The notes under the pieces were generated by a model that had not been told where the DNA came from, searched no databases, and saw nothing but the letters and a program-made list of their open reading frames with translations. The translations under genes and the position numbers were made by a program. 64,000 bases of DNA from an uncultured Mycoplasmatota bacterium. Lineage in GTDB: Bacteria; Bacillota_I; Bacilli_A; RF39; UBA660. How positions within the stretch are numbered: the first letter of the stretch is position 1; each line of letters starts with the position of its first letter. The DNA lies in contig URPE01000003.1 of the NCBI GenBank assembly GCA_900549625.1, positions 23,107 through 87,106 on the forward strand. The letters are read 5' to 3'. Positions 1 to 64,000 of this stretch are shown here, one piece after another.

Positions 1-58
1 GGTTTCAAAAACTAAATCATTGGCATCAGGGTTTAAAAGAAATCTTTCTATATCCATA
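1..58 (-). CDS. Hypothetical protein, 5' end only (gene runs off the left edge)
   Basis: ATG at 58 is preceded by the RBS AAGGGGTGA. The frame stays open to position 1 (MDIERFLLNPDANDLVFET...). Confidence 0.3.
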
Positions 59-78
59 TTTAATTATCACCCCTTAAA

Positions 79-1095
79 TTACATTTCTATTTCTAAATCT
101 TCTTCTACTTCTTTTTCAATATTTGGAGTTTCTTTGGAATATATTTCGTTTCTACCACTTGTTATAGAAGTGATTGTAGGAATTGAAAATGGACATCTCC
201 ATTGATTCTTATTAGCAATACTTGGATCATTTGCTTTAACAAAGTCTGATACTATTCCATATCCATTATTATAAGTTGAAGTTTCCATTTTACCACTTGC
301 TAAAGCACTTCTTAAATCATCAAGTTCATATTTAAATGTTAAGCTGTTTTCTCCATATTGAATTGTAATATTAACTGTCTTAGCATCTACATATTTAATT
401 GAATTAAGTATATTTTTACAACAATGAATATCATTATATGAATTATCTTTATTTTCTTTTAATTCTTCTAAATAACTTACTTTATCATGATAAATAAGCA
501 ATTCTAATCCATAACTTTGTCCATATCTTTCAATGAATTTTTTTGATATTTCCTCAACTGCTTTTTTAGGATTATTTAAATATGAAATTATATTGTTATC
601 ATAATCAATATCATAATTATTAATTGAAATTGTTAAATCTGCTGTTGGATTATCTTGAGTAATAAACATTTTATTTATTTCTTTTTTATATTCAAATATT
701 CTTGTATCATCTTTTGCTTCATACTTTTCCTGTGCTAATTTAGTTAATTCTTTTTCATGAGAAAAGCAATAATCATTTATATATTTTTTTACTGCATCTA
801 ATATTTTTTGATTTAAATTCTCAAATCTATCAAATTTTATAACATCACTTTCTTGAATTTTATCAGTTAAAAAATTCTCTGCATTATATATACAATGGTC
901 TTTGTTATCATAATAACCACACAAATTATAATAATTGCGATTTTGTCTTAAAGTATGATCATTTTCTTTAATATACAAAAGGTCAAATCTTTCATCATAA
1001 TGTTCTTTATGAAGTTTATACTCCTTTTGTTGATAATCAAAGACTTCATCATTAGCTTTCACATCTAATAAAAAGTTTTCTATTTTACTATACAT
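79..1095 (-). CDS. Hypothetical protein (conjugative-element accessory)
   Basis: 338-aa ORF packed in the minus-strand operon. No motif recognised. Confidence 0.5.
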   Translation of the reverse strand: MYSKIENFLLDVKANDEVFDYQQKEYKLHKEHYDERFDLLYIKENDHTLRQNRNYYNLCGYYDNKDHCIYNAENFLTDKIQESDVIKFDRFENLNQKILDAVKKYINDYCFSHEKELTKLAQEKYEAKDDTRIFEYKKEINKMFITQDNPTADLTISINNYDIDYDNNIISYLNNPKKAVEEISKKFIERYGQSYGLELLIYHDKVSYLEELKENKDNSYNDIHCCKNILNSIKYVDAKTVNITIQYGENSLTFKYELDDLRSALASGKMETSTYNNGYGIVSDFVKANDPSIANKNQWRCPFSIPTITSITSGRNEIYSKETPNIEKEVEEDLEIEM

Positions 1096-1116
1096 ATAAA
1101 TCTCCTTTCATTTAAA

Positions 1117-1698
1117 TTAATAATCCATCTCCATATCATCATTTTCCATTTCATAATCATCATTAGAATTTGAATTAAGTTGTTGTTCAGTATCCTGTTT
1201 TATACGATTTAATTCAATTGATTCTTGATTTTCAAGAAAATTAGATATTTCCATTGCTTCTGCTTGAATGTTAGGATCTGTGATTGCTCTATGATATTCA
1301 TTGGATATTTCTTGGTTGAAGAAATGAAATTCTTTTTTCTCAGTTCTTTGTTTGTCTTGAATATAATCATAAGTATGATTTATTGCAATTTGTTCTGATA
1401 ATCTTAAATCTTTTGGATTTAAATTGTTATCAATACATATTAAAGCTTGATAAAAAAGTTGTTCATTATCTTTCTTCAAAGCATTTAATTGTCCATACAT
1501 GATTGTTAAAAATTGTCTATTAACTGATTGACTAATAGCTCTTTCTACTTCTTGACCAAATTCTTTTTCAAAATGTGATGCAGGTACTTTGGTTGGCTGA
1601 TGTGTTTCAGGATTAGTATATTTAAAAACTATATCCTCAAGTGTTTTTGACATTTCTTTTGGTTTTTGTTGAATAAAATCATCATAAAATTTTCTCAT
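1117..1698 (-). CDS. Hypothetical protein with an acidic C-terminus
   Basis: 193-aa ORF with an RBS-like GGAGAAAG upstream. No motif recognised. Confidence 0.5.
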   Translation of the reverse strand: MRKFYDDFIQQKPKEMSKTLEDIVFKYTNPETHQPTKVPASHFEKEFGQEVERAISQSVNRQFLTIMYGQLNALKKDNEQLFYQALICIDNNLNPKDLRLSEQIAINHTYDYIQDKQRTEKKEFHFFNQEISNEYHRAITDPNIQAEAMEISNFLENQESIELNRIKQDTEQQLNSNSNDDYEMENDDMEMDY

Positions 1699-1715
1699 AT
1701 CTTTCTCCTTTTCTA

Positions 1716-2054
1716 TTAAATATTAATTTCTATATCATTTACTTCTTTATTATTTACTGACTTATTCTCTATTTGATGCTGTAAATTTTTATAATCTTCC
1801 ATTTCAATTAGTTCTAATAAATTTTGTGCTTTATCACCAGATAAACAAGTATATGGTGCATTAAATAAAAATCTATCTTGAATCATTTTTATAATCTCAT
1901 CTGTTGATTCTTTATTAGATACTTTTTCATCAAAATCTAATACACCACCATCCATGTTATGACCTTTTGAATTATAAATTGTATAATCGCATTTATATCC
2001 ATCATTAAAAATATGAAGAATATTATTTTCATTACTAATTATTAAAATATCCAT
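1716..2054 (-). CDS. Hypothetical protein
   Basis: 112-aa ORF. Its start abuts the stop of the upstream regulator gene. Confidence 0.45.
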   Translation of the reverse strand: MDILIISNENNILHIFNDGYKCDYTIYNSKGHNMDGGVLDFDEKVSNKESTDEIIKMIQDRFLFNAPYTCLSGDKAQNLLELIEMEDYKNLQHQIENKSVNNKEVNDIEINI

Positions 2055-2431
2055 TATTCATCCCTCCCAGATATTAAGGTTATAACAATTTCTATTGGTT
2101 CACATAATGGACAAGCATCACATTCTTCATCATTAATATCATCTTCTTCATCATCTAATAATGATTCCATTTCTGTTATATTATTCTCATTATTAATTTG
2201 ATTTGATGGAAGATAACCAGCTAAAACAAGTAAATGAATAAAATCTATTTTTAAAACTTCACACAATCTTATTAATGTAACTAAATTGTAGTTTTCTCTT
2301 TCACCATGTTCAATTCTTGATATTTCTGTATCACTAATTCCAACAATGGCTGCTAATTTTCTTTTGCTATATCCTAACATTATTCTTCTTTTTCTAAATA
2401 CTTCAGCAATAAAACCATAATTATTTTTCAT
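2054..2431 (-). CDS. XRE-family helix-turn-helix transcriptional regulator
   Basis: HTH_3 signature (GYSKRKLAAIVGISDTEISRIEHGERENYNLVTLIRLCEVL). The ATG at 2431 has an AAAGGA RBS, whereas the longer ORF start at 2470 has none. The palindrome at 2452-2469 lies just upstream. Confidence 0.75.
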   Translation of the reverse strand: MKNNYGFIAEVFRKRRIMLGYSKRKLAAIVGISDTEISRIEHGERENYNLVTLIRLCEVLKIDFIHLLVLAGYLPSNQINNENNITEMESLLDDEEDDINDEECDACPLCEPIEIVITLISGRDE

Positions 2432-2451
2432 AAATATTTTATCCTTTCTGT

Positions 2452-2469
2452 TGTCTACAATAGTAGACA
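2452..2469. promoter_or_regulatory. 18-bp palindrome TGTCTACAATAGTAGACA (operator or RNA hairpin), copy 1
   Basis: Perfect 7-bp arms with a 4-bp centre. On the transcribed strand it ends 4 nt before the RBS of the XRE gene. Confidence 0.6.
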
Positions 2470-2484
2470 TTTTGATTAAAAAAA

Positions 2485-2700
2485 TTATATTTCTATTTCT
2501 TCTTCTAAATTTTGTTCAACAGCATTTCTATCAAATAACCTATCTTCTAAAACATCTATATCAAAATCATATTGCATATTTGAAGTAATATATGAAATCA
2601 TCATTTCTTCCAAATCATTAGGATTTGAAATATCCATTCCTGATTCTAAAAATGTTTCCTTATTTTCCTCAAATAACTCTTTTATATACTCTTTATTCAT
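2485..2700 (-). CDS. Small acidic hypothetical protein
   Basis: 71-aa ORF with a 4-nt overlap with the upstream ORF. Confidence 0.4.
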   Translation of the reverse strand: MNKEYIKELFEENKETFLESGMDISNPNDLEEMMISYITSNMQYDFDIDVLEDRLFDRNAVEQNLEEEIEI

Positions 2701-2984
2701 TGTTCATCCTCCTTAAAAGAGCTTAAATATTTATCTTTTAATGTACCAAATATATTTATACAATTACTTCCTAATGATTGTTTATTATTATCATATTCAT
2801 TTAATAATTCTTGGCATCTCCACAACAACTTAAATTCCTCATCAGTTATTTCATAATTTCTTAAATCAACATAATTATCTGTTGGTGAATAATTATTTAA
2901 ATTATTATAAAAGTCATTTAACATTTTTTCATTTACTTTTTGAACTGCTTCTATATATTCTTTTTCTGTAAATATTTCTTTCAT
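2697..2984 (-). CDS. Hypothetical protein
   Basis: 95-aa ORF in the operon. No motif recognised. Confidence 0.4.
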   Translation of the reverse strand: MKEIFTEKEYIEAVQKVNEKMLNDFYNNLNNYSPTDNYVDLRNYEITDEEFKLLWRCQELLNEYDNNKQSLGSNCINIFGTLKDKYLSSFKEDEQ

Positions 2985-3001
2985 TAAAGCCCCTTTCTTT
3001 A

Positions 3002-3757
3002 TTAATTTGTTTCTAATTTCATTCCTAAATAGATACCATTTTCATCTTGTATTGGACTACACATTCCTGTTCTATTTATTTTTTTCAATTCTGTCGCACA
3101 CGCATCAGATACATTCAACATTGTATATCCATCTGAAAAAAGAAAATATTTTACTATTTTCTCTGAAGTATTATTATCATTTTTTGTAGTTTCCTCTTGC
3201 TTAGGAGTTTGAGAATTTTGTTCTTCTTTTTGAGATGGTTTAGATTCTGAATTTTTATTATCATAATCATTCTTAATTGAATTTGATTTATTTTCTGTTG
3301 AACCAGTTTTTGAATTATTAGTATCAACTTGTTCTTCTGTTTCCTTTATAATCACTTTCAATATAGCTTGACTTGTATTTCCAGCCTTATCACTAACGCT
3401 ATATATAATGGAATGCTCACCAACAATAGATGTATCTATCATTTCATATTGAACTTCTTCTATTAAATTCCCATCAATCTTATCTTCTACACTTTCAATA
3501 TAATCTTTGTAGTTTATATCATCCCCTTTCATTATCTCTATTTCTTTTATTTTTAATTTAATAATTGGAGCATCCTCATCTTTTATTACTACATCTTCTT
3601 TTGAATTTACCTTTGGTTCAGTAGATGAAGTATTATTAAAATGAAAATATAAAATCACACTAAAAATTAATATAAGAAGAAAAGTTATTCCACCAATTAT
3701 AATAAACCTCTTCTTTTTATATTTACGATACTTCAGTAATAATTCTTCATCACTCAT
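3002..3757 (-). CDS. Membrane-anchored protein with a bacterial Ig-like (DUF5011-type) domain
   Basis: N-terminal TM (FIIIGGITFLLILIFSVILYF). Ig-like segment APIIKL...GDDINYKDYIESVEDKIDGNL...GEHSIIYSVSDKAGN, paralogous to 3776-4198 and 49183-50208. Confidence 0.55.
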   Translation of the reverse strand: MSDEELLLKYRKYKKKRFIIIGGITFLLILIFSVILYFHFNNTSSTEPKVNSKEDVVIKDEDAPIIKLKIKEIEIMKGDDINYKDYIESVEDKIDGNLIEEVQYEMIDTSIVGEHSIIYSVSDKAGNTSQAILKVIIKETEEQVDTNNSKTGSTENKSNSIKNDYDNKNSESKPSQKEEQNSQTPKQEETTKNDNNTSEKIVKYFLFSDGYTMLNVSDACATELKKINRTGMCSPIQDENGIYLGMKLETN

Positions 3758-3775
3758 AATAATTTTCTCCCTTCG

Positions 3776-4198
3776 TTAATCTAAATATTTAAAGTTTGGT
3801 TTCTCTTTAATTATCACTTGAAGATCTATTTTTGTTGTATTTAATGCTTTATCACTAACCTCATAACTCACAACAAATTCTCCAATTTTATTTACATCTA
3901 ACTCATTATATTTTACTCTTTCTATTAAATTGCCTTCCAAATTATCTGATGCTTCTTTTATAAAAGATTTATAATTAATTGCATCTTCCTGATACATTAC
4001 CAATTTATCTTGAGTTAATATTAATATCGGAGCAACTTCATCTGATTTAAGCATTTCCTCATATTTTTCTTTTTCAAGTTCTTCTTGTTTTGCTATTTCC
4101 AATTTTCTTTGAATGACACTTTTGTTTAAAAATATTGGAATTGTAATACAAATAATAATTGTTAAAATCATTAAAAAAATCATTTTACCTTTTTTCAT
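3776..4198 (-). CDS. Membrane-anchored Ig-like (DUF5011-type) domain protein
   Basis: N-terminal TM followed by APILILTQDKL...INYKSFIKEASDNLEGNL...GEFVVSYEVSDKALN. Paralog of 3002-3757. Confidence 0.55.
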   Translation of the reverse strand: MKKGKMIFLMILTIIICITIPIFLNKSVIQRKLEIAKQEELEKEKYEEMLKSDEVAPILILTQDKLVMYQEDAINYKSFIKEASDNLEGNLIERVKYNELDVNKIGEFVVSYEVSDKALNTTKIDLQVIIKEKPNFKYLD

Positions 4199-6123
4199 TT
4201 ATTCTCCTTTTCATTATCTAAATATATAAATCCAACCACTGTTAAGCCACTACTTTTATTTGCTCTTCTATAAGCGTCATAAGAACTATAAGTTTTTGTT
4301 CTAACCAATTCTTCAGCATGATTATTAGCATATTCTACTTGACTGCATGAATTATCATTACTACAAGCGTTTCCAACATTGCCTTCACTAATTGTTATTG
4401 ATTTACCATCATACGCTTCAACATAAGCTACATGACCAAATTTGCGTCCCATTAATACGACAACAGAATTGGCTGAAGGTTGTGTTCCAGTCTTATAACC
4501 CATAGTAATAGCAGATGTAAGCCAAGTTTGTGCATTTCCTGTTGGCATCTTTTTACCAGAAGTTTCAAGAGTTCTACCAAAAGCATACCAAGTACACTGA
4601 CCTTTATATCCAGCAATTGTTAATGCATTTTTTGAATTATAATTATCACTTTTTAAATCTGCTGAAATTTCATTTTTACCATATACAGGAGTATGAGTTA
4701 TGAAGTTATTTCCAAGTAACTCAGCAAAGTCATCAGATTGATATAATAAAGATAACATTTCTTTTTGGTCATCTGAAAACGACTTATCAGATCCATCTGT
4801 TACTTTCTTTTTTTTATTAAAGTCTGCTACTTTTGAATAATTATTATTTAACCACTCTAAATAATCTTCATAAACACCGTTTGTAATTACCAAGACTGGG
4901 ATTGATGAGGAAGATGATTGACCATATTGTAAATCTTGAGATGGCGAATTTAATGATGGTGCAGATGGATTAGGTGTAGTCGAGTTATTATTTTCTACTT
5001 CTTGATACACAACTTCATGTTTTTCAAATAATCCAGCATTTTTAAATGTATCTAGTAATGCTTTCTCATCTGAATCAAAACTTAATTCAGCACCTGTTGA
5101 CTGCATAATAGCAAGAGGTATACGCCAATCTATTTGACCATAATCACCATTTACACCAACAACAATTCCATTAGGATTAAGTCTTTTCCAAGTATCAACC
5201 TGTGTATTGTATTCACTTTGCACAGATGCCATATATGATGAATAATCAGTTATTGACTTATCGCCTGATGAACTACTACCAAATATACAACATGCACCAA
5301 TTACAATAATCATTGCTAAACCAATAATTACTGCAAATAAAGAAGAAGATGTGAATAGCGATAATAATAGTTTTAAAATTTTAACTAAAACTGTTTTTGC
5401 AATTTGAGCAAGTTTTTTGCCAATTGTCTGACTAAACTTTCTTTGAATTTTTTTTCCACCTTTTTTGGCGATTTTATAACTTGTAGTTTTTACTTTACGA
5501 CCAATTTTATCATTTATATACTCAGTCCCAGTTCCATCACTACTCATCATCTTATTTAATTCTCTGGATACTTTTGTAACATTTTTTCTGGTCTTTGAAA
5601 TTTTATTTCCTGTCTTTCCTATAACGGTAAATGTTTTAGATACCTTGCCTTGATTATCATTAAATTTAAAAGTTTTTTGTGTAGCTTTTGAAACGGAAGT
5701 TTTTAATTTACTGAATCTAGAAATAGACTCAGCCTTGCCTTCTTTTTTATCTCCAGAAGTATTAGCCTCCACATCTTCATTATTGACATTAGTTTTTATC
5801 CTACTAGTTGTTTCATTTTGAGAATTAATCTCATTTGAATTATTGACATTAGTTTTCATTCTACTAGTTGTTTCATCTTGATCATTTATCTTACTTGAAT
5901 CTTCATTTTCTTGTATTCCTTCAGAAGTTTGTAATTGTGAATTGCTTTCTTCTTTTTTTCGATTTTCCTCTTCTTGAAATTTAAGCCTTCGTTCTTCTTT
6001 AACATCAGATATTTTTCTGGCAGATTTATCTACTAAATCAAATGTTTTAGATGATGCAGAAGAAGAAACAATTGATAATCTATCAATCGACTTCTTCGTA
6101 TCTCTCTCTGCATTATTATTCAT
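4195..6123 (-). CDS. Conjugation-associated cell-wall hydrolase with a C-terminal CHAP domain (VirB1/PrgK analogue)
   Basis: Central TM. C-terminal CHAP motifs GQCTWYAFGR ... GHVAYVEAYDG. Located directly downstream of VirB4. Confidence 0.8.
   Translation of the reverse strand: MNNNAERDTKKSIDRLSIVSSSASSKTFDLVDKSARKISDVKEERRLKFQEEENRKKEESNSQLQTSEGIQENEDSSKINDQDETTSRMKTNVNNSNEINSQNETTSRIKTNVNNEDVEANTSGDKKEGKAESISRFSKLKTSVSKATQKTFKFNDNQGKVSKTFTVIGKTGNKISKTRKNVTKVSRELNKMMSSDGTGTEYINDKIGRKVKTTSYKIAKKGGKKIQRKFSQTIGKKLAQIAKTVLVKILKLLLSLFTSSSLFAVIIGLAMIIVIGACCIFGSSSSGDKSITDYSSYMASVQSEYNTQVDTWKRLNPNGIVVGVNGDYGQIDWRIPLAIMQSTGAELSFDSDEKALLDTFKNAGLFEKHEVVYQEVENNNSTTPNPSAPSLNSPSQDLQYGQSSSSSIPVLVITNGVYEDYLEWLNNNYSKVADFNKKKKVTDGSDKSFSDDQKEMLSLLYQSDDFAELLGNNFITHTPVYGKNEISADLKSDNYNSKNALTIAGYKGQCTWYAFGRTLETSGKKMPTGNAQTWLTSAITMGYKTGTQPSANSVVVLMGRKFGHVAYVEAYDGKSITISEGNVGNACSNDNSCSQVEYANNHAEELVRTKTYSSYDAYRRANKSSGLTVVGFIYLDNEKENK
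5779..5880. repeat. Two copies of a ~42-bp imperfect direct repeat with a 60-bp period, inside the hydrolase gene
   Basis: attattgacattagttttTatCctactagttgtttcatTttg at 5779-5820 and again at 5839-5880. Encodes ETTSR(M/I)KTNVNN twice. Confidence 0.7.
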
Positions 6124-6124
6124 A

Positions 6125-8560
6125 TTACCTCGCTTGTACTATATTATCAGTATTATTTACTTGATATATTAAATAGTCTTTAGGAACTTTATTAGTAAAT
6201 GGAATTACATCAGAACCAAAAACAACTAACCCCTGCCCTGTTGGTGCATCACCTTGAATATACATTGATTCTTCTTGACTAATGTTAAAAATACTACATA
6301 TATCTGGCAGATCTAATGTCTTTTGTTTTAATATTAAAGCAAATTCTGAGTTAGACAAAATATCTCTACCAGCTTCAGATCTTAATAAATGAGCAATTTG
6401 CTGTGATATTACAGTATTTAAAGCATTTAGTTTTCTTCCAGTTTTATAAAAGTTGGCAACATACTGAGCAGAATACGGATTAGAAAGTAAGATATGAAAT
6501 TCATCAATAAATATCCATGTATATTTTCCCATTTCTTTATTTCTAGCTAATCTATTCTGAATATGGTCTAAAACAACTAAATATCCTGTTGTTTGTAATG
6601 ACGCAGATAATTTGCTTATATCAAATGACACAAGACGGTTTTGAATATCTATATTTGTTTTTTTAGAAAATAAATCCATTGACCCTTTGACATATCTTTC
6701 AATAATAAGAGCCAAATCCTTTGCTTCGGCTTCAGGTTGTTGTAAAAGCATATTATAAAAATCTGGCAAAGTTGGAAGTAAACTTTCATCCTCAAAATTG
6801 CTTTTTTCATAATCTTCAAAAATAATTTTAGTGCACCTGTCAATTATAGTTTTCTGACCACCAGTTAGTGCATTAGCACCTACTATACTTTCTAGGAATG
6901 CAATTATATACTCTACCTTACTTTTAACTGGTTCACTCTTGCCATTATCAGTACAACCATAATTTAACGATAAATCAAAAGGATTTATATGTGTATTTGA
7001 AGTTGTTGATATAAAAATCTTTTGCCCATTAAACACTTTCAATAAATTAGAATATTCATCTTGAGGTTCTATAATACAAACATCATCTGAAGGATAACGA
7101 ATTAATATTTGCTCTATTAATGTTTTTACATTGAAAGATTTACCTGCCCCTGATGTTGCCAAAACACATCCATTTCCATTAATTAGCTGTTTTCTATCAC
7201 AAAAAATTGCATTTTTACTAACAAGATTTACACCATAAAATAAAGACTTATCATGATTAAAGTCTTTACTATTAAATGGAACATTAACAGCTGTTGCTTC
7301 ACTTGTTAAAGTTCTTTGAAATTGTAATGAATTATGCCCTAAGGGAAGAATGTTCTGTAAACCTTCTAATTGTTGCCATAATAAAGGTTTCATTTCTACT
7401 AACATTTCAGCTGCAACTTCCTGTACCTTTACAGTTTGATCTTCTAATTCTTCAAATGAATTAGCTGAAATACAAACTAAGAAATTGTTTTTAAATATCT
7501 TTTGATTATTTTTTTGAAGATCATATTGTAATTGTTCTGCATTTGAAATCCTTGTTTCTAATTTTTTATCTTTGACCCATTCATAATCCAAATTACTCTT
7601 ACCTGCTCTTTTGATTTTTTCAAGTCTTTCAGTTTCCATTGCTGATAAACTTTTATCAACCTGTTTAATCATTTTTGCAGAATTAGTTGGACTTATATTC
7701 AATGTGGTTATTAAATTAATTTCTTCTAATGTAGTTAACCGATTGTAAAATCTTGGAGTTATACTTTTAGGAAGTTTTGATACATATAAAACCCTTAGAA
7801 ATTTTTTATCATCAATTTCAATAAAATCTGATTCTCGCATAGAAATCTTTTTAGGTGCAATAACATCAAAAATAGACATATTATTTTCTTTAGCATAAGT
7901 AATAATATTTTCTATTCCTCTTGTTTCTAAAGATTCTACATTAAAAAAATTGTATAAAAACTTTAGTCTTTCCTTAATACTAACTAATGTTATTTTAGAC
8001 TTTAATTCTTTAAATTTTTGCTCAGTTTTGATAAACATGTTTAGAAATAAAGCGTTGGCTTCAAGAAAATTTCTTGCTTTTAGTGATATTACAACAAATC
8101 TTTTAGTTTGCAAAGTTTCTTCATTAGATCCGAGAGAATTAGTAATTATTGTATTTAATTCTTCAGCTATTTGTAACTGATTTGAATCTTCTATACTATC
8201 AGTATCAAATATAAATCTTTCTTTATATTTTTCCGTTTTTATTGGTGTCCCAGCATTGATAACGGAAATATGATTATCTTCTCTAAACGAATGTAAGTAT
8301 TCTAACCATTTAAAGAATATATTTTCTGCTTCTTCATCATTAGCTTTAGCAAATGATACATCAGTATATTCTATACAAATTGAATATTCTTCATCATTTA
8401 TTTTAAATATATTTGTTTTTTCATCAACATCTTTAAACATATACGATATTACTTCTTGACTTGTTTTAGGTATAAAAACTCTAGGAATAAAACTACGCTT
8501 CCTCTTTGTTTGTTGTCGTAGTTTCTTTTGTTTCATTAATTTGTTTTTCCCCCTTTCCAA
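6125..8560 (-). CDS. VirB4-like conjugal transfer ATPase
   Basis: 811 aa with Walker A (ATSGAGKSF) and Walker B-like (WIFIDEFH). Sits between the PrgI-like gene and the hydrolase, as in Firmicutes T4SS operons. Confidence 0.85.
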   Translation of the reverse strand: MERGKNKLMKQKKLRQQTKRKRSFIPRVFIPKTSQEVISYMFKDVDEKTNIFKINDEEYSICIEYTDVSFAKANDEEAENIFFKWLEYLHSFREDNHISVINAGTPIKTEKYKERFIFDTDSIEDSNQLQIAEELNTIITNSLGSNEETLQTKRFVVISLKARNFLEANALFLNMFIKTEQKFKELKSKITLVSIKERLKFLYNFFNVESLETRGIENIITYAKENNMSIFDVIAPKKISMRESDFIEIDDKKFLRVLYVSKLPKSITPRFYNRLTTLEEINLITTLNISPTNSAKMIKQVDKSLSAMETERLEKIKRAGKSNLDYEWVKDKKLETRISNAEQLQYDLQKNNQKIFKNNFLVCISANSFEELEDQTVKVQEVAAEMLVEMKPLLWQQLEGLQNILPLGHNSLQFQRTLTSEATAVNVPFNSKDFNHDKSLFYGVNLVSKNAIFCDRKQLINGNGCVLATSGAGKSFNVKTLIEQILIRYPSDDVCIIEPQDEYSNLLKVFNGQKIFISTTSNTHINPFDLSLNYGCTDNGKSEPVKSKVEYIIAFLESIVGANALTGGQKTIIDRCTKIIFEDYEKSNFEDESLLPTLPDFYNMLLQQPEAEAKDLALIIERYVKGSMDLFSKKTNIDIQNRLVSFDISKLSASLQTTGYLVVLDHIQNRLARNKEMGKYTWIFIDEFHILLSNPYSAQYVANFYKTGRKLNALNTVISQQIAHLLRSEAGRDILSNSEFALILKQKTLDLPDICSIFNISQEESMYIQGDAPTGQGLVVFGSDVIPFTNKVPKDYLIYQVNNTDNIVQAR

Positions 8561-9113
8561 CTACCTGTTTTGCAAGTTTAAGCAATACTTGTGCCTCTTC
8601 TTGACTTAATGAAAAATTACTTTGGGTATTTTCTAAATTATTAATTCCAAATTTTTTCTTAGCACGAGCAATTTCTCTTTGCTTTTTTCGCTCTTTTTGT
8701 AATTCTTTTTGCTTTTGCTTTTCTAGTTTCTGAATATTTTTTTGTTCTTTTTTACTTACATTATTAGCTACTGTTTTTTTATTCTTACCATACTTTTCTT
8801 GAATAATTTCCTCTTCTGTTTTGTAAAGAATAGGTTTTGCAAAGTTAATGTAATTTCTTTTCCAATAAAACATTATTCTTTCAGCGTTAAGTCCTTGAAT
8901 CGGAATAAATCCAACAAAACCAATAGGAATTGCAATCAATATAACAATCCATCCTGCCGTATTGCTTCCTATTTTTGGAGATAAAAAAAGATATAAAGGT
9001 ACAGTAGTTATAAGAATAAGAATGCCAAATATCCATTGTCTTAATGTAAAATTATAAAATTTTTCTTTATAATCTTTTATTTCATCATGAATTCTAGGTT
9101 CTATTCTATCCAT
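8493..9113 (-). CDS. PrgI/VirB3-like membrane protein
   Basis: N-terminus (KDYKEKFYNFTLRQWIFGILILITTVPLYLF) followed by a second TM. Lies immediately upstream of VirB4. Confidence 0.6.
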   Translation of the reverse strand: MDRIEPRIHDEIKDYKEKFYNFTLRQWIFGILILITTVPLYLFLSPKIGSNTAGWIVILIAIPIGFVGFIPIQGLNAERIMFYWKRNYINFAKPILYKTEEEIIQEKYGKNKKTVANNVSKKEQKNIQKLEKQKQKELQKERKKQREIARAKKKFGINNLENTQSNFSLSQEEAQVLLKLAKQVVGKGEKQINETKETTTTNKEEA

Positions 9114-9114
9114 C

Positions 9115-9933
9115 TTATCCTCCTGTCCACTTTTCAGCCATATTGCTTGTCATTGAAATCATAGCCATCAAAAAGCCATTTAAGAACATAATAGCAATCA
9201 TTGAACTTATTGAACTTGCATCAGATAAAGTTGATAGTGAAAGCGAATAAATTGCTGTTGCAACAACTATCATTGATGCCTCAATTCCTAAAGCAATAGT
9301 TGACATTATAAATCGTTTACAAACATTTTGTCCGTCTTCCCAAGTACCAATTGCTATTGGTATCGGAGAAAAAGCAAAACTTAATATTAATTTACCTATT
9401 CGTAAAAACACTTGAACAAGAACACCGATCATTGTTCCCATAAATGGAATATATAAAATTAAAATGATAATTCCCATAAAACTACGGTCAATTATTCCTC
9501 CAGCATTTCGTACTAAATCTCCCATTTGAGTTGATAAATTAGGTAATGTACCTGTTGAGGATATTGTAGCAGTAACTTTTGTTAATATATCATTTGTTAT
9601 AGTCATAATAGATGATAACAATTCAAATGAATTTTCAATCAACATTTTAAAAATAAGGAAGCGAATACATGTAAAAACGATTCGCTCCCAACTCATTCTC
9701 TCATAATCCATTACTTTTTTTGTTATATCTATCAAGAAAAACAAAGTTAATAAACTCAGTCCAATTGGTACAATAATTGTATGTATCTTTGTTGCTAGAG
9801 TCCATATTGTCGTTTTACTTATAGTATTCCAATTACAAAGACTACGAACAGTTCCTACAAAATCACTTATATCTATTTTAAACCCTAATATTTTGAAGGA
9901 TATTTTAAATAGATTTTCAATTAATTTAGCCAT
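9115..9933 (-). CDS. Polytopic membrane protein, VirB6/TrbL-like T4SS channel component
   Basis: 272 aa with at least 5 predicted TM segments. Position between the pilin-like gene and the PrgI-like gene. Confidence 0.55.
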   Translation of the reverse strand: MAKLIENLFKISFKILGFKIDISDFVGTVRSLCNWNTISKTTIWTLATKIHTIIVPIGLSLLTLFFLIDITKKVMDYERMSWERIVFTCIRFLIFKMLIENSFELLSSIMTITNDILTKVTATISSTGTLPNLSTQMGDLVRNAGGIIDRSFMGIIILILYIPFMGTMIGVLVQVFLRIGKLILSFAFSPIPIAIGTWEDGQNVCKRFIMSTIALGIEASMIVVATAIYSLSLSTLSDASSISSMIAIMFLNGFLMAMISMTSNMAEKWTGG

Positions 9934-9957
9934 TCGTATCCTCCCTTATTTTAAATC

Positions 9958-10284
9958 TTATAGACCAAATAATCCTTTTGATTGACTAATAGCTATTACC
10001 ATAAATCCTGCCATCATAGTCATTAATCCTCTGGACTTTCCTTCTGCATCATCCCTTTGCCATCCTAATGCAAACATTACTGCACCAATTAAAGCAACTA
10101 CACCACCAATTTTTAGTAACCAATCACAAACAAAACTAATAAAACCATCTATACTACTTGTGTTACTACCAGCAGCATATACACTACTGGTACTTAAGAT
10201 CAAACTACAAACTATTACATTTAAACTACTAACTGTTTTCTTTACTGCTTTTTTTACTTTTAATAAGATATTATTATTTTTCAT
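9958..10284 (-). CDS. Small two-TM secreted/membrane protein (VirB2/Maff2-like pilin candidate)
   Basis: 108 aa. Signal-like N-terminus ending in VYAAG and a C-terminal hydrophobic hairpin. First gene after the palindrome at 10307-10324. Confidence 0.45.
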   Translation of the reverse strand: MKNNNILLKVKKAVKKTVSSLNVIVCSLILSTSSVYAAGSNTSSIDGFISFVCDWLLKIGGVVALIGAVMFALGWQRDDAEGKSRGLMTMMAGFMVIAISQSKGLFGL

Positions 10285-10306
10285 TGTTTTCTCCTTTTCT
10301 TTATTA

Positions 10307-10324
10307 TGTCTACAATAGTAGACA
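10307..10324. promoter_or_regulatory. 18-bp palindrome, copy 2
   Basis: Identical sequence, between the T4CP stop (10346) and the RBS of the pilin-like gene (start 10284). Confidence 0.6.
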
Positions 10325-10345
10325 ATTAAATTAAAAAAAATAAAA

Positions 10346-12289
10346 CTACAAATTTTCTAAAAGTTCATCAGTCAGACTTTTAGTAGATAAAATCACATCC
10401 CCTGAATTAATAGTTTGTTCTTCATCTGCTGTCAATTTTCTTGCTCTAAATTCGGGTTTCACTTTTGCAAAACCTAAACCTAGTTCGTTTAGTAATTGTT
10501 GCTTCTTTCTTATTTCTTTGGTCTTCCTCCTTTCTACTTCATGCTCATATTTATTTTGAATCGTGTTCTTTTCATCCCACGCCTCAAACAATTCTGAATA
10601 TCTAGGATGTTTTGTTAAATCGAACATCTTAGAGTAAAACGGACGCAATCCAGACACTAATAAAATGCAATATCCTTTTTCCATTCTTGCTATCTCATCT
10701 ATAAAAGCTAATTCTCTCCCAACAATATCCCAATTGGTAGAAGATGAACCCTGTTTAGAATAAGTTCGTCCTGATGATTTTTTATACCAAGATTTTTTCC
10801 CTAACATAGATGACATATAATCTAAAGTTTCTTTACTTCGTGAACCCATAAATAAAATATAATCGCAACAATCCAATGCTGTTTCCCAATTGTCTTTGTA
10901 TACTTTTTTTAACTGTGATAATGATTGAAGACAAGTCGTTAAACCACAATTTAATCCACGAATATAAGCTAAATTTTCTAAATAGCGAGGAATAACACCA
11001 AGTTGACTCCACTCATCACAATATATTTGACAAGGCGAAGCAAGAGAACCATTGTTATGACTGGCATTATAATCAATAATAGAAAATATCTGAGTATACA
11101 TAATACTTGCTATAAAATTAAATGTAGAATCATTTGGACTATTAATAATAAAATAGGCAATTTTGCCTTCATCACCTTTAGCTCCTATCCTACTTAATTC
11201 CATAGTATCATTAACTGTTATTTCTTCAAGTTCTGCTATATTAAATGGAGATAACCTTGCAGATGCTGTAATGATGATTGTACTCATCATTTTAGTGGAA
11301 GAAGCTGACACTTTAAAATGTTTCCATTGCTTTATTCCAATGTTATCTGGATCTTTTGTTTCCCATACTTTAAACATATTACCTAAAGTAGAATTGCCCT
11401 CTTTATCAGGTTCTGCCAATCTAATAAGTTCTAAGACAGTTTTAAAATTTCTATCTTTTTCATCATAATTAAAAATGACATAATAAATAATTGATTGAAG
11501 GAACATTGATTCACATCTCTCCCAAAATGGATCTCCAGTATTACTCTCTATTGTTTCGGATTTAGTATTTAACATTAATGTATTAATAAGAGTCATTACA
11601 TCATCTTCTGCAATCCATTCTTCACCTTCAGAATCTTCAGAAACATGCCTGTTTATTTTCTTTATATACATTAATGGATTAAAATGATCAGACTTCCATT
11701 TTTCAACTAAATTTAAAACTTTAATATCATATCCTTTATTAATCAAAGACATTCCACAATCTCTAAGTAATTCTCCCTTTGGATCTGTAAGAATAATTGT
11801 TTCACCATTAGCATTCAAAATGTTTGGCTTAAAATAATATCTTGATTTTCCAGTACCAGGTCTTCCTAACAAAATAACATTACGATTTCGTTTAGATATT
11901 TTCATATTTTTTGAAAACATCTCTGTAGATGTAAATATTTGATTATTCACAAATTCTTTATCACGAAATTCTAAAGTATTTTTAGGTTCTTCCCACTCCG
12001 AGCTACCGTAAGTATTTTCCTGTATATTTTTTTTATTTTGAGTTAAATAAGTATAAATAACCATTGCTGTAAATAAACCTGTAAACAATGATGTTGATAA
12101 TGTTTTTGCATTCAAAACTACTGGTGTTGTTATTATATGAAGTTTATCTAAGGCTTCTGTTAAATATTCAAATTTAAAACTACCATTAATTTCTGCAAGA
12201 CTACTTACTCTAAGAGCATAATAAGAGGCAATGAAAACAACAATAAGAATAATCCATTTACTACTTTTACGAACTCTTTTAACGAGCAA
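10346..12289 (-). CDS. Type IV coupling protein (VirD4/TraG family)
   Basis: Two N-terminal TMs, Walker A (LLGRPGTGKS), Walker B-like (IYCDEWSQLG), 647 aa. Confidence 0.85.
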   Translation of the reverse strand: MLVKRVRKSSKWIILIVVFIASYYALRVSSLAEINGSFKFEYLTEALDKLHIITTPVVLNAKTLSTSLFTGLFTAMVIYTYLTQNKKNIQENTYGSSEWEEPKNTLEFRDKEFVNNQIFTSTEMFSKNMKISKRNRNVILLGRPGTGKSRYYFKPNILNANGETIILTDPKGELLRDCGMSLINKGYDIKVLNLVEKWKSDHFNPLMYIKKINRHVSEDSEGEEWIAEDDVMTLINTLMLNTKSETIESNTGDPFWERCESMFLQSIIYYVIFNYDEKDRNFKTVLELIRLAEPDKEGNSTLGNMFKVWETKDPDNIGIKQWKHFKVSASSTKMMSTIIITASARLSPFNIAELEEITVNDTMELSRIGAKGDEGKIAYFIINSPNDSTFNFIASIMYTQIFSIIDYNASHNNGSLASPCQIYCDEWSQLGVIPRYLENLAYIRGLNCGLTTCLQSLSQLKKVYKDNWETALDCCDYILFMGSRSKETLDYMSSMLGKKSWYKKSSGRTYSKQGSSSTNWDIVGRELAFIDEIARMEKGYCILLVSGLRPFYSKMFDLTKHPRYSELFEAWDEKNTIQNKYEHEVERRKTKEIRKKQQLLNELGLGFAKVKPEFRARKLTADEEQTINSGDVILSTKSLTDELLENL

Positions 12290-13493
12290 TTTCTGGTTCT
12301 TCTTCCTTATCTAATACTTTTTCAATAGGATTATTTTTTTCGGCAAATTTATCTGCCTCTTTTACTAAATCTGCCGTCTTGGATTTTTTTTTACTATTTT
12401 CCAGTAAGTCTTTTGTGTCAGTTTCTTTTATCAAAACAGTTGTTTTACCATCTGGTGTATGCTGAGCAACAAAATCATTTGAACTATATTTTTCTTTAAA
12501 CAATTTATAATCTTCATAGTTATTTAATTCTAATTCAATTATATCATTTGAATTACTTTCTGTTTTTATATCTCTTGCACCATTTCTACCATACTCTTTT
12601 ATTGGTCTATCTAATGGTGCAAAAGTTTTATATTCTTGTAAATCCTCTGATGGAATTGCAATTATCATTTCTTTGTCATTATACACACATGCACCATGAC
12701 TTCTAAGTTCAAATAGTTGTTCTCTTATTTCACAATATTGTTCTTTAGTTATTTTTTGAGTACAATAATTGGATAAATAATCTCTAACTGGACAAGAGCC
12801 AAAATCTTCACCTATTTTACTTAAATCTGAAACTTTTAAATTCATTCCACGAGGCTGCATGATTTCATAATCTCTTCCATCAACAACGCCATCTTTATTA
12901 ATATCTGTAAGTTCATTTTGAGCATATTGTTTAACTCTGTTAGGTGGTATTTTTTCTAATTGTTCATTTAAAAAAGATAATTTACTTTTATTAAAGATTA
13001 AAACATATCTTTCATCTAAATTATCCTGTTCATCTTTAAGTGATAATTTTTTATATCTATCAGCCATAGTTTTACAAAAATTATAAATAATAAGTATCTT
13101 TTTTAAGGCTTTTCTTCTATCATCCCATTTATGAAACTTAATTTCATTTTTTGCTAGTTTTTCCTGTTTATGAAGTGATTGATTTCTACCTTGCTCACCA
13201 CTAGGATCCATTTTCTTAATTCCCATTAAAACATTATTTTCTCTACAAACCGTAATGATTTGTTTTGCTTCGGCTCTTGTAAGTGGTGGTGAAACATAAA
13301 GTTCCTTAGTCGGTCCATCATTTCTAAGAGCCTTCATTGATGATGAAAAATGTTTTTGGTAATATCTATTTGCTTTCTTCATAAACTTTCCAAATAATTT
13401 AGCAAATATTCTTGTTGATTTTTCTGATACAGCAACTGTTTTTTCTGCTGTGTGTTCCAAATCATGTTTTGCATTTCCATCCATACTATGCAA
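12279..13493 (-). CDS. Hypothetical protein, possibly a PcfB-like T4CP accessory factor
   Basis: 404-aa ORF that overlaps both the primase stop and the T4CP start. The assignment rests on position and weak recollection of PcfB/DUF3801 proteins. Confidence 0.35.
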   Translation of the reverse strand: MHSMDGNAKHDLEHTAEKTVAVSEKSTRIFAKLFGKFMKKANRYYQKHFSSSMKALRNDGPTKELYVSPPLTRAEAKQIITVCRENNVLMGIKKMDPSGEQGRNQSLHKQEKLAKNEIKFHKWDDRRKALKKILIIYNFCKTMADRYKKLSLKDEQDNLDERYVLIFNKSKLSFLNEQLEKIPPNRVKQYAQNELTDINKDGVVDGRDYEIMQPRGMNLKVSDLSKIGEDFGSCPVRDYLSNYCTQKITKEQYCEIREQLFELRSHGACVYNDKEMIIAIPSEDLQEYKTFAPLDRPIKEYGRNGARDIKTESNSNDIIELELNNYEDYKLFKEKYSSNDFVAQHTPDGKTTVLIKETDTKDLLENSKKKSKTADLVKEADKFAEKNNPIEKVLDKEEEPEIAR

Positions 13494-16482
13494 CCTCCTT
13501 TTCTAACATTGACATATCTTGAATTTCGTTATCTTCAGAAGGAAAATTTATAATTTTATCATTTTCTAGCGTTTGATTATAATATTCTAATATTTGATTA
13601 CTACTATAATGTCCTACATAATTTCCTTCTTTATCATGAAAACCTATTTGCTCATTTGGTGTAAATTCAATAATAACTGATTCTTTGTTTATTTTAGTTT
13701 TAATAATATTAACATCTATATAACCTGAAATATTATTAATAACTAAAGGTACTTCAACAAAATTAGAATTTAACTTACATTTATATTTTGGAACATTTAT
13801 TGATATTACATCTTTTTTCTTTGATTCATTAGGATAAAATATCTTTAAATATTTACTTATTTCATTATAGTTAATTCTTTTTTCAAAGGTCTTTTTAAAC
13901 CCCTCTAATGAGTATTTTGATAATCCTGAATTAAAGAGTCCCTTTCTTGGGCAAATAATTAGATAACTTTTATCGTCTGTCCAAGTACATATTTTTTTTA
14001 TTGCAAATAATAAAGATGATGAATCATTTGTTTTAATATAAAAACCTTTTTCAGTTTCTAAATAGATTTTTGATTTATAAATCCTACTAATAGGTTCTTT
14101 GTATTTAGAAATATATGAATTATCAAATATTAATTCCTCTTTTGAATTTTCGTAGGAGTCTTTTATTTTTTCATTACTGGGAGTCTTTTGCTTTTTTGTC
14201 TTATCTTCCCACTTAGTTTTTAATTCTTTAAAAGATTTTTCATATAGATATTCACCATTTCTATCATAAATTTTATAATATTCACCATCTCTTAATTTGG
14301 TATAAAATAACTCACCATTTTCAGTCCATTCACATTCATTCTTTGGCACATAAAAATATTCTTTAGCATCAGTATTTGGAATTCTAACAAAATAATGTGT
14401 TTCTGTTTCTAAAGATGAAACAAGCAATACTTGATTTATAGAAAATATATAATCTTCTTTTTTATCTTGTTCTAACTCCTTTGTAGATACAAATCTTTCT
14501 TCAACGACATTACTTTCTTTTGTAATAACATTATTTTTGTTTAATACTAAGTTGTTATCTAAATTATTATAAAAAAGAATCGTTTTAAAATTCCCAGTCT
14601 TTCCTTTAAATCTAGTATCAATAAAATCCTTATCAACATTTAAAAATAGACTTCCAAATTTAAAAAATTCCATTTTTCCTTTATTTAAAAATAATTTTTC
14701 TTTTATATTTTCTTTTAAAATATCAAGAGTTTTATTTTTATATGACAATATCCCATCAATATCATCAAGATTATTAATTATATAAAGTTCTTCTACCTCT
14801 TCTAACGCTAATTTATCCTGATCACTAAGACTATTTTCATATTGTTTTATTACGGTTTGTATCTGATTATCATCTAATCTTATTCTTGCACTTCCATTAG
14901 AATTTTTTATATAAGTTTTATCAAATACATTTAAGTATTTAAAGCGATTCAAGGATTCATAATCCGAATAGTCTTTATTATCTTTCAAAAAATCTGTTAG
15001 TAATTCATCTCTGTTAAGATTTGATGATTCATTTTTCAAATATTTATTAGGGTTCATATTAAAAATTGATACAAGTCTATCTTCAATTTCATCTTTATGA
15101 TTATTGAAATAAAAAGATAGTACCTTGTCATTCATTGAATTAACCTTTATTAAGACCTCTGTATACAAATAATTAGTCATTGCCTTAGTAGCAAAATTAT
15201 CCATCACAGATTCTTTCTTTTTAATTGCTTTTGGATACATTATTTCTTCCAAATCTTGTCTAGTATAATCAGTATTTTCAATAATATAATCTCTAAACAG
15301 GGCATCATCATAGGTGTTAATAATTATTTTTTCTTTTTTCAATTCCTTATAAACAGAAGATATATTTTGAACCTTTAATTCTAGATTTTTAAAGTATTTA
15401 TGACTTAATAAAAAATCAAAACCAGATACCTTACAATCTTGAATATCCATAAAAGATACATCTGCTTCTGATAAATCACCAAAGTCTTTATATTTTCCTA
15501 TTTTAGAAAAATCTAAAACATTAACCTTTAATCCTTTTTTTATTAATTCTGGAATCAGTTTTATCATTGCATCATGCCCTGCACGATCATTATCAAGAGC
15601 TAAGGTAATTGTAGAATTATTTTTTTTGATAAGTCTTAAATGTTCTTCGCTTAATACTAATCCCATCAAAGAAGAAACATTTTCAAAGCCTAATCTTTTT
15701 GCTCCAGCAACATCTAAAAAACCTTCAGATAAAATTAATTCATTATTATAAGAAAGAGATTTAGCATTTGAATAATTGTATAATAACTCTTTCTTTTGAA
15801 ATAATGAATTTTCTGCTGTATGTAAATACTTAGGTTGCTCATCTTTAATTCCTCTACCTGCAAATGATAATATATTTCCTTTTTCATCACAAATAGGAAA
15901 CATTATTCTATTAGAAAATACTTCTTGAATATTTCCCATTTCATCTATTCTTAAATATTTTAATTTAATTAAGTCTTCTCTTGTTATCTTATCATTTTTT
16001 TCTGTCAATTTAAGTAACTGTCCCTTAACTGCAAAACCTAAATTTAATTCATTTATTTGCTTATCTTCTACTTTCCTATTATGCAAATAATTTTTAGCAT
16101 CTTTATTTATTACAGTTAAATTGTAGTGAAATAATTTAGAAAGATATTCATTTACTTCTATTAAATGTTTTTCTTCAGTAGTATATTTTCTTGATGATAC
16201 AATAAACTGATTATTATTTGAAGTTCTATTTAATTTAGAAATATCTATATTTAAATTACATATTTCCACTACTTTTGCTATTGCTTGATTTATACTTAAA
16301 TTGTTACCATTTACTTGTTTTTCGTATTTTTGAACAAATGATATAACATTTCCAGTAACACCACAAGAAAAACAGGTAGCAATATTTTTTTTAGGATGTA
16401 CTACTAAACTTGGATTATTATCATTATGAAACGGACATAATGATTTATTATGATTTAATTTAAGTCCATAATAATTAAACAC
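13486..16482 (-). CDS. DNA primase (CHC2 zinc finger + Toprim) with a ~600-aa C-terminal extension of unknown function
   Basis: CPFHNDNNPSLVVHPKKNIATCFSCGVTGN zinc finger. Toprim motifs LSEGFLDV and LALDNDRAGHDA. Confidence 0.8.
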   Translation of the reverse strand: MFNYYGLKLNHNKSLCPFHNDNNPSLVVHPKKNIATCFSCGVTGNVISFVQKYEKQVNGNNLSINQAIAKVVEICNLNIDISKLNRTSNNNQFIVSSRKYTTEEKHLIEVNEYLSKLFHYNLTVINKDAKNYLHNRKVEDKQINELNLGFAVKGQLLKLTEKNDKITREDLIKLKYLRIDEMGNIQEVFSNRIMFPICDEKGNILSFAGRGIKDEQPKYLHTAENSLFQKKELLYNYSNAKSLSYNNELILSEGFLDVAGAKRLGFENVSSLMGLVLSEEHLRLIKKNNSTITLALDNDRAGHDAMIKLIPELIKKGLKVNVLDFSKIGKYKDFGDLSEADVSFMDIQDCKVSGFDFLLSHKYFKNLELKVQNISSVYKELKKEKIIINTYDDALFRDYIIENTDYTRQDLEEIMYPKAIKKKESVMDNFATKAMTNYLYTEVLIKVNSMNDKVLSFYFNNHKDEIEDRLVSIFNMNPNKYLKNESSNLNRDELLTDFLKDNKDYSDYESLNRFKYLNVFDKTYIKNSNGSARIRLDDNQIQTVIKQYENSLSDQDKLALEEVEELYIINNLDDIDGILSYKNKTLDILKENIKEKLFLNKGKMEFFKFGSLFLNVDKDFIDTRFKGKTGNFKTILFYNNLDNNLVLNKNNVITKESNVVEERFVSTKELEQDKKEDYIFSINQVLLVSSLETETHYFVRIPNTDAKEYFYVPKNECEWTENGELFYTKLRDGEYYKIYDRNGEYLYEKSFKELKTKWEDKTKKQKTPSNEKIKDSYENSKEELIFDNSYISKYKEPISRIYKSKIYLETEKGFYIKTNDSSSLLFAIKKICTWTDDKSYLIICPRKGLFNSGLSKYSLEGFKKTFEKRINYNEISKYLKIFYPNESKKKDVISINVPKYKCKLNSNFVEVPLVINNISGYIDVNIIKTKINKESVIIEFTPNEQIGFHDKEGNYVGHYSSNQILEYYNQTLENDKIINFPSEDNEIQDMSMLEKEVA

Positions 16483-16537
16483 ATCTATAATACTTGCTTT
16501 TTTTAAAACCTCGTCATATAGATTTATATTATATCGC

Positions 16538-17416
16538 CTACCTTTCTAGTTCCAAATCTAAATCATAATTTTTATCATTCTCATAACTAGATAATATTAA
16601 TGCTTCGTTCTTACATCTATAATTAATTTCATTGATTAATCTTGAAAGTAATCTCACATTGGCTTCTACATCATGAACAATGTCGCTTACACTTAATTCA
16701 TGACCTTCATCTAATTCTATCAACTGTCTTATATATCCATCTTTATCAAAATGGTCATAATAGTATTTTAAACCATCAGTAATATCAGTAGCTTTATTAT
16801 TCACTGTTGAAATACTAAATTTAAATGGAAATTTACTTGATTCTTTTTGTTCAAAATTCCAAAATGCACCAGTTTGTTTCACTTTCCATCCCAACTCTTC
16901 AATTATCGGTTTTAATTTATTAATAGGAACAATATCCAAATTTATATCTTCTCTTTCAATATAATACTTACCTATCTTTAATTCTTTAAATATTCTATCT
17001 AAATCAGAACACCATCTCGGTATAAAAGTATCTCGACTTAAAAGATTACTTTCTAAATTTTCAAGAGAATTATTGTAATAACCTCTAAATCCATTAATAT
17101 TATAATGTGCTATATCGCCACATGCGTTTGTAAAAAAAAGATACATTTTATTTGTTAATTTATCCAATGTACCATTTTTTTGCAGGTTTCTATATTCTTT
17201 AACTATTTTTTTAAATGAATATACAGTATTTCCTTCATATAATATTTCCGATTTTAAATTATTATTATCAATACACTTTTGAATCAATATTCTATCATTT
17301 GATTCATTACCAGTTAGAGGCAAATTATCAATTATATTCTTATCTGATTCTATTACATTATTGCTACCAAAAAAAGTTATTCTCTTATTATTTTTCTTTA
17401 GTTCTATACGATTCAA
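16538..17416 (-). CDS. Hypothetical protein
   Basis: 292-aa ORF with RBS AAGGAGA upstream. No motif recognised. Confidence 0.5.
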   Translation of the reverse strand: MNRIELKKNNKRITFFGSNNVIESDKNIIDNLPLTGNESNDRILIQKCIDNNNLKSEILYEGNTVYSFKKIVKEYRNLQKNGTLDKLTNKMYLFFTNACGDIAHYNINGFRGYYNNSLENLESNLLSRDTFIPRWCSDLDRIFKELKIGKYYIEREDINLDIVPINKLKPIIEELGWKVKQTGAFWNFEQKESSKFPFKFSISTVNNKATDITDGLKYYYDHFDKDGYIRQLIELDEGHELSVSDIVHDVEANVRLLSRLINEINYRCKNEALILSSYENDKNYDLDLELER

Positions 17417-17437
17417 TTTTATCTCCTTTCTTTAATA

Positions 17438-17875
17438 TTATTTCTCTAAATCAACATCTTCTTCTACTTCTTTTTTGTTAATTTCATTTTTCTTGTACCA
17501 TTCAACTAATCTTCTTGCATTTGAGCCTATTTCATTCCAACAAGAAGAAATACACATTGTATGATTTTCTATATTTGGATTTTTCATAGCACTTATAATT
17601 ATATTCTTATATGACGGTTCTTTAAAACAAATTAAATCATTTGATCTAACACAAACATATCTCTCCTCTACTTTGTCCTTTAAAATAGCATAAAGATTAT
17701 AATTTGTCTTCTGATATTTAAATATTTCTAAATTATATTTATTAATTTGCTTCTGTAATTCATTCTTTATTTGATTAGGATAATCTTCATAATTTTTATT
17801 TTTCTTAAATAATTTTTCCTCTATCCATTTGTTCATATAATCCATATCTTGATTCCTCCAATCTTGAACATTCAC
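17438..17875 (-). CDS. Hypothetical protein
   Basis: 145-aa ORF. No motif recognised. Confidence 0.45.
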   Translation of the reverse strand: MNVQDWRNQDMDYMNKWIEEKLFKKNKNYEDYPNQIKNELQKQINKYNLEIFKYQKTNYNLYAILKDKVEERYVCVRSNDLICFKEPSYKNIIISAMKNPNIENHTMCISSCWNEIGSNARRLVEWYKKNEINKKEVEEDVDLEK

Positions 17876-17964
17876 TTGATATGATGCAACAAGAATAAAA
17901 AAATGTTAGAACAAATAACAACATTAATACTCCCAATACTATTAACAATATTTTTATCATAAAT

Positions 17965-18993
17965 TTACCTTTCCAATTCACAGTCATCTAATTCAACTTG
18001 AGATTGAATATTTTCAACCATTTTATTAAACATAACTTCATCTTTTTCTATTGCAATGCTATTTCTATTAGTATTTAAACATGCAACAACAAAATTACCA
18101 CTACCTGCATACTGATCTAATAAGGTTTCAAAAGGATTTGAAATATATGAAATAATGTTTTCCAAAAGTTCTACTGGTTTTTCTGCTTCCATTACCTTAT
18201 CATTTTTTCCTCTTGGTTGATAATCAAATGTTGTGGGTAGCATACCATTAGTTCCCTTCATATAACATACATCAAATCCCTTATTAATTAAAATATCCCT
18301 TACTTCATAGGAAGTTTTTCCCTTAATATCAATATTATTTTTAGTTGCTATTTCTATATTTTTCTTGGCATCTAATTTTAAAGTTCTAGGTTCTCCCTTT
18401 GAGAAAATCATAACATCTTCTACATTCTTAGATTTTCTTCCTGTATTAGCAACAAAATCACCTTTTTTCCATGGTACTTTAGCAAAATACTTAAATCCAC
18501 TTTTAATTGCCGTATCTTTTATTTCAAAAAGATATTTATAATTAATTTCAGATTCTTCAGGTAAAAATTCTACAAGAAAAGCTCCGTCTTTTAAAACTCT
18601 TTGTTTTTCCTCAAAATCTTTTTGATTATATTTAAATAATTCATAAGAAGCAAATTTTCTATTTCCTCCTGTTAATGCCTTTGATAAATCGTAAGGATGA
18701 TCTGTTATAATTCCATCTATTGAATTATCTGGAATCATAGATAAATCTCTGCCATCTCCATTAATAAGTAAACAATCATTTCTATTGCCGTTAATTTGAG
18801 AAGTAACTTTATATACTCCACGAGAAACTTTTTCAAACAATCCTTTTTCAACGCCTTCGTATATTCTTGCTCTTATTGATTCATTATTTACTTTCATTAC
18901 AGAGTTAACAAGATTTGTTGCCTCTTTAACAGTAAATTGATTATCATCCAAAAAATACTGAAATAGATTCATTTGAATAGTATTATCTGTCAT
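17965..18993 (-). CDS. Orphan DNA methyltransferase (N6-adenine/N4-cytosine, beta-class motif order)
   Basis: A DPPY-type motif (ITDHPYD) precedes the AdoMet motif (LDQYAGSGN). No adjacent restriction endonuclease. Confidence 0.75.
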   Translation of the reverse strand: MTDNTIQMNLFQYFLDDNQFTVKEATNLVNSVMKVNNESIRARIYEGVEKGLFEKVSRGVYKVTSQINGNRNDCLLINGDGRDLSMIPDNSIDGIITDHPYDLSKALTGGNRKFASYELFKYNQKDFEEKQRVLKDGAFLVEFLPEESEINYKYLFEIKDTAIKSGFKYFAKVPWKKGDFVANTGRKSKNVEDVMIFSKGEPRTLKLDAKKNIEIATKNNIDIKGKTSYEVRDILINKGFDVCYMKGTNGMLPTTFDYQPRGKNDKVMEAEKPVELLENIISYISNPFETLLDQYAGSGNFVVACLNTNRNSIAIEKDEVMFNKMVENIQSQVELDDCELER

Positions 18994-19393
18994 ATTCTAC
19001 TTCATCCATTTCTTGTTCCTTATCTTTTTTTAAACATGGCTCTAATAGTTGTTTTAATTTATCACATAAATCAGTTTGCTTTTTAAATTGAAATGACTCA
19101 TAACTATCATTATATTCTCTACTATTTACATCCAAATCTAACTGAGCAGTCGTAATTTTAAATACTCCCCATGAATGTGTTATCCAAATTCTTTTATTTA
19201 ATATTTTACTTTCCATAATTATCCATAATGGTTGATGTAACTCAACATAATTTTTACTATTCTTATAAAACCAATTTGAATGATCCTTTATTTCATCAAT
19301 ATCGGCTGTAAAAATTAGTTTATAAATATCTTTATATTTTGTTTTATAAATTGAGTTTTGTAAATTATCAGTTCTAATCATTTGCTTCACCAA
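18983..19393 (-). CDS. Hypothetical protein (paralog of 19374-19733)
   Basis: 136 aa. Shares the N-terminal pattern IY-TKY-x3-Y with the neighbouring ORF. Confidence 0.4.
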   Translation of the reverse strand: MVKQMIRTDNLQNSIYKTKYKDIYKLIFTADIDEIKDHSNWFYKNSKNYVELHQPLWIIMESKILNKRIWITHSWGVFKITTAQLDLDVNSREYNDSYESFQFKKQTDLCDKLKQLLEPCLKKDKEQEMDEVEYDR

Positions 19394-19733
19394 TATATTT
19401 AGTTAATATTTTCTTTAGTTGTTTTACTAAGCAATGCAAATCAAGTGAAGAATAGTATTCAACTCGTTCATAAGTTATTTTTTTATTTAATGCTTTTGAA
19501 ATATCCATTATTACAATATAGTCATCATGATATTTTCTCACTCTAATTTCACAAGGCAATCTTTTATCCATTATTGATATATTTATTGTTTCATAATTTT
19601 TTTCACAATTATTCACTGGATTGTGAATTGATAAATCTAAAATATTTTCTATATTTTGATTAAATAAAAAGTTATATAATTCTTCATATTTTGTATCATA
19701 TATTTTTGATTCATAAACTTTATTAAAATTCAT
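19374..19733 (-). CDS. Hypothetical protein (paralog of 18983-19393)
   Basis: 119-aa ORF overlapping the downstream paralog. Confidence 0.4.
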   Translation of the reverse strand: MNFNKVYESKIYDTKYEELYNFLFNQNIENILDLSIHNPVNNCEKNYETINISIMDKRLPCEIRVRKYHDDYIVIMDISKALNKKITYERVEYYSSLDLHCLVKQLKKILTKYIGEAND

Positions 19734-19745
19734 TATCTATCCTCC

Positions 19746-22700
19746 CTAATTAAATTGACTTTGACCTTTTGCTCTTGTCCAAGCACTAGAATATCCATTT
19801 GTACATTGTATTGCTACCCAATATAAATAAGGAAAATTGTAATTAGTATAATTAGTATGAGAAGCAATATAATTTTTTTGAGTTTCTGCTTGAGCTCTAG
19901 TTAATGTATAGTCTGTAACTACAAGGTAATATCCTGGTGCAGATGGTGCTTCACTTATTTGCCCAGTCCAACCTGCTGATTGGAATACACTTAATAAAGC
20001 TGAAGCGTTCCCATAAGGACCATGACCAGTAATTAATTGACAATAAGCTTCTGTAACTGAAGCTGTTAAAGTTACATCATAATCAGGCATATTACTAACC
20101 CAACCATTCCAGCCATGAAATTTATGATAGCTATCTAAAACATCTTGTCCATTTAAATTAGGAATTTCATCTCCATATCCAACAGATCTTTGTGTCCACA
20201 AATTATTGTTAACATAATAGTTTACTGTATAGTAATTTTTACTCCAAGTTGCAATATAATTTCTATTTCCTACTGAACCTTTAGCAATAATTACATTTTT
20301 AGTTGCTGTAGTTAATTCTGTTCCAGTCCATCCAAGAAATGTATAGCCTTTTTTAGTTGGTTGTGATAGTGCTATCGTATTAGATTCTATATTATAATTT
20401 GTTGGTTGAGATGAAATACTACCACCATCCAAATTATAAGAAATACTGTATTCTATTGGTTTCCAATTTGCAGTATACACCTTATTACCAATTGAACCTT
20501 TTTCTATTTCCACATTATCTGATGGTATTGTGCCATTATCACCAGTCCATCCAAGAAATGTATAACCTTCTTTTGTTGGTTTTGGCAATAGAAATGTGTC
20601 AGTTTCAATATTATATTTTGAAATTGATGATGACAAAGAACCACCATTTAAATTATAAGTAATTGAATAATCTATTATTTTCCAATTTGCCTTTATTTCA
20701 TGATCAAAAGAAATATTCATAACTGTGTCTTCTTTTATTAATAAATTATTATAAAACCAGCCTTCAAATGAATAACCTTTTTTTGTAGCTTCTGGTATTG
20801 TTCCATATAGGCTATTATACGAAATATCTACATAACTAGGATTAACTATTCCACTATTTGGATTTAATGATACTCTGTATACATTAGCAATCCAATTGGC
20901 TTTATAATTTTTATTACCAATAGTACCTTTTGGTATTACAACATTAATTTCTGCTCTTAAACCATTATCACCAGTCCATCCAAGAAATGTATAACCTTCT
21001 CTTGTTGGGTTTGGTAATGTTATTGCATTAGATTCTACATCAAAGTTTATTTCTTTTAAATCTTTACTACTCCCAGTATTTAAATCATATTTAATAATAT
21101 ATTGATTTTTTGTGTATTGTGCATGATAATCAACATTAGTTTTTACTGAATTAATTGATGGACTCCATCCTGTAAATGTGTATCCATCTAAAAATGGATT
21201 TTCTGGAGGTGTTGGCATATTACCATAATCAACTTCTTCTTCTTTCAAAACTCCACCAAATAAATCATAATATTTTACATTTAATTTGATTATTTCCCAT
21301 ACAGCATACAAATTAATAACATCATTATCATTGCAAGATAAATTATATATTTCTTGCTCATCTTTATAAGTAACATTACCATTTGGAATTGTAGACCATC
21401 CTAAGAAATTATAGCCTTCTTTAGTGAAAGTATTTTTTCTTAAATTTTCTTTATTATTATATTTGATTTTTGTACTTTCCATCTTTCCTGTTCCTGATGA
21501 TGAATTATAAATAATACTATATGAAATCGGTTTATAATTAGCAGTTAGTTTTAAATTACCAGTTGAACCTTTTTTTATTTCATAATTAATTTTTGGTTCA
21601 TCATCATTTTTTGATGTCCATCCAAGAAATATATATCCTTCTTTAACTGGATTAGGAAGAATTATATTTTCTTCTACATTGTAGTTAAGAGGATTATCTT
21701 CAATCACTCCTCCAACTAAATTGTAAGTTATATCATATTTTATAATTTCCCAGTTTGCACTTATCGTTATATCTTTATCTTCATTAAATACATTTTTACT
21801 AGATACTTCATTATTGTTTTCATCAGTCCAATTAATTAACTTATATCCTTTTTTTGATATTGTTGGTAATTCACCATATATCTCATCAAAATTAATTTTT
21901 TTAGGACTTATTTGCTCTCTTGCACCATTTGTGTTATATATTAACTTATATGAATTAGTTTTATAATTGGCAAGAAGTTTTATGTTACCAATTGTTCCTT
22001 GATTTATCTTATAATCAATAATAGGTTCTTTTGTTTTATCATCTGTCCATCCTAAAAATGTATACCCTTTTTTTGAAGGCTTTGGAATATCAAATAAATC
22101 ATCTTCTACAGTATAAGTTAAAGGAGCATTATCTTCAAATGCTCCTCCACTTAGATTATAAGAAATTTCATAATTATTAACATCATAAAGTGCATTATAA
22201 GTCAAATCAGTTTTTACTTCATTTACTATATCATTGTCCCATTTTGAGAATGTATAACCTAATCGCTTTGGATTTTCTGGAGCAATAACACTCTCTCCAT
22301 AGTCATACTTACTTTTACTAATAACTGATCCATCATAATCAAAAAATTCAACATTATAAGTTTCTATTTTCCACATAGCATATAAGATAATATTTTCATT
22401 ATCTTTAGTCGTTAAATTAAAAACATCCATTTCATCCAAATATATAGGTTCTCCATTTTTTTCAGTCGACCAACCTGTAAAAATATATCCCTCTTTTGTC
22501 ATTGAATTTTTAGGTAATTTACATACTTCATTGCCTTTACAGGTTATAGACTCCATTGTTCCAGAACCATCATTAGAATCAAATGAAATATAATATTTAA
22601 TTCCTTTTGCTTCTTCTACTTTTTTTCTATTTGGAACATATTTATATGGATCATCTTCTTTTTTCTTATCTTCTACTGAATCTTTGTTGTTATCAGGAAA

Positions 22701-23087
22701 AATTTTTGTTTCTGGAAAATTAATCGGATTTTTAATAGGTAATGTGTCATTTTTATTAAAAATAATTAACAATCCAAAGATTAACAATAGCAACAATAAG
22801 ATAAAGAAAAAAGGAATACGATATTTCAAAGTAATATAACTATTATTACCAACGAAAACATATCCCTTATTAAATCCTAACATTTTGGTTTTCACTTCAT
22901 ATTTCTCATTTTTAAAATATAGTAAATCCAATTCTTTTTTTTCAGAATTGGATTTATATTTTTTTAATTTAGTACATCCAATAACAATATTATTTTGGTT
23001 TTTCTTTAACTCTTTTCTTGTTATATATGGAATTTCTTTATAATATTTTGAATTTTCATGCTCAATAACATTATAACTTTTACTCAT
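19746..23087 (-). CDS. Membrane-anchored surface protein with ~14 Listeria-Bacteroides (Flg_new-type) repeats
   Basis: TM at about aa 90-110. The motif GY(T/I/N)F(L/T/S)GW(T/S) recurs about every 70-80 aa. The ~170-aa C-terminal domain is non-repetitive. Confidence 0.7.
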   Translation of the reverse strand: MSKSYNVIEHENSKYYKEIPYITRKELKKNQNNIVIGCTKLKKYKSNSEKKELDLLYFKNEKYEVKTKMLGFNKGYVFVGNNSYITLKYRIPFFFILLLLLLIFGLLIIFNKNDTLPIKNPINFPETKIFPDNNKDSVEDKKKEDDPYKYVPNRKKVEEAKGIKYYISFDSNDGSGTMESITCKGNEVCKLPKNSMTKEGYIFTGWSTEKNGEPIYLDEMDVFNLTTKDNENIILYAMWKIETYNVEFFDYDGSVISKSKYDYGESVIAPENPKRLGYTFSKWDNDIVNEVKTDLTYNALYDVNNYEISYNLSGGAFEDNAPLTYTVEDDLFDIPKPSKKGYTFLGWTDDKTKEPIIDYKINQGTIGNIKLLANYKTNSYKLIYNTNGAREQISPKKINFDEIYGELPTISKKGYKLINWTDENNNEVSSKNVFNEDKDITISANWEIIKYDITYNLVGGVIEDNPLNYNVEENIILPNPVKEGYIFLGWTSKNDDEPKINYEIKKGSTGNLKLTANYKPISYSIIYNSSSGTGKMESTKIKYNNKENLRKNTFTKEGYNFLGWSTIPNGNVTYKDEQEIYNLSCNDNDVINLYAVWEIIKLNVKYYDLFGGVLKEEEVDYGNMPTPPENPFLDGYTFTGWSPSINSVKTNVDYHAQYTKNQYIIKYDLNTGSSKDLKEINFDVESNAITLPNPTREGYTFLGWTGDNGLRAEINVVIPKGTIGNKNYKANWIANVYRVSLNPNSGIVNPSYVDISYNSLYGTIPEATKKGYSFEGWFYNNLLIKEDTVMNISFDHEIKANWKIIDYSITYNLNGGSLSSSISKYNIETDTFLLPKPTKEGYTFLGWTGDNGTIPSDNVEIEKGSIGNKVYTANWKPIEYSISYNLDGGSISSQPTNYNIESNTIALSQPTKKGYTFLGWTGTELTTATKNVIIAKGSVGNRNYIATWSKNYYTVNYYVNNNLWTQRSVGYGDEIPNLNGQDVLDSYHKFHGWNGWVSNMPDYDVTLTASVTEAYCQLITGHGPYGNASALLSVFQSAGWTGQISEAPSAPGYYLVVTDYTLTRAQAETQKNYIASHTNYTNYNFPYLYWVAIQCTNGYSSAWTRAKGQSQFN

Positions 23088-23107
23088 TCAATACTCCTTT
23101 CATAATA

Positions 23108-26100
23108 TTACTTTCTTTTTTTCTTTTTAATAATTGATCTAGTTAAAGTAATTACGCCAATCAATGATACTCCACCAATTATTAAATATAAAGTTTTATT
23201 TGCTTCATATCCAGTTTGAACACCTTTATCAATTTTAACAGCTGGTAAAAGAGTATTTTGATATTTTATACTATAAGTTAAGTCTTCATCTGTTTCTACC
23301 AAATTATCATTAACAAACAAACCTTCATCATTCAAAGTTACCCTTACTATTTCAGATGAAATTGAGTAACCTATCGGAGCTGATTCTTCACGAATGAACC
23401 AGTGCCCATACTTTATTGGGATTAATGCAGTACCATTTTCCGTATTAGCATTATAAGTTCCAATTACCTCATTACATTTCTCATCTTTACATAATTTAAA
23501 CGAAAAATCTTTACTAACAATATTTTCTAATGTCTTATCATCTACTTTATTAATTAAAATATAATTTTTAATAGCTTTATTATAGATTTTTTCTGAATTA
23601 GATATTTTCTCTATATTTTTTCCTTTGTACTTTGTATCAACTGATAGTTTTTCTTCATTTTTATAATATCCATTTAATTCCTTTTCCTCACTTATTTCAA
23701 AATAAGTTTCATCATCATAAGATAATGGTAAGTCAGCATTAAATACATATTTACCTTTATTATCTGTTGTTCCAGTTTCTATTTTCTCACCAGCATGTAC
23801 TAATATTTTTCCATCATAAGACAAAATATCCTTAGTAGCTGTTAAATTAAAAATAACACCTTCAAGTGTCATATTTGTTTCAGCATCTAATTTTGTTAAA
23901 TTAACTTCTACTTTTTGTCGTTTATTAGTAATTGACAATGTTTTTAAAATAATTGGAGTTACATTATCTTTAAATTCCAAATTTATTTTATATTTATTAG
24001 TATCAATTATCATTCCTTTTGGAACTTCATATTCATAAACCAGATATTTCCCCAATGGAAGTTCTTTAGACAAGGCATCATTATTACATGTTGTAGTTAC
24101 CTTATCAACAATTTCACCCTTTTTATAAATGATAGAGCCATCTGCTGGATCAATTATATCTTCATCTGCTTGAATATTTACAGTCATACCAGCAAGACAT
24201 TTTTCTTCATAAATAAATTTCGTATTTCCATTTTTATCTTTTTCAACACCAGTTAGAACTTCACCTTTCTTCTCAATTTTTATTTGTCCTTTTACTGCTT
24301 TGTCATACATAGTAACAGTCAATATTGGATCTCCATCATCATCAACCTCTACAATATTTGAATTTGTTACTTTAAAATTTTGACCATCAGAATTAATCAA
24401 ATAAAAATCAGGACTTTCAATTTCTTCAAGAATCCAATTTCCAGCTTTAACTTCTAATGGTAATTGAAAAAATCCTTTGTCTGAAGTCTTCCATGTATCA
24501 TAAGTCTTATCAGCTACCTTTTGTTTTAGATATTCACCTGTTTCAGCGTTTTTAATCTTAAAAGTAGTATTTGACATTGTAATTAACTTATTGGTATCTT
24601 TATCTCTTTTTACAAGTTTTACATAGGAAGTAAAATTACGATTATTAATTATATATTTTACGGTATCTTGATTTTCTCTTGCAACCTTGAATTCCCATGT
24701 ATTTTTGATCATATCTGTATCTACTTTACCTTTTACTTGTTTAACAATAAATGTTCCATAAGCAAGTTTTCTAGTTTTAGCATAGCCTTTGTCTGATGTA
24801 ACTAATTTATCATATTCTTTTTCTGTAAATTCATCTCTATGATTCCAAGCCTCTTCTATACTTCCATATTTATCAACATATTTTTTTGCAACTACTAAAA
24901 ATTCAGCATCTTTTTCTTTTTCTACTATTTCTGATTCATCACCTGAAGTAATTATTTTTTCAAGTTCAAAATCTCCAACAATAACATTTTCTTTTGAAGT
25001 TGTTTTATTTATTACTGTTTTTGTTTCTTGATTAGCATAGTCCAAAGTAAACTTATGAACTGTTTTATCAACAGAATAACCTTCTCCAGCTGTTAGTTCA
25101 CGCCACTCATAGTCGCCCAAATATAAATTATCTACTTGTGCCATTCCGTTTTCAATACGAACTCTAGTTATTTCTGTTCCTTTATTATATATAATAGAAT
25201 CATCAGCTGGATCTAAAATATTCTCACTTGCATATAAACCATATAATGCACCATCAATAACTGCTTCATTTTGGGCATGTTTAACATCAGCATCTTCTTT
25301 ATACAAATAAGCTGTACCTTTAACTCTTTCGTTGGATAAACTTACTTTAATACTACCACTACCTGTTACTTTATCACTTACTGTATTATTCTCTGGATTT
25401 AACCAATACTTTGTTTTTGTTTTAGTTTCTATAACAGTATAAGTGTGTGTTTGTGAAGCCTTTTGATTAGCAGAATTTTGAGCTTCAGCGTCAGCAGCTG
25501 TTTGAGCTTCTATTTTACTATGATATGCACCACGCTGATTTACTTCATTCTTTCCTGCATCTCCTAAATCATCCCAATTTGTTACATAAGTTTTTGGTGA
25601 AGATGTAGATGAATGAGTTACTACAGAAGTTGATTTTGCATTTCCATTAGCGTCAGTTATAGCAGATGAAAACTTAACACCATCTCTATAAAAGTCAACT
25701 TCTACACCAGATAAAGGTTTATCACTTTCAATATCTGTTTTATGAAATGATACTTCTACCTTTTCTTCTGCACTTTTTGTAGAAGACAATGTTTCATATA
25801 TAGGTTCAACTTCAGTTAATCTAAATACATGAATATAATCCATTGAATTTACTGTTATATTTGTTAATCCAAATGTTGTAATTCCAGAAGCTAATACAGC
25901 ATCCCCAACACCATAATTATATCCATTTGCACCATACATTGATATTTTATTACCATAAATATGAATAAAGCCAACATGTCCACTACCAGTATAGTTTGCC
26001 TTGTCCTCTGGTCGTTGAATAACTAAATCACCATTTTTAAATAAACTTGCATTGGCTTTTACATCTTTAGCATATCCTGACCAAATATGCTTAGCATCTT

Positions 26101-26443
26101 CTGGATGATTCATAGCATTAGTATACATAGCTGATGGAGCATATCTAGCACCTGTTCCATCTGGCTGTTTTGTATTAATATCATACGGATGAGTTCCTAC
26201 AATTGAGGTTCCAATACCTAGTTTATTTAATGTACGAGTAACTAACCCAGTACATGTTCCTACTTCTCCATATCCCCAATCACTATAAGATTGAGCTGTT
26301 TCTATTATTTTATCTCCTGATACATTCGATAAAGCATGTACCTGTGTTACTAACAAATTAGTTGGTATTGAAGTAAGTAACATACCAGTAGTTAGAAACA
26401 AACTAAAAATTTTTTTGAATTTCATACCAATTTTCTTTTTCAC
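23108..26443 (-). CDS. Large surface adhesin: signal peptide, NlpC/P60- or CHAP-like N-terminal domain, multiple Cna-B/SpaA-type prealbumin-fold repeats, C-terminal TM with a basic tail
   Basis: GTG start with RBS AAAGGAGA. Motifs GTCTGLV ... GSGHVGFIH. Repeated segments of the type GA(L)YGLYA..ILDPADDSIIYNKG. The C-terminus is ...GVQTGYEANKTLYLIIGGVSLIGVITLTRSIIKKKKRK. Confidence 0.7.
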   Translation of the reverse strand: MKKKIGMKFKKIFSLFLTTGMLLTSIPTNLLVTQVHALSNVSGDKIIETAQSYSDWGYGEVGTCTGLVTRTLNKLGIGTSIVGTHPYDINTKQPDGTGARYAPSAMYTNAMNHPEDAKHIWSGYAKDVKANASLFKNGDLVIQRPEDKANYTGSGHVGFIHIYGNKISMYGANGYNYGVGDAVLASGITTFGLTNITVNSMDYIHVFRLTEVEPIYETLSSTKSAEEKVEVSFHKTDIESDKPLSGVEVDFYRDGVKFSSAITDANGNAKSTSVVTHSSTSSPKTYVTNWDDLGDAGKNEVNQRGAYHSKIEAQTAADAEAQNSANQKASQTHTYTVIETKTKTKYWLNPENNTVSDKVTGSGSIKVSLSNERVKGTAYLYKEDADVKHAQNEAVIDGALYGLYASENILDPADDSIIYNKGTEITRVRIENGMAQVDNLYLGDYEWRELTAGEGYSVDKTVHKFTLDYANQETKTVINKTTSKENVIVGDFELEKIITSGDESEIVEKEKDAEFLVVAKKYVDKYGSIEEAWNHRDEFTEKEYDKLVTSDKGYAKTRKLAYGTFIVKQVKGKVDTDMIKNTWEFKVARENQDTVKYIINNRNFTSYVKLVKRDKDTNKLITMSNTTFKIKNAETGEYLKQKVADKTYDTWKTSDKGFFQLPLEVKAGNWILEEIESPDFYLINSDGQNFKVTNSNIVEVDDDGDPILTVTMYDKAVKGQIKIEKKGEVLTGVEKDKNGNTKFIYEEKCLAGMTVNIQADEDIIDPADGSIIYKKGEIVDKVTTTCNNDALSKELPLGKYLVYEYEVPKGMIIDTNKYKINLEFKDNVTPIILKTLSITNKRQKVEVNLTKLDAETNMTLEGVIFNLTATKDILSYDGKILVHAGEKIETGTTDNKGKYVFNADLPLSYDDETYFEISEEKELNGYYKNEEKLSVDTKYKGKNIEKISNSEKIYNKAIKNYILINKVDDKTLENIVSKDFSFKLCKDEKCNEVIGTYNANTENGTALIPIKYGHWFIREESAPIGYSISSEIVRVTLNDEGLFVNDNLVETDEDLTYSIKYQNTLLPAVKIDKGVQTGYEANKTLYLIIGGVSLIGVITLTRSIIKKKKRK

Positions 26444-26537
26444 AATATTCTCCTTTCATCAAAAAATGGTACTACTAAATTTTAAGGAATAGCTCTCATC
26501 TCCTTTCTTTATAAGAAAAAAAGAGAAAAAAAGGCAT

Positions 26538-26564
26538 AAAAAAACAGACATTCAAATATGTCTG
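26538..26564 (-). terminator. Rho-independent terminator-like hairpin inside the leader of the adhesin gene
   Basis: Minus strand: CAGACAT-ATTTGA-ATGTCTG followed by TTTTTTT. Confidence 0.6.
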
Positions 26565-26597
26565 AATATACTCACCTTACATTTTCTCCATAATACC

Positions 26598-26626
26598 ATT
26601 ATAGCATGATTTTATAGGACAGTCAA
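26598..26626 (-). promoter_or_regulatory. Sigma-70 promoter with an extended -10
   Basis: Minus strand: TTGACT, a 17-nt spacer, then TGcTATAAT. It lies upstream of the hairpin at 26538-26564 and the gene start at 26443. Confidence 0.6.
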
Positions 26627-26656
26627 CGGACATTTTTAAAATAAGTAGAATAATTT

Positions 26657-26911
26657 TTAAATAATTTGAATTCTATCCAGCGATTCCATTAAACTAACAT
26701 TATATACTTCAAAATTCGAAAACGCCTCATCTAAAGAATTGTAAGATAATTTTCTATTAGAATATAAAATTGCATATATTATTACCTTATCATTTATTTC
26801 TTCTATGATATATTCTAAACTATATAATTTAAACTTTAAAACTTTTAATTCATTAAATTTTTGTTTTATACTTTCATAATCCATACAATCACCCATAATA
26901 TAAAATAACAA
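26657..26911 (-). CDS. Hypothetical protein
   Basis: 84-aa ORF directly downstream of the GNAT gene. Confidence 0.4.
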   Translation of the reverse strand: MLFYIMGDCMDYESIKQKFNELKVLKFKLYSLEYIIEEINDKVIIYAILYSNRKLSYNSLDEAFSNFEVYNVSLMESLDRIQII

Positions 26912-26913
26912 AA

Positions 26914-27450
26914 TTAATTATTATCTAACTTCTTCAATAATATGTGTCTTTTAATATTTTCATCTTTTTTATAAAATGTTTTTATTTCAAATCCCATATC
27001 TTGTAAATTCTTTAAGCTAAATTCATTTCCAAAAGTAACCTCTGCTACTATATTAAAAATTCCTTTCTTCTTAGCTTGAAGTTCTAAATAATTCACTAAC
27101 ATTTTTTGTAATCCGTTTCCCCTATATTCTGGTAAAACTATAACCCCATCAATATCTGCACATTTTCCTGTTATATCTGGAATAAAGTTTTTAATTTGTT
27201 CCATTCTATCTGATACTGATAAAAATATCCAAGCAATCATTTTTTTATTATAAAATGCACCATATATTTCACCATCTTTATCAGGATTATTCACAATTCT
27301 TAAATAGCTTTCTTCTTTAAATGGTAAAAAATATCCTTTTTCACTTTCTTTAAAATTATCAATTACTACTTCTTGAATATTATAAATATCTTTAACATCA
27401 TTACTATCACAAATTCTAATCTCAACTTTATTTAAGTCTATTTTAAACAT
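26914..27450 (-). CDS. GNAT-family N-acetyltransferase
   Basis: Acetyl-CoA binding motif (VLPEYRGNGLQKMLVNYLE), 178 aa. Confidence 0.8.
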   Translation of the reverse strand: MFKIDLNKVEIRICDSNDVKDIYNIQEVVIDNFKESEKGYFLPFKEESYLRIVNNPDKDGEIYGAFYNKKMIAWIFLSVSDRMEQIKNFIPDITGKCADIDGVIVLPEYRGNGLQKMLVNYLELQAKKKGIFNIVAEVTFGNEFSLKNLQDMGFEIKTFYKKDENIKRHILLKKLDNN

Positions 27451-27569
27451 AACCTTCCTCCATATTACACAATAAATAATTAAATAAATCTAAAAATATT
27501 GTACCACAAAAAAAGAAAATATTTATTATTCATATTCAAATACAACAAAAAAAGTAGTATATTATAAAA

Positions 27570-28721
27570 CTACTTCTTTCTTATAGATAAAACAGCAGGA
27601 TTTACTGTTCCTTTTTCATCAGCATCTTCGATTCCATATTTTTTATTCCAATGTTTTCTATATTCTTCACCTTGTTTTGAAAAATGTGATAATGCGTTTG
27701 CTGTAGCACCAGCCATAAAACCACTTAATCCTAACTCTTCATCATAAACTTGTTGTTCTGCTTCTTCAAAAGAAATACCTTCTTCCATTTTTTTCATCAT
27801 AGATATAGTTGCTTTTACAACAAATACTGAATAACCATCATTACTATTATTATCAGCAAATTGTAACCACTCTTCTGCTGTTTCTGGCTTAACTAATGTT
27901 AATCCTTCCCTCATTAAAGTATATTTCATTTTTTTAGCCTCAGCATCCCCTTTTTCTTTTGCTTCAGCCCATGCTTTATCTTGTTGTTCTTTTTCAGCTT
28001 GTTCAGCATCTACTATTCTATCACCAAATATTAATCTTTTAGAAGCAAATATATCTTCAGCTTTTCTTCTATCATATTCAGGTTCAATAAATGGATTTGA
28101 ATATAATACCTCACCATCTTTTGAAGTTATATCAGAAATTGCAGCTCCATATCCAACAAATGGTATACCACTATATCCAATTTCTACATTTATAAAATCA
28201 GTTACATTCTTTAATTCAGCTGTTTCTTCTTGCTTAACACCATACCACCATCCTGTGTATGATACATCTTCTCCAATATGTTCTCTTAATTTTTCAAACA
28301 TAGCTTTTGCTTTTGACTCTTTGTCTTGTTCTTTTTGAGCTATAAGTTCATCAAAAGTCATATCTCCTTCTTGCATTGGTAAAAATGATCCTGCTTGAGT
28401 ATGACAAACATATTGATAACCATTTCCTTCCATGTTACTAATTAGTATTCTATAATCTGGATTATTTCCATACTGTGCTTTAACTTCATCTAAACTTAAT
28501 CTCTTACCATAATAAATCCATTTTGAAAAATTTGATTTTTCTCCATCAAAACTTTTTTCACCATCTACAACAAATTCTTTGTCATAAAAACGAAAGCCTT
28601 GCATTTTACCATCATTTTCAATTTTCATTGGATCTCTTTCTTCAACTTCTGAAATTGAAGATTCACTAAATAATACTCCTCTGTAAATTTTTTCAACATA
28701 ACTTTTCTTTACTTTTTCCAT
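27570..28721 (-). CDS. Hypothetical protein (first gene of cassette A)
   Basis: 383-aa ORF with RBS AAGGGGGA. No motif recognised. Confidence 0.55.
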   Translation of the reverse strand: MEKVKKSYVEKIYRGVLFSESSISEVEERDPMKIENDGKMQGFRFYDKEFVVDGEKSFDGEKSNFSKWIYYGKRLSLDEVKAQYGNNPDYRILISNMEGNGYQYVCHTQAGSFLPMQEGDMTFDELIAQKEQDKESKAKAMFEKLREHIGEDVSYTGWWYGVKQEETAELKNVTDFINVEIGYSGIPFVGYGAAISDITSKDGEVLYSNPFIEPEYDRRKAEDIFASKRLIFGDRIVDAEQAEKEQQDKAWAEAKEKGDAEAKKMKYTLMREGLTLVKPETAEEWLQFADNNSNDGYSVFVVKATISMMKKMEEGISFEEAEQQVYDEELGLSGFMAGATANALSHFSKQGEEYRKHWNKKYGIEDADEKGTVNPAVLSIRKK

Positions 28722-28747
28722 ATCAATATTTCCCCCTTTTGCAGTCG

Positions 28748-28918
28748 CAAAGTGTAATACTATAAGAAAAAGTAATATCTATTTGCTATTTCATTAGTAT
28801 TTTAATATTGTTTTTTTAATATGATTAAAAAACATATATGGTCAAATTTGACAATTGCTCATTTTTATGTTAGAATACAAGCCATATCAAGCAGAAAATC
28901 TCAAAGTATTACACTTTG
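28748..28918 (+). promoter_or_regulatory. Candidate invertible promoter, switch A. The promoter currently faces away from gene 27570-28721.
   Basis: IR CAAAGTGTAATACT at 28748-28761, with its exact reverse complement at 28905-28918. Between them, on the plus strand, are TTGACA (28848-53), a 17-nt spacer and TGtTAGAAT (-10 at 28871-76). The right IR is part of the hairpin TCTCAAAGT-ATTAC-ACTTTGAGA, followed by TTTTATTTTT. Confidence 0.6.
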
Positions 28919-28923
28919 AGATT

Positions 28924-29811
28924 TTATTTTTGCAATTTTTTTATGTGCTCTAATTCAACCTTTTCACCTGTAAATTTGTTAATATAATCAAACATAGAAT
29001 TTGCATCATCAATAATATCATATCCTTGCACACCCATTTCTTCAGGGCGACAAATTACAATATCATTTTCAGCAAGAGAAATTACTTTTCTAATTGTATA
29101 GTCATCACAGGTTCTACCATAGCCACTTGTCCAAGCACTAGTTATATCTGGAGTCTGTTCCATTAATCTAAATACTAATCTTCTAAAAAATGATGGATGA
29201 GAAAACGGAAAAAACAATTTTTGTATATTAAGCCTTTCTCCACTCTTTTTTAGATTCAATTTAACATAATGTATTTGATTATATTCACTAGACATAGTAA
29301 AAACATTTAATCCTACACTAAATCCCATATTCTCTAAAATTTCAACAATACTTAATGTGATCGCACCACGATTAAAAATTTCGTTTGATGATGCCATTGC
29401 CAAATTAGCTGCATTAAAGTATATATCTATATGTTGGCGTTTTGGATATTGTCTATTTAACATAGAAAGTGGGTTACCTTCTAAATATGCTTTAACATCT
29501 GGAGCATAACCGACATAAAAATTATATTGTTTGCTTTTTTTTCTAGATAATTTTATATACTTTTCTAAGGTATTTTTTAATTCAACAAGTTTCTCAAAAT
29601 TGTCATGATAACCATACTTACACAATTCCTTTGCTTCTTCTAAAGATTGTGTTTTACAAAAATCATAATCTCCTGTTTCACTTGATAAATTTCTATATCC
29701 CCATACTCCACTATTTATTGGTGCATTCTCAATATAATCAAGAAATTCTGCTATGGAATCAAAATCATATTCCATAATATCATAATCATCTTTTTTATAA
29801 TACTTATACAT
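28924..29811 (-). CDS. Hypothetical protein, partner of the AAA ATPase
   Basis: 295-aa ORF that begins 1 nt after the ATPase stop. No motif recognised. Confidence 0.5.
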   Translation of the reverse strand: MYKYYKKDDYDIMEYDFDSIAEFLDYIENAPINSGVWGYRNLSSETGDYDFCKTQSLEEAKELCKYGYHDNFEKLVELKNTLEKYIKLSRKKSKQYNFYVGYAPDVKAYLEGNPLSMLNRQYPKRQHIDIYFNAANLAMASSNEIFNRGAITLSIVEILENMGFSVGLNVFTMSSEYNQIHYVKLNLKKSGERLNIQKLFFPFSHPSFFRRLVFRLMEQTPDITSAWTSGYGRTCDDYTIRKVISLAENDIVICRPEEMGVQGYDIIDDANSMFDYINKFTGEKVELEHIKKLQK

Positions 29812-29812
29812 A

Positions 29813-31558
29813 TTATCTACTCAATCTTAAACGCTTAATACCATCATAGTATTTATTGTCAGAACTTATATTTTGCATATTACCAATTATTGTATTCACA
29901 TCATCTTGTCCCAAATTTTTTACAACATTAGATGTTAATGTATCATTAACAGGTATTCCGTTTATTTCTTTCTTATATACTTTGCCAATACCACGAGTGG
30001 AAACAATGTGAGGTATTTTTGATTGATATACTGCATTTCTAAATGCCCACATAAATTGTAAAACTTCATCATTTGGATATAACGCTTTTTCTAAATTTGT
30101 ATCATAATCAAAGAATATGTTATCAAATCTATCTAGTGTTGCTCCATCTAGTGCATTTCTTCCTACATATTGTAAGTCTGCACCTTTTCCCCATGTATTT
30201 GCTGCTGCAATTATTCTAAAATCAGGATGCCTATCAATTGTTTCGTGTGGAAAAGCCATATATCCATTAGCAAGTGCTGAATTTATAACAATAAGTGCTG
30301 AGGGATCAGAATTATCTATTTCATCTAAGAAGAATATTCCACCATTTTTAAATGCTTTATAAAATTCTGTATCTCTATAATTACCACCTGCGTCTATAAA
30401 GCCAGTTAATTTAAACTCATTTGAAGCATTATTGGTATAATACATATGTTGTCCCAAAGCGTCAGCCACTTGTGATATAGCAACATTTTTACCACTTCCT
30501 GCTGGACCAATTAACATAATCGGTTCATCTAATTGTACCTGTGATAAAATTTGCTCAAATTTTTCATGATAGAATCCACCTTTAGTTTGTCCTAATACAG
30601 TATCTTTTAATTTAATAATATGAACAACTGGTACATCTATTCTACTGGCATATTCTGAAAGTTTTTCGTCAAATAATTCATTTAATTTATCAGTTATTTC
30701 ATGTTCTAGACTAAATTCTTGAAGTGTATTCTTAATTATTTGCAATATTTGTTTCCTTGTTTCAGTATCTAACTCATTCAAAATAAAACTACTTACTTTT
30801 TGTTGTGGATCTCCAGAAGATAGATATTCTTCAATATTTTCTTCTATTTTAGTTCTTATAGCTTCATCTGTAACTTGAACTAATAATGCATTTAATCCAT
30901 CAATTATTGAATCAGCATTTTGTTTTGTTTTTTTAATTAATACTGGATCTTTTCCTTTTTCTACTTTATCACCATCAATTGTGAAAAGTTCTCCATTTTT
31001 CATATATGTGTTTTCATCCATTTCATGAACTTCTTCACAAAATTGTTGTAAAATATCTGCATCATTTGAAAACATTATTTCGTTATTTCTTTTTGTATAT
31101 CCATAATATAAATGAGTATATTTACTATTAGGTTCTGTTACACCTGCAATAATGTCTTCACTATTATTGTCATATATAACTGAACAAAAGTGCATATATT
31201 GACTCAATTTTTTAAACATATTTTCTCTGCTATCAGCATATAAACAGTTGGTAATTCTTTGATACCTATCAGAATCATCAATACCATATTTTGAAAAATT
31301 TCTACATGCTCTTTCTACTTCATTTTGATTATATCCATTTACTGATAAAATTCCAGTCCTTGAATCATAATGTGGATCTCTATCTTCTACATAATTATCA
31401 TAAATTATTTTAGCAAAAATTAAATCATTAGCAGTTTTATATTTTACCGTATAATTACTTGGGCAAATTCTATCTAATGCTCTATAAATATCATTTTCTT
31501 CATATTCCTTTCCTTTATAGGCAATAAAAATTTGTCCACTTTTTTCTGTATTTTCCAT
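29813..31558 (-). CDS. AAA+ ATPase (AAA_5 / MoxR-McrB-like C-terminal domain) with an unknown ~330-aa N-terminal region
   Basis: Walker A (LIGPAGSGKN) and Walker B (GIFFLDEIDN), plus an arginine-finger-like region GRNALDGATLDRF. RBS GGGGGAAAA. Confidence 0.7.
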   Translation of the reverse strand: MENTEKSGQIFIAYKGKEYEENDIYRALDRICPSNYTVKYKTANDLIFAKIIYDNYVEDRDPHYDSRTGILSVNGYNQNEVERACRNFSKYGIDDSDRYQRITNCLYADSRENMFKKLSQYMHFCSVIYDNNSEDIIAGVTEPNSKYTHLYYGYTKRNNEIMFSNDADILQQFCEEVHEMDENTYMKNGELFTIDGDKVEKGKDPVLIKKTKQNADSIIDGLNALLVQVTDEAIRTKIEENIEEYLSSGDPQQKVSSFILNELDTETRKQILQIIKNTLQEFSLEHEITDKLNELFDEKLSEYASRIDVPVVHIIKLKDTVLGQTKGGFYHEKFEQILSQVQLDEPIMLIGPAGSGKNVAISQVADALGQHMYYTNNASNEFKLTGFIDAGGNYRDTEFYKAFKNGGIFFLDEIDNSDPSALIVINSALANGYMAFPHETIDRHPDFRIIAAANTWGKGADLQYVGRNALDGATLDRFDNIFFDYDTNLEKALYPNDEVLQFMWAFRNAVYQSKIPHIVSTRGIGKVYKKEINGIPVNDTLTSNVVKNLGQDDVNTIIGNMQNISSDNKYYDGIKRLRLSR

Positions 31559-31578
31559 ATTTTCCCCCTAACAATCTC

Positions 31579-31735
31579 AAAGTATGATACTTAAAGAAAA
31601 TCTTTAGAAACATAGACTTTATATATTAAGAAAATATATATGACCAAAAACTTTAACCTTTGAGAATTATTGACAAATAAAAAAAATATGGTATTATATA
31701 TTGCAGTCAAAAAAAGTCCCAAAGTATCATACTTT
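31579..31735 (+). promoter_or_regulatory. Candidate invertible promoter, switch B. The promoter faces away from gene 29813-31558.
   Basis: IR AAAGTATGATACTT at 31579-31592, with its reverse complement at 31722-31735. Plus strand: TTGACA (31670-75), a 16-nt spacer and TGgTATTAT (-10 at 31692-97). The right IR hairpin is followed by TTTCTTTTTTT. Confidence 0.6.
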
Positions 31736-31753
31736 AAGACTTTCTTTTTTTAA

Positions 31754-32215
31754 TTAAATTGATCTTTTATAACTTTTTTCTTGTTCCATTTTTTCATGAA
31801 TTTTTGGAGCAACAACTTCCTTATTAGCTCTAATATACTCATCCCAGTTTTTGTGAGTTGGTCCAAATTCTTCTTCATAAGAAGGAACTCCCTCAACTTT
31901 AACTGAATCATCTAAAAATGGTATTGCATAACATAATCCTAAATTTCCTTGAATTTCTTCCTGAGTATAAGCACCACATCTTAATGCCATTAATGTTCTG
32001 TTATACTTTCCCATATCCTTATTGCTACAATCACTATATAGCATCCAAATTTTTCCACTTCTAATATCCAAAGAATCAAGTAGTAAAATATCTAATAATC
32101 CTTTTGGATTTTGTAACATTTGCATTAAAACTGTTAACGCACCTGGATTTCCTTCAGACATGACCATCATCATATCCATCATATTCATATCTCCTGTTAT
32201 CTTTTCATTTCCCAT
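31754..32215 (-). CDS. Hypothetical protein (cassette C)
   Basis: 153-aa ORF with a Met-rich N-terminus. RBS AAGGGGGA. No motif recognised. Confidence 0.5.
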   Translation of the reverse strand: MGNEKITGDMNMMDMMMVMSEGNPGALTVLMQMLQNPKGLLDILLLDSLDIRSGKIWMLYSDCSNKDMGKYNRTLMALRCGAYTQEEIQGNLGLCYAIPFLDDSVKVEGVPSYEEEFGPTHKNWDEYIRANKEVVAPKIHEKMEQEKSYKRSI

Positions 32216-32240
32216 CTATAATTCCCCCTTTAACTATCTT

Positions 32241-32407
32241 AAAGTTAAAAACTAAAAGAATTATAAAGAAATAGTTCTATTTTATTAAATATACATAAAA
32301 AAAGAATATAAGAGGTTTATATTCTTTTTTGGTCAAATTTGACAATTGCTCATTTTTATGCTAGAATACAGCACATATCAACGAGTTATCTCAAAGTTTT
32401 TAACTTT
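32241..32407 (+). promoter_or_regulatory. Candidate invertible promoter, switch C. The promoter faces away from gene 31754-32215.
   Basis: IR AAAGTTAAAAACT at 32241-32253, with its reverse complement at 32395-32407. Plus strand: TTGACA (32339-44), a 17-nt spacer and TGcTAGAAT (-10 at 32362-67). About 60 nt around the promoter are nearly identical to switch A. The right IR hairpin is followed by TTTTTTT. Confidence 0.6.
32296..32330. terminator. Bidirectional terminator-like hairpin inside switch C
   Basis: AAGAATATA-agaggtt-TATATTCTT, flanked by an A-run on the left and a T-run on the right. Confidence 0.5.
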
Positions 32408-32416
32408 GAGATTTTT

Positions 32417-33772
32417 TTATCTTCCATATCTTTTATTAAATTTTTCTATCTGTGATAATGGTCTATTAGTCTTTCTTAAAACTTTTTCTGAATCTGTATT
32501 TTGTTCCAAACCTTGTCTATAAGTTTCAACATTTCTTATTTCATCATAACTAACAGTTCTTCCACTTAATAAATCAAATATTGATTCTCCTAATACGACA
32601 TCTTGTTCTCCGAAATATAAATGTTTTATTACCGAATTTGCTATATAGCCTTTAGAAAAATAGACATCTAATTCTAAAGCTGTAGGCATTGGTTGATTTA
32701 TATTTGATAGTGTTGGAATAGTAATATTCAAAGAATTATTTTTTATTTCTGTTGAATATTTATGTGAATGACCATGTAATATTATTGGTGCTGTTGTTTG
32801 ACGCATTCCACCAGCTTCAATATGATGATACAAATGAATTTTGTCATTTTTCAAATTAATTCCAGTATTGTTATAGCCCCCAATAACAATATCGTGTCTA
32901 AAATTATTACACATTTCTATTATATCCAAAGAGGCTGTGTTAAAGGCACTTATATCATGATCTCCAGCAACACTAAATGTTAAAATACTTTTATCTTGAG
33001 GATAATTTTTTATAAAATACTCTATTTGTTCATATAAATCAGATATTTTTTGTGTTCCTCTAGTAAATGTTCCATCTATAAGATCTCCACCACACAAAAT
33101 AATATTTATACCATTCTTTATACAATAATTATAAGCACGATCTATAAGATCAATTCTTTCTAATTCATTTCCAAAATGTAAATCTGATATTAATAAAAAT
33201 TTCATACTATTTTCATTTGTATCAGTAATAATAGTTCTATCTTGTTTAGCATCCATATAATTTTTTAAATCTTGCATTGTTGAAACATTACTATACTTTA
33301 TAGAACCATCAGAATAATATTTTCTACTATGTCGTATACCTCTATTTTTTAATTTTAATAATTCATCATATAATTGGCTAGATGAAATATTAAGACTCTC
33401 ACATATTTCCCTATTATTTTTTCCTACTTTCAATAATTGCAATAATTGAGCCGAATAATCAACAACTTCTATTTCTGGTTTTTGTTGTACCAATCTATTA
33501 TCTTGTTCTACTGACTTAGGCAAATCTACTGAATCAGTATTCTCAGAATCTTTAGAAAGTAATCTTTTCATCTTAGGAACTATAGTTCCATAATACTTTT
33601 CACTATTTTCCTTACTCCAATTCTTTTGTGGTGATGGATTATGTAAATCATTTCCAAATCTGGATCTGATAATTAACTTTTCATCAATAGACAATCCATA
33701 TATCATATCATCAATTTGCTTTTCAGTATAATCACTAAAATATTCATATACTGTTTGTAATTTTCTTCCCAT
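32417..33772 (-). CDS. Metallophosphoesterase (calcineurin-like) fused to an N-terminal HTH / sigma-region-4-like region (cassette D)
   Basis: Motifs LLISDLHFGN, GGDLIDG, VAGDHD and HGHSH. The N-terminus has IYGLSIDEKLIIRSRFG and NNREICESLNISSSQLYDELLKLKNRG. Confidence 0.7.
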   Translation of the reverse strand: MGRKLQTVYEYFSDYTEKQIDDMIYGLSIDEKLIIRSRFGNDLHNPSPQKNWSKENSEKYYGTIVPKMKRLLSKDSENTDSVDLPKSVEQDNRLVQQKPEIEVVDYSAQLLQLLKVGKNNREICESLNISSSQLYDELLKLKNRGIRHSRKYYSDGSIKYSNVSTMQDLKNYMDAKQDRTIITDTNENSMKFLLISDLHFGNELERIDLIDRAYNYCIKNGINIILCGGDLIDGTFTRGTQKISDLYEQIEYFIKNYPQDKSILTFSVAGDHDISAFNTASLDIIEMCNNFRHDIVIGGYNNTGINLKNDKIHLYHHIEAGGMRQTTAPIILHGHSHKYSTEIKNNSLNITIPTLSNINQPMPTALELDVYFSKGYIANSVIKHLYFGEQDVVLGESIFDLLSGRTVSYDEIRNVETYRQGLEQNTDSEKVLRKTNRPLSQIEKFNKRYGR

Positions 33773-33796
33773 AATAACCCCCTTCGAATGTTTCTT

Positions 33797-33963
33797 AAAG
33801 TTTAAAACTAAATGAAATATTAGAATTTGGGTTTTATTATCGAAGTTTTATACTATATTTTTTCAATTATATATTGTTCCAATTTTGTCAGATTTGACAA
33901 AATTATACTTATATGATAGTATATACGCTATGTTTACGGATGAATCTCAAAGTTTTAAACTTT
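33797..33963 (+). promoter_or_regulatory. Candidate invertible promoter, switch D. The promoter faces away from gene 32417-33772.
   Basis: IR AAAGTTTAAAACT at 33797-33809, with its reverse complement at 33951-33963. Plus strand: TTGACA (33894-99), a 17-nt spacer and TGaTAGTAT (-10 at 33917-22). Confidence 0.55.
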
Positions 33964-33979
33964 GAGAAAAAAATAAATC

Positions 33980-34462
33980 TCAACTATTGGGATTTATTTT
34001 TTTTGTTAACTTTTTAGGAAGATTGTCGGTTGTATCATATAAAGCTTGATTTAGTATATTAATATCAAAATCAAAATCATTATATCCTTGCAAACATGTA
34101 GATACATATTTTTTTGATGGAATATGATAATTATAACTTTTATTCATTATATAAATAAGAGCTTTTTTCTTTTTTCCTTCTACTTGTATTGGAATATAAA
34201 ATTTAGAATATGAGTTAGGATAACCTTCATAATCATCTAAAGAAAGAATATCAAAGTATGAAACTTCGAATAATCCTAATGGTACTTCTGATCCTTTAGA
34301 TTTTTCTATAGTTAAATATGCAAAATTGTCAGCTAATCCTTTATACACTAATCTATAATCTTTTAAATTCATTTTGCCTATCGGCTTTGCTGTTGGACAC
34401 CTATATTTCATTTGTTCCAAATTCAGATTACTTCCATACGCCAAATAATATTTTTTAAACAT
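33980..34462 (-). CDS. Gamma-glutamylcyclotransferase (AIG2/GGCT-like)
   Basis: YLAYGSNLNLEQMKYRCP N-terminal signature and DDYEGYPNSY. The ATG at 34462 has an AGGTG RBS, whereas the longer ORF start at 34516 overlaps the amidoligase gene. Confidence 0.7.
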   Translation of the reverse strand: MFKKYYLAYGSNLNLEQMKYRCPTAKPIGKMNLKDYRLVYKGLADNFAYLTIEKSKGSEVPLGLFEVSYFDILSLDDYEGYPNSYSKFYIPIQVEGKKKKALIYIMNKSYNYHIPSKKYVSTCLQGYNDFDFDINILNQALYDTTDNLPKKLTKKINPNS

Positions 34463-34472
34463 ATTATCACAC

Positions 34473-35471
34473 CTACTTAATAAATTTCTTAGCCCTTGCA
34501 GCTGTTTTAATACCATAATTTTCTTGAAAATCCTTTAAATATTGTCTTAAAAAATACATTTTATCTACATTATTATCAAATACTAAATCAACAAATTCTA
34601 GTGCATTCTTTAAATTAACTTCATTATATAAAAATTCATTACCTGAATATGATAAATATTCATGAGTAAGCTTATAATCTAAAAAATCTTCATCCATAGC
34701 TTTATCCCTAGATGACAATAACATCTTTGATAAAGTATTAATATTATTTTGCCATACTACTTCATTTGTTGTTGCGTTTGGGCTTCTAAATTCCAGTGTA
34801 TTTTTACCATATCTATACCATGGATCACAAAAATCAACATTACAAAAGTTCAAGGCTGCATATCTTTCATTGGTTTGTAAATTCCAGCGAATATCAGATA
34901 TTGAATTTGCCTTACTTATATCAGACATTCTATTATAAATTAAATCTGCTGTTGGTGGAGCATATTTAAATAACTTTTTTCTACCACTAATTTTATCTCC
35001 ATATATAAATCTAAACAAAACATTTTCATAAGCCGTATATAATTTGAGAAAACATTTCCATGCTTCTACATCTTCTCCTAATATACTTGCACCAATATGA
35101 ATATGCCCACCTGCATTATGCAATGTATCTGCTTTTCTTTTTGAAAGATGTTCACAAACTTTCTTTAGTTCTTTCCAATACCTAATATTATCTGACATAA
35201 CAGGTGATGTAATTTCGCCACCAGAACTTAATGAACCATCACTTTTTGAATTCCAATCTCTTAGATTTTTTGCTATAAAGTTGTCTGTTAACGATTTTAA
35301 AATACCTTCATACTCTATTTCGATTCCAAATGTTACATCATTAGGCAAATTTAATGTATCTCTATATTCTAAAAAATAACGGTTAGTTTCTACCAATAAA
35401 TTTTGTAAATCTACTCCTCTTAAAAATGAAAAATTATCATTTCTTTTTTGATTCATAAATGTATTATTCAT
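34473..35471 (-). CDS. Amidoligase-family enzyme (glutamine-synthetase-like fold, Amidoligase_2 type)
   Basis: Motifs FGIEIEYEG, SDGSL..GGEITSP and AGGHIHIG. Linkage to GGCT matches the described amidoligase neighbourhoods on mobile elements. Confidence 0.6.
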   Translation of the reverse strand: MNNTFMNQKRNDNFSFLRGVDLQNLLVETNRYFLEYRDTLNLPNDVTFGIEIEYEGILKSLTDNFIAKNLRDWNSKSDGSLSSGGEITSPVMSDNIRYWKELKKVCEHLSKRKADTLHNAGGHIHIGASILGEDVEAWKCFLKLYTAYENVLFRFIYGDKISGRKKLFKYAPPTADLIYNRMSDISKANSISDIRWNLQTNERYAALNFCNVDFCDPWYRYGKNTLEFRSPNATTNEVVWQNNINTLSKMLLSSRDKAMDEDFLDYKLTHEYLSYSGNEFLYNEVNLKNALEFVDLVFDNNVDKMYFLRQYLKDFQENYGIKTAARAKKFIK

Positions 35472-35484
35472 TTTACTATCACCC

Positions 35485-36339
35485 TTATATTCTTCTTAAT
35501 TTATAAGAATATCCATCAATACTACTATTATTATCATTGTTTAGCATTGACAAATTTTCTTGTTTCATTTTTAAAATTTTTTTCATTGTATCTAACTCTT
35601 CTTTATTTATTTTTCTAAAAGAAGGTTCATATTCTCTCAATTTATCTCTCATATATGTCTTTACAAATATTTTTTCTAAAAGTCTAACATTATTACCATA
35701 GGATAATACTAAAACTATATACCATAAAGAATGCCAAAAATTTTCACTTTTTGTTTCTAATCTTGTAATAGTTTCTTCTTCAGATTCTGAATGATCAATC
35801 ACAATTATTGCATCAGAATTATATATTTGATCTTCTGGATTTAAAGCGTTTTTCTTTACTGTTTTTATATCAGTTATGACTAAAGCATTATCTATATCAT
35901 CTTTTGTCATTTCTAGAATCTTCTCTTTATTTTCTAAATCAATATCATCATTCAATCTATATGAAGTAACAGTTCTTTCATAAAGACCTTGTTCATTTAC
36001 AATCCATCCAGTTGAATATTCTATTAATTCATCATCATAATCGAAATCATAAGATAAGTGTTCAAGATGAATTCCACTAGAAGTGTCTATAGTTTCAATA
36101 CCAGCTTTTTCAACAATTTCATCTACACGAAATGGTGCATTTCCTTTTGATGTTTGTGCATTAGCAATAATCATTGCTACTATAATAAACGGAAGAGCAT
36201 AATCTACTGCTATACCACTTTTTATTAACGATCTCACTACTGCATTACGAATATTATATAATTTTCTATGTTCTATTTTGTTTTGCAATCTATTAGCATC
36301 TTTTGTTAGTTTTTTCATTAACTCATTATTATCTATCAT
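35485..36339 (-). CDS. Two-TM membrane protein (paralog of 36329-37219)
   Basis: Coiled-coil N-terminus, then TM, a ~150-aa loop and a second TM. Shares the PF(H/R)xDEI motif after TM1 with the upstream gene. The ATG at 36339 has a GAAGGG RBS. Confidence 0.5.
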   Translation of the reverse strand: MIDNNELMKKLTKDANRLQNKIEHRKLYNIRNAVVRSLIKSGIAVDYALPFIIVAMIIANAQTSKGNAPFRVDEIVEKAGIETIDTSSGIHLEHLSYDFDYDDELIEYSTGWIVNEQGLYERTVTSYRLNDDIDLENKEKILEMTKDDIDNALVITDIKTVKKNALNPEDQIYNSDAIIVIDHSESEEETITRLETKSENFWHSLWYIVLVLSYGNNVRLLEKIFVKTYMRDKLREYEPSFRKINKEELDTMKKILKMKQENLSMLNNDNNSSIDGYSYKLRRI

Positions 36340-37219
36340 TGTTTTTACCCTTCTTTGTTCTTGAAAGAGATAAAATTTTTTCATTTGTTAATGCTAATTC
36401 TTCTTGCATTGGTTTGATTGCCTTAATTCTATAATTATAATCATTATTAGTACGCTTTAATTCCCATAAATATTCAAAATCCCTGAAATAAGCAATAGTT
36501 CCACCTATTCCTAGTCCAAGAATAAGCTCAACAATAGTAATAACAACATTTTTTAAATCTGTTTCATTATATTTTAGAGTGTCATTTTTATCTAACATGT
36601 GCAAACTAGCTTCAAAAAAATAGTCCATTTTTTCTGTTTCATCAATGCTATTAACTGTTTGTTTCTCCTCTTTATAATCCTTTAGATTTTCTTCTATATA
36701 TGAATAATCCTCTTCTAAAACAGCATTAAATAATTCTAATGAATTTAATTTATCTATATCATATTCTCTTTTATAACGAGTATACTGACTATTCTCATAT
36801 TTCCATGGAGTATATATAGTTAATTCATTTGATGGTAAATTGTCGTCAAGCAACCCATTTGTTCTATATGATTCATCCATAGTTACATAGCCATTTGTTT
36901 GATAATCTAAATCATATAATTTATATTTAGTAATTTCATCAGTATGAAATGGTAAGCCTCCACCAAACATTTTAAATACGCCAACAGTTAATCCTGCTGT
37001 AATTACAAAAGGTGCAACAAAATTACAAGTATTACCAAATATTTTTAAATTCCTTATATTTAGTTGTTTAAAATTTTCTACTCTTTGCTCTGCAATTTGC
37101 TTTTCTAATTGAATTGTTTTTTCTCTTAAATCTTGAAGTTCTTTAATTTGACTTTTTCTTTCTTTTATTCTTCTTTGCTCTGATTGTTGTTTTTGTTTTC
37201 TAGTTTTTCGATTGCTCAT
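36329..37219 (-). CDS. Two-TM membrane protein (first gene of cassette E)
   Basis: The ATG at 37219 (MSNRKTRK...) has RBS AAGGGGGA. The ORF-track start at 37243 is a non-ATG codon inside the IR. Confidence 0.5.
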   Translation of the reverse strand: MSNRKTRKQKQQSEQRRIKERKSQIKELQDLREKTIQLEKQIAEQRVENFKQLNIRNLKIFGNTCNFVAPFVITAGLTVGVFKMFGGGLPFHTDEITKYKLYDLDYQTNGYVTMDESYRTNGLLDDNLPSNELTIYTPWKYENSQYTRYKREYDIDKLNSLELFNAVLEEDYSYIEENLKDYKEEKQTVNSIDETEKMDYFFEASLHMLDKNDTLKYNETDLKNVVITIVELILGLGIGGTIAYFRDFEYLWELKRTNNDYNYRIKAIKPMQEELALTNEKILSLSRTKKGKNNDR

Positions 37220-37242
37220 TTTAAGTCCCCCTTTTATTCTCA

Positions 37243-37407
37243 AAGTGCATTACTTTATGATAATCGCTTTGAATGCACTATATAATATCATAAATTCATA
37301 AAAAGTCAAGTTTTGGAAGAAACATTATGATTATTGAAACTGGTCAGCTGAAAAGAAAATCCCCTTTTTTATGTGGTATATGAATCTGTTCTCAAAGTAA
37401 TGCACTT
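37243..37407 (-). promoter_or_regulatory. Candidate invertible promoter, switch E. The promoter faces INTO the operon 37219-33980 (ON-like orientation).
   Basis: IR AAGTGCATTACTTT at 37243-37256, with its reverse complement at 37394-37407. Minus strand: TTGACT (37309-04), a 16-nt spacer and TGaTATTAT (-10 at 37287-82). The spacing (84 nt, then promoter, then 25 nt) mirrors switches A-D. Confidence 0.6.
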
Positions 37408-37420
37408 AAAGTAATTATTA

Positions 37421-37460
37421 AAAGAAAAATGAGCATAGTTAGAGTAAATCCAACTATGCT
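37421..37460 (-). terminator. Rho-independent terminator of the recombinase gene
   Basis: Minus strand: AGCATAGTT, an 11-nt loop and AACTATGCT, followed by CATTTTTCTTT. Starts 1 nt after the stop codon. Confidence 0.65.
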
Positions 37461-38555
37461 TTATTTGTAAAATGGTTTTAATTGATTCATCATTAAAACT
37501 TTATTTTCATAATTTGGGTGAACATATCTTTCTAATGTTATTTTGACGCTTGAGTGTCCCAATATTTCACTTAATGTTTTAGGATCACATCCGTTTTCAA
37601 TACATCTTGTTGCAAAAGTATGTCTTAATGCGTGAAAATTATACTTTTCTAATTCAATAGAGGTAAGGATTTTTTTATATCTGTTAAAAAAAGTTCTTGA
37701 TTCAACAAATTTTTCTGTTCCAGATATTAAAAATGTATTTGGTGTTGCATCAACAGATAATTCTTTTAGTGTAGGAATAATAAAATCTGGTATTGGTATT
37801 TCTCTTATTGATGATGCAGATTTTGGTTCATCAATAATAACAATAGTTTTTTTCTTAGGGTTCTCTTCTGGATTTTTAATTCTTACTAAAGTTTTCTTTA
37901 TATTTATTTTTTTATTATTTAAATCAATATTTTTCCATTGGAGAGCACATAATTCACCAATTCTCAATCCAGTATATAAACATAGATAAATACCAAAAGT
38001 TGTTTCATTTAGATTAGACATCAATTCTTTTTCTAGTATTAATTGTTCTTCCTTCTTTAAAATTTGTATTTCTGTTTTTGGTACTTTTGGCATAGGAATT
38101 TTTATATTAATATCCCCTGTTTTCAAAATTTGTTGTAATATTATTAATATATCTTTGACACTTTTAGCTGCCAATCCCTCATCAAGTAATTCAGCCGTAA
38201 ATTTATTTATAATATCTAGTGATATTGTTTTTTTCTTAACTTTTGCAAACTTAGGAATTATTCTTGATTTTAGAGTATATTGATAATTTGAAAAGGTCGA
38301 TTTTTTATTTTTAATTTTTGAATTGTTCATCCACAAATTAATATCATAACCAATATAATTTTTATCAAATATCAATAAATCATTATTTTGAAATAATTCT
38401 TCTATTTTGTTTTTGTAATTCTCAACTACTTCTTCCTCATTACTACCGTAAACAGATTTGTAATTAGATGTCCCATCATCCCTGTAACCATAATGAAATC
38501 TAATTTCAAACCTTCCATCCTTTCTCGAATAAATGTTTTCAATGTCTTCTTTCAT
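37461..38555 (-). CDS. Tyrosine site-specific recombinase (integrase/invertase family)
   Basis: Catalytic-domain motifs GLRIGELCALQWKNID and HALRHTFATRCIENG...LGHSSVKITLERYVH. The ATG at 38555 has an AAGGAGA RBS. Confidence 0.85.
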   Translation of the reverse strand: MKEDIENIYSRKDGRFEIRFHYGYRDDGTSNYKSVYGSNEEEVVENYKNKIEELFQNNDLLIFDKNYIGYDINLWMNNSKIKNKKSTFSNYQYTLKSRIIPKFAKVKKKTISLDIINKFTAELLDEGLAAKSVKDILIILQQILKTGDINIKIPMPKVPKTEIQILKKEEQLILEKELMSNLNETTFGIYLCLYTGLRIGELCALQWKNIDLNNKKINIKKTLVRIKNPEENPKKKTIVIIDEPKSASSIREIPIPDFIIPTLKELSVDATPNTFLISGTEKFVESRTFFNRYKKILTSIELEKYNFHALRHTFATRCIENGCDPKTLSEILGHSSVKITLERYVHPNYENKVLMMNQLKPFYK

Positions 38556-38783
38556 AAATTTTCTCCTTTCGCACAATATAATACATTTATCTTCGTAGTT
38601 TAAAAAAATTAGTTACTGCTGAATTAAATATTGTTGTATATTAAAATCACATTACAATCGCCTCCTTTAATAGATAAAAAAAGAACTCATTAAGAGTCCT
38701 TAAAAACAAAAAAATGCCATCTAATGATGACATTTAATATACATATTACTTTTTAATATAATGATTTTTATTTAGAACAGAAT

Positions 38784-39233
38784 TTAAGATATAATATCTG
38801 GATTATCAGTTCTTCCTAAAATATAATCGACAGATTTATTATAGAATTGAGCAATTATAACTACCTTCAATGTTGTTGGTTTTCTATCACCAACTTCAAA
38901 ATGTGAATAAGTTTGTTGAGCAAATCCGAGTTTTTCAGATACTTGTTCCTGAGATAGTTTAGCATCTTTTCTTAACTTAGCAAGTCTTTCACTAAATAAA
39001 GTCCAATCAACAAGCAAATCCCTATCTGGAGTATTTTTATTTCTTGTTAATCCTAACATATAATCAAATGTAACTTTATAATAATTTGCTAATACATTTG
39101 CTTGTTCTACTGGCATATCGTTAATTTCATTCTCCCACTTAGAATATGTATTTCTTTTTACTTTTAAAATATTAGCAATATCTCCTTGCCTTTTATCTTT
39201 TTCTATCCTCAACTCTTCAAATCTAGCCGTCAT
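38784..39233 (-). CDS. XRE-family regulator with two tandem HTH domains
   Basis: Two HTH_3-like units (QGDIANILKVKRNTYSKWE and QEQVSEKLGFAQQTYSHFE). Paralog of 48055-48507. Confidence 0.7.
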   Translation of the reverse strand: MTARFEELRIEKDKRQGDIANILKVKRNTYSKWENEINDMPVEQANVLANYYKVTFDYMLGLTRNKNTPDRDLLVDWTLFSERLAKLRKDAKLSQEQVSEKLGFAQQTYSHFEVGDRKPTTLKVVIIAQFYNKSVDYILGRTDNPDIIS

Positions 39234-39435
39234 TGCAATCACCTACATATTATTTTAAAGTAATTGCAACTAATTATTGACTTTTGGGACGCTATGGGGT
39301 AAAATTAGTATGTAGTAAAGTATGCAGTATAATATCAAATGGGAAAATACCATATTGATTTATATTGCATTTTTTTATTATAATTTTACTGTTAAAGAAT
39401 GGAGGTGAAATAGATTATTTCGTATATTAGGGCAT

Positions 39436-39459
39436 AAAAAAACTTCTATTTGTTAGAAG
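39436..39459 (-). terminator. Rho-independent terminator overlapping the stop codon of 39446-39670
   Basis: Minus strand: CTTCTA-ACAAA-TAGAAG followed by TTTTTTT. Confidence 0.55.
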
Positions 39460-39670
39460 CATCTTTTGTAATAACTATTTTCATGTTATGAATTTTTGCA
39501 ATATGTAATAATGTATCAACGGTACAGTGTCTACTTCCAGATTCTAAAGATTGTATACTTCGTTCTGATCTATTAATAGTTTTGCCAAACTCTTTTTGAG
39601 TTAGTCCAGTCCACTCTCTCAAAATTTTCAGAATATCTTCAGTTGAGTATCCTTCAGCCTGTAATTTCAC
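39446..39670 (-). CDS. Small XRE/Cro-like HTH protein
   Basis: 74 aa with LTQKEFGKTINRSERSIQSLESG. Confidence 0.6.
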   Translation of the reverse strand: MKLQAEGYSTEDILKILREWTGLTQKEFGKTINRSERSIQSLESGSRHCTVDTLLHIAKIHNMKIVITKDASNK

Positions 39671-39754
39671 TCTACCACCTCACTCCATACAAATAGTATG
39701 TAACAAATTATACCTTAATATGCTGTCAATAAAGACGCAACCTGCACGACTTGT

Positions 39755-40054
39755 GTGGCTAGAAATAATAAAAATAACATGAGAAGTAAATTTTATTTTT
39801 ATCTGATATGCAAAACTTTAAAGAAAGAAAAAAATAAATATGAAAATATGGGATATATAATAAGCAAAGGAAAAAATAATATAAACATTAAATATGAAGA
39901 AAATAATTACAAACTATTTGTTTTAAAAGAAAAAAATGAATATTACTTAAAGTTAGTCCCTTATAAAAATTCATATTTCCAAACAGATTTAAACTACAAA
40001 GATTTAAAGCTTAAAATTCACATGTCTTTATTTGCAATTACTGAAAGTAAATAA
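39755..40054 (+). CDS. Hypothetical protein
   Basis: 99-aa, very AT-rich ORF on the plus strand with a non-ATG start in the track. An alternative ATG lies at 39779. Confidence 0.3.
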   Translation: MARNNKNNMRSKFYFYLICKTLKKEKNKYENMGYIISKGKNNINIKYEENNYKLFVLKEKNEYYLKLVPYKNSYFQTDLNYKDLKLKIHMSLFAITESK

Positions 40055-40063
40055 TCAAACTAT

Positions 40064-40753
40064 ATGAATGATAATTTATTAGAAAAAAGAAATGAAATAA
40101 TAAAATTATCTAGCGAAAATACTGATGATATAAATATGATTATATACATTTTTGCAATTAATCATAAACTTGACAATCTGTTAAACAAACTTGATGATAC
40201 AAATATCATAACAAACTCAAAATCTATCGTAAAAAAAGGATATTTAACACCAATTGAACATTTTTATCAAGTATTGTATTGCTTCATTAATCATATAAAT
40301 ACTAATTTATGGTTTATATCAAGAAGTAAAAATTTTATAATTGAAAAAATTATAAACAATAAAGAAGCTGAAGATGTTTTGTTTTACAAAAAATATATTC
40401 ATGACAACAGCAATATTCCATATTATCAAAATCATTTTGACAAAGCCTTAGTTGCTAATTTTTATAGATTTATAAAAACTATTCCAATTAGTGAAATAAT
40501 ATATAGTTTTTTCAAAAAATATGACTTAGATATTTTCAATTTAAATATAGATTCAAATGAAAATATTAGTAAATTATTTTATATATTAAAATTAATTTGT
40601 ATTGCCAATAATCATGCTTATGGATTATTTTACATGTTTGATGATGTAATAAATCAAAAAGGAATACAACACATTACAGGAAATTTTGAAATCTTAATAA
40701 TGAGAGCTAAAAAATATGAAAAAATATATAATAATCTATTAAAAGATTGCTAA
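40064..40753 (+). CDS. Hypothetical protein
   Basis: 229-aa plus-strand ORF. No motif recognised. Confidence 0.45.
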   Translation: MNDNLLEKRNEIIKLSSENTDDINMIIYIFAINHKLDNLLNKLDDTNIITNSKSIVKKGYLTPIEHFYQVLYCFINHINTNLWFISRSKNFIIEKIINNKEAEDVLFYKKYIHDNSNIPYYQNHFDKALVANFYRFIKTIPISEIIYSFFKKYDLDIFNLNIDSNENISKLFYILKLICIANNHAYGLFYMFDDVINQKGIQHITGNFEILIMRAKKYEKIYNNLLKDC

Positions 40754-40767
40754 AGGATGGTTAATTA

Positions 40768-41262
40768 ATGAAATACAATACAGAAGATAATGAAGATTTT
40801 TCATACACAATTAATAGCGAAATTGACCAAGCTATTCCTTATTTAGACACTTTAATTAGTGAAACTAAAAAGCTAAAAAAAGGTTACTTTAAAGAGATAG
40901 ATAATAATCCTTCATTATTAAAACTAATTAAATTTAAACTAAGGAAAAACAAATGTAATTCACTTGATTATAATAAAAAATATTTAAATTCTAAAGTTTT
41001 TAAAAAAGATGGATACACTTTCACAATAAAAATTATTCGTACAGTTAATAAAGATATATTTAATCCTCAATATGTATACCAATTTTACTCCACTTTAAAA
41101 TATGGCAAAGAAACTAGAGATAAACTTTTATACGAAGAATTTTTAGACAAAGATCAAGCGATAAAATATTTTCTTCAGATGGAAGGTGTATTTAAAAATC
41201 TTAAAAGAAGAGATTTAATTGAAAAAATTTTCAGAGATTTTCTAAATAAAATCAATTCATAA
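40768..41262 (+). CDS. Hypothetical protein
   Basis: 164-aa plus-strand ORF with RBS AAGGATGG upstream. Confidence 0.45.
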   Translation: MKYNTEDNEDFSYTINSEIDQAIPYLDTLISETKKLKKGYFKEIDNNPSLLKLIKFKLRKNKCNSLDYNKKYLNSKVFKKDGYTFTIKIIRTVNKDIFNPQYVYQFYSTLKYGKETRDKLLYEEFLDKDQAIKYFLQMEGVFKNLKRRDLIEKIFRDFLNKINS

Positions 41263-41341
41263 ATCAATTATTGACAGTAATTGATTTTTTTATTAGAAAA
41301 AGCAGATAGTTTAAAAAATCTGCTTAATAATTATAGTATAT

Positions 41342-42238
41342 TTATTGTAATTCTATAATAATCTTTAATTGATTGTTATGCTTTTCTGCATAAATATTAC
41401 CATTTAATTGTTTAGTAAATTCTTTTGCTATAGCTAATCCTAGACCAGTTCCCTCTTTTGTTCTTGATATATCTACGGTATAAAACTCATCAAAAATTCT
41501 ATCAATATCAACATCATTATCTAATAATTCATTACTAAAAATTATTTTTACTTTATTTTCTATTTCTACTTTTATATTTAAATCACTATTACTATGTTTA
41601 TAAGCATTTCCTATTAAATTCTCAAAAATTCTTGTTAATAACATTTTATTGGAATTTATAATTATTTTTCTTTGGTTACAATCTAATAATATTTCCCTGT
41701 TATTCTTTTTATAATCATCATAAAAAACAATAACGCTTTCTTCTAAAACAGAAGTTAAATTAATCTTTTCTAATACTGGTTGTTTATTAGTTGATATTAT
41801 TTTTGAAAATTCAAAGAAAGAACTTATTAATTCTTCTAATCTTCTTAATCTCTTTTCAATCGTGATTAAATCCTTTTTCTTTTCTTCTTCACTCAAATCA
41901 GTTTTCAAAATAATATCAATATACCCTAATGCAGAAGTTAATGGGGTTCTAAGATCATGAGAAATATTTGTCATCATCTTCATTAATGATTTATTCTTAT
42001 TACCATAATCAATTTTTATATTTTTTGACTCTGTTAATAAATTATTTATTTTATATATAAGATTATTTATATTTTTTAAATTATACTTTGAATGAATTAG
42101 TGTATTACTATCCAAATCTTTTATATTATCAATTTCTTTCGATATATGTTTTACTTCATTATGATATAAAAAAAGATAAGTAAGCAATATGATTATAACA
42201 ATAATTAAAATAATTATAATAAATTCCATACTTATCAC
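41342..42238 (-). CDS. Sensor histidine kinase with a single N-terminal TM and no extracytoplasmic domain
   Basis: H-box (NISHDLRTPLTSALGY), N-box-like region (IGNAYKHS) and G-box (GTGLGLAIAKE). Confidence 0.8.
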   Translation of the reverse strand: MISMEFIIIILIIVIIILLTYLFLYHNEVKHISKEIDNIKDLDSNTLIHSKYNLKNINNLIYKINNLLTESKNIKIDYGNKNKSLMKMMTNISHDLRTPLTSALGYIDIILKTDLSEEEKKKDLITIEKRLRRLEELISSFFEFSKIISTNKQPVLEKINLTSVLEESVIVFYDDYKKNNREILLDCNQRKIIINSNKMLLTRIFENLIGNAYKHSNSDLNIKVEIENKVKIIFSNELLDNDVDIDRIFDEFYTVDISRTKEGTGLGLAIAKEFTKQLNGNIYAEKHNNQLKIIIELQ

Positions 42239-42245
42239 CTGTCTT

Positions 42246-43079
42246 TTATTTTATTTCAGCTTTTTTAAAAGAATAATAACCAATTATGTTAAATATAGCA
42301 CAATATGCAACACCTAATATAATACAACTAATAATATATGTATTTGTTGGACTATCAACCAATTTTATTAAAGCCGTTTGGATTTCATAATCATTAATCC
42401 AAGTAATATTTAACTTAAATAAATTAGTTACACTTATCATAATTATTTGAATTACAACAATTAATGGTATTGATATTGAATTAAATAGAGATACTTTTTT
42501 AAATACAAAAGCTAAACATACTAATAGACTAATTATACCATATAATAACGGTAATTGTATAATTGTTAATTTTGTAAATTCTAATAATGGTGTTGAAAAT
42601 GCTTTACCATTTATAATTAAATTTAAAAGATATGCACCATAATTATTAAATAAAATCAAAAATGTACTTAAACCTAATATTAGTAACAACTTAGAAAAAT
42701 AATATTCTTTTCTTGAAATTGCAGATGATATAGTATTTTTTATAGACTTAGTAGAAAAATCTGTTGCTAACACTATAACTGTTATTACTATAAAAAAATA
42801 GTATAAATTTGTATTTGTTCCTATTATTTCTTTATCTAATGCAAAAGCACCACTATTCTTTATTATTTTCCTATATTCTCCTAATGTTTTTGCATTATTT
42901 ACTTCTGTTGCCAATCCTACATCACTTGTATCTGAACCTGTGCCAAATGATAAACCTATAGTTCCAGCAGATATTCCAACTACACTTACCATTGTTAAAA
43001 TGATAATTATTGCTAAAACTATGTATATAGCTTTACCCTTTAAAATTCTATATAAATCAGATTTAATTATATTAATCAT
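42246..43079 (-). CDS. ABC-2-type transporter permease
   Basis: 277 aa with about 6 TMs, immediately downstream of the ABC ATPase. Confidence 0.65.
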   Translation of the reverse strand: MINIIKSDLYRILKGKAIYIVLAIIIILTMVSVVGISAGTIGLSFGTGSDTSDVGLATEVNNAKTLGEYRKIIKNSGAFALDKEIIGTNTNLYYFFIVITVIVLATDFSTKSIKNTISSAISRKEYYFSKLLLILGLSTFLILFNNYGAYLLNLIINGKAFSTPLLEFTKLTIIQLPLLYGIISLLVCLAFVFKKVSLFNSISIPLIVVIQIIMISVTNLFKLNITWINDYEIQTALIKLVDSPTNTYIISCIILGVAYCAIFNIIGYYSFKKAEIK

Positions 43080-43080
43080 A

Positions 43081-43995
43081 TTATTTTGCCTCCTTTATCA
43101 ATGACTTAAAGTAATCTTCTAGTGATATACCAGTTTCCTTAATTTGCTTAACATTTATATCATTTTTTACAAGAGTTCTATTAACCGTTTCAACATTTTT
43201 CAAATAATCATAAAGTCTTATTTCTTCTTTATCTACAACCTTATAATTAGTTGTTTTTAAATCTTTTTCCAAAGCAATAGATGCTTTTTCTACATCATCA
43301 GTATTAATTACAATACATTTTGAACACTCAATATCTAATTCTTCTTTAGTTAGTTCTTTAACAACTTTACCTTTTTCTATTATACAAAAACGAGTTGCTA
43401 ATAAGTATAATTCAGATAATATATGACTAGATATTAAAATAGTAATATTTCTTTCCTTATTTAATTTTTTGAATGTATCTCTTAAATCACTAATACCAAT
43501 TGGATCAAGTCCATTAATTGGTTCATCTAATATTATAAAATCTGGATTATCTAATATTGCAAATGCAATTCCTAATCTTTGTTTCATTCCAAGAGAAAAA
43601 TTTTTAAATTTTTTCTTCTTTGCATCTTCTAAGCCTACTAGTTTTAAAGATTCATTAATTTGCTCATAATTAGTAATACCTTTTTGAATTGCATAATATT
43701 TCAAATTATCATACGCACTTAAATTAGGAAAAAATGCAGGATTTTCAATTAATGATCCTATTCTTTTTTTGGTTTCAGTTAGATCATTATCATTATGATT
43801 AAACAATGTAAATCCACCACTTGTTTTATTTGATAATGTTGTAATTATTTTCATCAAAGTTGTTTTCCCTGCACCATTTCTACCAATCAAACCATATATA
43901 TCTCCTCTGTCAATTTCAATATTGATTTTATCAAGAGCAACAAAATCTTTATATTTTTTAGTTAAATTGTTAGTTTTTAAAATTATTTCTTTCAT
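43081..43995 (-). CDS. ABC transporter ATP-binding protein
   Basis: Walker A (GRNGAGKTT), signature (LSLGMKQRLG) and Walker B (IILDEP). The ATG at 43995 has a GGAGGAA RBS. Confidence 0.85.
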   Translation of the reverse strand: MKEIILKTNNLTKKYKDFVALDKINIEIDRGDIYGLIGRNGAGKTTLMKIITTLSNKTSGGFTLFNHNDNDLTETKKRIGSLIENPAFFPNLSAYDNLKYYAIQKGITNYEQINESLKLVGLEDAKKKKFKNFSLGMKQRLGIAFAILDNPDFIILDEPINGLDPIGISDLRDTFKKLNKERNITILISSHILSELYLLATRFCIIEKGKVVKELTKEELDIECSKCIVINTDDVEKASIALEKDLKTTNYKVVDKEEIRLYDYLKNVETVNRTLVKNDINVKQIKETGISLEDYFKSLIKEAK

Positions 43996-44067
43996 TTTTA
44001 TTCCTCCATCAATTAAATTATACAAAAAAAGAGTTAAATAACTCTTAACACAATTCTTAAAAAAGTC

Positions 44068-44736
44068 TTAATTTTTTAATCTGTATCCAATACTCCAAAC
44101 ATTTTCTATGTATTCTTCATTTGGATTGCATTCTTTTAACTTATTTTTTATTTTACTAATATGCACATTTAAAGTATTATCATCAGCTGAATTTTCATCA
44201 TTCCAAATAGCATCAAAAATAGCACTTTTAGTTAGAGTCTGATTTTTATTTTCAATTATTAACTTTAGTAATTCGAATTCTTTTTTAGTAAATGATACAT
44301 TTTTACCATTGCACTTTACTGAAAAATTATTTTTATCTAATTCTATATCCTTAAATTTCAATATATTAGAAAAAGTATTATTATCTCTTAATTGAACTTT
44401 GATTCTAGCAATTAATTCATCATTATTAAAAGGCTTTGTTACATAATCGTTTGCACCCAATGAAAATAAATCTATTTTTTTATTAACATCTTCAATAGCA
44501 CTCATAACAATTACAGGAACATTATTTTTTTCTTTTAATTCTTTAATAATTTCTTCACCATTTTTGCCAGGTAACATTAAATCTAATAATATTAAATCAA
44601 CATTATCACTATGAACCAATAGTCCTTCTGTTCCAGAATACGCATTCTCTACATTAAAACCATTATTAGTTAACAATGCAGTAAGCATTTCATTTATATC
44701 TTTATCATCTTCTATTATTAATATTGTACTTTTCAT
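44068..44736 (-). CDS. OmpR-family response regulator
   Basis: Receiver domain (ILIIEDD...LILLDLMLPG...K) and a winged-helix C-terminus (FTKKEFELLKLI...GYRL). Confidence 0.85.
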   Translation of the reverse strand: MKSTILIIEDDKDINEMLTALLTNNGFNVENAYSGTEGLLVHSDNVDLILLDLMLPGKNGEEIIKELKEKNNVPVIVMSAIEDVNKKIDLFSLGANDYVTKPFNNDELIARIKVQLRDNNTFSNILKFKDIELDKNNFSVKCNGKNVSFTKKEFELLKLIIENKNQTLTKSAIFDAIWNDENSADDNTLNVHISKIKNKLKECNPNEEYIENVWSIGYRLKN

Positions 44737-44852
44737 TTAAATGCATCAACTCTTTCAACTACTATTTATTTAACTATTATTTCAAACACTTTAATTATAA
44801 CATAAAAAAGCAAATCTTATTATAGATCTGCTTGATAAATTGTAATTTATGA

Positions 44853-45437
44853 TTATTTATATAATCTAATAACTTGATATTCATAATGATCATTGGCATT
44901 TGAGATTCCTACTGAAATGCCTTTACCATTATTAGCTGTTTCTTTAGCAGAAGATTTTTCTTTGGCTTCTTTTAACAATTCATCAATTTCAGAATCAGTA
45001 ATTTCTTCATTGTTGGCTTTAATCAAAAGTTTTGTATACTTTATAGCAGTGGTTTCATCATACTTGTCATTATCCATATAAATAGCACTCATACCAAGAA
45101 TATCTTTTTCTTTATTTCCAGATGATTCAACTGGTTTTAGGTAGAATGCAACATCATCGGTTAGTGCAAACCAATATTTACCATTATCCACAACCATATA
45201 ATCATCACTAGCAGGTGTATTTAAACCACCATCCATTATTTCAGTATTAAATTTAGCAAGAATAGTATTTACAGTTTCTTTCTCAACCCATCCATATTTT
45301 TTATAAGTTTCTTCTAAATCATTTTTAGCATCTTCTAATTCTTTTTTAGAATCACTAACTGGATTGCTACATCCAGCAAGTCCTAAAGCCATAACTCCAC
45401 AAAGTAAAATCGCAAATAATTTCTTTTTCATTTTCAT
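44853..45437 (-). CDS. Lipoprotein
   Basis: Lipobox LGLAGC after a signal peptide. The start is ambiguous (ATG at 45437 or 45431) after GGAGGAG. Confidence 0.6.
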   Translation of the reverse strand: MKMKKKLFAILLCGVMALGLAGCSNPVSDSKKELEDAKNDLEETYKKYGWVEKETVNTILAKFNTEIMDGGLNTPASDDYMVVDNGKYWFALTDDVAFYLKPVESSGNKEKDILGMSAIYMDNDKYDETTAIKYTKLLIKANNEEITDSEIDELLKEAKEKSSAKETANNGKGISVGISNANDHYEYQVIRLYK

Positions 45438-45450
45438 TTCTCCTCCTATA

Positions 45451-46335
45451 TTACTCAAACATTATTGAGTCCATAATAAATTTACTAACTTCTAGCCATT
45501 CACTCATTTGTTCTTTTGTACAATTAAAATTAACTAATCTTAATTTATCATTAACAGAAAATGCAATAATATGATTATAGATTTCTGTATCTGATCCTTG
45601 TGTTGTAAATTTCATTTCACCAATTTTATGATTGTTTCTTTCCCAAAAATTTAATTTTACATCTTTTGAATAATTTTTATAAGTCGATTCCATTGTTTTG
45701 ACATATTCTTCTATCTGACTATTTTTCATTGTAACATCATTCATAACTAGTGCTAGATTAATTGTTGTTTTGTCATTTGTGTAAACAAGTGATGGTGCAT
45801 TTCCATTTGTATATTTAACATTAACAATTTCATCACTCATTATTTTAAATTCACTTGGAATCTTTATTTTAAATCCATCAAACATTTCATATTGTGTTTC
45901 AATGTTATTACCCTTATTGGTAGTAATGACTAATGTGTTTTCAATTTCACTTAAATTTTCAGTTTTTGTAATATTTGGTATTGTTATAATAGCCCAAATA
46001 ATTAAAATTGTTATGCTAATTATCAAACATACATTTAAAAACTTTGTTTTATCTTTGTATTCTGGTATTTTCTTTTCCTTTAAATAATATTGATACATAT
46101 TTTTAATATCTAAGTCATTCTTTATATCAAATACTGCAATAAGAAGTGCCATAATAATAATTAAAAGTGTATTAATGATTATTATATTAAATGGAATCAT
46201 ATTATTTATTATCAGTATAATATTTGGTATAACTATAATTGCTAATAACAATATAAGGATCATTTCATAAACATAGTAGTTCTTAAATGCCTTATTTTCT
46301 TTCTTCATCATTTTTTTAAATTCTTTTTTCTTCAT
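45451..46335 (-). CDS. Membrane protein
   Basis: 294 aa with three hydrophobic segments followed by a soluble C-terminal domain. Confidence 0.5.
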   Translation of the reverse strand: MKKKEFKKMMKKENKAFKNYYVYEMILILLLAIIVIPNIILIINNMIPFNIIIINTLLIIIMALLIAVFDIKNDLDIKNMYQYYLKEKKIPEYKDKTKFLNVCLIISITILIIWAIITIPNITKTENLSEIENTLVITTNKGNNIETQYEMFDGFKIKIPSEFKIMSDEIVNVKYTNGNAPSLVYTNDKTTINLALVMNDVTMKNSQIEEYVKTMESTYKNYSKDVKLNFWERNNHKIGEMKFTTQGSDTEIYNHIIAFSVNDKLRLVNFNCTKEQMSEWLEVSKFIMDSIMFE

Positions 46336-46374
46336 AATCTCTCCAATTTATTACTATAAATTCATCATTTACAA

Positions 46375-46728
46375 TTATTTTAGCATTTCATTTAATTCTT
46401 CTAGTGATAATTTTTTAATTAATATGTTATTATCGTTTTCATCAATGACATACTTCATAAGTTTTTTTATGGCCTCATAATAGTCTATATCATCTAAAAT
46501 TCCATTATTTGTTGTACTTACAAGCATTAACTTCCATTCATCAACTTCTATATTATCTGCTTTATACAATAGTTTTGGATTTTTAGGAAAAGAAGTTAAA
46601 GTATATTCCGTTAGTGCAAATGCACCAAATGGCTTACCATCTTTGCCATTATAAAAATTTGGATTCCCTACATAAGCATTTTCCCAATCATTATTTTCTT
46701 TCCTCTTAAATTTATCAAATAATCCCAT
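46375..46728 (-). CDS. Hypothetical small protein
   Basis: 117-aa ORF. Its 5' leader shares 23 nt with the leader of 46753-47214. Confidence 0.45.
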   Translation of the reverse strand: MGLFDKFKRKENNDWENAYVGNPNFYNGKDGKPFGAFALTEYTLTSFPKNPKLLYKADNIEVDEWKLMLVSTTNNGILDDIDYYEAIKKLMKYVIDENDNNILIKKLSLEELNEMLK

Positions 46729-46752
46729 AATTTAATACTCCTTTACAAATTA

Positions 46753-47214
46753 CTATTTATAAATTTCAATAAATTTATTCAAGTTTTCTTGATGATAATT
46801 TGCACCTTTAATCTTTTTAGCACAGTTCATTACATATTTTGTGCCATCATTTAGAATAATGGTAATTCTTTTATATATAAAATCTTCATTTTTAATTTTT
46901 ATTTTTTTAATCTCTTCTGGCTTTATATCAATATATCCATTAATATCAAGTTGCATAACTCTATGGTCATCAAGTATAACGGGGATTAGACAAATTTCAT
47001 TTTCATTCTTATTAACAAAATATCCACTTATATTATTTTTTTGTTTAGCCACCTCTATTAGTCCTCCAACTGCTCCAAGAGCTATTGGTAATGCTGATTG
47101 AGGTTTGAAGGTGCCAAAGCAATAATTATATTCATTTCCAAAGCGATTGATTCTTTTAAATAATTTTTCTACATTTTCAAGCAACATATACTTTTCATTA
47201 TTGTATTCTTCCAT
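46753..47214 (-). CDS. Hypothetical small protein
   Basis: 153-aa ORF downstream of the conserved promoter block at 47236-47277. Confidence 0.45.
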   Translation of the reverse strand: MEEYNNEKYMLLENVEKLFKRINRFGNEYNYCFGTFKPQSALPIALGAVGGLIEVAKQKNNISGYFVNKNENEICLIPVILDDHRVMQLDINGYIDIKPEEIKKIKIKNEDFIYKRITIILNDGTKYVMNCAKKIKGANYHQENLNKFIEIYK

Positions 47215-47235
47215 ATTTTGATGCTCCTTTACAAA

Positions 47236-47277
47236 TTACTATTTATCTGTTTATATTATAACATTTATTTTTTTATT
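47236..47277 (-). promoter_or_regulatory. Conserved promoter/leader block, copy 1
   Basis: Minus strand contains TGTTATAAT (extended -10). About 42 nt are nearly identical to 49110-49153. Confidence 0.45.
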
Positions 47278-47422
47278 AATCATCAGATTCATTAAAACTA
47301 ATAAAAAAGAAGAAATTATTAATAAATCCTTCTAAACAATATTATTGCATATACATTGATTATTAATTTTTTCAACATTTAATAACTAAAAAAATTAATA
47401 AGTTTAGGAGGCAATGCTTTTA

Positions 47423-47929
47423 CTACTCATTTTTATCTTCTTCTAAACCATCATGATATTTAATACAGTAATTAATTGCTACTAGTCTTAAAGCAATCCA
47501 AACTAAAGAATCATATAATTGATTATCACTAATATTTGAAGATAAACAATAATTTTTTATATAAGAAATATTTATTGGAATTTCTAATTTTCTTCCATTT
47601 CTTCTTAGTGCCTTGAACAATAAATCATTTGCAATATCATCAGATTCATTAATAATATCAGTATCATCATGTACTTTAATAAAATAATCTGTAATGTCAT
47701 CAACTTGATTAAAGACATTTCTAACTTTTTCCTCAGATTTTTCTTTTAACTCTATTAGTTGATTGTTTATTATTTCCTCAATTATTTTTTCTTTTTCACT
47801 TTCTTTTAAATCTCTAACTAATATAGTTAAATCATCTAAATTATATTCTTGTATTTCTATAATTTGGCTTAAACTCGATACCATTTTTCTTGTAATTCTA
47901 TTTACATAATCATTGTTTTCGTTTTTCAT
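47423..47929 (-). CDS. Hypothetical protein
   Basis: 168-aa ORF. No motif recognised. Confidence 0.45.
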   Translation of the reverse strand: MKNENNDYVNRITRKMVSSLSQIIEIQEYNLDDLTILVRDLKESEKEKIIEEIINNQLIELKEKSEEKVRNVFNQVDDITDYFIKVHDDTDIINESDDIANDLLFKALRRNGRKLEIPINISYIKNYCLSSNISDNQLYDSLVWIALRLVAINYCIKYHDGLEEDKNE

Positions 47930-48054
47930 ATACTATAACTCCCTTTCAATAACCCCTAAACTTATCATAATTAATTATACCATAAATTATTCATAGTGTC
48001 GTACTTTCGTGAATATTTGCCCATTCAATGGGAAAATTATTATAGGTGATATGT

Positions 48055-48507
48055 ATGATAGATAATAATTTAAAATGGTGTCGTGAGGAATTAGAAATGA
48101 CACAAGAAGAATTAGGTATAATATTAGGTGCTAGTAAACAAACCATTTCAAATTGGGAAACAGGTTATACACCAATTCCATTAAATAAATTAGTGAGATT
48201 TGTTAATTTATATGACTACTCATTGGATTTTTTAGTTGGTTTTACTAGAAATAATACTAAATATAATAAATTGATTAAATTAGATAAAAAATTAATAGGC
48301 AAAAATCTAAAGTTATTAAGAGAAAAATTAAATCTAACTCAACAAGAATTATCAGACAGATGTAATTTATATCAATCAACATATAATCATTATGAAAATG
48401 GTTACAGTTTAATAAAAATAATGCCTGCCTATTCGATATGTAAAACATACAATGTTTCTATGGACTGGTTAGTTGGTAGAACTATTAACAAAAATATTGA
48501 AAAATAA
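48055..48507 (+). CDS. XRE-family regulator with two tandem HTH domains
   Basis: Two HTH_3-like units (QEELGIILGASKQTISNWETG and QQELSDRCNLYQSTYNHYENG). The ATG at 48055 follows an AGGTG RBS. Confidence 0.7.
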   Translation: MIDNNLKWCREELEMTQEELGIILGASKQTISNWETGYTPIPLNKLVRFVNLYDYSLDFLVGFTRNNTKYNKLIKLDKKLIGKNLKLLREKLNLTQQELSDRCNLYQSTYNHYENGYSLIKIMPAYSICKTYNVSMDWLVGRTINKNIEK

Positions 48508-48595
48508 AAAAGCGAGAGTATATTAATATAACATATTCTCGCTTTTATAATTATTTAACAAACAACATAATGATATACATTTAAATTATGACTAA

Positions 48596-49090
48596 TTAAG
48601 ATATTGGCTTATTCATTAAATTAACACATTTTCCCTGAATATCATCAATCATAAAAACAATATTAATAAGTTTTCTAATATCTTGGTTGAAAATTTCTAA
48701 ATTAATACTCTTATTAGAAATATCTTCTAAAAATTTTTGATAAACTTCATCCTCATCATATTTAATTGAATTATTTTCATAATGTTTTTTTAGTTCGTCA
48801 TAAATAATCTCAAGGTAAGCATCAGAATAAATATCAAATGAATATAAATAGGATTTTATTTTAGATTTATCAGTCAAAATATTATTTTTTATTTCATCAA
48901 CTTCGTTGCCTTTTGTTAAATCATCAATCCATGGACTAACTTCCTTATCCATAAAATCACAAAATGCTTTCATAAATTCTGGATCAATTTTATTTTCATT
49001 TTTTAAATATTCATTGGCAGCATTTTTTGAAGATACACTTTCTATTTTATTTATTAAGCAAAACATTTCATCAGCTAAATTTTTGTTCAT
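48596..49090 (-). CDS. Hypothetical protein
   Basis: 164-aa ORF downstream of the conserved promoter block at 49110-49153. Confidence 0.45.
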   Translation of the reverse strand: MNKNLADEMFCLINKIESVSSKNAANEYLKNENKIDPEFMKAFCDFMDKEVSPWIDDLTKGNEVDEIKNNILTDKSKIKSYLYSFDIYSDAYLEIIYDELKKHYENNSIKYDEDEVYQKFLEDISNKSINLEIFNQDIRKLINIVFMIDDIQGKCVNLMNKPIS

Positions 49091-49109
49091 AATTTCATCT
49101 CACTTTCAT

Positions 49110-49153
49110 ATTACTATTTATCTATTTAATATTATAACATTTATTCTTTTATT
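49110..49153 (-). promoter_or_regulatory. Conserved promoter/leader block, copy 2
   Basis: Minus strand contains TGTTATAAT. Near-identical to 47236-47277. Confidence 0.45.
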
Positions 49154-49182
49154 CATTAAGCCTAGGAAAAAAGAATGAATTA

Positions 49183-50208
49183 TTAGTAATCCATCCTAAA
49201 TGACACAACTGCATACCATTGACCATTTATTTCATAGACACTTGCTGCAATTGCCGTGTTTTGCTCTCTTAGCATTGTAGCATTATGTGATGGACTATTT
49301 TTCCAAGCCATAATAAAATCTCCACCAGCATCACCATGTCCAATTATTTCACCAAAACCATAACCAGCTCCATCATGAGAATAATAGTTAACTAACTCCT
49401 TTGATCTTCTATCTGCCTCTGCTTGTGCTTCTGTTGTTACTGGTAATTCAGAAAGTCCATTTGCTCTTCTATAAGCATTTATCTGACTTACATAAGTATT
49501 TGAAATATCCTTTCTATACCCAATTGAAGGAGAACTTTGCTGAGTTGAATTTGATTGGAATGATTTATTATAACTATTATTTGAACTATTATTATTACTA
49601 TTATTTTTGGTCGCTACAGTTTTTTCTTCTTCTTTTTCTTTCACTTTTAAAGTAAACTCTTTTGACGAAATATTATTACTTTCATCTTTAGCGACAATTT
49701 TTAATTTATATTCACCTACTTTTGATAAATCATATTCTCCATCTACTAGTAATGAAACATTTGATAGATCTTTTGCTTCAAAATAATCGGATAAATTTAA
49801 GCTCTCTGTATTTTTTTCTAATTCAATAACTTCTTTTGAGGAAATAAATTCAGGTGCTATAGTATCAACTACCTCAATAACAAATTTTTTCTCATCTATT
49901 TTATTCTTAATAGTAAGATTATATTTGCCTAATGGTACAATATTATCTTTTTCTTTAATAAATTTTCCATTTTCAATTTTTAATTTATCAGAAGTTATTT
50001 TATAATCTTTTATATTACTAATAGAATCGGTATTTTTCAAATAATAAGAAACATCCGAAGTTATATCATCACCCAATTCATATACAAATTTTTCTTGATT
50101 TAATTCAATTTTATTTTTTTCTTTTGTAATGATTACCAATACAAATACAAATATAACTATAATTATTACTATCAAAATTGGTATAAATATTTTTAATTTT
50201 TTCTTCAT
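49183..50208 (-). CDS. Membrane-anchored CAP/SCP (YkwD-like) domain protein with Ig-like (DUF5011-type) domains
   Basis: N-terminal TM. C-terminus has INAYRRANGLSEL...HDGAGYGFGEIIGHG...WKNSPSHNATML. The ATG at 50208 follows a GGAGGAG RBS. Confidence 0.7.
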   Translation of the reverse strand: MKKKLKIFIPILIVIIIVIFVFVLVIITKEKNKIELNQEKFVYELGDDITSDVSYYLKNTDSISNIKDYKITSDKLKIENGKFIKEKDNIVPLGKYNLTIKNKIDEKKFVIEVVDTIAPEFISSKEVIELEKNTESLNLSDYFEAKDLSNVSLLVDGEYDLSKVGEYKLKIVAKDESNNISSKEFTLKVKEKEEEKTVATKNNSNNNSSNNSYNKSFQSNSTQQSSPSIGYRKDISNTYVSQINAYRRANGLSELPVTTEAQAEADRRSKELVNYYSHDGAGYGFGEIIGHGDAGGDFIMAWKNSPSHNATMLREQNTAIAASVYEINGQWYAVVSFRMDY

Positions 50209-50266
50209 AAACTCCTCCAACTGCTATGTTATTAATGTGGTTGTATAACCACATTATAATATATTT

Positions 50267-50728
50267 TTAATCTAAGTAGAAATAATAAGTTTTATCATAA
50301 ATAAATTCCACTTGATTCGAATAAACAGCTAAATAGAAATATGCTCTATTTTTTTGTCTTCTAATTTGTCTTTCACTTATATTTATTTTTTTTGCTATTT
50401 CCTTGTCAGTGTATCCATAAAAACATTTTAATCTTAAAAACTCTGCGATTGTTTTGTCTATTTTTTGAATTTTCAAAACACTTTTTATATAATTAGCAAT
50501 TTGATCATCATGCCATGATAATACTTTTAATAATTTATCAGAAGCAGATGAACCAGTTGTTCCACTTGAGAATAACAAAATACTTGCCGAATTAAATGAA
50601 CTTGTATTTAATTGCCTTAATCTTTTTTCAACAAGTGGTTGATATAATTCACATACTTCTCTACCATTCATAGCTGTTTTTTCTATATCTATTTTTGATA
50701 TTATTTTACTATCAAAAATATCAAGCAT
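50267..50728 (-). CDS. Sigma-70 region-4-like HTH protein (small sigma/regulator of a mobile element)
   Basis: C-terminal segment YGYTDKEIAKKINISERQIRRQKNRAYFYL. Confidence 0.5.
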   Translation of the reverse strand: MLDIFDSKIISKIDIEKTAMNGREVCELYQPLVEKRLRQLNTSSFNSASILLFSSGTTGSSASDKLLKVLSWHDDQIANYIKSVLKIQKIDKTIAEFLRLKCFYGYTDKEIAKKINISERQIRRQKNRAYFYLAVYSNQVEFIYDKTYYFYLD

Positions 50729-50982
50729 TATTCAGATTCCACAGTATCTTCTACATTAGATTCTTTTTCAGTTATTTTGCGAACATTAACAGCTTTTTCA
50801 AGCTCTTCATCATAATCAAAAATAACTGCTTCATTTTCTTCTAAAGTTTTATATCCTTTCATTTGAATATCTGAAAAATGAACATACACATCATTTTTAA
50901 TTTCATCACATTGAATGAAACCATATCCCTTCTCGTTACTAAACCACTTAACATTTCCTCTCATATTTACTTTTTCTTGCAT
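50728..50982 (-). CDS. Cold-shock domain protein
   Basis: RNP1 (KGYGFI) and RNP2 (VYVHF) motifs, with an acidic C-terminal tail. Confidence 0.85.
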
Positions 50983-51611
50983 TTTCTATTATCTCCTTTT
51001 CCATTCTTATTTACTACTATATTTACTGCTGTTTCATTTACTGCTAAATCATATAGTCTATTAATCCTTTTTAATATATAATCAATAGATAATATTATTA
51101 CTGCAACTACTACCACTAAATAAAAACTTCTCATTAAACTACCAAGAATCATAAAATTATAATTCAATAAAGCACTACATGGTAAAAATAATATTGATTT
51201 AATTAAAGTATTTATTATATTTTTACAATTCAAATTATTTTTTTTACCATAATATACAACTAAAAACATCATAATAACAAAAGTAATTATATAAGTATTT
51301 AATACAAATTTTCTTAAATCAATTAATTTTATCAAATTTGTATTATTGTTCAAACAATTAAAATTATCAAATATTGAAAATATAGTGTTAGTTGATAAAT
51401 ATAAACAATATATAATTATTAAAAATATTAATACAACTTTTAAATATTTCATTATAATTGATAACTTATGGTAAAATTGCATTCTTTTGTTATTTCCTTC
51501 ATCTTTCCAATACTCTTCTGCACTACTATTAAATAAATCCTTATAAAACTGCTTTATCTTTTTAATTGTTTTTCCTCCTTCTAAATCCCATTGATATTGA
51601 TAAAGCATCAT
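50967..51611 (-). CDS. Polytopic membrane protein
   Basis: Four hydrophobic segments. The true start is probably internal (MQFYHK...), because the 5' end overlaps the toxin gene. Confidence 0.4.
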
Positions 51612-51903
51612 CTATTTTCCTCATAGTTTTATCATCAAATGATTTTACATAGTGTATTACTTGATCTTTTGAAATAGTTAAAATACATTCACACAAAGCC
51701 ATTGTTTCACATCCTAATATAACATGAACTGGTAAGTAAGTTTTTTTTATTTTTGATGTAAGGGGGATAACTATTAAAGTCGGAGAGAATTTATTACCAT
51801 CATCATTTTGAACAACTACGCAAGGTCTTTTTCCAGATTGAACATGTTTAGATTTATTATACAATTGAACAAAATAGACATCTCCTCTTTTGATTTTTTT
51901 CAT
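51562..51903 (-). CDS. MazF/PemK-family type II toxin (endoribonuclease)
   Basis: KRGDVYFVQL...GKRPCVVVQND...TLIVIPLTSK pattern, 113 aa. Confidence 0.75.
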   Translation of the reverse strand: MKKIKRGDVYFVQLYNKSKHVQSGKRPCVVVQNDDGNKFSPTLIVIPLTSKIKKTYLPVHVILGCETMALCECILTISKDQVIHYVKSFDDKTMRKIDDALSISMGFRRRKNN

Positions 51904-52166
51904 ATAAAATAACTTTTAACCACACATTCTATTTCCAAAATATAATAAGCATCTAATGGATATTTAACCTTTCTTCTCCTCTTTAAATATTTATTTTCGT
52001 AAACAATCTTTAAAACACATGGATAACCTTGCCTTTTTAAAATTTCAATAATTTTTTCCTTTCCAATCTTTTTTACTATCTCTCTTCCACAACAACAATT
52101 ACCAAATTTTCTTAGATGACGCAAAATCCAATCAGGGATTTCTGTATTTTCCTCTTGAAAATCCAT
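51900..52166 (-). CDS. Hypothetical protein, candidate cognate antitoxin by position
   Basis: 88-aa ORF with a 4-nt overlap with the toxin start. No MazE/AbrB or RHH motif recognised. Confidence 0.35.
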   Translation of the reverse strand: MDFQEENTEIPDWILRHLRKFGNCCCGREIVKKIGKEKIIEILKRQGYPCVLKIVYENKYLKRRRKVKYPLDAYYILEIECVVKSYFI

Positions 52167-52187
52167 GATAGTTCCCCTCTCAAATTT

Positions 52188-52379
52188 TTAGAATAATTTG
52201 ATTAAATCAAAATCAAATTCACTTCCTACTTCAAAAAATTTTACTTCATCATCTCCATCAAACAAATAATAAATAATATTATCAATTACTTTAATGATTG
52301 TGAGAAAATATCCGTGATTATCTGATAAGGTATTAAAAACTTTGTACCTATCTTTTTCCTTATATTCTAAATGAATCAT
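52188..52379 (-). CDS. Small hypothetical protein
   Basis: 63-aa ORF. RBS AAAGGG directly downstream of the palindrome at 52394-52411. Confidence 0.4.
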   Translation of the reverse strand: MIHLEYKEKDRYKVFNTLSDNHGYFLTIIKVIDNIIYYLFDGDDEVKFFEVGSEFDFDLIKLF

Positions 52380-52393
52380 CCCTTTCTTTCATC

Positions 52394-52411
52394 TGTCTAC
52401 AATAGTAGACA
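52394..52411. promoter_or_regulatory. 18-bp palindrome, copy 3
   Basis: Identical sequence, just upstream of the RBS of 52188-52379. Confidence 0.6.
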
Positions 52412-52502
52412 ATTAGGGTAAAAAAATAATTTCTTACTCCTATTTTAACAACTATTATTTACTATTTTATTAACAATCACCTCCAAACGAACTTCCAGAG
52501 GT

Positions 52503-52520
52503 TGTCTACTATTGTAGACA
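52503..52520. promoter_or_regulatory. 18-bp palindrome, copy 4 (centre TATT on the plus strand)
   Basis: TGTCTACTATTGTAGACA, located 91 nt from copy 3. Confidence 0.6.
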
Positions 52521-52587
52521 CCTTATGTTAAAATAATAACCTTTTATTTAAAAAAAGTCAAGACCTATAATAAATAATATTTGTTTC

Positions 52588-52618
52588 AAAGAAAACTGTA
52601 TAGAAACAATCTATACAG
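52588..52618 (-). terminator. Rho-independent terminator after 52631-52939
   Basis: Minus strand: CTGTATAG-ATTGTTT-CTATACAG followed by TTTTCTTT. Confidence 0.6.
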
Positions 52619-52630
52619 CCGATACCTTTT

Positions 52631-52939
52631 TCAGTTTTTTATTGTTGTTACACAATCACTTAGCGTTGTAATTGTTTTGTCCAATTTTGCCTCGTCTTCA
52701 ACTGAAATGATACCGAGAGTACCAATTAATTCTATTAATTGTTCATACTTTACTGCCAAAGAATTACATAATAGAAGTTCATTTATAGTTTTATTATAAT
52801 CTTCTTCTACTTTGCTTAATTTTTTTATAACATCTTTCAATACTTCTTTTGATATATTTTCTTCCTCATTAATACATCTATTTAATACTTCCAAAACTAC
52901 TTTTACTTCATTTACTGCTAATCTTTCTTCTTTAGTCAT
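52631..52939 (-). CDS. Hypothetical coiled-coil protein
   Basis: 102-aa ORF. No motif recognised. Confidence 0.45.
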   Translation of the reverse strand: MTKEERLAVNEVKVVLEVLNRCINEEENISKEVLKDVIKKLSKVEEDYNKTINELLLCNSLAVKYEQLIELIGTLGIISVEDEAKLDKTITTLSDCVTTIKN

Positions 52940-52942
52940 TTT

Positions 52943-53203
52943 CTAACTTTCCTTTCCAATTGGTACTTCTTCTTTTCGTGATGTTTTATCCTTCAAACTA
53001 TCTAAGCATTTTTCTAACACACGAATTGTAGATTCTTCGTCCAACTGAGTCGTTAATGCAATATCATTATTTTTAATAATAATTTTTATGCACCTAGTTT
53101 GACTTGAAGACTGCATTTTATACAAAATTTCACCTGCCTTTCTAATAGTCAGGATGAAAACATCACCCTTAGTCCTATTGCCATAAATACTCCTCCACTT
53201 CAT
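52943..53203 (-). CDS. Small hypothetical protein transcribed divergently from the XRE gene
   Basis: 86-aa ORF. No clear RBS at the first ATG, so the start is uncertain. Confidence 0.35.
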   Translation of the reverse strand: MKWRSIYGNRTKGDVFILTIRKAGEILYKMQSSSQTRCIKIIIKNNDIALTTQLDEESTIRVLEKCLDSLKDKTSRKEEVPIGKES

Positions 53204-53261
53204 TTACTGCAAATATAGCTTTCTGCTATACATAAGATATATTATCAAAAAAAATTCCACT

Positions 53262-53279
53262 TGTCTACTATTGTAGTCT
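53262..53279. promoter_or_regulatory. 18-bp palindrome, copy 5 (two mismatches in the right arm)
   Basis: TGTCTACTATTGTAGTCT, in the divergent intergenic region 53204-53375. Confidence 0.5.
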
Positions 53280-53304
53280 ATTTAAAATTTTGTCGTTTAA
53301 TTTT

Positions 53305-53322
53305 AGTACACAATAGTAGACA
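53305..53322. promoter_or_regulatory. Half-conserved palindrome, copy 6, overlapping the -35 of the XRE gene promoter
   Basis: AGTACACAATAGTAGACA. The right arm TAGACA (53317-22), a 17-nt spacer and TAAAAT (53340-45) form a plus-strand promoter for 53376-53774. Confidence 0.5.
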
Positions 53323-53375
53323 TTTTAAAAAAAAGATAGTAAAATGGTTATGAAGTCTTAAGAGAGGAAAATATT

Positions 53376-53774
53376 ATGAGTAATGAAGAAGCTTTAGCAT
53401 TAATAATCAAAAAATATTGTGTTGTTCATAATATCAGTTATTCAGAGTTTGCAAGAGAAACAGGAGTAAGTAGAGCTTATATCAATAGAATAATAAGCAA
53501 TAAATGTGGTAAATTTGGGATTTCATCAACTATAAAAGAATTGATTGCAAAAGGATTACATACCAGTATGCCACAATTAGAACAACAAATTGAACAATGC
53601 AAAAATAATAATGATGTAAAATTTGATGATGAAATTGCAAATACAATTTCAAGTATTGTTAATGAATTAAAAAAATATGATATAAATGATCTTGAAACTA
53701 TTCAAAGTATTATTTCTGAATCTAATTCTCAAAGATTAAAAATTATTTATAATCTTCTTAAAAATATGAAATGA
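53376..53774 (+). CDS. XRE-family HTH regulator (candidate master repressor of the element)
   Basis: HTH (ISYSEFARETGVSRAYINRIISN). Transcribed divergently from the minus-strand genes, with palindromes in its promoter. Confidence 0.7.
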   Translation: MSNEEALALIIKKYCVVHNISYSEFARETGVSRAYINRIISNKCGKFGISSTIKELIAKGLHTSMPQLEQQIEQCKNNNDVKFDDEIANTISSIVNELKKYDINDLETIQSIISESNSQRLKIIYNLLKNMK

Positions 53775-53792
53775 CATATTTTTTTTATTTGT

Positions 53793-54614
53793 TTAAATAT
53801 CCATTTCATAATCGTATTCATCTTCTATTTCTTGACTTACTTCATTTTTTTCTTTAAACCACCCTAATTCTTCATTCCATTCAATCTCATTATTTATAAG
53901 TTTATCAATATTATTTAAAATTGCAGATTTAAAATATCCAAATTTATTTTTAATAGGTTCATTATTTTCATCAATGAAATTATGACTAACTACCCTTGGT
54001 ATAATATAATGAGTTATTATTATCAAATCAGTTAATTCATACTTTTGAATTAATTCATTAAATAAATTATCATAATATACAATTTGTAAATCATCAATTT
54101 CAATATACTTTCTATTTATTAATTCATTTGTAAGGATGTTATGATTTTTAGGATTATAAAATTCGGAATCCAAATTTTTAAATTCATTTAAAATGGTTTT
54201 ATCGTCTTTATCTATTTGTTCGTTAGTTCTTTGTTCTTTAGTATTTATTTGGGTATCATTTTCTACTGGTTGATTATCCACAGGTGGATTTCCTACCTCT
54301 GGATTTTTTTCTTGTACTATTTCTACAGGTTGTTCATAAATATTGTATACATACTCAAAGTATCCCTTATTATTACGAACCTTATCAATAATTAAATATC
54401 TTTTTCGTTTTAATTCTTTCAATGTACTCTTAATAGCCGTTTCTTGTTCCTTACAAATCGCACACAATCCATTTAGAGAATAGTCCCAATCAGAAGGCAA
54501 TGATAACATAAAAGACAACAATCCTTTCGCTTTTAAGCTAAGATCTTTATCCCTTAAATGATAATTACTCATTATGGTGTAATTCTTCGTTTTTTCAACT
54601 TTAAATACTGCCAT
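53793..54614 (-). CDS. HTH / DnaD-like replication-initiator-type protein of mobile elements
   Basis: N-terminus (NYTIMSNYHLRDKDLSLKAKGLLSFMLSLPSDWDYSLNGL...KELKRKRYL) resembles winged-helix replication/replisome-organizer proteins of Firmicutes elements (recognised from memory). Confidence 0.5.
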   Translation of the reverse strand: MAVFKVEKTKNYTIMSNYHLRDKDLSLKAKGLLSFMLSLPSDWDYSLNGLCAICKEQETAIKSTLKELKRKRYLIIDKVRNNKGYFEYVYNIYEQPVEIVQEKNPEVGNPPVDNQPVENDTQINTKEQRTNEQIDKDDKTILNEFKNLDSEFYNPKNHNILTNELINRKYIEIDDLQIVYYDNLFNELIQKYELTDLIIITHYIIPRVVSHNFIDENNEPIKNKFGYFKSAILNNIDKLINNEIEWNEELGWFKEKNEVSQEIEDEYDYEMDI

Positions 54615-54641
54615 ATTATCATCCTTTCTATTTTATTGCAT

Positions 54642-54680
54642 AAAAAAACAAGCTAATAACTTATATCAACTTGTCTTTTC
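54642..54680 (-). terminator. Weak terminator-like hairpin after valS
   Basis: Minus strand: ACAAG, a 17-nt loop and CTTGT, followed by TTTTTTT. Only a 5-bp stem. Confidence 0.3.
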
Positions 54681-54688
54681 AAGCATTA

Positions 54689-57112
54689 TTAATTGTTTTC
54701 TTTTTCTTCTAAATTTAATTCAATATTGTTTATCTTATAATCATTATCTTGAACATTAAGAATTAAATTTTCAATAAATAAAGTTGCTTTAAAATCTTTT
54801 ATAGAACTATTGATTGCATCTTTTAATTCTGGATTAACACTTACATCTAAGTTTTTAATTGGTGTCTTTAATGATAAATTATTATTTGATTTTTCACCTC
54901 TAGCTTGGCTTATTATTTCAATCATTAAATCACCATTTTTAACTTCAGACTCAAAATTAAATTCTAATGGTTTAATTTTTGTTAAATGAATTGACTTTTC
55001 ATCATGATATAATTCTTGATAAATTTCTTCTGTAATAAATGGGAAGAAAATGCTAAAATCTTGTAACAACTTATAAAGAATAGTATAAACTGTTTTTTGA
55101 CCAGAATATCTAGGAATATCCCCAAATTCTTCAGGTCTATATAATCTATGTTTTACTATTTCAATATAATTATCACAGAAATTCCAGAAGAATTTTTCTA
55201 AATGGTTAAGAGCAAGTCCTACTTCATAATCATCAAGGTATTTAATAAATCCCTTTTCCATTTCTTGAAAACTTCCTAGTATCCACTTATCTATGTATTC
55301 ATAATCATTAAAGTCTTTATCTTCATAATCTTGTAAGTGCATTTCAATAAATTTAGATACATTCCAAATTTTATTTACTAATTTTCTACCTCTTTGTAAT
55401 GTTTCTTCACTAAATACAATGTCTGTTCCTAGTCTTCCAGATCCTGCCCAATAACGAATTACATCAGCAGAATATTGTCCTATTAAATCAAGTGGATCAA
55501 CCTTGCTATTACCTTTAGATTTGCTAATTTTTTCGCCTTTACTTGCCATAACAAATCCAGAAATCATTACATTATCCCAAGGTCTTTGACCAAAGTGATA
55601 GAAGCTTTTTACTATTGTATAGAAATCCCATGTTCTAATGATTTCAGAAGCATTAGTTCTTAAACTCATTGGCTTTAAAATATCTTCATAATTTTCTTTT
55701 TCACCATATCTCATATTAATTAAAGGTGTAACAGAAGATGTTGCCCATGTATCCATTACATCCGTTTCTGGATTAAATTCAGTACATCCACATTTATGGC
55801 ATTTATCAACTGGTGGTTTATCAGATAATGGATTTACAGGTAAATCTTCTTTTCTTGCAAATATTGGTTCACCACAATCTTTACAATACCATACTGGAAA
55901 TGGAACACCAAAATATCTTTGCCTTGAAATACACCAATCCCATGCAACATTATTTACCCATTCATCATATCTATTATGCATGTGATCTGGATGCCATTTA
56001 ATTTCATTACCAATCTTGATAAAATCATCTTTATGACTCATTATATCAATAAACCATTGGTTCATAACTGAATATTCAACTTCTTTACCACATCTTTCGT
56101 GTGTTTGAACTTCATGTTCTAATTCTTCAACCTTAACAACATATCCACCAGCTTGTAAGTCTTCAATAATTTGTTTTCTAGCATCTTTTATCTTCATACC
56201 ACCGTAATTTGGTACTGAATCTATTATTCTTCCATCTGCTGTGAAAATATATTTTAATGGTAAATTATATTTTTTCCACCATTCAATATCTGTTTGATCT
56301 CCGAATGTACAGCACATAACTACTCCTGTACCTTTATCAATAGCGACTTTTTCATCTGACATAATAGGTACTTCTACATCAATTACTGGTATATGTGCAG
56401 TCTTTCCAATTAGATGCTTATGTTTCTCATCATTTGGATTAACAAATATACATACAATTGCTGGAATCAATTCAGGTCTTGTTGTAGCAATTGTAAAAGT
56501 TTCTCCATCTGTTGTTGAGTAATTAATATAATTAAATGTTGTTTTTATCGTTTTAGTTTCAAGTTCAGCTTGTGCAATTGAAGTTAAACATTCATTACAC
56601 CAAAGTGCTGGACTTTCCTTATGATAACAATGTCCCTTATCAATTAAATCTAGGAATGATAACTGACTAACTTTAATTGTTGATGGACTAACTGTTTTAA
56701 AATGAATATTCCAATCTGTACTTACTCCCATTTTACTAAATAAGTTTTGAAAATCTGCTTCATATTTATCAGTAGTTTCATAACAAAGTTTAGAGAATGC
56801 CTCTCTTCCAATTTCAGCTGCTTTTTTACCTTGTTCCTTTTCAACTAATCTTTCACTAGGCAAACCATTATCATCAAATCCAAATGGGTAAAAAACATTA
56901 TATCCTCTTATTCTTTTATATCTAGCCATCATTTCAGTTTGTGAATATGAAAATATATGACCAATATGAATATTACCACTTACTGTTGGTGGTGGGGTGT
57001 CAATAGAATAAACCTCCCTTTGATCTGGTTTAAATTCATAAACCTTATTTTCTTTCCAATATTCAAGCCATTTTTGCTCTTTCTCTTGAGCATTATATTT
57101 TTTATCTAACAT
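54689..57112 (-). CDS. valS: Valine--tRNA ligase, complete, of the non-bacterial (archaeal/actinobacterial-like) sequence type
   Basis: 807 aa with HIGH motif (SGNIHIGH), GFDDNGLPSE, WCISRQRYFGVPFPVWY and KMSKS motif (KISKSKGN). RBS GAGGAGAG. Confidence 0.8.
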   Translation of the reverse strand: MLDKKYNAQEKEQKWLEYWKENKVYEFKPDQREVYSIDTPPPTVSGNIHIGHIFSYSQTEMMARYKRIRGYNVFYPFGFDDNGLPSERLVEKEQGKKAAEIGREAFSKLCYETTDKYEADFQNLFSKMGVSTDWNIHFKTVSPSTIKVSQLSFLDLIDKGHCYHKESPALWCNECLTSIAQAELETKTIKTTFNYINYSTTDGETFTIATTRPELIPAIVCIFVNPNDEKHKHLIGKTAHIPVIDVEVPIMSDEKVAIDKGTGVVMCCTFGDQTDIEWWKKYNLPLKYIFTADGRIIDSVPNYGGMKIKDARKQIIEDLQAGGYVVKVEELEHEVQTHERCGKEVEYSVMNQWFIDIMSHKDDFIKIGNEIKWHPDHMHNRYDEWVNNVAWDWCISRQRYFGVPFPVWYCKDCGEPIFARKEDLPVNPLSDKPPVDKCHKCGCTEFNPETDVMDTWATSSVTPLINMRYGEKENYEDILKPMSLRTNASEIIRTWDFYTIVKSFYHFGQRPWDNVMISGFVMASKGEKISKSKGNSKVDPLDLIGQYSADVIRYWAGSGRLGTDIVFSEETLQRGRKLVNKIWNVSKFIEMHLQDYEDKDFNDYEYIDKWILGSFQEMEKGFIKYLDDYEVGLALNHLEKFFWNFCDNYIEIVKHRLYRPEEFGDIPRYSGQKTVYTILYKLLQDFSIFFPFITEEIYQELYHDEKSIHLTKIKPLEFNFESEVKNGDLMIEIISQARGEKSNNNLSLKTPIKNLDVSVNPELKDAINSSIKDFKATLFIENLILNVQDNDYKINNIELNLEEKENN

Positions 57113-57140
57113 ATCTATCTCTCCTCTACTTTTTTAAATT

Positions 57141-58025
57141 TTAACAAAACATGTACCCTAATGAACCCTTTATTTTCAATACTTTGAAAGGATTTGTACT
57201 ATTGGGCGTATTCTTAACAACACCAGTTCCTTTTTCCATATCAGCATGTTCATCGGCTATAATAGGAATTAACTTATTCATAAATGGTAAAACAACACTT
57301 TTACCAATATATTTTTGGTAACGAGCATCGCTTTTATTTACCGCAACAGCCGTATCCCCAAAAAGAGTTTCTGGTCTAGTAGTAGCAACATCTAAGTATT
57401 CCTCACTATCACTTAATTTATATTTCAAATGATAAAAAGCACTTTCTTCAGTTTTATAAACTAGTTCTTCATTAGAAATAGCTGTTTTAGCTACTGGATC
57501 CCAATTAATAATTTTTTTACCACGATAAATAAGACCTTTATTATAATAATCAACAAATACTTTTTTAACAGCTTCTTGCATACCCTCATCAAGAGTAAAT
57601 CTTTCTTTAGAATAATCAAGAGCAATACCAAGTTTAGCCCATTGAGCTCTAATTAAATCGGCATGTTCATGTGTCCAGTTATAACATTCATTTAAAAATT
57701 CTTCTCTTCCTACTGTGTATTTATCTTTACCTTGTTCTTTTAGTCTTTTTACAACTTTAGCCTCAGTTGCAATCGCTGCATGATCCATACCTGGAAGCCA
57801 TAATGTATCAAAGCCTTCCATCTTTTTATAACGAATTATAATATCTTGAAGCGTTACATCAAGAGCATGACCTAAATGTAGTTTACCCGTAACATTAGGT
57901 GGTGGCAAAACAATACAGTAAGGTTTTTTATCACTTTCTTCATCACATTTAAAATAACCATTATCTACCCAATAAGCATACTTGTTTTCTTCTACATTTT
58001 CATGATTATATTTATTATCTAGCAT
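57141..58025 (-). pseudogene. valS: 5' remnant (~280 codons) of a bacterial-type valine--tRNA ligase gene
   Basis: [48 protein letters not shown] ... [16 protein letters not shown] ... GTGVVK. Similarity decays at about 57180-57190 and a stop follows at 57141. A full-length bacterial ValRS is about 880 aa. Confidence 0.75.
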
Positions 58026-58060
58026 TTCTTACATTCCCTTCTGTTTTATTTTAATTCACA

Positions 58061-58429
58061 TTATCTTCCGTTATGTTTACTCACTTGGTCATATACTCCA
58101 TCAATAATATCCATCATAGCAGCATAATCACTAGAATTTGCTACCCCTTGTAGTACATATGTAATTTCACCATCAACAATAAATTCTCTATAAACATTCA
58201 TAAGCATAGAATTATCATTAACAGCATTATCTCTAGTAAACTTTTCTAAATAACCAACTTGTTCATCAGTTAAACTAGATGGTAAATAAATATTATATTT
58301 ATTTTCTTTGTTAATTATTATACCAACACATTTTGCATCAGATTCAATTCCCAAAATACCTAATTCCCCTTTTGCTGCTAGTATTTCTCCATTTGGCGCA
58401 ACATACCATTTTTTCACTTCATTTTCCAT
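58061..58429 (-). CDS. Hypothetical protein between the T-box leader and the valS remnant
   Basis: The ATG at 58429 (MENEVKKWY...) has an AGAGGGA RBS. The longer ORF start at 58477 overlaps the T-box terminator. Confidence 0.45.
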   Translation of the reverse strand: MENEVKKWYVAPNGEILAAKGELGILGIESDAKCVGIIINKENKYNIYLPSSLTDEQVGYLEKFTRDNAVNDNSMLMNVYREFIVDGEITYVLQGVANSSDYAAMMDIIDGVYDQVSKHNGR

Positions 58430-58445
58430 AAAATCCCTCTTTCTA

Positions 58446-58635
58446 TAAATAAAAAGATGATACCCAAAAGGAGTCATATAGACGGTACCATCCTTTAATT
58501 TAACTTTTTTTGATAACGCAGTATTCTGCTTTTAAACTCCCTTGCAACCTTCTAAAACTAAATTTATTTGTTTTCACCAACCACAAACTCTCTTTAAAAT
58601 TTATATCTTATACTCCTCAAGTTCAACGTTTATGA
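58446..58635 (-). promoter_or_regulatory. T-box riboswitch leader (candidate Val specifier)
   Basis: Minus strand has an AGAGAG box, a GGUGAAAAC distal element, and GAAGGUUGCAAGGGAG (candidate specifier GUU). The T-box sequence AAAGGAUGGUACCGUC has its 3' part (GAUGGUACC) pairing with GGUAUCAUC to form a terminator, followed by UUUUUAUUU. Confidence 0.65.
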
Positions 58636-58639
58636 ACTT

Positions 58640-58668
58640 ATTTTATATCACTAATAATAAAAATGCAA
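58640..58668 (-). promoter_or_regulatory. Promoter of the T-box leader
   Basis: Minus strand: TTGCAT, a 17-nt spacer and TAAAAT. Confidence 0.5.
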
Positions 58669-58670
58669 GT

Positions 58671-59267
58671 CTAATTCTTACCTATATAGAAAAATTCAAT
58701 ATCATCAATACTATTATCTTTTTCTGTAATAACCGGAATTATTATTTTTGTATACTTATAATTAGGACAAGAAAGATACTTTTCATTCTTATTAGTTATA
58801 CTATTTTCATCAGTCCCACAATTAAAATTACATACCCCATCTCCATCACTATCAACATTTAAAATAAAAGAACACAACTTATTATTATCATTAGGATATG
58901 TAGTAATCAAAATATTATTAAAATCATATGTTGCCCCACCACTTTCTAAAAGCCAAGTTTCCCCACTATAACTAATTTTATTTTCATAAACAACAACACT
59001 ACTATCAGTATTATTACTATATTTAAAAGTTAATGTTGCATAATCACTAGTTTTATTTAAACTTACTAAACTAAGACCTTTATCCATCAAGTCTTTTTCT
59101 ACTCTTTTAATAATAGTAGCTCTTTTAATCTGATTATCTTTAGCAAAAGAAGAATGATTATCTTCATATTCTAAATCTATCATTAATTGGAATAATAAAA
59201 GCATAACAATTGATAAAAGAGCCACACTAACAATTATTTCCATTAAAGTAAAACCTTTTTTATTCAT
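58671..59267 (-). CDS. Type IV pilin-like / pseudopilin protein
   Basis: Prepilin N-terminus (MNKKGFTLMEIIVSVALLSIV), with the G/F cleavage site and Glu at +5. Confidence 0.75.
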   Translation of the reverse strand: MNKKGFTLMEIIVSVALLSIVMLLLFQLMIDLEYEDNHSSFAKDNQIKRATIIKRVEKDLMDKGLSLVSLNKTSDYATLTFKYSNNTDSSVVVYENKISYSGETWLLESGGATYDFNNILITTYPNDNNKLCSFILNVDSDGDGVCNFNCGTDENSITNKNEKYLSCPNYKYTKIIIPVITEKDNSIDDIEFFYIGKN

Positions 59268-59268
59268 A

Positions 59269-59814
59269 TTAAGCCTCAATCCTTACATTAGCAAAATACT
59301 TATAACAATCCTTTGTATTTTCACATTTACCACCGCTTTTTGATTCTCTAAATTCAATGATCAATCTATAACCCGTATCTTTATCATTATCTAATGTTTT
59401 TAAATATTCTAACAAATTTAAATTAGTACAAAGTATTTTTGATTTACAATCAGTTAAATTAGAAACATCATAAGGAGTTAAAAGAATATTTTCAATATGT
59501 AAATTACTCTTCATTTCTTCAAAAAACTTTTTCTCATTATCATAATAACCCCCAAACAAATCACTTTGTCCATATATATTTTGATAAAACACATTTTTAT
59601 TATCTATTTTCTTTTTTAAAGTATCCAAATAAAAACTTTCTAAATAATTTTTAACATAAAAAGTTTCATATAATTTAGCTGGGTCATCATACCTAAGTCT
59701 TTTCTTTTCATTATTATTGGAAGCTACAAACAAAGAATATACAAGCATTAATGAGGCCAATATAATAGCCGTAACAATAATAGTTTCAACAAACACAAAA
59801 CCTTTTTTATTCAT
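59269..59814 (-). CDS. Type IV pilin-like / pseudopilin protein
   Basis: Prepilin-like N-terminus (MNKKGFVFVETIIVTAIILASL). Confidence 0.65.
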   Translation of the reverse strand: MNKKGFVFVETIIVTAIILASLMLVYSLFVASNNNEKKRLRYDDPAKLYETFYVKNYLESFYLDTLKKKIDNKNVFYQNIYGQSDLFGGYYDNEKKFFEEMKSNLHIENILLTPYDVSNLTDCKSKILCTNLNLLEYLKTLDNDKDTGYRLIIEFRESKSGGKCENTKDCYKYFANVRIEA

Positions 59815-59906
59815 ATTTAAAAACCTTTCTAATTCTAATAAAACCTAATAAATATTTATTAAGCTTTATTAGAAGTTTTACTATAATTAGTAAAACTAAA
59901 TATTTA

Positions 59907-61037
59907 TTAAAGACCAAGGATGAATGGATTACTTGAGCTGCCATTTCCACTTTGTACTACTACTGAGGATGACAGATAAACGACAGGACGAGCCCCACAA
60001 CCATCTGACGCACTGTCGCCGCTAACGCGGCCGTAGCGGTACACATAGAACGTATCGCGAGCATTGGAAGAGTATGCAGACGGCGATAATGTCCATTGAT
60101 AAGAACCGTTAAATAGCCAGTCATTATTATAACAATCCGAATAACTATTCCAACTATATAAAACAGTGTTTAAACATGTTGCTCGATCTGTTTCACTGCC
60201 GCCACCTGTGGCATAGCCATAATCGCTTGGATACATTAAACCTACTTTCCCTGTCCATGTTGTTGTTCTTTCTACTGTATCATTACAAGATGTTCCACTT
60301 GAACAAACTTTTCCAGTATTACTGCTTCTTTCTAATTCATAAAATTTTGAGGTTATTATATTATTATATATATACGTTTTACCATCATTTGCTCCGGTAT
60401 TCCATATGGCATCACTTATTAATGTTTTCAATTTGTCTTTAATACCTGTACTTGTGAAATTACAACTTGTTGTAGCATTGTTTTCATAGTTATAGCATGT
60501 TCCTGATTGGTTATTCCAGTATAATGAACCACCTATTGACTCACCTTCATAGCCTGGATTTAATAATTTCATTAGGTCTGCTTGGCTCCATTCGTTAACA
60601 CCATAACCATTATTTACAGAACTTTCACTTGTGTCCCACGAGTAATTACCTATTAATGTACTTCTTATTATTTTTACACGATTTTCTTTATTACCTATGC
60701 CATCATCAACATTTTTCATGACCCCTATAATACGCCATATATCGCCATCAAAACTTACATAGTTATTCGGGTCTTTTCCGATATATCTTGTATTACCATA
60801 GTTATCTGTTGCTAAGTTTGTTGTATCAGTACTTGCTAATGTTGTAATATATTCTGATACCATCGGTGGTTTAACTTTAAAATACAAATTACACTTTGTT
60901 CTTGTATAATCAGTGGCATTATAATTTTCATAATTAAGTATAGCTGAATATGTATTATCATCCCATGTTGGAACCACACCATTGGTACAATTACTCTTTG
61001 TAGTATCTAATGTATACCCAGTACCTTTTTTAGGCAT
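59907..61037 (-). CDS. Large secreted pilus-operon protein, 5'-truncated in the present frame. The open frame continues upstream to the G9 tract.
   Basis: 376-aa ORF from the first ATG. The frame stays open to 61277 and encodes a TM (IIVGIFLVLIVFALSGVYLY). The C-terminus (...WTLSPS...GARPVVYLSSS) resembles DUF6273-like modules (from memory). Confidence 0.55.
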   Translation of the reverse strand: MPKKGTGYTLDTTKSNCTNGVVPTWDDNTYSAILNYENYNATDYTRTKCNLYFKVKPPMVSEYITTLASTDTTNLATDNYGNTRYIGKDPNNYVSFDGDIWRIIGVMKNVDDGIGNKENRVKIIRSTLIGNYSWDTSESSVNNGYGVNEWSQADLMKLLNPGYEGESIGGSLYWNNQSGTCYNYENNATTSCNFTSTGIKDKLKTLISDAIWNTGANDGKTYIYNNIITSKFYELERSSNTGKVCSSGTSCNDTVERTTTWTGKVGLMYPSDYGYATGGGSETDRATCLNTVLYSWNSYSDCYNNDWLFNGSYQWTLSPSAYSSNARDTFYVYRYGRVSGDSASDGCGARPVVYLSSSVVVQSGNGSSSNPFILGL

Positions 61038-61261
61038 TTCTCTTGTAATATTGTTATCAACATAATAGGCAAAATATATGTCACCTGGATCACCTATCTC
61101 ACCATTAATTATATTAAACTGTTTATCACTTGTAAAAACTGCATATGTTTTATATAAATAAACTCCTGATAAAGCGAAAACAATTAATACAAGAAAAATA
61201 CCTACTATAATCTTACTATCATTTTCTTTATATTTTTTTAATTTTAGCTTATTATTATAAA

Positions 61262-61270
61262 CCCCCCCCC
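61262..61270. repeat. Homopolymer tract C9 (G9 on the coding strand)
   Basis: The only long G/C run in the window. It lies between the ATG at 61299 (RBS GAAGGGA) and the long ORF that is out of frame by +1. Confidence 0.9.
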
Positions 61271-61399
61271 GAGTGAGCTACACTCTTAAATGGCTTCATA
61301 ATATTCATTCCCTTCTATTATCTTATAAATAAATAATAGCATATTTTTCTATCTTTAACAATAGTTATAAAATACAAAAAAACATCTCCTTAAAGATGT

Positions 61400-62101
61400 T
61401 TATTTCATAATTAAATCAACTAATACCGGAGCCAGTATAACCATTAATATAATCGGTATAAAAAACACAACTGAGATTATACTTATCTTAGTAGGTAACT
61501 TACCAATCTCACTTTTAACCTCCATTAAATGCTTATCTCTTAAAAAATCTAACTGATTATTTAAAGATTCTTCAATATTATTACCAAATATACTTGACTG
61601 AATAATATTTAAAACAGCATTATTAATTGTATCACTTGGTATTCTTTCTTTCATACCCATTAAGCTCTCTGGAAAACTTTTACCCACTTTCATTTCACTT
61701 AAACTTTTTTTAAATTCACTTGATAACTCAGAATCAATATTTTTACTAGTAAGAGTTAAAGCATTAACTAAGTTACGACCACTTTCCATCGTAAGACTTA
61801 AAACCTCAAAGAAAAATATAGCTTCTTCTTCTAATTTCTTACTTCTCTTCTTAATAGGTAAATCAAGAACGAAATATTCACTTAATACATGAAATAATAC
61901 TAGTGTTACTGGGGCTAAAATATAACCATTCTTATTAAAAACAATTAATAAAGTAAATATAGCTATTCCACATAAAAGTCTTAAATTAAGTAAATCTGTT
62001 GCATCATACTTACAGTTTATTCCAAGTAACTTAATTTTCTTTTCAATTTTATCTATTGTTCTTACTGAATAAATTCTTCTTACTAAACTTCTTTCTTTCA
62101 T
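61400..62101 (-). CDS. Type II secretion system F-family membrane protein (TadC-like)
   Basis: 233 aa with TM, a cytoplasmic GspF-like domain and further TMs. Adjacent to the TadB-like gene and the CpaF-like ATPase. Confidence 0.6.
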   Translation of the reverse strand: MKERSLVRRIYSVRTIDKIEKKIKLLGINCKYDATDLLNLRLLCGIAIFTLLIVFNKNGYILAPVTLVLFHVLSEYFVLDLPIKKRSKKLEEEAIFFFEVLSLTMESGRNLVNALTLTSKNIDSELSSEFKKSLSEMKVGKSFPESLMGMKERIPSDTINNAVLNIIQSSIFGNNIEESLNNQLDFLRDKHLMEVKSEIGKLPTKISIISVVFFIPIILMVILAPVLVDLIMK

Positions 62102-63105
62102 TACATCTTCACCTCAAGAACTTTCTTGATTACTAAAATATAAAGAATATAAAATAGAGTTATAAATAATAGTAATATTCTTCCCATAACAGTTGTAAAC
62201 ATAGGTGTAAAATAAGCTGGATTAAGTAAATATATTACTAAAATAAATAAAAATGGTAAAATACATAAAATTCTAAAAACAAAAATACTAGCACTAGTAA
62301 GACTTTGCATTTCTTGTTTTAATTTTTTCTTATTAAAGAAATTTTTTTCAATTGTCCCAAATACTCTTACAATATTACCACCAGTTTTATTTAAAAGAGA
62401 AAGTGAACTAGTAATATATTTTGCATCATCTAATTTAACACGGTTATAAAATCTATCAAATACAACTTCGATACTAAGTCCATATGTCATATCTAAATAT
62501 ATCTTTTTAAATTCATCACTAATAGGTCCTTCTAACTCTTCTTTTACTATTTCTACAGCTTGCATAATATTTCTACCTGATTTAAAACTATTATTCATAA
62601 TAATAATAGCTTTTAATAAGTCTTCTTCAACTCTTTTTCTTTTTCTTTCATATTCAATTTCTAAGAATATATCTGGTAAAAAGAAACCTATTATAAATGA
62701 TAATAATAAACTTATAACACTTACACTTACAAGTTGAAACATACTAGTTACAATATTTAAAAAAATTAGTAAAATACCTACTAATAATTTAATAGATACA
62801 TAATCCATACCATTAAAGTTAAATCTATTTTCATAACGAATATGTTTATCATAACGTTTACTATAATTAGTTAAGAATACACTTTTCTTTAACCGTTTAC
62901 TTAAACGATGTATTAATTTCCAAAACGTATCATATAGGATATCAAAAAAAGACTTTTCATATTCATGAACACTTATTAAAGCAAACTTTTCAAATCTTTT
63001 TTCTAAAGAAATAATTCGTTTTTGTCTAATCAAATAAACAATTAAAATAAGTAGTATAATTATAACTAACCCTTGGGTAATTAATATTTGGCTAGAACTA
63101 CTCAA
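62101..63105 (-). CDS. Type II secretion system F-family membrane protein (TadB-like)
   Basis: 334 aa with the same topology pattern. Start/stop overlap with the downstream gene. Confidence 0.6.
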   Translation of the reverse strand: MSSSSQILITQGLVIIILLILIVYLIRQKRIISLEKRFEKFALISVHEYEKSFFDILYDTFWKLIHRLSKRLKKSVFLTNYSKRYDKHIRYENRFNFNGMDYVSIKLLVGILLIFLNIVTSMFQLVSVSVISLLLSFIIGFFLPDIFLEIEYERKRKRVEEDLLKAIIIMNNSFKSGRNIMQAVEIVKEELEGPISDEFKKIYLDMTYGLSIEVVFDRFYNRVKLDDAKYITSSLSLLNKTGGNIVRVFGTIEKNFFNKKKLKQEMQSLTSASIFVFRILCILPFLFILVIYLLNPAYFTPMFTTVMGRILLLFITLFYILYILVIKKVLEVKM

Positions 63106-63121
63106 ACCAATCCCCTCCTTT

Positions 63122-64000
63122 TTATTTTTTTACTGGAAACATAAAGTCAATTTCTGAAATACCTTTAGTACTAATTTTCTTATAAACTTTCGGAACCGTA
63201 TCATTATATAAGGTATATTCTCCATCTACTTCACCATTACTAGTTAAACCATGTTGATGAAAAGCAAATATTTCTTTTAAACTTATTTCATCTCCATTAA
63301 AACTCTCTAATTCACTAATACTAGTAATTTTTCTTTTACCATCACTCATTCTCTCAATATTTATAACTAAGTCAATAGCACTTACAATATACTCTCTAAT
63401 TGCTTTAATAGGAATATCAAGTCCACTCATCAAAACCATAGTTTCTAGTCTGTTTAACGCATCCCGTGCCCCATTTGCATGTAGTGTTGTTAAAGACCCT
63501 TCATGACCTGTATTCATCGCTTGTAACATATCAAATGCTTCTTTTCCACGTACCTCACCTACTATTATACGATCAGGCCGCATCCGTAGGGCATTAATAA
63601 CTAAATCCCTAATTGTTACTTCTCCTTCATTATCATAATTAGTTACTCTAGTTTCAAGGGAAATTACATGTTCTTTTTCCATTTTAAGTTCAGCCGCATC
63701 TTCTATTGTAATAATACGTTCATTATCTGGAATAAAGCCACTCAAAACATTTAAAAGAGTTGTTTTACCAGAACCAGTTCCACCACAAACAATAATATTA
63801 CACTTACCTCGTACAGCTGCCTCTAAAAATGTCGCCATATAAGGAGTCATAGAACCAATTCTTATCATATCATCTGGTGTAGCCATTGAAGGCTTAAACT
63901 TACGAATTGTAATAACTGGTCCTTTAGTAGAAAGTGGTGGTATTATAGCATTAATACGTGACCCATCTTTTAGTCTTGAATCAACCATTGGGTTTGTCGC
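63122..64000 (-). CDS. CpaF/TadA-type secretion ATPase (VirB11 superfamily), N-terminus outside the window
   Basis: Walker A ([10 protein letters not shown]), Asp box ([12 protein letters not shown]), Walker B-like ([11 protein letters not shown]) and His box ([12 protein letters not shown]). The frame is open to the window edge. Confidence 0.85.

What the first reader, a model, noticed from the sequence alone, without database searches (positions are those of the whole stretch)
37461..38555. The tyrosine recombinase beside switch E is the candidate invertase, so it may not be the element's integrase
This is the only recombinase gene in 64 kb. It sits 54 nt from the outer IR of switch E and about 17 kb inside the element, not at an element end. 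Conjugation genes lie on one side, and regulatory and replication genes carrying the same 18-bp palindrome lie on the other.

Established: tyrosine recombinases encoded next to their targets drive promoter inversion (FimB/FimE; RecV in Clostridioides difficile).

Inference: this enzyme flips switches A-E, and the true integration function, if any, lies beyond the left window edge. At about 365 aa with an N-terminal extension it also resembles ordinary integrases, so a dual or purely integrative role cannot be excluded.
Basis: inference. Interest (0 to 1): 0.6.

Follow-up and report, generated by a model that had tools for sequence, protein, structure and literature searches.

The report
Recombinase that flips five promoter switches
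This integrase-looking gene is most likely a DNA-flipping enzyme that turns five neighbouring gene sets on and off by inverting small promoter pieces, while a different enzyme at the far end of the 70-kb transferable element does the inserting.

Summary
Window 37461-38555(-) encodes an intact 364-aa tyrosine recombinase. It is the only tyrosine or serine recombinase in the window.

It lies about 50 nt from the outermost of five promoter segments of about 165 bp each, site to site (A-E, 28.7-37.4 kb). Each is bracketed by inverted 23-bp sites, TCTCAAAGT-N5-ACTTTGAGA. The arms are shared by all five; the 5-nt spacer is specific to each switch.

The strongest promoter-like matches in the region lie inside the segments. 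A-D face away from their genes (OFF) and E faces its gene (ON).

Inversion is real in this family. Two public assemblies with an ~80% identical recombinase have colinear flanks (93% and 97.5% identity), but the 188-bp segment is reversed at 95% identity.

All 13 switch-linked homologues form one clade; none of 60 rows outside it has a switch.

The element's own integrase is almost certainly a large serine recombinase left of the window. It abuts the 3' half of a host valS gene that the ~70-kb conjugative element splits.

The enzyme has a Tn1549/lambda-type integrase fold, and the recombinase-plus-switch island also occurs in chromosomes. A second role in cassette or island movement therefore stays open.

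It is a new variant of a known kind.

The parts
37461..38555 (-). Tyrosine recombinase, 364 aa, the candidate invertase
   Evidence: PF00589 3.3e-28 and PF14659. Catalytic R/H/R/H/Y are invariant. The AF2 model has an N-terminal 3-strand sheet plus helix, a core-binding domain and a catalytic domain. Best PDB match is Tn1549 Int.
37432..37460 (-). Terminator hairpin of the recombinase gene
   Evidence: 12-bp stem followed by a T run.
37238..37412 (.). Switch E. Sites at 37238-37260 and 37390-37412, spacer GCATT/AATGC. Promoter on the - strand at 37309-37282, facing its gene (ON).
   Evidence: The orthologous switch is inverted between L037 and L038.
33980..37222 (-). Cargo of switch E: a 297-aa and a 299-aa protein of unknown function, an amidoligase_2 protein and a GGACT-family protein
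   Evidence: RBS AAGGGGG precedes the ATG at 37222. The module is absent after the recombinase in L030, L031 and G019, and no homologue of it follows the recombinase in L037 or L038.
33793..33967 (.). Switch D. Sites at 33793-33815 and 33945-33967, spacer TTAAA/TTTAA. Promoter on the + strand at 33894-33922 (OFF).
32417..33772 (-). Cargo of switch D: a 451-aa calcineurin-like metallophosphoesterase
   Evidence: PF00149 and PF12850. This is the commonest cargo behind the recombinase in relatives.
32237..32411 (.). Switch C. Sites at 32237-32259 and 32389-32411, spacer TAAAA/TTTTA. Promoter on the + strand at 32339-32367 (OFF).
   Evidence: The distal site scores as a terminator.
31754..32215 (-). 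Cargo of switch C: a 153-aa protein with no family match
   Evidence: A homologue sits behind the same switch type in L035.
31575..31739 (.). Switch B. Sites at 31575-31597 and 31717-31739, spacer ATGAT/ATCAT. Promoter on the + strand at 31670-31697 (OFF).
28924..31558 (-). Cargo of switch B: a 581-aa AAA_5 ATPase (CobS-like, phrog_249) and a 295-aa DUF7192 protein
   Evidence: The same pair sits behind a switch in L047.
28745..28921 (.). Switch A. Sites at 28745-28767 and 28899-28921, spacer GTAAT/ATTAC. Promoter on the + strand at 28848-28876 (OFF).
   Evidence: The distal site scores as a terminator.
27570..28721 (-). Cargo of switch A: a 383-aa protein with a C-terminal Tad4 (Thoeris inhibitor) domain
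   Evidence: PF25186 5.9e-20, 72 bits against a cut-off of 25.
54689..58025 (-). Right end of the conjugative element: the host valS 5' fragment (57141..58025), the junction at about 57.2 kb, and the element-borne complete valS (54689..57112)
   Evidence: This fixes the recombinase 18.7 kb inside the element.

Best explanation
The gene encodes a site-specific tyrosine recombinase that works as a local invertase.

Proposed mechanism. The enzyme binds the shared 9-bp arms (TCTCAAAGT / ACTTTGAGA) of ten 23-bp sites arranged as five inverted pairs. It exchanges strands across the central region: N5 plus the invariant flanking T and A, possibly a 7-bp overlap. Each exchange reverses a promoter segment (about 165 bp site to site, about 130 bp between the sites).

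- One orientation: a strong sigma-70-type promoter reads through the degenerate gene-proximal site into the cargo operon (ON).
- Other orientation: it fires about 25 nt into the perfect palindromic distal site. For A and C that site is followed by a T run and scores as a terminator (OFF).
- Because each switch has its own spacer, only the two sites of one switch share an overlap. The five switches could then flip independently without large inversions or deletions between them, giving up to 32 expression states.

The enzyme is not the integrase of the ~70-kb conjugative element. That job belongs to the large serine recombinase at the element's left end.

Shown: the site architecture, the promoter positions and orientations, inversion of an orthologous switch in nature, the clade-to-site linkage, and the element ends.

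Inferred: that this enzyme is the catalyst, that it acts on all five switches, the 7-bp overlap, orthogonality through the spacers, and the terminator role of the distal site.
For: Sites
- Five IR pairs lie within 8.7 kb next to the gene. Genome-wide there is only one other, weak, pair in 1.26 Mb, and none in the direct-spacer control.
- The spacers are reverse-complemented within each pair and differ between pairs.
- A logo of 54 sites from 27 switches gives TC[T/y][C/T]AAAGT-N5-ACTTT[A/G][A/T]GA. The T and A flanking N5 are invariant. There are 18 different spacers, and no locus repeats one.

Promoters
- The 11-of-12 extended -10 promoter matches of the 26.4-39.8 kb region include three inside switches A-C. 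D and E hold 10-of-12 matches with TG.
- A-D are antisense to the genes and E is sense.
- All 27 switches share one layout: site, AT-rich stretch, -35, -10, about 25 nt, near-perfect site.

Natural inversion
- L037 and L038 have colinear flanks at 93.3% and 97.5% identity.
- The 188-bp segment between them is inverted at 95.2% identity. Inner arms are swapped and outer arms retained.

Paired change
- The spacer of switch E is GCATT at both sites here and GTATT at both sites in L029.

Linkage
- All 13 switch-linked homologues fall in one clade (SH-aLRT 99). None of 60 rows outside it has a switch.

Not the ICE integrase
- Host-type valS is split into residues 2-278 (window 57141..58025) and 290-858 (C3:8758..10410).
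- A Resolvase + Recombinase + Zn-ribbon protein is encoded directly next to the 3' half.
- The same 18-bp operator lies on both sides of the gene.

Precedent
- Invertase genes directly upstream of invertible promoters occur on Bacteroidales ICEs (PMC8748976).
Against: - No catalytic evidence exists. A trans-acting enzyme (the genome's two other ~305-aa tyrosine recombinases or its small serine recombinases) is not excluded.
- No read-level data were available to show both orientations in this genome.
- Only one flipped pair was found among assemblies. Switch types A-D are OFF in every assembly seen.
- The protein looks like an integrase, not a short FimB/E-type invertase: phrog_1 integrase at 1e-52, Tn1549 Int as best structure, and an arm-binding-like N-domain. 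No arm-type sites were found in the switches.
- Three clade members (L048, L049, L050) have no detectable switch.
- Spacers of C and D differ at only one position, so orthogonality may be leaky.
Confidence: 0.8

Rival explanations
1. Dual role. Besides flipping the promoters, the same enzyme moves DNA. It would add, delete or exchange the switch-plus-cargo modules, or integrate the whole recombinase-plus-switch island into new sites, in an integron-like or small-island-like manner.
For: - The island sits in unrelated contexts with the recombinase always at one edge: inside this ICE, and after serS (L035, L037), secA (L040), spoVAD (L029) and PBP5 (L043).
- Homology between the window and L029 (90% identity) starts about 160 nt upstream of the gene. 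It ends exactly at the distal site of switch C, where L029 keeps a lone site.
- Module order and content differ between loci, and the breakpoints fall at the sites.
- The proximal site of L037 has an E-type inner arm and spacer but a D-type outer arm.
- The fold is integrase-type, with an arm-binding-like domain.
Against: - No att-like direct repeats were found at the island ends.
- The empty serS-orf231 site (L138) is too diverged to define junctions.
- No site-like sequence is present at the island's left boundary.
- Different spacers should disfavour recombination between switches.
- Mosaicism could come from homologous recombination in variable hotspots.
Confidence: 0.2
2. It is the integrase/excisionase of the conjugative element, or of a nested integrative element. 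The inverted repeats would then be incidental.
For: - Sequence and fold are closest to conjugative-transposon and phage integrases.
- NCBIfam places it in no invertase family.
Against: - The element ends are defined by the split valS, 18.7 kb and about 50 kb from the gene.
- A large serine recombinase sits at the left junction.
- The ICE operator palindrome lies on both sides of the gene.
- No tRNA gene occurs in the window, and none of the repeat scans run for other purposes turned up att-like direct repeats around the gene.
- Thirteen of 13 orthologous loci carry the switch next to the gene.
Confidence: 0.03
3. The repeats are not recombination sites for this enzyme. They would be terminator or operator hairpins or long-range RNA stems, and the inversion seen between assemblies would be made by another recombinase or by rare hairpin-mediated rearrangement.
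For: - Each site is itself a palindrome, and two distal sites score as intrinsic terminators.
- The host has other recombinases.
Against: - Hairpin loops need not be reverse complements of each other. Yet all 27 pairs have exactly reverse-complemented spacers, and the direct-spacer control gives none.
- The inversion breakpoints fall inside the sites, with arm exchange.
- The odd 23-bp site with a 5-nt asymmetric centre does not fit the 2-bp core of serine invertases (established knowledge of Hin/Gin sites).
- The sites are restricted to genomes carrying this recombinase clade.
Confidence: 0.05

Closest known systems
Invertase plus invertible promoter units on Bacteroidales ICEs (IP-ARG and glycan loci; PMC8748976)
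   Same: - A tyrosine-type invertase gene lies immediately upstream of one or two IR-flanked promoters.
- The unit is carried inside an integrative conjugative element that has a separate integrase.
- Cargo downstream is exchangeable.
   Different: - The hosts here are low-GC Bacilli/'Tenericutes'-type MAGs with sigma-70 -35/-10 promoters, not Bacteroides -33/-7 promoters.
- Up to five switches form an array.
- The sites have shared palindromic arms plus a switch-specific 5-nt spacer.
- The cargo is phage/MGE-conflict-type genes rather than glycan or resistance genes.
- Relatedness of the enzymes was not tested here.
Mycoplasma penetrans mpl (P35) promoter inversions, with candidate recombinases MYPE2900 and MYPE8180 (Horino 2003, as described in PMC2268961)
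   Same: - Many genes each have their own small invertible promoter and switch independently.
- The recombinase is a tyrosine recombinase of the lambda-integrase family.
- The host lineage is reduced-genome and low-GC.
   Different: - The mpl switches control surface lipoproteins scattered in chromosomal clusters.
- The site sequences and the enzymes could not be compared, because the original paper is not held and no sequences were available.
- Details of the mpl repeats rest on my recollection only.
Clostridioides difficile RecV and its switches (PMC5386303, PMC5903667)
   Same: One tyrosine recombinase serves several short IR-flanked regulatory segments in a Firmicute.
   Different: - RecV acts in trans on dispersed switches whose IRs differ in sequence.
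- Here the enzyme is adjacent to a tandem array with a common arm consensus.
E. coli fimS with FimB/FimE
   Same: A locally encoded tyrosine recombinase inverts a promoter segment next to its own gene.
   Different: - FimB and FimE are proteins of about 200 aa without arm-binding or SAM-like N-domains.
- The NCBIfam invertase models score 25.8 and 20.7 bits against cut-offs of 222 and 221.
- fimS is a single switch.
Tn1549/Tn916 and lambda-type heterobivalent integrases (PDB 6emy, 1z1b)
   Same: - Best sequence and fold match: E 5e-23 by profile; Foldseek E 2e-14, TM 0.60/0.68.
- Three-domain architecture with an N-terminal sheet-plus-helix domain.
   Different: - Only about 21% identity.
- Those enzymes excise and integrate elements at their ends.
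- This gene lies deep inside its element beside inverted, not direct, sites.
Engineered heterospecific lox/FRT sets (lox511, lox2272; FLEx designs)
   Same: The logic is the same: common recombinase-binding arms with different spacers give one enzyme several orthogonal inversion targets. This rests on established knowledge, not on a test here.
   Different: Those sets are man-made. Here the arrangement is natural, and its orthogonality is only inferred.

Membership tests
Tyrosine recombinase superfamily (Phage_integrase, PF00589) | Catalytic domain match above the Pfam cut-off, with the R..HxxR..H/W..Y residues present | tested here: met
   99 bits against a cut-off of 27.1. R198, H308, R311, H334 and Y344 are invariant in 30 homologues.
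FimB/FimE-type DNA invertases (NCBIfam NF007371, NF007370) | Whole-protein score above the curated cut-off | tested here: not met
   25.8 and 20.7 bits against cut-offs of 222 and 221.
XerC/XerD/XerA/XerS chromosome-dimer resolvases | Score above the equivalog cut-offs | tested here: not met
   Best is XerA at 89.6 bits against a cut-off of 220; XerC 56 against 335; XerD 48.7 against 330. The genome has two separate ~305-aa tyrosine recombinase ORFs on other contigs.
Heterobivalent (lambda/Tn916/Tn1549-type) integrases | Three-domain architecture: arm-binding N-domain, core-binding domain and catalytic domain | tested here: met
   The AF2 model (pLDDT 83.5) has strands at 8-10, 16-24 and 30-37 plus a helix at 40-56, followed by the helical core-binding and catalytic domains. 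Top Foldseek hits are Tn1549 Int and lambda Int.
Heterobivalent (lambda/Tn916/Tn1549-type) integrases | Gene at an element end beside direct att sites; catalyses integration and excision | tested here: not met
   The gene lies 18.7 kb and about 50 kb from the element junctions in valS. A serine recombinase occupies the end. The adjacent sites are inverted. Catalysis is not testable here.
Invertible-promoter switch (inverton) with local invertase | Short segment flanked by inverted repeats, carrying a promoter, upstream of the regulated gene | tested here: met
   Five segments, each with a consensus-like promoter and an RBS plus ATG just beyond the proximal site.
Invertible-promoter switch (inverton) with local invertase | Both orientations exist in nature | tested here: met
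   Met for an orthologous switch: L037 against L038, 188 bp inverted between colinear flanks. Not testable for this genome's own five switches, because no reads were available.
Invertible-promoter switch (inverton) with local invertase | The adjacent recombinase catalyses the inversion | not testable with these tools
   Only co-occurrence is available: 13 of 13 loci, one clade.
Integron-like cassette platform | Recombinase-mediated capture or excision of cassettes at its sites | tested here: inconclusive
   Modules differ between loci, with breakpoints at the sites, and L029 has a lone terminal site. No circular intermediates or att duplications were seen.

The most novel reading that the evidence does not exclude
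This is a portable multi-inverton cassette array. One integrase-type tyrosine recombinase would serve up to five orthogonal promoter switches. Their 23-bp sites share binding arms but carry switch-specific overlap spacers, a natural counterpart of heterospecific lox sites, and the sites double as bidirectional terminators. The same enzyme would also shuffle the switch-plus-cargo modules between ICEs and chromosomal hotspots. The result would be combinatorial, heritable ON/OFF states of phage- and MGE-conflict genes, including a Tad4-domain protein.
Probability: 0.3. Interest if true: 0.75.

Novelty: new variant of a known kind. Interest (0 to 1): 0.58.

Why it matters
1. It corrects an annotation habit. 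This family, found widely in gut and rumen metagenome assemblies, is labelled 'integrase' or 'site-specific integrase' at most. Its members would wrongly be used to call islands or element ends. Here the real ICE integrase is a serine recombinase 50 kb away.

2. The site design points to a simple natural rule for running several independent switches with one enzyme: common arms, a private 5-nt spacer, and a palindrome that can also terminate transcription. The rule is directly testable by spacer swaps and could be useful as a toolkit for low-GC bacteria.

3. The regulated cargo is typical of phage and mobile-element conflict islands: a Tad4-domain protein, a metallophosphoesterase, a CobS-like ATPase with DUF7192, and an amidoligase with GGACT. 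Phase-variable expression of such genes, both on an ICE and in chromosomes of reduced-genome gut Bacilli, would be a bet-hedging layer not yet described for them.

Tried and rejected
I could not fetch near-identical assemblies to look for flipped copies of switches A-E.
- Megablast of 27.5-38.6 kb against PLSDB plasmids gave no match.
- A DNA search of 100 relatives with the regulatory region 38.7-41.3 kb found no related ICE. The island's insertion point in the ICE could therefore not be defined.
- The single metagenome scan gave only three close loci.
- A viral-contig scan for the perfect site gave one chance hit inside a coding region.
- My first guess at promoters (TTGATA-17-TAAAAA, sense) in A and C was dropped. 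The tool found much better antisense matches.
- A single-strand promoter or ssi reading (leading-region Frpo-like) and a long-range RNA stem were considered. Both were set aside once a true inversion with arm exchange was seen.
- A search for arm-type sites inside the switches found only the -35 region conserved.
- PADLOC gave no defence-system match for the cargo.
- The four 153-aa ORFs of the window are not paralogues.
- The Horino 2003 paper on M. penetrans is not held.
- No att repeats could be defined from the empty serS-orf231 site.
Full report
**The gene**

Window 37461..38555(-) is an open frame of 364 codons. It starts at an ATG behind a GAAAGGAG ribosome-binding site.
- It matches the Phage_integrase catalytic domain at 3.3e-28 and the SAM-like core-binding domain.
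- In an alignment of 30 homologues, R198, H308, R311, H334 and Y344 are invariant.
- An AlphaFold model built on that alignment (mean pLDDT 83.5) shows a three-stranded sheet plus helix at residues 8-56. A helical core-binding domain and the catalytic domain follow.
- The best solved relatives are the Tn1549 conjugative-transposon integrase, then XerA and lambda Int. By profile the E-value is 5e-23. By Foldseek it is E 2e-14 with TM 0.60/0.68.
- NCBIfam places it in no curated family. The FimB/FimE invertase models score about 21-26 bits against cut-offs of about 220, and all Xer models fall far below their cut-offs.

**The switches**

Five intergenic regions on the gene-poor side of the recombinase each hold a pair of inverted 23-bp sites with about 130 bp between them (about 165 bp site to site).

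| Switch | Proximal site | Distal site | Spacer |
|---|---|---|---|
| A | 28745-28767 | 28899-28921 | GTAAT |
| B | 31575-31597 | 31717-31739 | ATGAT |
| C | 32237-32259 | 32389-32411 | TAAAA |
| D | 33793-33815 | 33945-33967 | TTAAA |
| E | 37238-37260 | 37390-37412 | GCATT |

- Every site has the form TCTCAAAGT-N5-ACTTTGAGA, that is, palindromic 9-bp arms around a 5-nt centre.
- The arms are shared by all ten sites. The centre is reverse-complemented between the two sites of a switch and differs between switches.
- A genome-wide scan of 1.26 Mb for such pairs returns these five plus one weak false positive. A control demanding direct-orientation spacers returns none.
- The outer site of E ends 48 nt from the recombinase stop codon, with the gene's own terminator hairpin in between.

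**Promoters**

The consensus scan of 26.4-39.8 kb puts its best extended -10 matches inside the switches.
- A, + strand: TTGACA-17-TAGAAT, 28848-28876.
- B, + strand: 31670-31697.
- C, + strand: 32339-32367.
- D, + strand: 33894-33922.
- E, - strand: TTGACT-16-TATTAT, 37309-37282.

All genes here are on the - strand. A-D therefore point away from their genes and E points at its gene.

In the OFF state, the promoter fires about 25 nt into the perfect palindromic distal site. For A and C that site is followed by a T run and scores as an intrinsic terminator. The gene-proximal site has a degenerate inner arm and is followed by AAAGGGGG and the ATG rather than by a T run.

Aligning 27 switches from this and related loci in promoter-forward orientation shows one common layout: site, AT-rich stretch, -35, -10, about 25 nt, near-perfect site. 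The -35 box is often embedded in the palindrome GGTCAAATTTGACA.

**Relatives and a natural inversion**

The protein has thousands of homologues in metagenomes, named 'integrase' or 'site-specific integrase' at most. I fetched 6 metagenome loci and 80 genome loci.

Every homologue of at least about 52% identity with enough downstream DNA has the same kind of switch directly after its stop codon. The site consensus is the same and the spacers differ.

A logo of 54 sites gives TC[T/y][C/T]AAAGT-N5-ACTTT[A/G][A/T]GA.
- The T and A next to N5 are invariant. This would fit a 7-bp overlap as in lambda-type enzymes, but that is an inference.
- 18 different spacers occur in 27 switches, and no locus uses a spacer twice.

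On a tree of 79 homologues, all 13 switch-linked proteins fall in one clade with SH-aLRT 99. That clade also holds 2 rows with too little DNA and 3 rows without a switch. None of the 60 other 'none' rows outside it has a switch.

Two species-level relatives, L037 and L038, have recombinases about 80% identical to ours. Their flanks are colinear at 93.3% and 97.5% identity.
- The 188-bp segment L037:11134-11321 equals L038:4556-4369 in reverse, at 95.2% identity.
- The outer arms stay in place and the inner arms are exchanged.
- The promoter faces the downstream metallophosphoesterase gene in L037 and faces away in L038.

This is the signature of conservative inversion at these sites.

There is also a paired change. 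The spacer of E is GCATT at both sites here and GTATT at both sites in L029, whose recombinase is 93% identical.

**The element and its real integrase**

The window lies on a 92.7-kb contig (C3:23107-87106). The host-type valine-tRNA ligase gene is split.
- Residues 2-278 are encoded at window 57141..58025.
- Residues 290-858 are encoded at C3:8758..10410, left of the window.
- The two junctions share an imperfect ~17-nt stretch in the codons for GVVKITPAHD.
- An intact valS in a congener (L048) marks the empty site.

About 60 nt from the left junction lies a 547-aa Resolvase + Recombinase + Zn-ribbon protein, a large serine recombinase.

Between the valS halves, about 70 kb, lie:
- a relaxase and ArdC;
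- a primase, a coupling protein, a VirB4-like ATPase, PrgI and a CHAP hydrolase;
- surface proteins and the switch array;
- the tyrosine recombinase;
- regulators, a two-component/ABC module and further HTH proteins.

An 18-bp palindrome, TGTCTACAATAGTAGACA, occurs at 2452 and 10307 in the transfer region and at 52394 and 52503 in the regulatory region. The DNA on both sides of the tyrosine recombinase therefore belongs to one element.

The gene lies 18.7 kb from the right junction and about 50 kb from the left. The genome holds only two other tyrosine recombinases, both ~305-aa ORFs on other contigs.

**The island is modular and portable**

At protein level, the only parts of this contig shared with the related loci are the recombinase and the cargo modules. 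The modules occur in different orders and subsets.

| Locus | Order of modules after the recombinase |
|---|---|
| Window | E (two unknowns, amidoligase, GGACT), D (metallophosphoesterase), C (153 aa), B (AAA_5 + DUF7192), A (Tad4-domain protein) |
| L035 | E, C, A |
| L037, L038, G019, L042 | metallophosphoesterase only |
| L044, L045, L046 | the Tad4-domain protein |
| L047 | AAA_5 + DUF7192 |

In those genomes the island sits after housekeeping genes: serS, secA, spoVAD and a PBP5-type carboxypeptidase.

Homology between the window and L029 ends exactly at the distal site of switch C, where L029 keeps a lone site. L037 ends in a decayed switch.

This suggests that modules are gained and lost at the sites. 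It leaves open that the enzyme also mediates such events. I found no att-type repeats, and no informative empty site, to test that.

**Cargo**

- The A gene has a C-terminal Tad4 (Thoeris inhibitor) domain at 72 bits.
- The others match phage or MGE accessory families: CobS-like phrog_249, DUF7192/phrog_1909, GGACT and amidoligase.
- None matches a PADLOC defence model.

Calling them anti-defence genes is an inference.

**What is known**

- Invertase genes directly upstream of invertible promoters, carried on ICEs with a separate integrase, are described in Bacteroidales (PMC8748976).
- One tyrosine recombinase serving several switches is known for RecV, which acts in trans on dispersed switches (PMC5903667).
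- Many genes each with its own invertible promoter are known in M. penetrans (described in PMC2268961).

What I did not find described:
- this enzyme clade;
- the shared-arm, private-spacer site design that can double as a terminator;
- the tandem array of up to five;
- its portability.

The secA context resembles locus L040, but I did not establish that they are the same.

**Verdict**

The most likely function is a local invertase for five independent promoter switches (confidence about 0.8). It is not the ICE integrase (about 0.03). A possible additional role in cassette or island movement has a probability of about 0.2. It is a new variant of a known kind.

Noticed in passing
window 54689-58025 and C3:8758-12186 (L115): The ~70-kb conjugative element is inserted in the host valS, which I presume to be essential. 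It carries its own complete ValRS of a different lineage: 807 aa, NF009687 at 1001 bits, only 28-32% identical to the host fragments. That gene starts about 100 nt inside the right junction on the same strand, so the host valS promoter could read it. No other valS was found in the 90%-complete genome. It looks like an element that replaces the gene it destroys.
   Followed up: partly
window 2452-2469, 10307-10324, 52394-52411, 52503-52520 (degenerate copies at 53262 and 53305): The 18-bp palindrome TGTCTACAATAGTAGACA recurs in the transfer region and in the regulatory region next to a divergent HTH_3 repressor-like gene (53376..53774). It is probably the operator of the element's master repressor. 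There are 10 matches against 0.1 expected.
   Followed up: partly
window 28839-28854, 32330-32345, 33885-33900: A second palindrome, T[G/T]GTCA[A/G]ATTTGACAA, overlaps the -35 box of switches A, C and D, and of many switches in relatives. It could be an operator that adds conventional repression on top of inversion. It is absent from switch E.
   Followed up: partly
L029:16105-16140; L037:12660-12760: Lone or decayed sites mark the far end of the island in relatives. L029 has a single TCTCAAAGT-TAAAA-ACTTTGGGA site with a T run. L037 has a degenerate switch remnant. Modules seem to be lost at the sites.
   Followed up: partly
L030:3244-3672: A co-assembled metagenome contig holds only the last 143 codons of a 99% identical recombinase, behind unrelated sequence. 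The D-type switch follows directly. This is either a truncated gene or a chimeric contig.
   Followed up: partly
L035, L037 (after serS); L040 (after secA); L029 (after spoVAD); L043 (after a PBP5-type gene): The recombinase-plus-switch island sits directly downstream of housekeeping genes in other genomes. The serS-orf231 gap is a variable hotspot: it is empty in L138 and holds other small genes in L119.
   Followed up: partly
C3:18433-19380 and C3:19373-20317 (L115, L116): An ArdC-like anti-restriction protein (ArdcN plus a zincin peptidase domain) is followed by a 314-aa protein with a partial resolvase domain at its C-terminal end. This is a second, atypical serine-recombinase-like gene inside the element.
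   Followed up: no
window 19746-26443: Two proteins of about 1110 aa lie between the transfer genes and the switch array. One has six SpaA/prealbumin-fold domains and one has eleven Listeria-Bacteroides repeats. A sortase is encoded at C3:12444..13178.
   Followed up: no

Follow-up and report, generated by a model that had tools for sequence, protein, structure and literature searches.

The window analysed here, a 64,000-nucleotide stretch of DNA from an uncultured gut bacterium, contains a valS locus that is split by a mobile element, and both the locus and the part of the element inside the window are given on the minus strand (Table 1). The host operon is headed by a T-box leader, which is followed by a small ORF and then by valS. 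The leader had been proposed in a preliminary description of the sequence, and it is real: the alignment spans the full RF00230 model and shows GUU at the specifier position, the GGAUGGUACCG sequence and a U-tailed hairpin, although the score of 74.1 bits (E 1e-15 to 1e-16) lies below the gathering score of 93. The T-box is absent from an Rfam scan of the window at the gathering threshold and emerges only under an E-value threshold. Homologous T-box leaders are found in relatives upstream of either valS or the second gene, valS2, that is described below. The ORF between leader and valS has no Pfam or NCBIfam match; gene calling in an independent assembly (L069) likewise gives a 122-aa gene. 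Relatives carry ORFs of 129–173 aa in this place, which may be homologues.

Table 1. Features of the interrupted valS locus and of the inserted element. Positions are those of the window, except where the prefix C3 denotes the contig; a slash marks the crossover.
Feature	Position	Strand	Basis
Host T-box leader, GUU (valine) specifier, T-box sequence AAGGAUGGUACCG, terminator	58466..58635	(-)	Rfam RF00230, full model 1-219
Host ORF, 122 aa, function unknown, between T-box and valS	58061..58429	(-)	ORF call
Native 5' part of bacterial-type valS: 270 codons plus AA of Lys codon	57214..58025	(-)	NF004349 profile 2-278
attL: GGAACTGGTGTTGTTAA/GAATACGCCCAATAGTACAAATCC	57190..57230	(-)	Probable crossover at AA dinucleotide 57214-57215
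Element-encoded leader: stump ORF tail, 28-nt spacer, RBS GAGGAGAG before spare valS	57113..57213	(-)	Identical in another host (L081)
valS2, complete 807-aa archaeal-type ValRS without C-terminal coiled coil	54689..57112	(-)	NF009687/PRK13208, Pfam tRNA-synt_1 and Anticodon_1
HTH_36-domain protein, possible replication or regulatory protein	53793..54614	(-)	Pfam PF13730, 28.7 bits
Primase	13486-16482		Pfam/NCBIfam
Type IV coupling protein (T4SS)	10346-12289		PF02534, 150.6 bits
VirB4, CD1110 family	6125-8560		NF045971 conju_CD1110, 675.3 bits (cut-off 325)
CHAP hydrolase	4195-6123		Pfam/NCBIfam
ICE part inside window	1..57213	(-)	Pfam and NCBIfam matches, ORF maps
ICE remainder, 12.6 kb before window start, including sortase and attR	C3:10482-23106		ORF maps, attR sequence
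MobA/VirD2 relaxase	C3:14241-15968		PF03432, 94.7 bits
Large serine recombinase, 547 aa	C3:10543-12186		PF00239 Resolvase, PF07508 Recombinase, PF13408 Zn_ribbon_recom

The ORF at 57141–58025 (294 aa) encodes, as had been described, only the first ~280 residues of a bacterial ValRS. It matches profile positions 2–278 of 860 in the bacterial ValRS model NF004349 (PRK05729) with 416.9–418.4 bits, and stays under the 704-bit cut-off because it is truncated. The last 23 codons of this stump, up to the stop at 57141, are encoded by the element. The junction between host and element lies at 57213–57215, on the AA of the Lys codon in GTTAAG, such that valS is cut at the Lys codon of the conserved motif GTGVVK/ITPAHD. 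The similarity to ValRS had been thought to end at 57180–57190; the apparent continuation for ~8 codons past the true junction (NTPNSTNP versus ITPAHDPN) arises because the attP arm of the element mimics attB. Across the junction the stump is identical to P0241, an uninterrupted 844-aa valS allele. A comparison of genomes G017 and G022 shows DNA identity changing from ~78% in the host stump to 96–100% in the element, with the switch exactly at GTNAAG. The element arm of attL was detected by a pattern scan in 11 other species genomes, and a Logan unitig breaks at TGTTAAG.

Twenty-eight nucleotides past the stop codon of the stump, and behind its own ribosome-binding site, there begins a complete ValRS gene of another lineage (valS2), in keeping with the preliminary description. 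The 807-aa product is of the archaeal type, matching NF009687 over profile positions 6–797 of 801 with 1001.5 bits (cut-off 738). Among 14 control genomes, NF009687 scores above its cut-off in four and NF004349 in the remaining 10; from this split, the four are presumably the archaeal genomes. The class-I motifs are present, HIGH as NIHIGH and KMSKS as KISKS, together with an anticodon-binding domain (PF08264, 97.2 bits), and the best relative of solved structure is the Thermus thermophilus ValRS (1GAX). We expect the enzyme to be active. The replacement gene had been described as abutting the mobile element, but it lies inside it: valS2 is the outermost gene at the attL end, ~100 nt from the junction, and is co-oriented with the host valine T-box leader. 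The HTH_36 gene is the first backbone gene after valS2 and is kept beside the spare valS in related elements, with homologues 50–53% identical adjoining valS2 in G017, G022, L064 and L068 and a 33% identical one in the G422 element discussed below. A genome-wide profile search for another valS, one of the checks proposed earlier, found no second intact copy in the assembly, a draft MAG; valS2 is the only intact valS in this 90%-complete genome.

The 3' part of the native gene, which had been predicted to lie at the far end of the element, is present on the same contig at C3:8758–10482, 69.8 kb away from the stump (C3:80286–81122). It is promoterless, its 573 codons are uninterrupted, and it lies directly beyond the gene of the large serine recombinase; the match to the profile (263–858) falls in a 581-aa open frame at C3:8764–10491. 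As encoded, the stump and the 3' part score 417–418 and 651 bits on NF004349, each below the full-length cut-off of 704. When the two flanks are joined in silico at the shared GTTAA, they give an 844-aa ORF without stops that scores 1069 bits on the same model. The comparison with an element-free allele that had been suggested gives a clear result: the joined ValRS aligns with P0241 without gaps, at 94% identity overall and with full identity across the junction. Excision, if precise, would restore valS while both halves stay intact.

The ~69.8-kb element that separates the two halves is an integrative conjugative element (ICE), since its genes include those for a relaxase, a coupling protein and a VirB4 ATPase, and it has an integrase at its end and mapped attL and attR sites. 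Integration appears to have proceeded by site-specific recombination of the large serine recombinase type. The recombinase gene ends ~60 nt (61–62) from the crossover at attR, and its product contains the domains of this family (Table 1), with distant NCBIfam matches to CcrB, CcrC and XisF that each fall below cut-off. The shared core is GTTAA; in attP as deduced, the arms ATTTGTACCAATTGG and CCCAATAGTACAAAT form an imperfect inverted repeat, and long direct repeats are absent. The deduced restored attB reads ...GGTGTTGTTAA/AATAACACC, and the deduced circle joint, attP, reads ...GGTGTAGTTAA/GAATACGCC, with the centre TTGGTGTAGTTAAGAATACG. We infer that the 547-aa recombinase catalyzes the reaction; the AA dinucleotide is probably the exact crossover, and the element is presumably still mobile. 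A degenerate pattern of the attP form had no match in JGI metagenome contigs, and no recombination directionality factor was identified.

The same element recurs in other hosts. Public assemblies contain the identical recombinase protein in 193 indexed blocks. At the 10 places that were read, the ICE side (7.7 kb) is 99.92–100% identical and always ends in ...GGTGTAGTTAA, and the valS 3' parts at the right junction are only 55–72% identical to one another and are followed by different downstream genes, which therefore represent at least eight host species. The same ICE (at least 99.9% identical DNA) is thus found at the same valS dinucleotide in at least eight host species. The left junction was confirmed in other hosts, L081 and L069. 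Samples that contain the ICE include Hadza gut metagenomes (L072, L074 and L076). A second element, of 25 kb, is found in G422; its recombinase is 54% identical and uses the same crossover site. Here, the spare gene is a full bacterial-type valS (853 aa) that occupies the same position, between a 295-aa stump and the 3' part, and carries a mutated version of the target site (ATGIVKITPSHD). The genomes G017, G022 and G290 have no 3' part in their assemblies, for which loss or incompleteness could account. A further candidate, G037, with a stump and a 3' part at contig ends, was rejected, as the contig end reads through an intact attB (…VVKITMAHD) and the split is an assembly break.

The anatomy of the locus, both junctions, the intact joined frame, the sole-valS status, the recurrence at the same dinucleotide and the decay stages in relatives are direct observations. 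We consider it very probable that a ~69.8-kb ICE has inserted inside the essential, T-box-regulated valS and supplies an archaeal-type spare that is read from the host T-box. One of two hypotheses in the preliminary description had an element integrate into valS, carry a promoterless replacement at its extreme end that is read from the host T-box promoter, and leave the 3' part at its other end, outside the window; the insertion, the place of the spare and the place of the 3' part are now observed, and reading from the T-box promoter is probable. The orientation and position of valS2 and its own ribosome-binding site imply that read-through from the valine T-box promoter should express it. No terminator-like site was found on this strand between the T-box and valS2, element leader included. 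Transcription from an internal promoter within the stump, instead of read-through, is possible, and promoter-like hexamers inside the stump are no more frequent than expected by chance.

In the mechanism that we propose, the recombinase would integrate the ICE at the Lys codon of GTGVVK/ITPAHD, leaving a 5' stump and a promoterless 3' part, and the spare valS, outermost at the attL end, in the orientation of the host gene and with its own ribosome-binding site, would come to lie behind the host leader, with its expression remaining under the control of tRNA-Val charging. The invariant motif of an essential gene would provide an attB that many species possess and cannot change, and the spare would make insertion at this site viable. 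Each insertion would take valS hostage and install a spare under the host's own T-box; as the halves decay, the host would become dependent on the spare. Decay of the stump, which could be lost via the 21-nt identical 5' ends of the two genes, of the ICE body and of the 3' part would then fix the foreign gene at the native locus, such that over time the bacterial-type valS may be displaced in situ by the archaeal type.

Stages that resemble such decay are seen in relatives. In G290 the stump has two stop codons; in L063 the stump is internally deleted and the ICE body is lost, with attL and a damaged attR retained; L010 has an attR scar and ~10 nt of valS behind the same cassette as L063; and G052 keeps a relic of the bacterial valS, its last 231 codons, downstream of valS2. 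In sister species, the same T-box leader is followed by an archaeal-type valS where the bacterial one would stand. Xenologous displacement in situ, the other hypothesis offered previously, thus describes these sister species and does not hold for the genome studied here. The distribution of valS2 is patchy: it occurs in 59 of 401 species (about 15%), which belong to 44 genera, and both types are present in at least 20 genera. We put at about even the chance that a family of such elements has repeatedly caused an essential synthetase gene to be displaced in situ by a xenolog, throughout a whole family of gut Bacilli. If this is true, it would explain why the archaeal-type valS is the sole type in ~15% of species, spread over at least 44 genera, as well as the scrambled look of even the bacterial-type valS phylogeny.

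The clean replacements in sister species could instead have arisen without any decay of insertions, if the archaeal-type valS is old in part of the family, the ICE captured valS2 from it, and homologous recombination between conserved flanking sequences then passed the alleles on. In genus g1, the five species with valS2 alone belong to a single host clade, and no att scar was found downstream of valS2 in these five or in G126, G288 and G178; moreover, the first 21 nt are identical in the two valS types and both follow the same T-box, features that would permit flank-mediated exchange. We nevertheless judge this account rather unlikely, given the intermediates G290, L063, L010 and G052, the patchy distribution, and the observation that valS2 is 76–96% identical across genera compared with 60–70% for the bacterial-type ValRS. 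Pairwise valS2 identities do not separate ICE-borne from chromosomal copies. For the genome at hand, the presence of a stump next to a full xenolog behind a single T-box might also be taken for an old, fixed displacement in which the stump is a dead remnant and no active element takes part. That both halves are intact and rejoin perfectly, that a recombinase gene at the other end of a complete ICE borders the 3' half, and that the same ICE is found at ≥99.9% identity in many hosts refute this reading, which we hold to be highly improbable.

An artefact of assembly or binning that joined unrelated contigs would be conceivable in a draft MAG, the more so as several MAG contigs break at attL. Both junctions lie within one 92.7-kb contig, however, and recur in independent assemblies from ENA, NCBI and Logan, so that we give this explanation almost no weight. 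The spare valS might, on the other hand, serve mainly as resistance or immunity cargo against a ValRS inhibitor, in the manner of plasmid-borne mupA/ileS2, its position at the att site being secondary. Biosynthetic clusters for synthetase inhibitors often include a resistant synthetase, and the arrangement in L063 and L010, where 96–97% identical valS2 genes are directly followed by a fused SagB/YcaO thiazole/oxazole peptide maturase and a Cys-rich precursor, resembles such producer self-immunity clusters. No SagB/YcaO cluster adjoins valS2 in the present ICE, however, and the native valS is destroyed rather than kept, so that a spare is needed regardless of resistance. The second element has a bacterial-type spare in the same place, and the position and orientation of valS2 and the lack of an obvious promoter of its own fit complementation. 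We know of no natural ValRS inhibitor of this kind. Cargo is an improbable main role in our view, and the mupirocin analogy raised in the preliminary description finds no support here.

Complementation of the gene that the ICE breaks has partial parallels in known systems. The usual view is that mobile elements either keep out of essential genes or restore the few bases that they displace. One likeness is to SXT, an ICE that integrates site-specifically within the coding sequence of prfC, a conserved translation gene; there, as reported by Hochhut and Waldor, element sequence at the junction keeps the gene product functional. SXT uses a tyrosine recombinase, whereas the present element has a large serine recombinase, and its target is dispensable, a delta-prfC recipient having been used (PMC2791158). 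Moreover, SXT contributes only a new 5' end and a promoter, from which a hybrid gene results. In the present case the stump ORF stops after 23 unrelated codons; the essential target remains broken, and the element brings a separate, complete gene from another lineage. Large serine recombinases also act within genes in skin of Bacillus subtilis (sigK), SPbeta (spsM), a Listeria phage (comK) and SCCmec with its ccrAB. These resemble our element in that the recombinase is encoded at the element end, attB lies in a gene, long direct repeats are lacking and the gene is restored by precise excision; their targets, though, are non-essential and simply off while the element is present, and none is known to bring a substitute gene. 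Islands and prophages that enter tRNA or tmRNA genes or gene 3' ends duplicate the displaced end and so likewise repair what they cut, but with a short piece that is part of attP rather than a separate 2.4-kb gene, xenologous or homologous.

The IleRS2 genes mupA and mupB are class-I synthetase genes on mobile elements as well, but there the native gene is intact and the inhibitor is known; here the native valS is split, no other valS was found in the assembly, and valS2 scores 182 and 210 bits on the MupA/MupB models (NF000257 and NF000258), far below their cut-offs of 1900. Inteins, group I/II introns and homing endonucleases occupy conserved sites of essential genes (PMC3073962 for introns). 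They, too, choose an invariant site in an indispensable gene and neutralize the damage, by RNA or protein splicing in their case and by gene substitution in ours. Our literature searches found no published valS-targeting element, no spare synthetase on an ICE, and no large serine recombinase that enters an essential gene while bringing a functional copy.

These observations point to a new integration strategy in which an invariant motif of an indispensable gene is targeted and a whole replacement gene is the payment. The element would gain an attachment site which occurs across genera and which its hosts cannot escape by mutation, and decay of the split halves would make the host dependent on it; other essential genes may be targeted in the same way. 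That a foreign synthetase gene can occupy the exact place of the native one has long been known and is a common pattern in synthetase evolution, and Omelchenko et al. are said to have described this pattern of xenologous displacement in situ in 2003. The end state in the sister species, a foreign valS at the native place in the same operon, is alike, with the difference that here a concrete mobile vehicle and intermediate stages are visible, which makes the idea testable. The element suggests one route by which essential genes are swapped in place during evolution. In practical terms, an essential gene that looks split or "pseudogenised" in a MAG may be the mark of such an element and not of an assembly error, and the recombinase, whose site is conserved in many Firmicutes-like genomes, could be a useful tool for genome integration. 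In nine other genomes, recombinases 48–53% identical to that of the ICE sit beside a ~150-aa gene (MFKK.KKLSPKTMTHKF…) and none adjoins valS; this sister clade probably has another target.

The preliminary description held that the two valS reading frames of the window belong to different ValRS lineages, and profile searches bear this out. For the 294-aa stump, the match to the bacterial ValRS model NF004349 is confined to profile positions 2-278 of 860. The 807-aa spare, valS2, matches NF009687/PRK13208 over its full length (1001.5 bits vs a cut-off of 738), with HIGH and KMSKS motifs and an anticodon-binding domain, and without a C-terminal coiled coil. In 14 control genomes, NF009687 exceeded its cut-off in four; since the bacterial model passed in the other 10, we infer that the four are archaea, and valS2 is for this reason named archaeal-type. 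The T-box leader scores 74 bits, below the Rfam gathering score of 93 (E about 1e-15 to 1e-16), with an alignment that spans the whole Rfam model and a GUU (valine) specifier position. T-box leaders are usually placed directly ahead of the synthetase gene. Here a 122-aa ORF with no family match intervenes; ORFs of 129-173 aa occupy this interval in relatives (G019, G017, G022, G016, G422, L083), and an HD-domain gene or dUTPase does so in others.

Features of the valS locus and of related loci (window numbering unless a contig or locus is named; C3, the window's contig in its own numbering)
Feature	Coordinates	Strand	Remark
T-box leader	58466-58635	-	first in order
122-aa ORF	58061-58429	-	second; no assigned function
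294-aa ORF, valS stump	57141-58025 (C3:80286-81122)	-	third
807-aa ORF, valS2	54689-57112	-	begins 28 nt past the 294-aa ORF; preceded by GAGGAGAG
MLDKKYN codons	57092-57112; 58005-58025; L037:9450		
PemK/MazF-type toxin gene and 88-aa upstream partner	51562-52166	-	
valS 3' part	C3:8764-10491	as stump	profile 263-858
Spare valS of G422 element	L038:2208-4769		853 aa
PD-(D/E)XK (Rpn-type) transposase-like genes	L030:7100-7945; L083:8571-9415		
valS2 and SagB/YcaO maturase	L063:3460-5790; L010:12422-14790		

The remainder of the bacterial-type gene, which the preliminary description proposed to seek in the rest of the genome, is found on the contig and strand that carry the stump, 69.8 kb away from it and beside the recombinase, as a 581-aa open frame with no stops. 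Another check raised there, for a further valS, found none in the assembly searched (1.26 Mb, 45 contigs, a 90%-complete draft); the remaining matches are valS2 and Ile, Leu and Met paralogues, and valS2 is the sole valS beside the split gene. All genomes used are metagenome-derived drafts. The split is reversible at the sequence level: when the flanks are joined in silico at the core, an 844-aa ORF results (1069 bits on NF004349). Its gap-free alignment to an uninterrupted 844-aa allele, which 31 public-assembly blocks contain, shows 94% identity and no difference across the junction. The 90% cluster of this allele also contains 294-aa stumps and 550-aa 3' parts. The joined ValRS is 74% identical to that of G422, from a different genus, vs 60-63% to members of its own genus, which hints that bacterial-type valS is also horizontally exchanged in the family.

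A 547-aa large serine recombinase, in which Resolvase, Recombinase and Zn-ribbon domains are recognised, is encoded directly upstream of the 3' part. The DNA between the valS halves further encodes a MobA/VirD2 relaxase, a coupling protein, a VirB4 ATPase (CD1110 family, 675 bits vs a cut-off of 325), a sortase, a CHAP hydrolase, a primase and surface proteins, and we therefore regard the element as an ICE. Written in the sense direction of valS, attL is GGAACTGGTGTTGTTAA/GAATACGCCCAATAGTACAAATCC and attR is ATGATTTGTACCAATTGGTGTAGTTAA/AATAACACCTGCGCATGAT, with GTTAA common to both. Every attL sequence examined has AAG as the Lys codon, save G290 and L068 (AAA); the attB sites examined (G004, G019) have AAA, as does attR of nine of 10 hosts (AAG in L080). 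This pattern locates the crossover to the AA dinucleotide. Around the core, the arms of the deduced attP form imperfect inverted repeats, matching expectation for a serine integrase. Because the element-side arm resembles attB (NTPNSTNP vs ITPAHDPN), the point at which ValRS similarity was initially judged to decay lay about 25 nt too far in. A degenerate pattern search of JGI metagenome contigs did not find the attP form. We note that contigs end within about 55 nt past attL in several MAGs (L058, L060, L061, L062, L066) and that a Logan unitig (L070:1) starts exactly at TGTTAAG, compatible with a single sample containing the same element in several left contexts (hosts or forms). The toxin pair is found, at 51-54% identity and with its order kept, in related ICEs of G017 and G022.

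Site specificity holds across hosts. An index of the public assembly collection lists the exact recombinase protein in 193 blocks, and at the 10 locations read out, the final 7.7 kb of the ICE is 99.92-100% identical and always ends in ...GGTGTAGTTAA, followed by a valS 3' part starting AAT(A/T)AC. These 3' parts (nine open, one with a stop) share only 55-72% protein identity and, together with differing downstream genes, indicate at least eight host species. The left junction, with an identical element end, recurs behind another host's T-box and stump (L081), and an attL pattern scan added 11 species-representative genomes, among them uncultured Bacilli from chicken and human samples, Ca. Onthousia faecipullorum, Ca. 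Ventrenecus avicola and a water-deer rumen MAG. Comparison of G017 with G022 gives about 78% DNA identity over the stump, rising to 96-100% once the junction is reached.

These arrangements suggest how insertion and spare most likely work together. The recombinase, a predicted integrase, would catalyse attP × attB recombination at AA. The predicted synthetase valS2 would be transcribed by read-through from the host T-box promoter, because it is co-oriented with host valS, is separated from the junction by about 100 nt and carries an RBS of its own, with no terminator-like site detected between T-box and valS2. As ValRS activity fell following insertion, uncharged tRNA-Val would build up and thereby induce the spare. 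By targeting an invariant motif of an essential gene, the element would gain a universal, immutable attB, and the spare would make such targeting survivable.

A second, 25-kb element at the same site in G422 carries ParAB; no complete conjugation set was seen in it. Its recombinase is 54% identical to that of the window ICE, with the same crossover and different attP arms. Its outermost gene, in the position and orientation of valS2, is a complete bacterial-type valS, 80% identical to its host's restorable 847-aa gene; the design of cutting valS and bringing a valS is thus conserved, with spares of differing lineage. In this spare the otherwise invariant attB motif GTGVVKITPAHD is changed to ATGIVKITPSHD, with 10 differing nucleotides among the 42 of the attB region, and may be an attB-immune allele that guards the spare against cutting by its own element. 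A sister recombinase clade (48-53% identical; L049, L051, L054, L056, L057, from G091, G515, G209, G092, G384) always adjoins a ~150-aa gene starting MFKK.KKLSPKTMTHKF..., truncated in two genomes; related elements probably use this gene as a further intragenic target.

SXT/R391 integrates into prfC, a dispensable target (PMC2791158). It uses a tyrosine recombinase and provides a hybrid 5' end, whereas the window ICE uses a large serine recombinase, an essential target and a complete spare gene. Serine-recombinase elements such as skin, SPbeta and the comK phages split genes reversibly, but these are non-essential, unlike valS. Some islands duplicate the displaced end of tRNA genes, in contrast to the complete substitute here. 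Mobile resistance synthetases are another close case, and none of these systems is known to combine an essential target with a complete substitute gene. A full-text literature search with partial journal coverage returned no published valS-targeting element or ICE-borne spare for a disrupted gene.

Archaeal-type valS is the only valS in 59 of the 401 species of the family sample, across 44 genera, at least 20 of which also include bacterial-type species. The valS2 genome G008 and the bacterial-type G004 have the T-box leader, the upstream gene and two downstream genes in common; their DNA homology ends about 64 nt into the ORF and restarts about 20 nt past the stop. Allele exchange through the flanks is a standing rival explanation for such in situ replacement: in one genus (g1), the five valS2-only species form a single host clade and carry no att scars. 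Intermediate states occur elsewhere. The stump in G290 carries two in-frame stops, and the 3' part in L080 is broken. L063 retains an internally deleted stump, attL, valS2 (96.5% identical), 2.4 kb of cargo and, beyond these, a damaged attR with a 3' part that is still open, the ICE body being absent; in L010 the same cassette (95% DNA identity over 4.8 kb) ends in an attR scar and about 10 nt of valS. In G052, valS2 precedes a remnant of bacterial valS comprising its final 231 codons, ahead of radC-mreCD. Across genera, valS2 is 76-96% identical, vs 60-70% for bacterial-type ValRS. As read from these sequences, there is good but not conclusive support for such insertions feeding in situ displacement of valS. 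The first 21 nt, ATGTTAGATAAAAAATATAAT, are identical between valS2 and bacterial-type valS in several genomes; after insertion they would form a direct repeat, which could delete the stump cleanly.

Sharing of the first seven codons, MLDKKYN, between valS2 and the hosts' bacterial-type valS (also in L029-L033) is unexpected at only about 30% overall identity; a past recombination event at the 5' end may be the cause. The transposase-like genes directly adjoin valS or valS2 in two relatives, and the valS neighbourhood seems to be a rearrangement hot spot. In L063 (valS-inserted) and L010 (scarred chromosomal context), a valS2 with 96-97% identity to that of the window precedes a 714-aa fused SagB-dehydrogenase/YcaO (SagD-type) maturase and, after it, a short Cys-rich precursor ending ...CACVTGGGGCACDDGTSE. 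This cassette could be a peptide-toxin/immunity pairing with a synthetase, or mere hitch-hiking.
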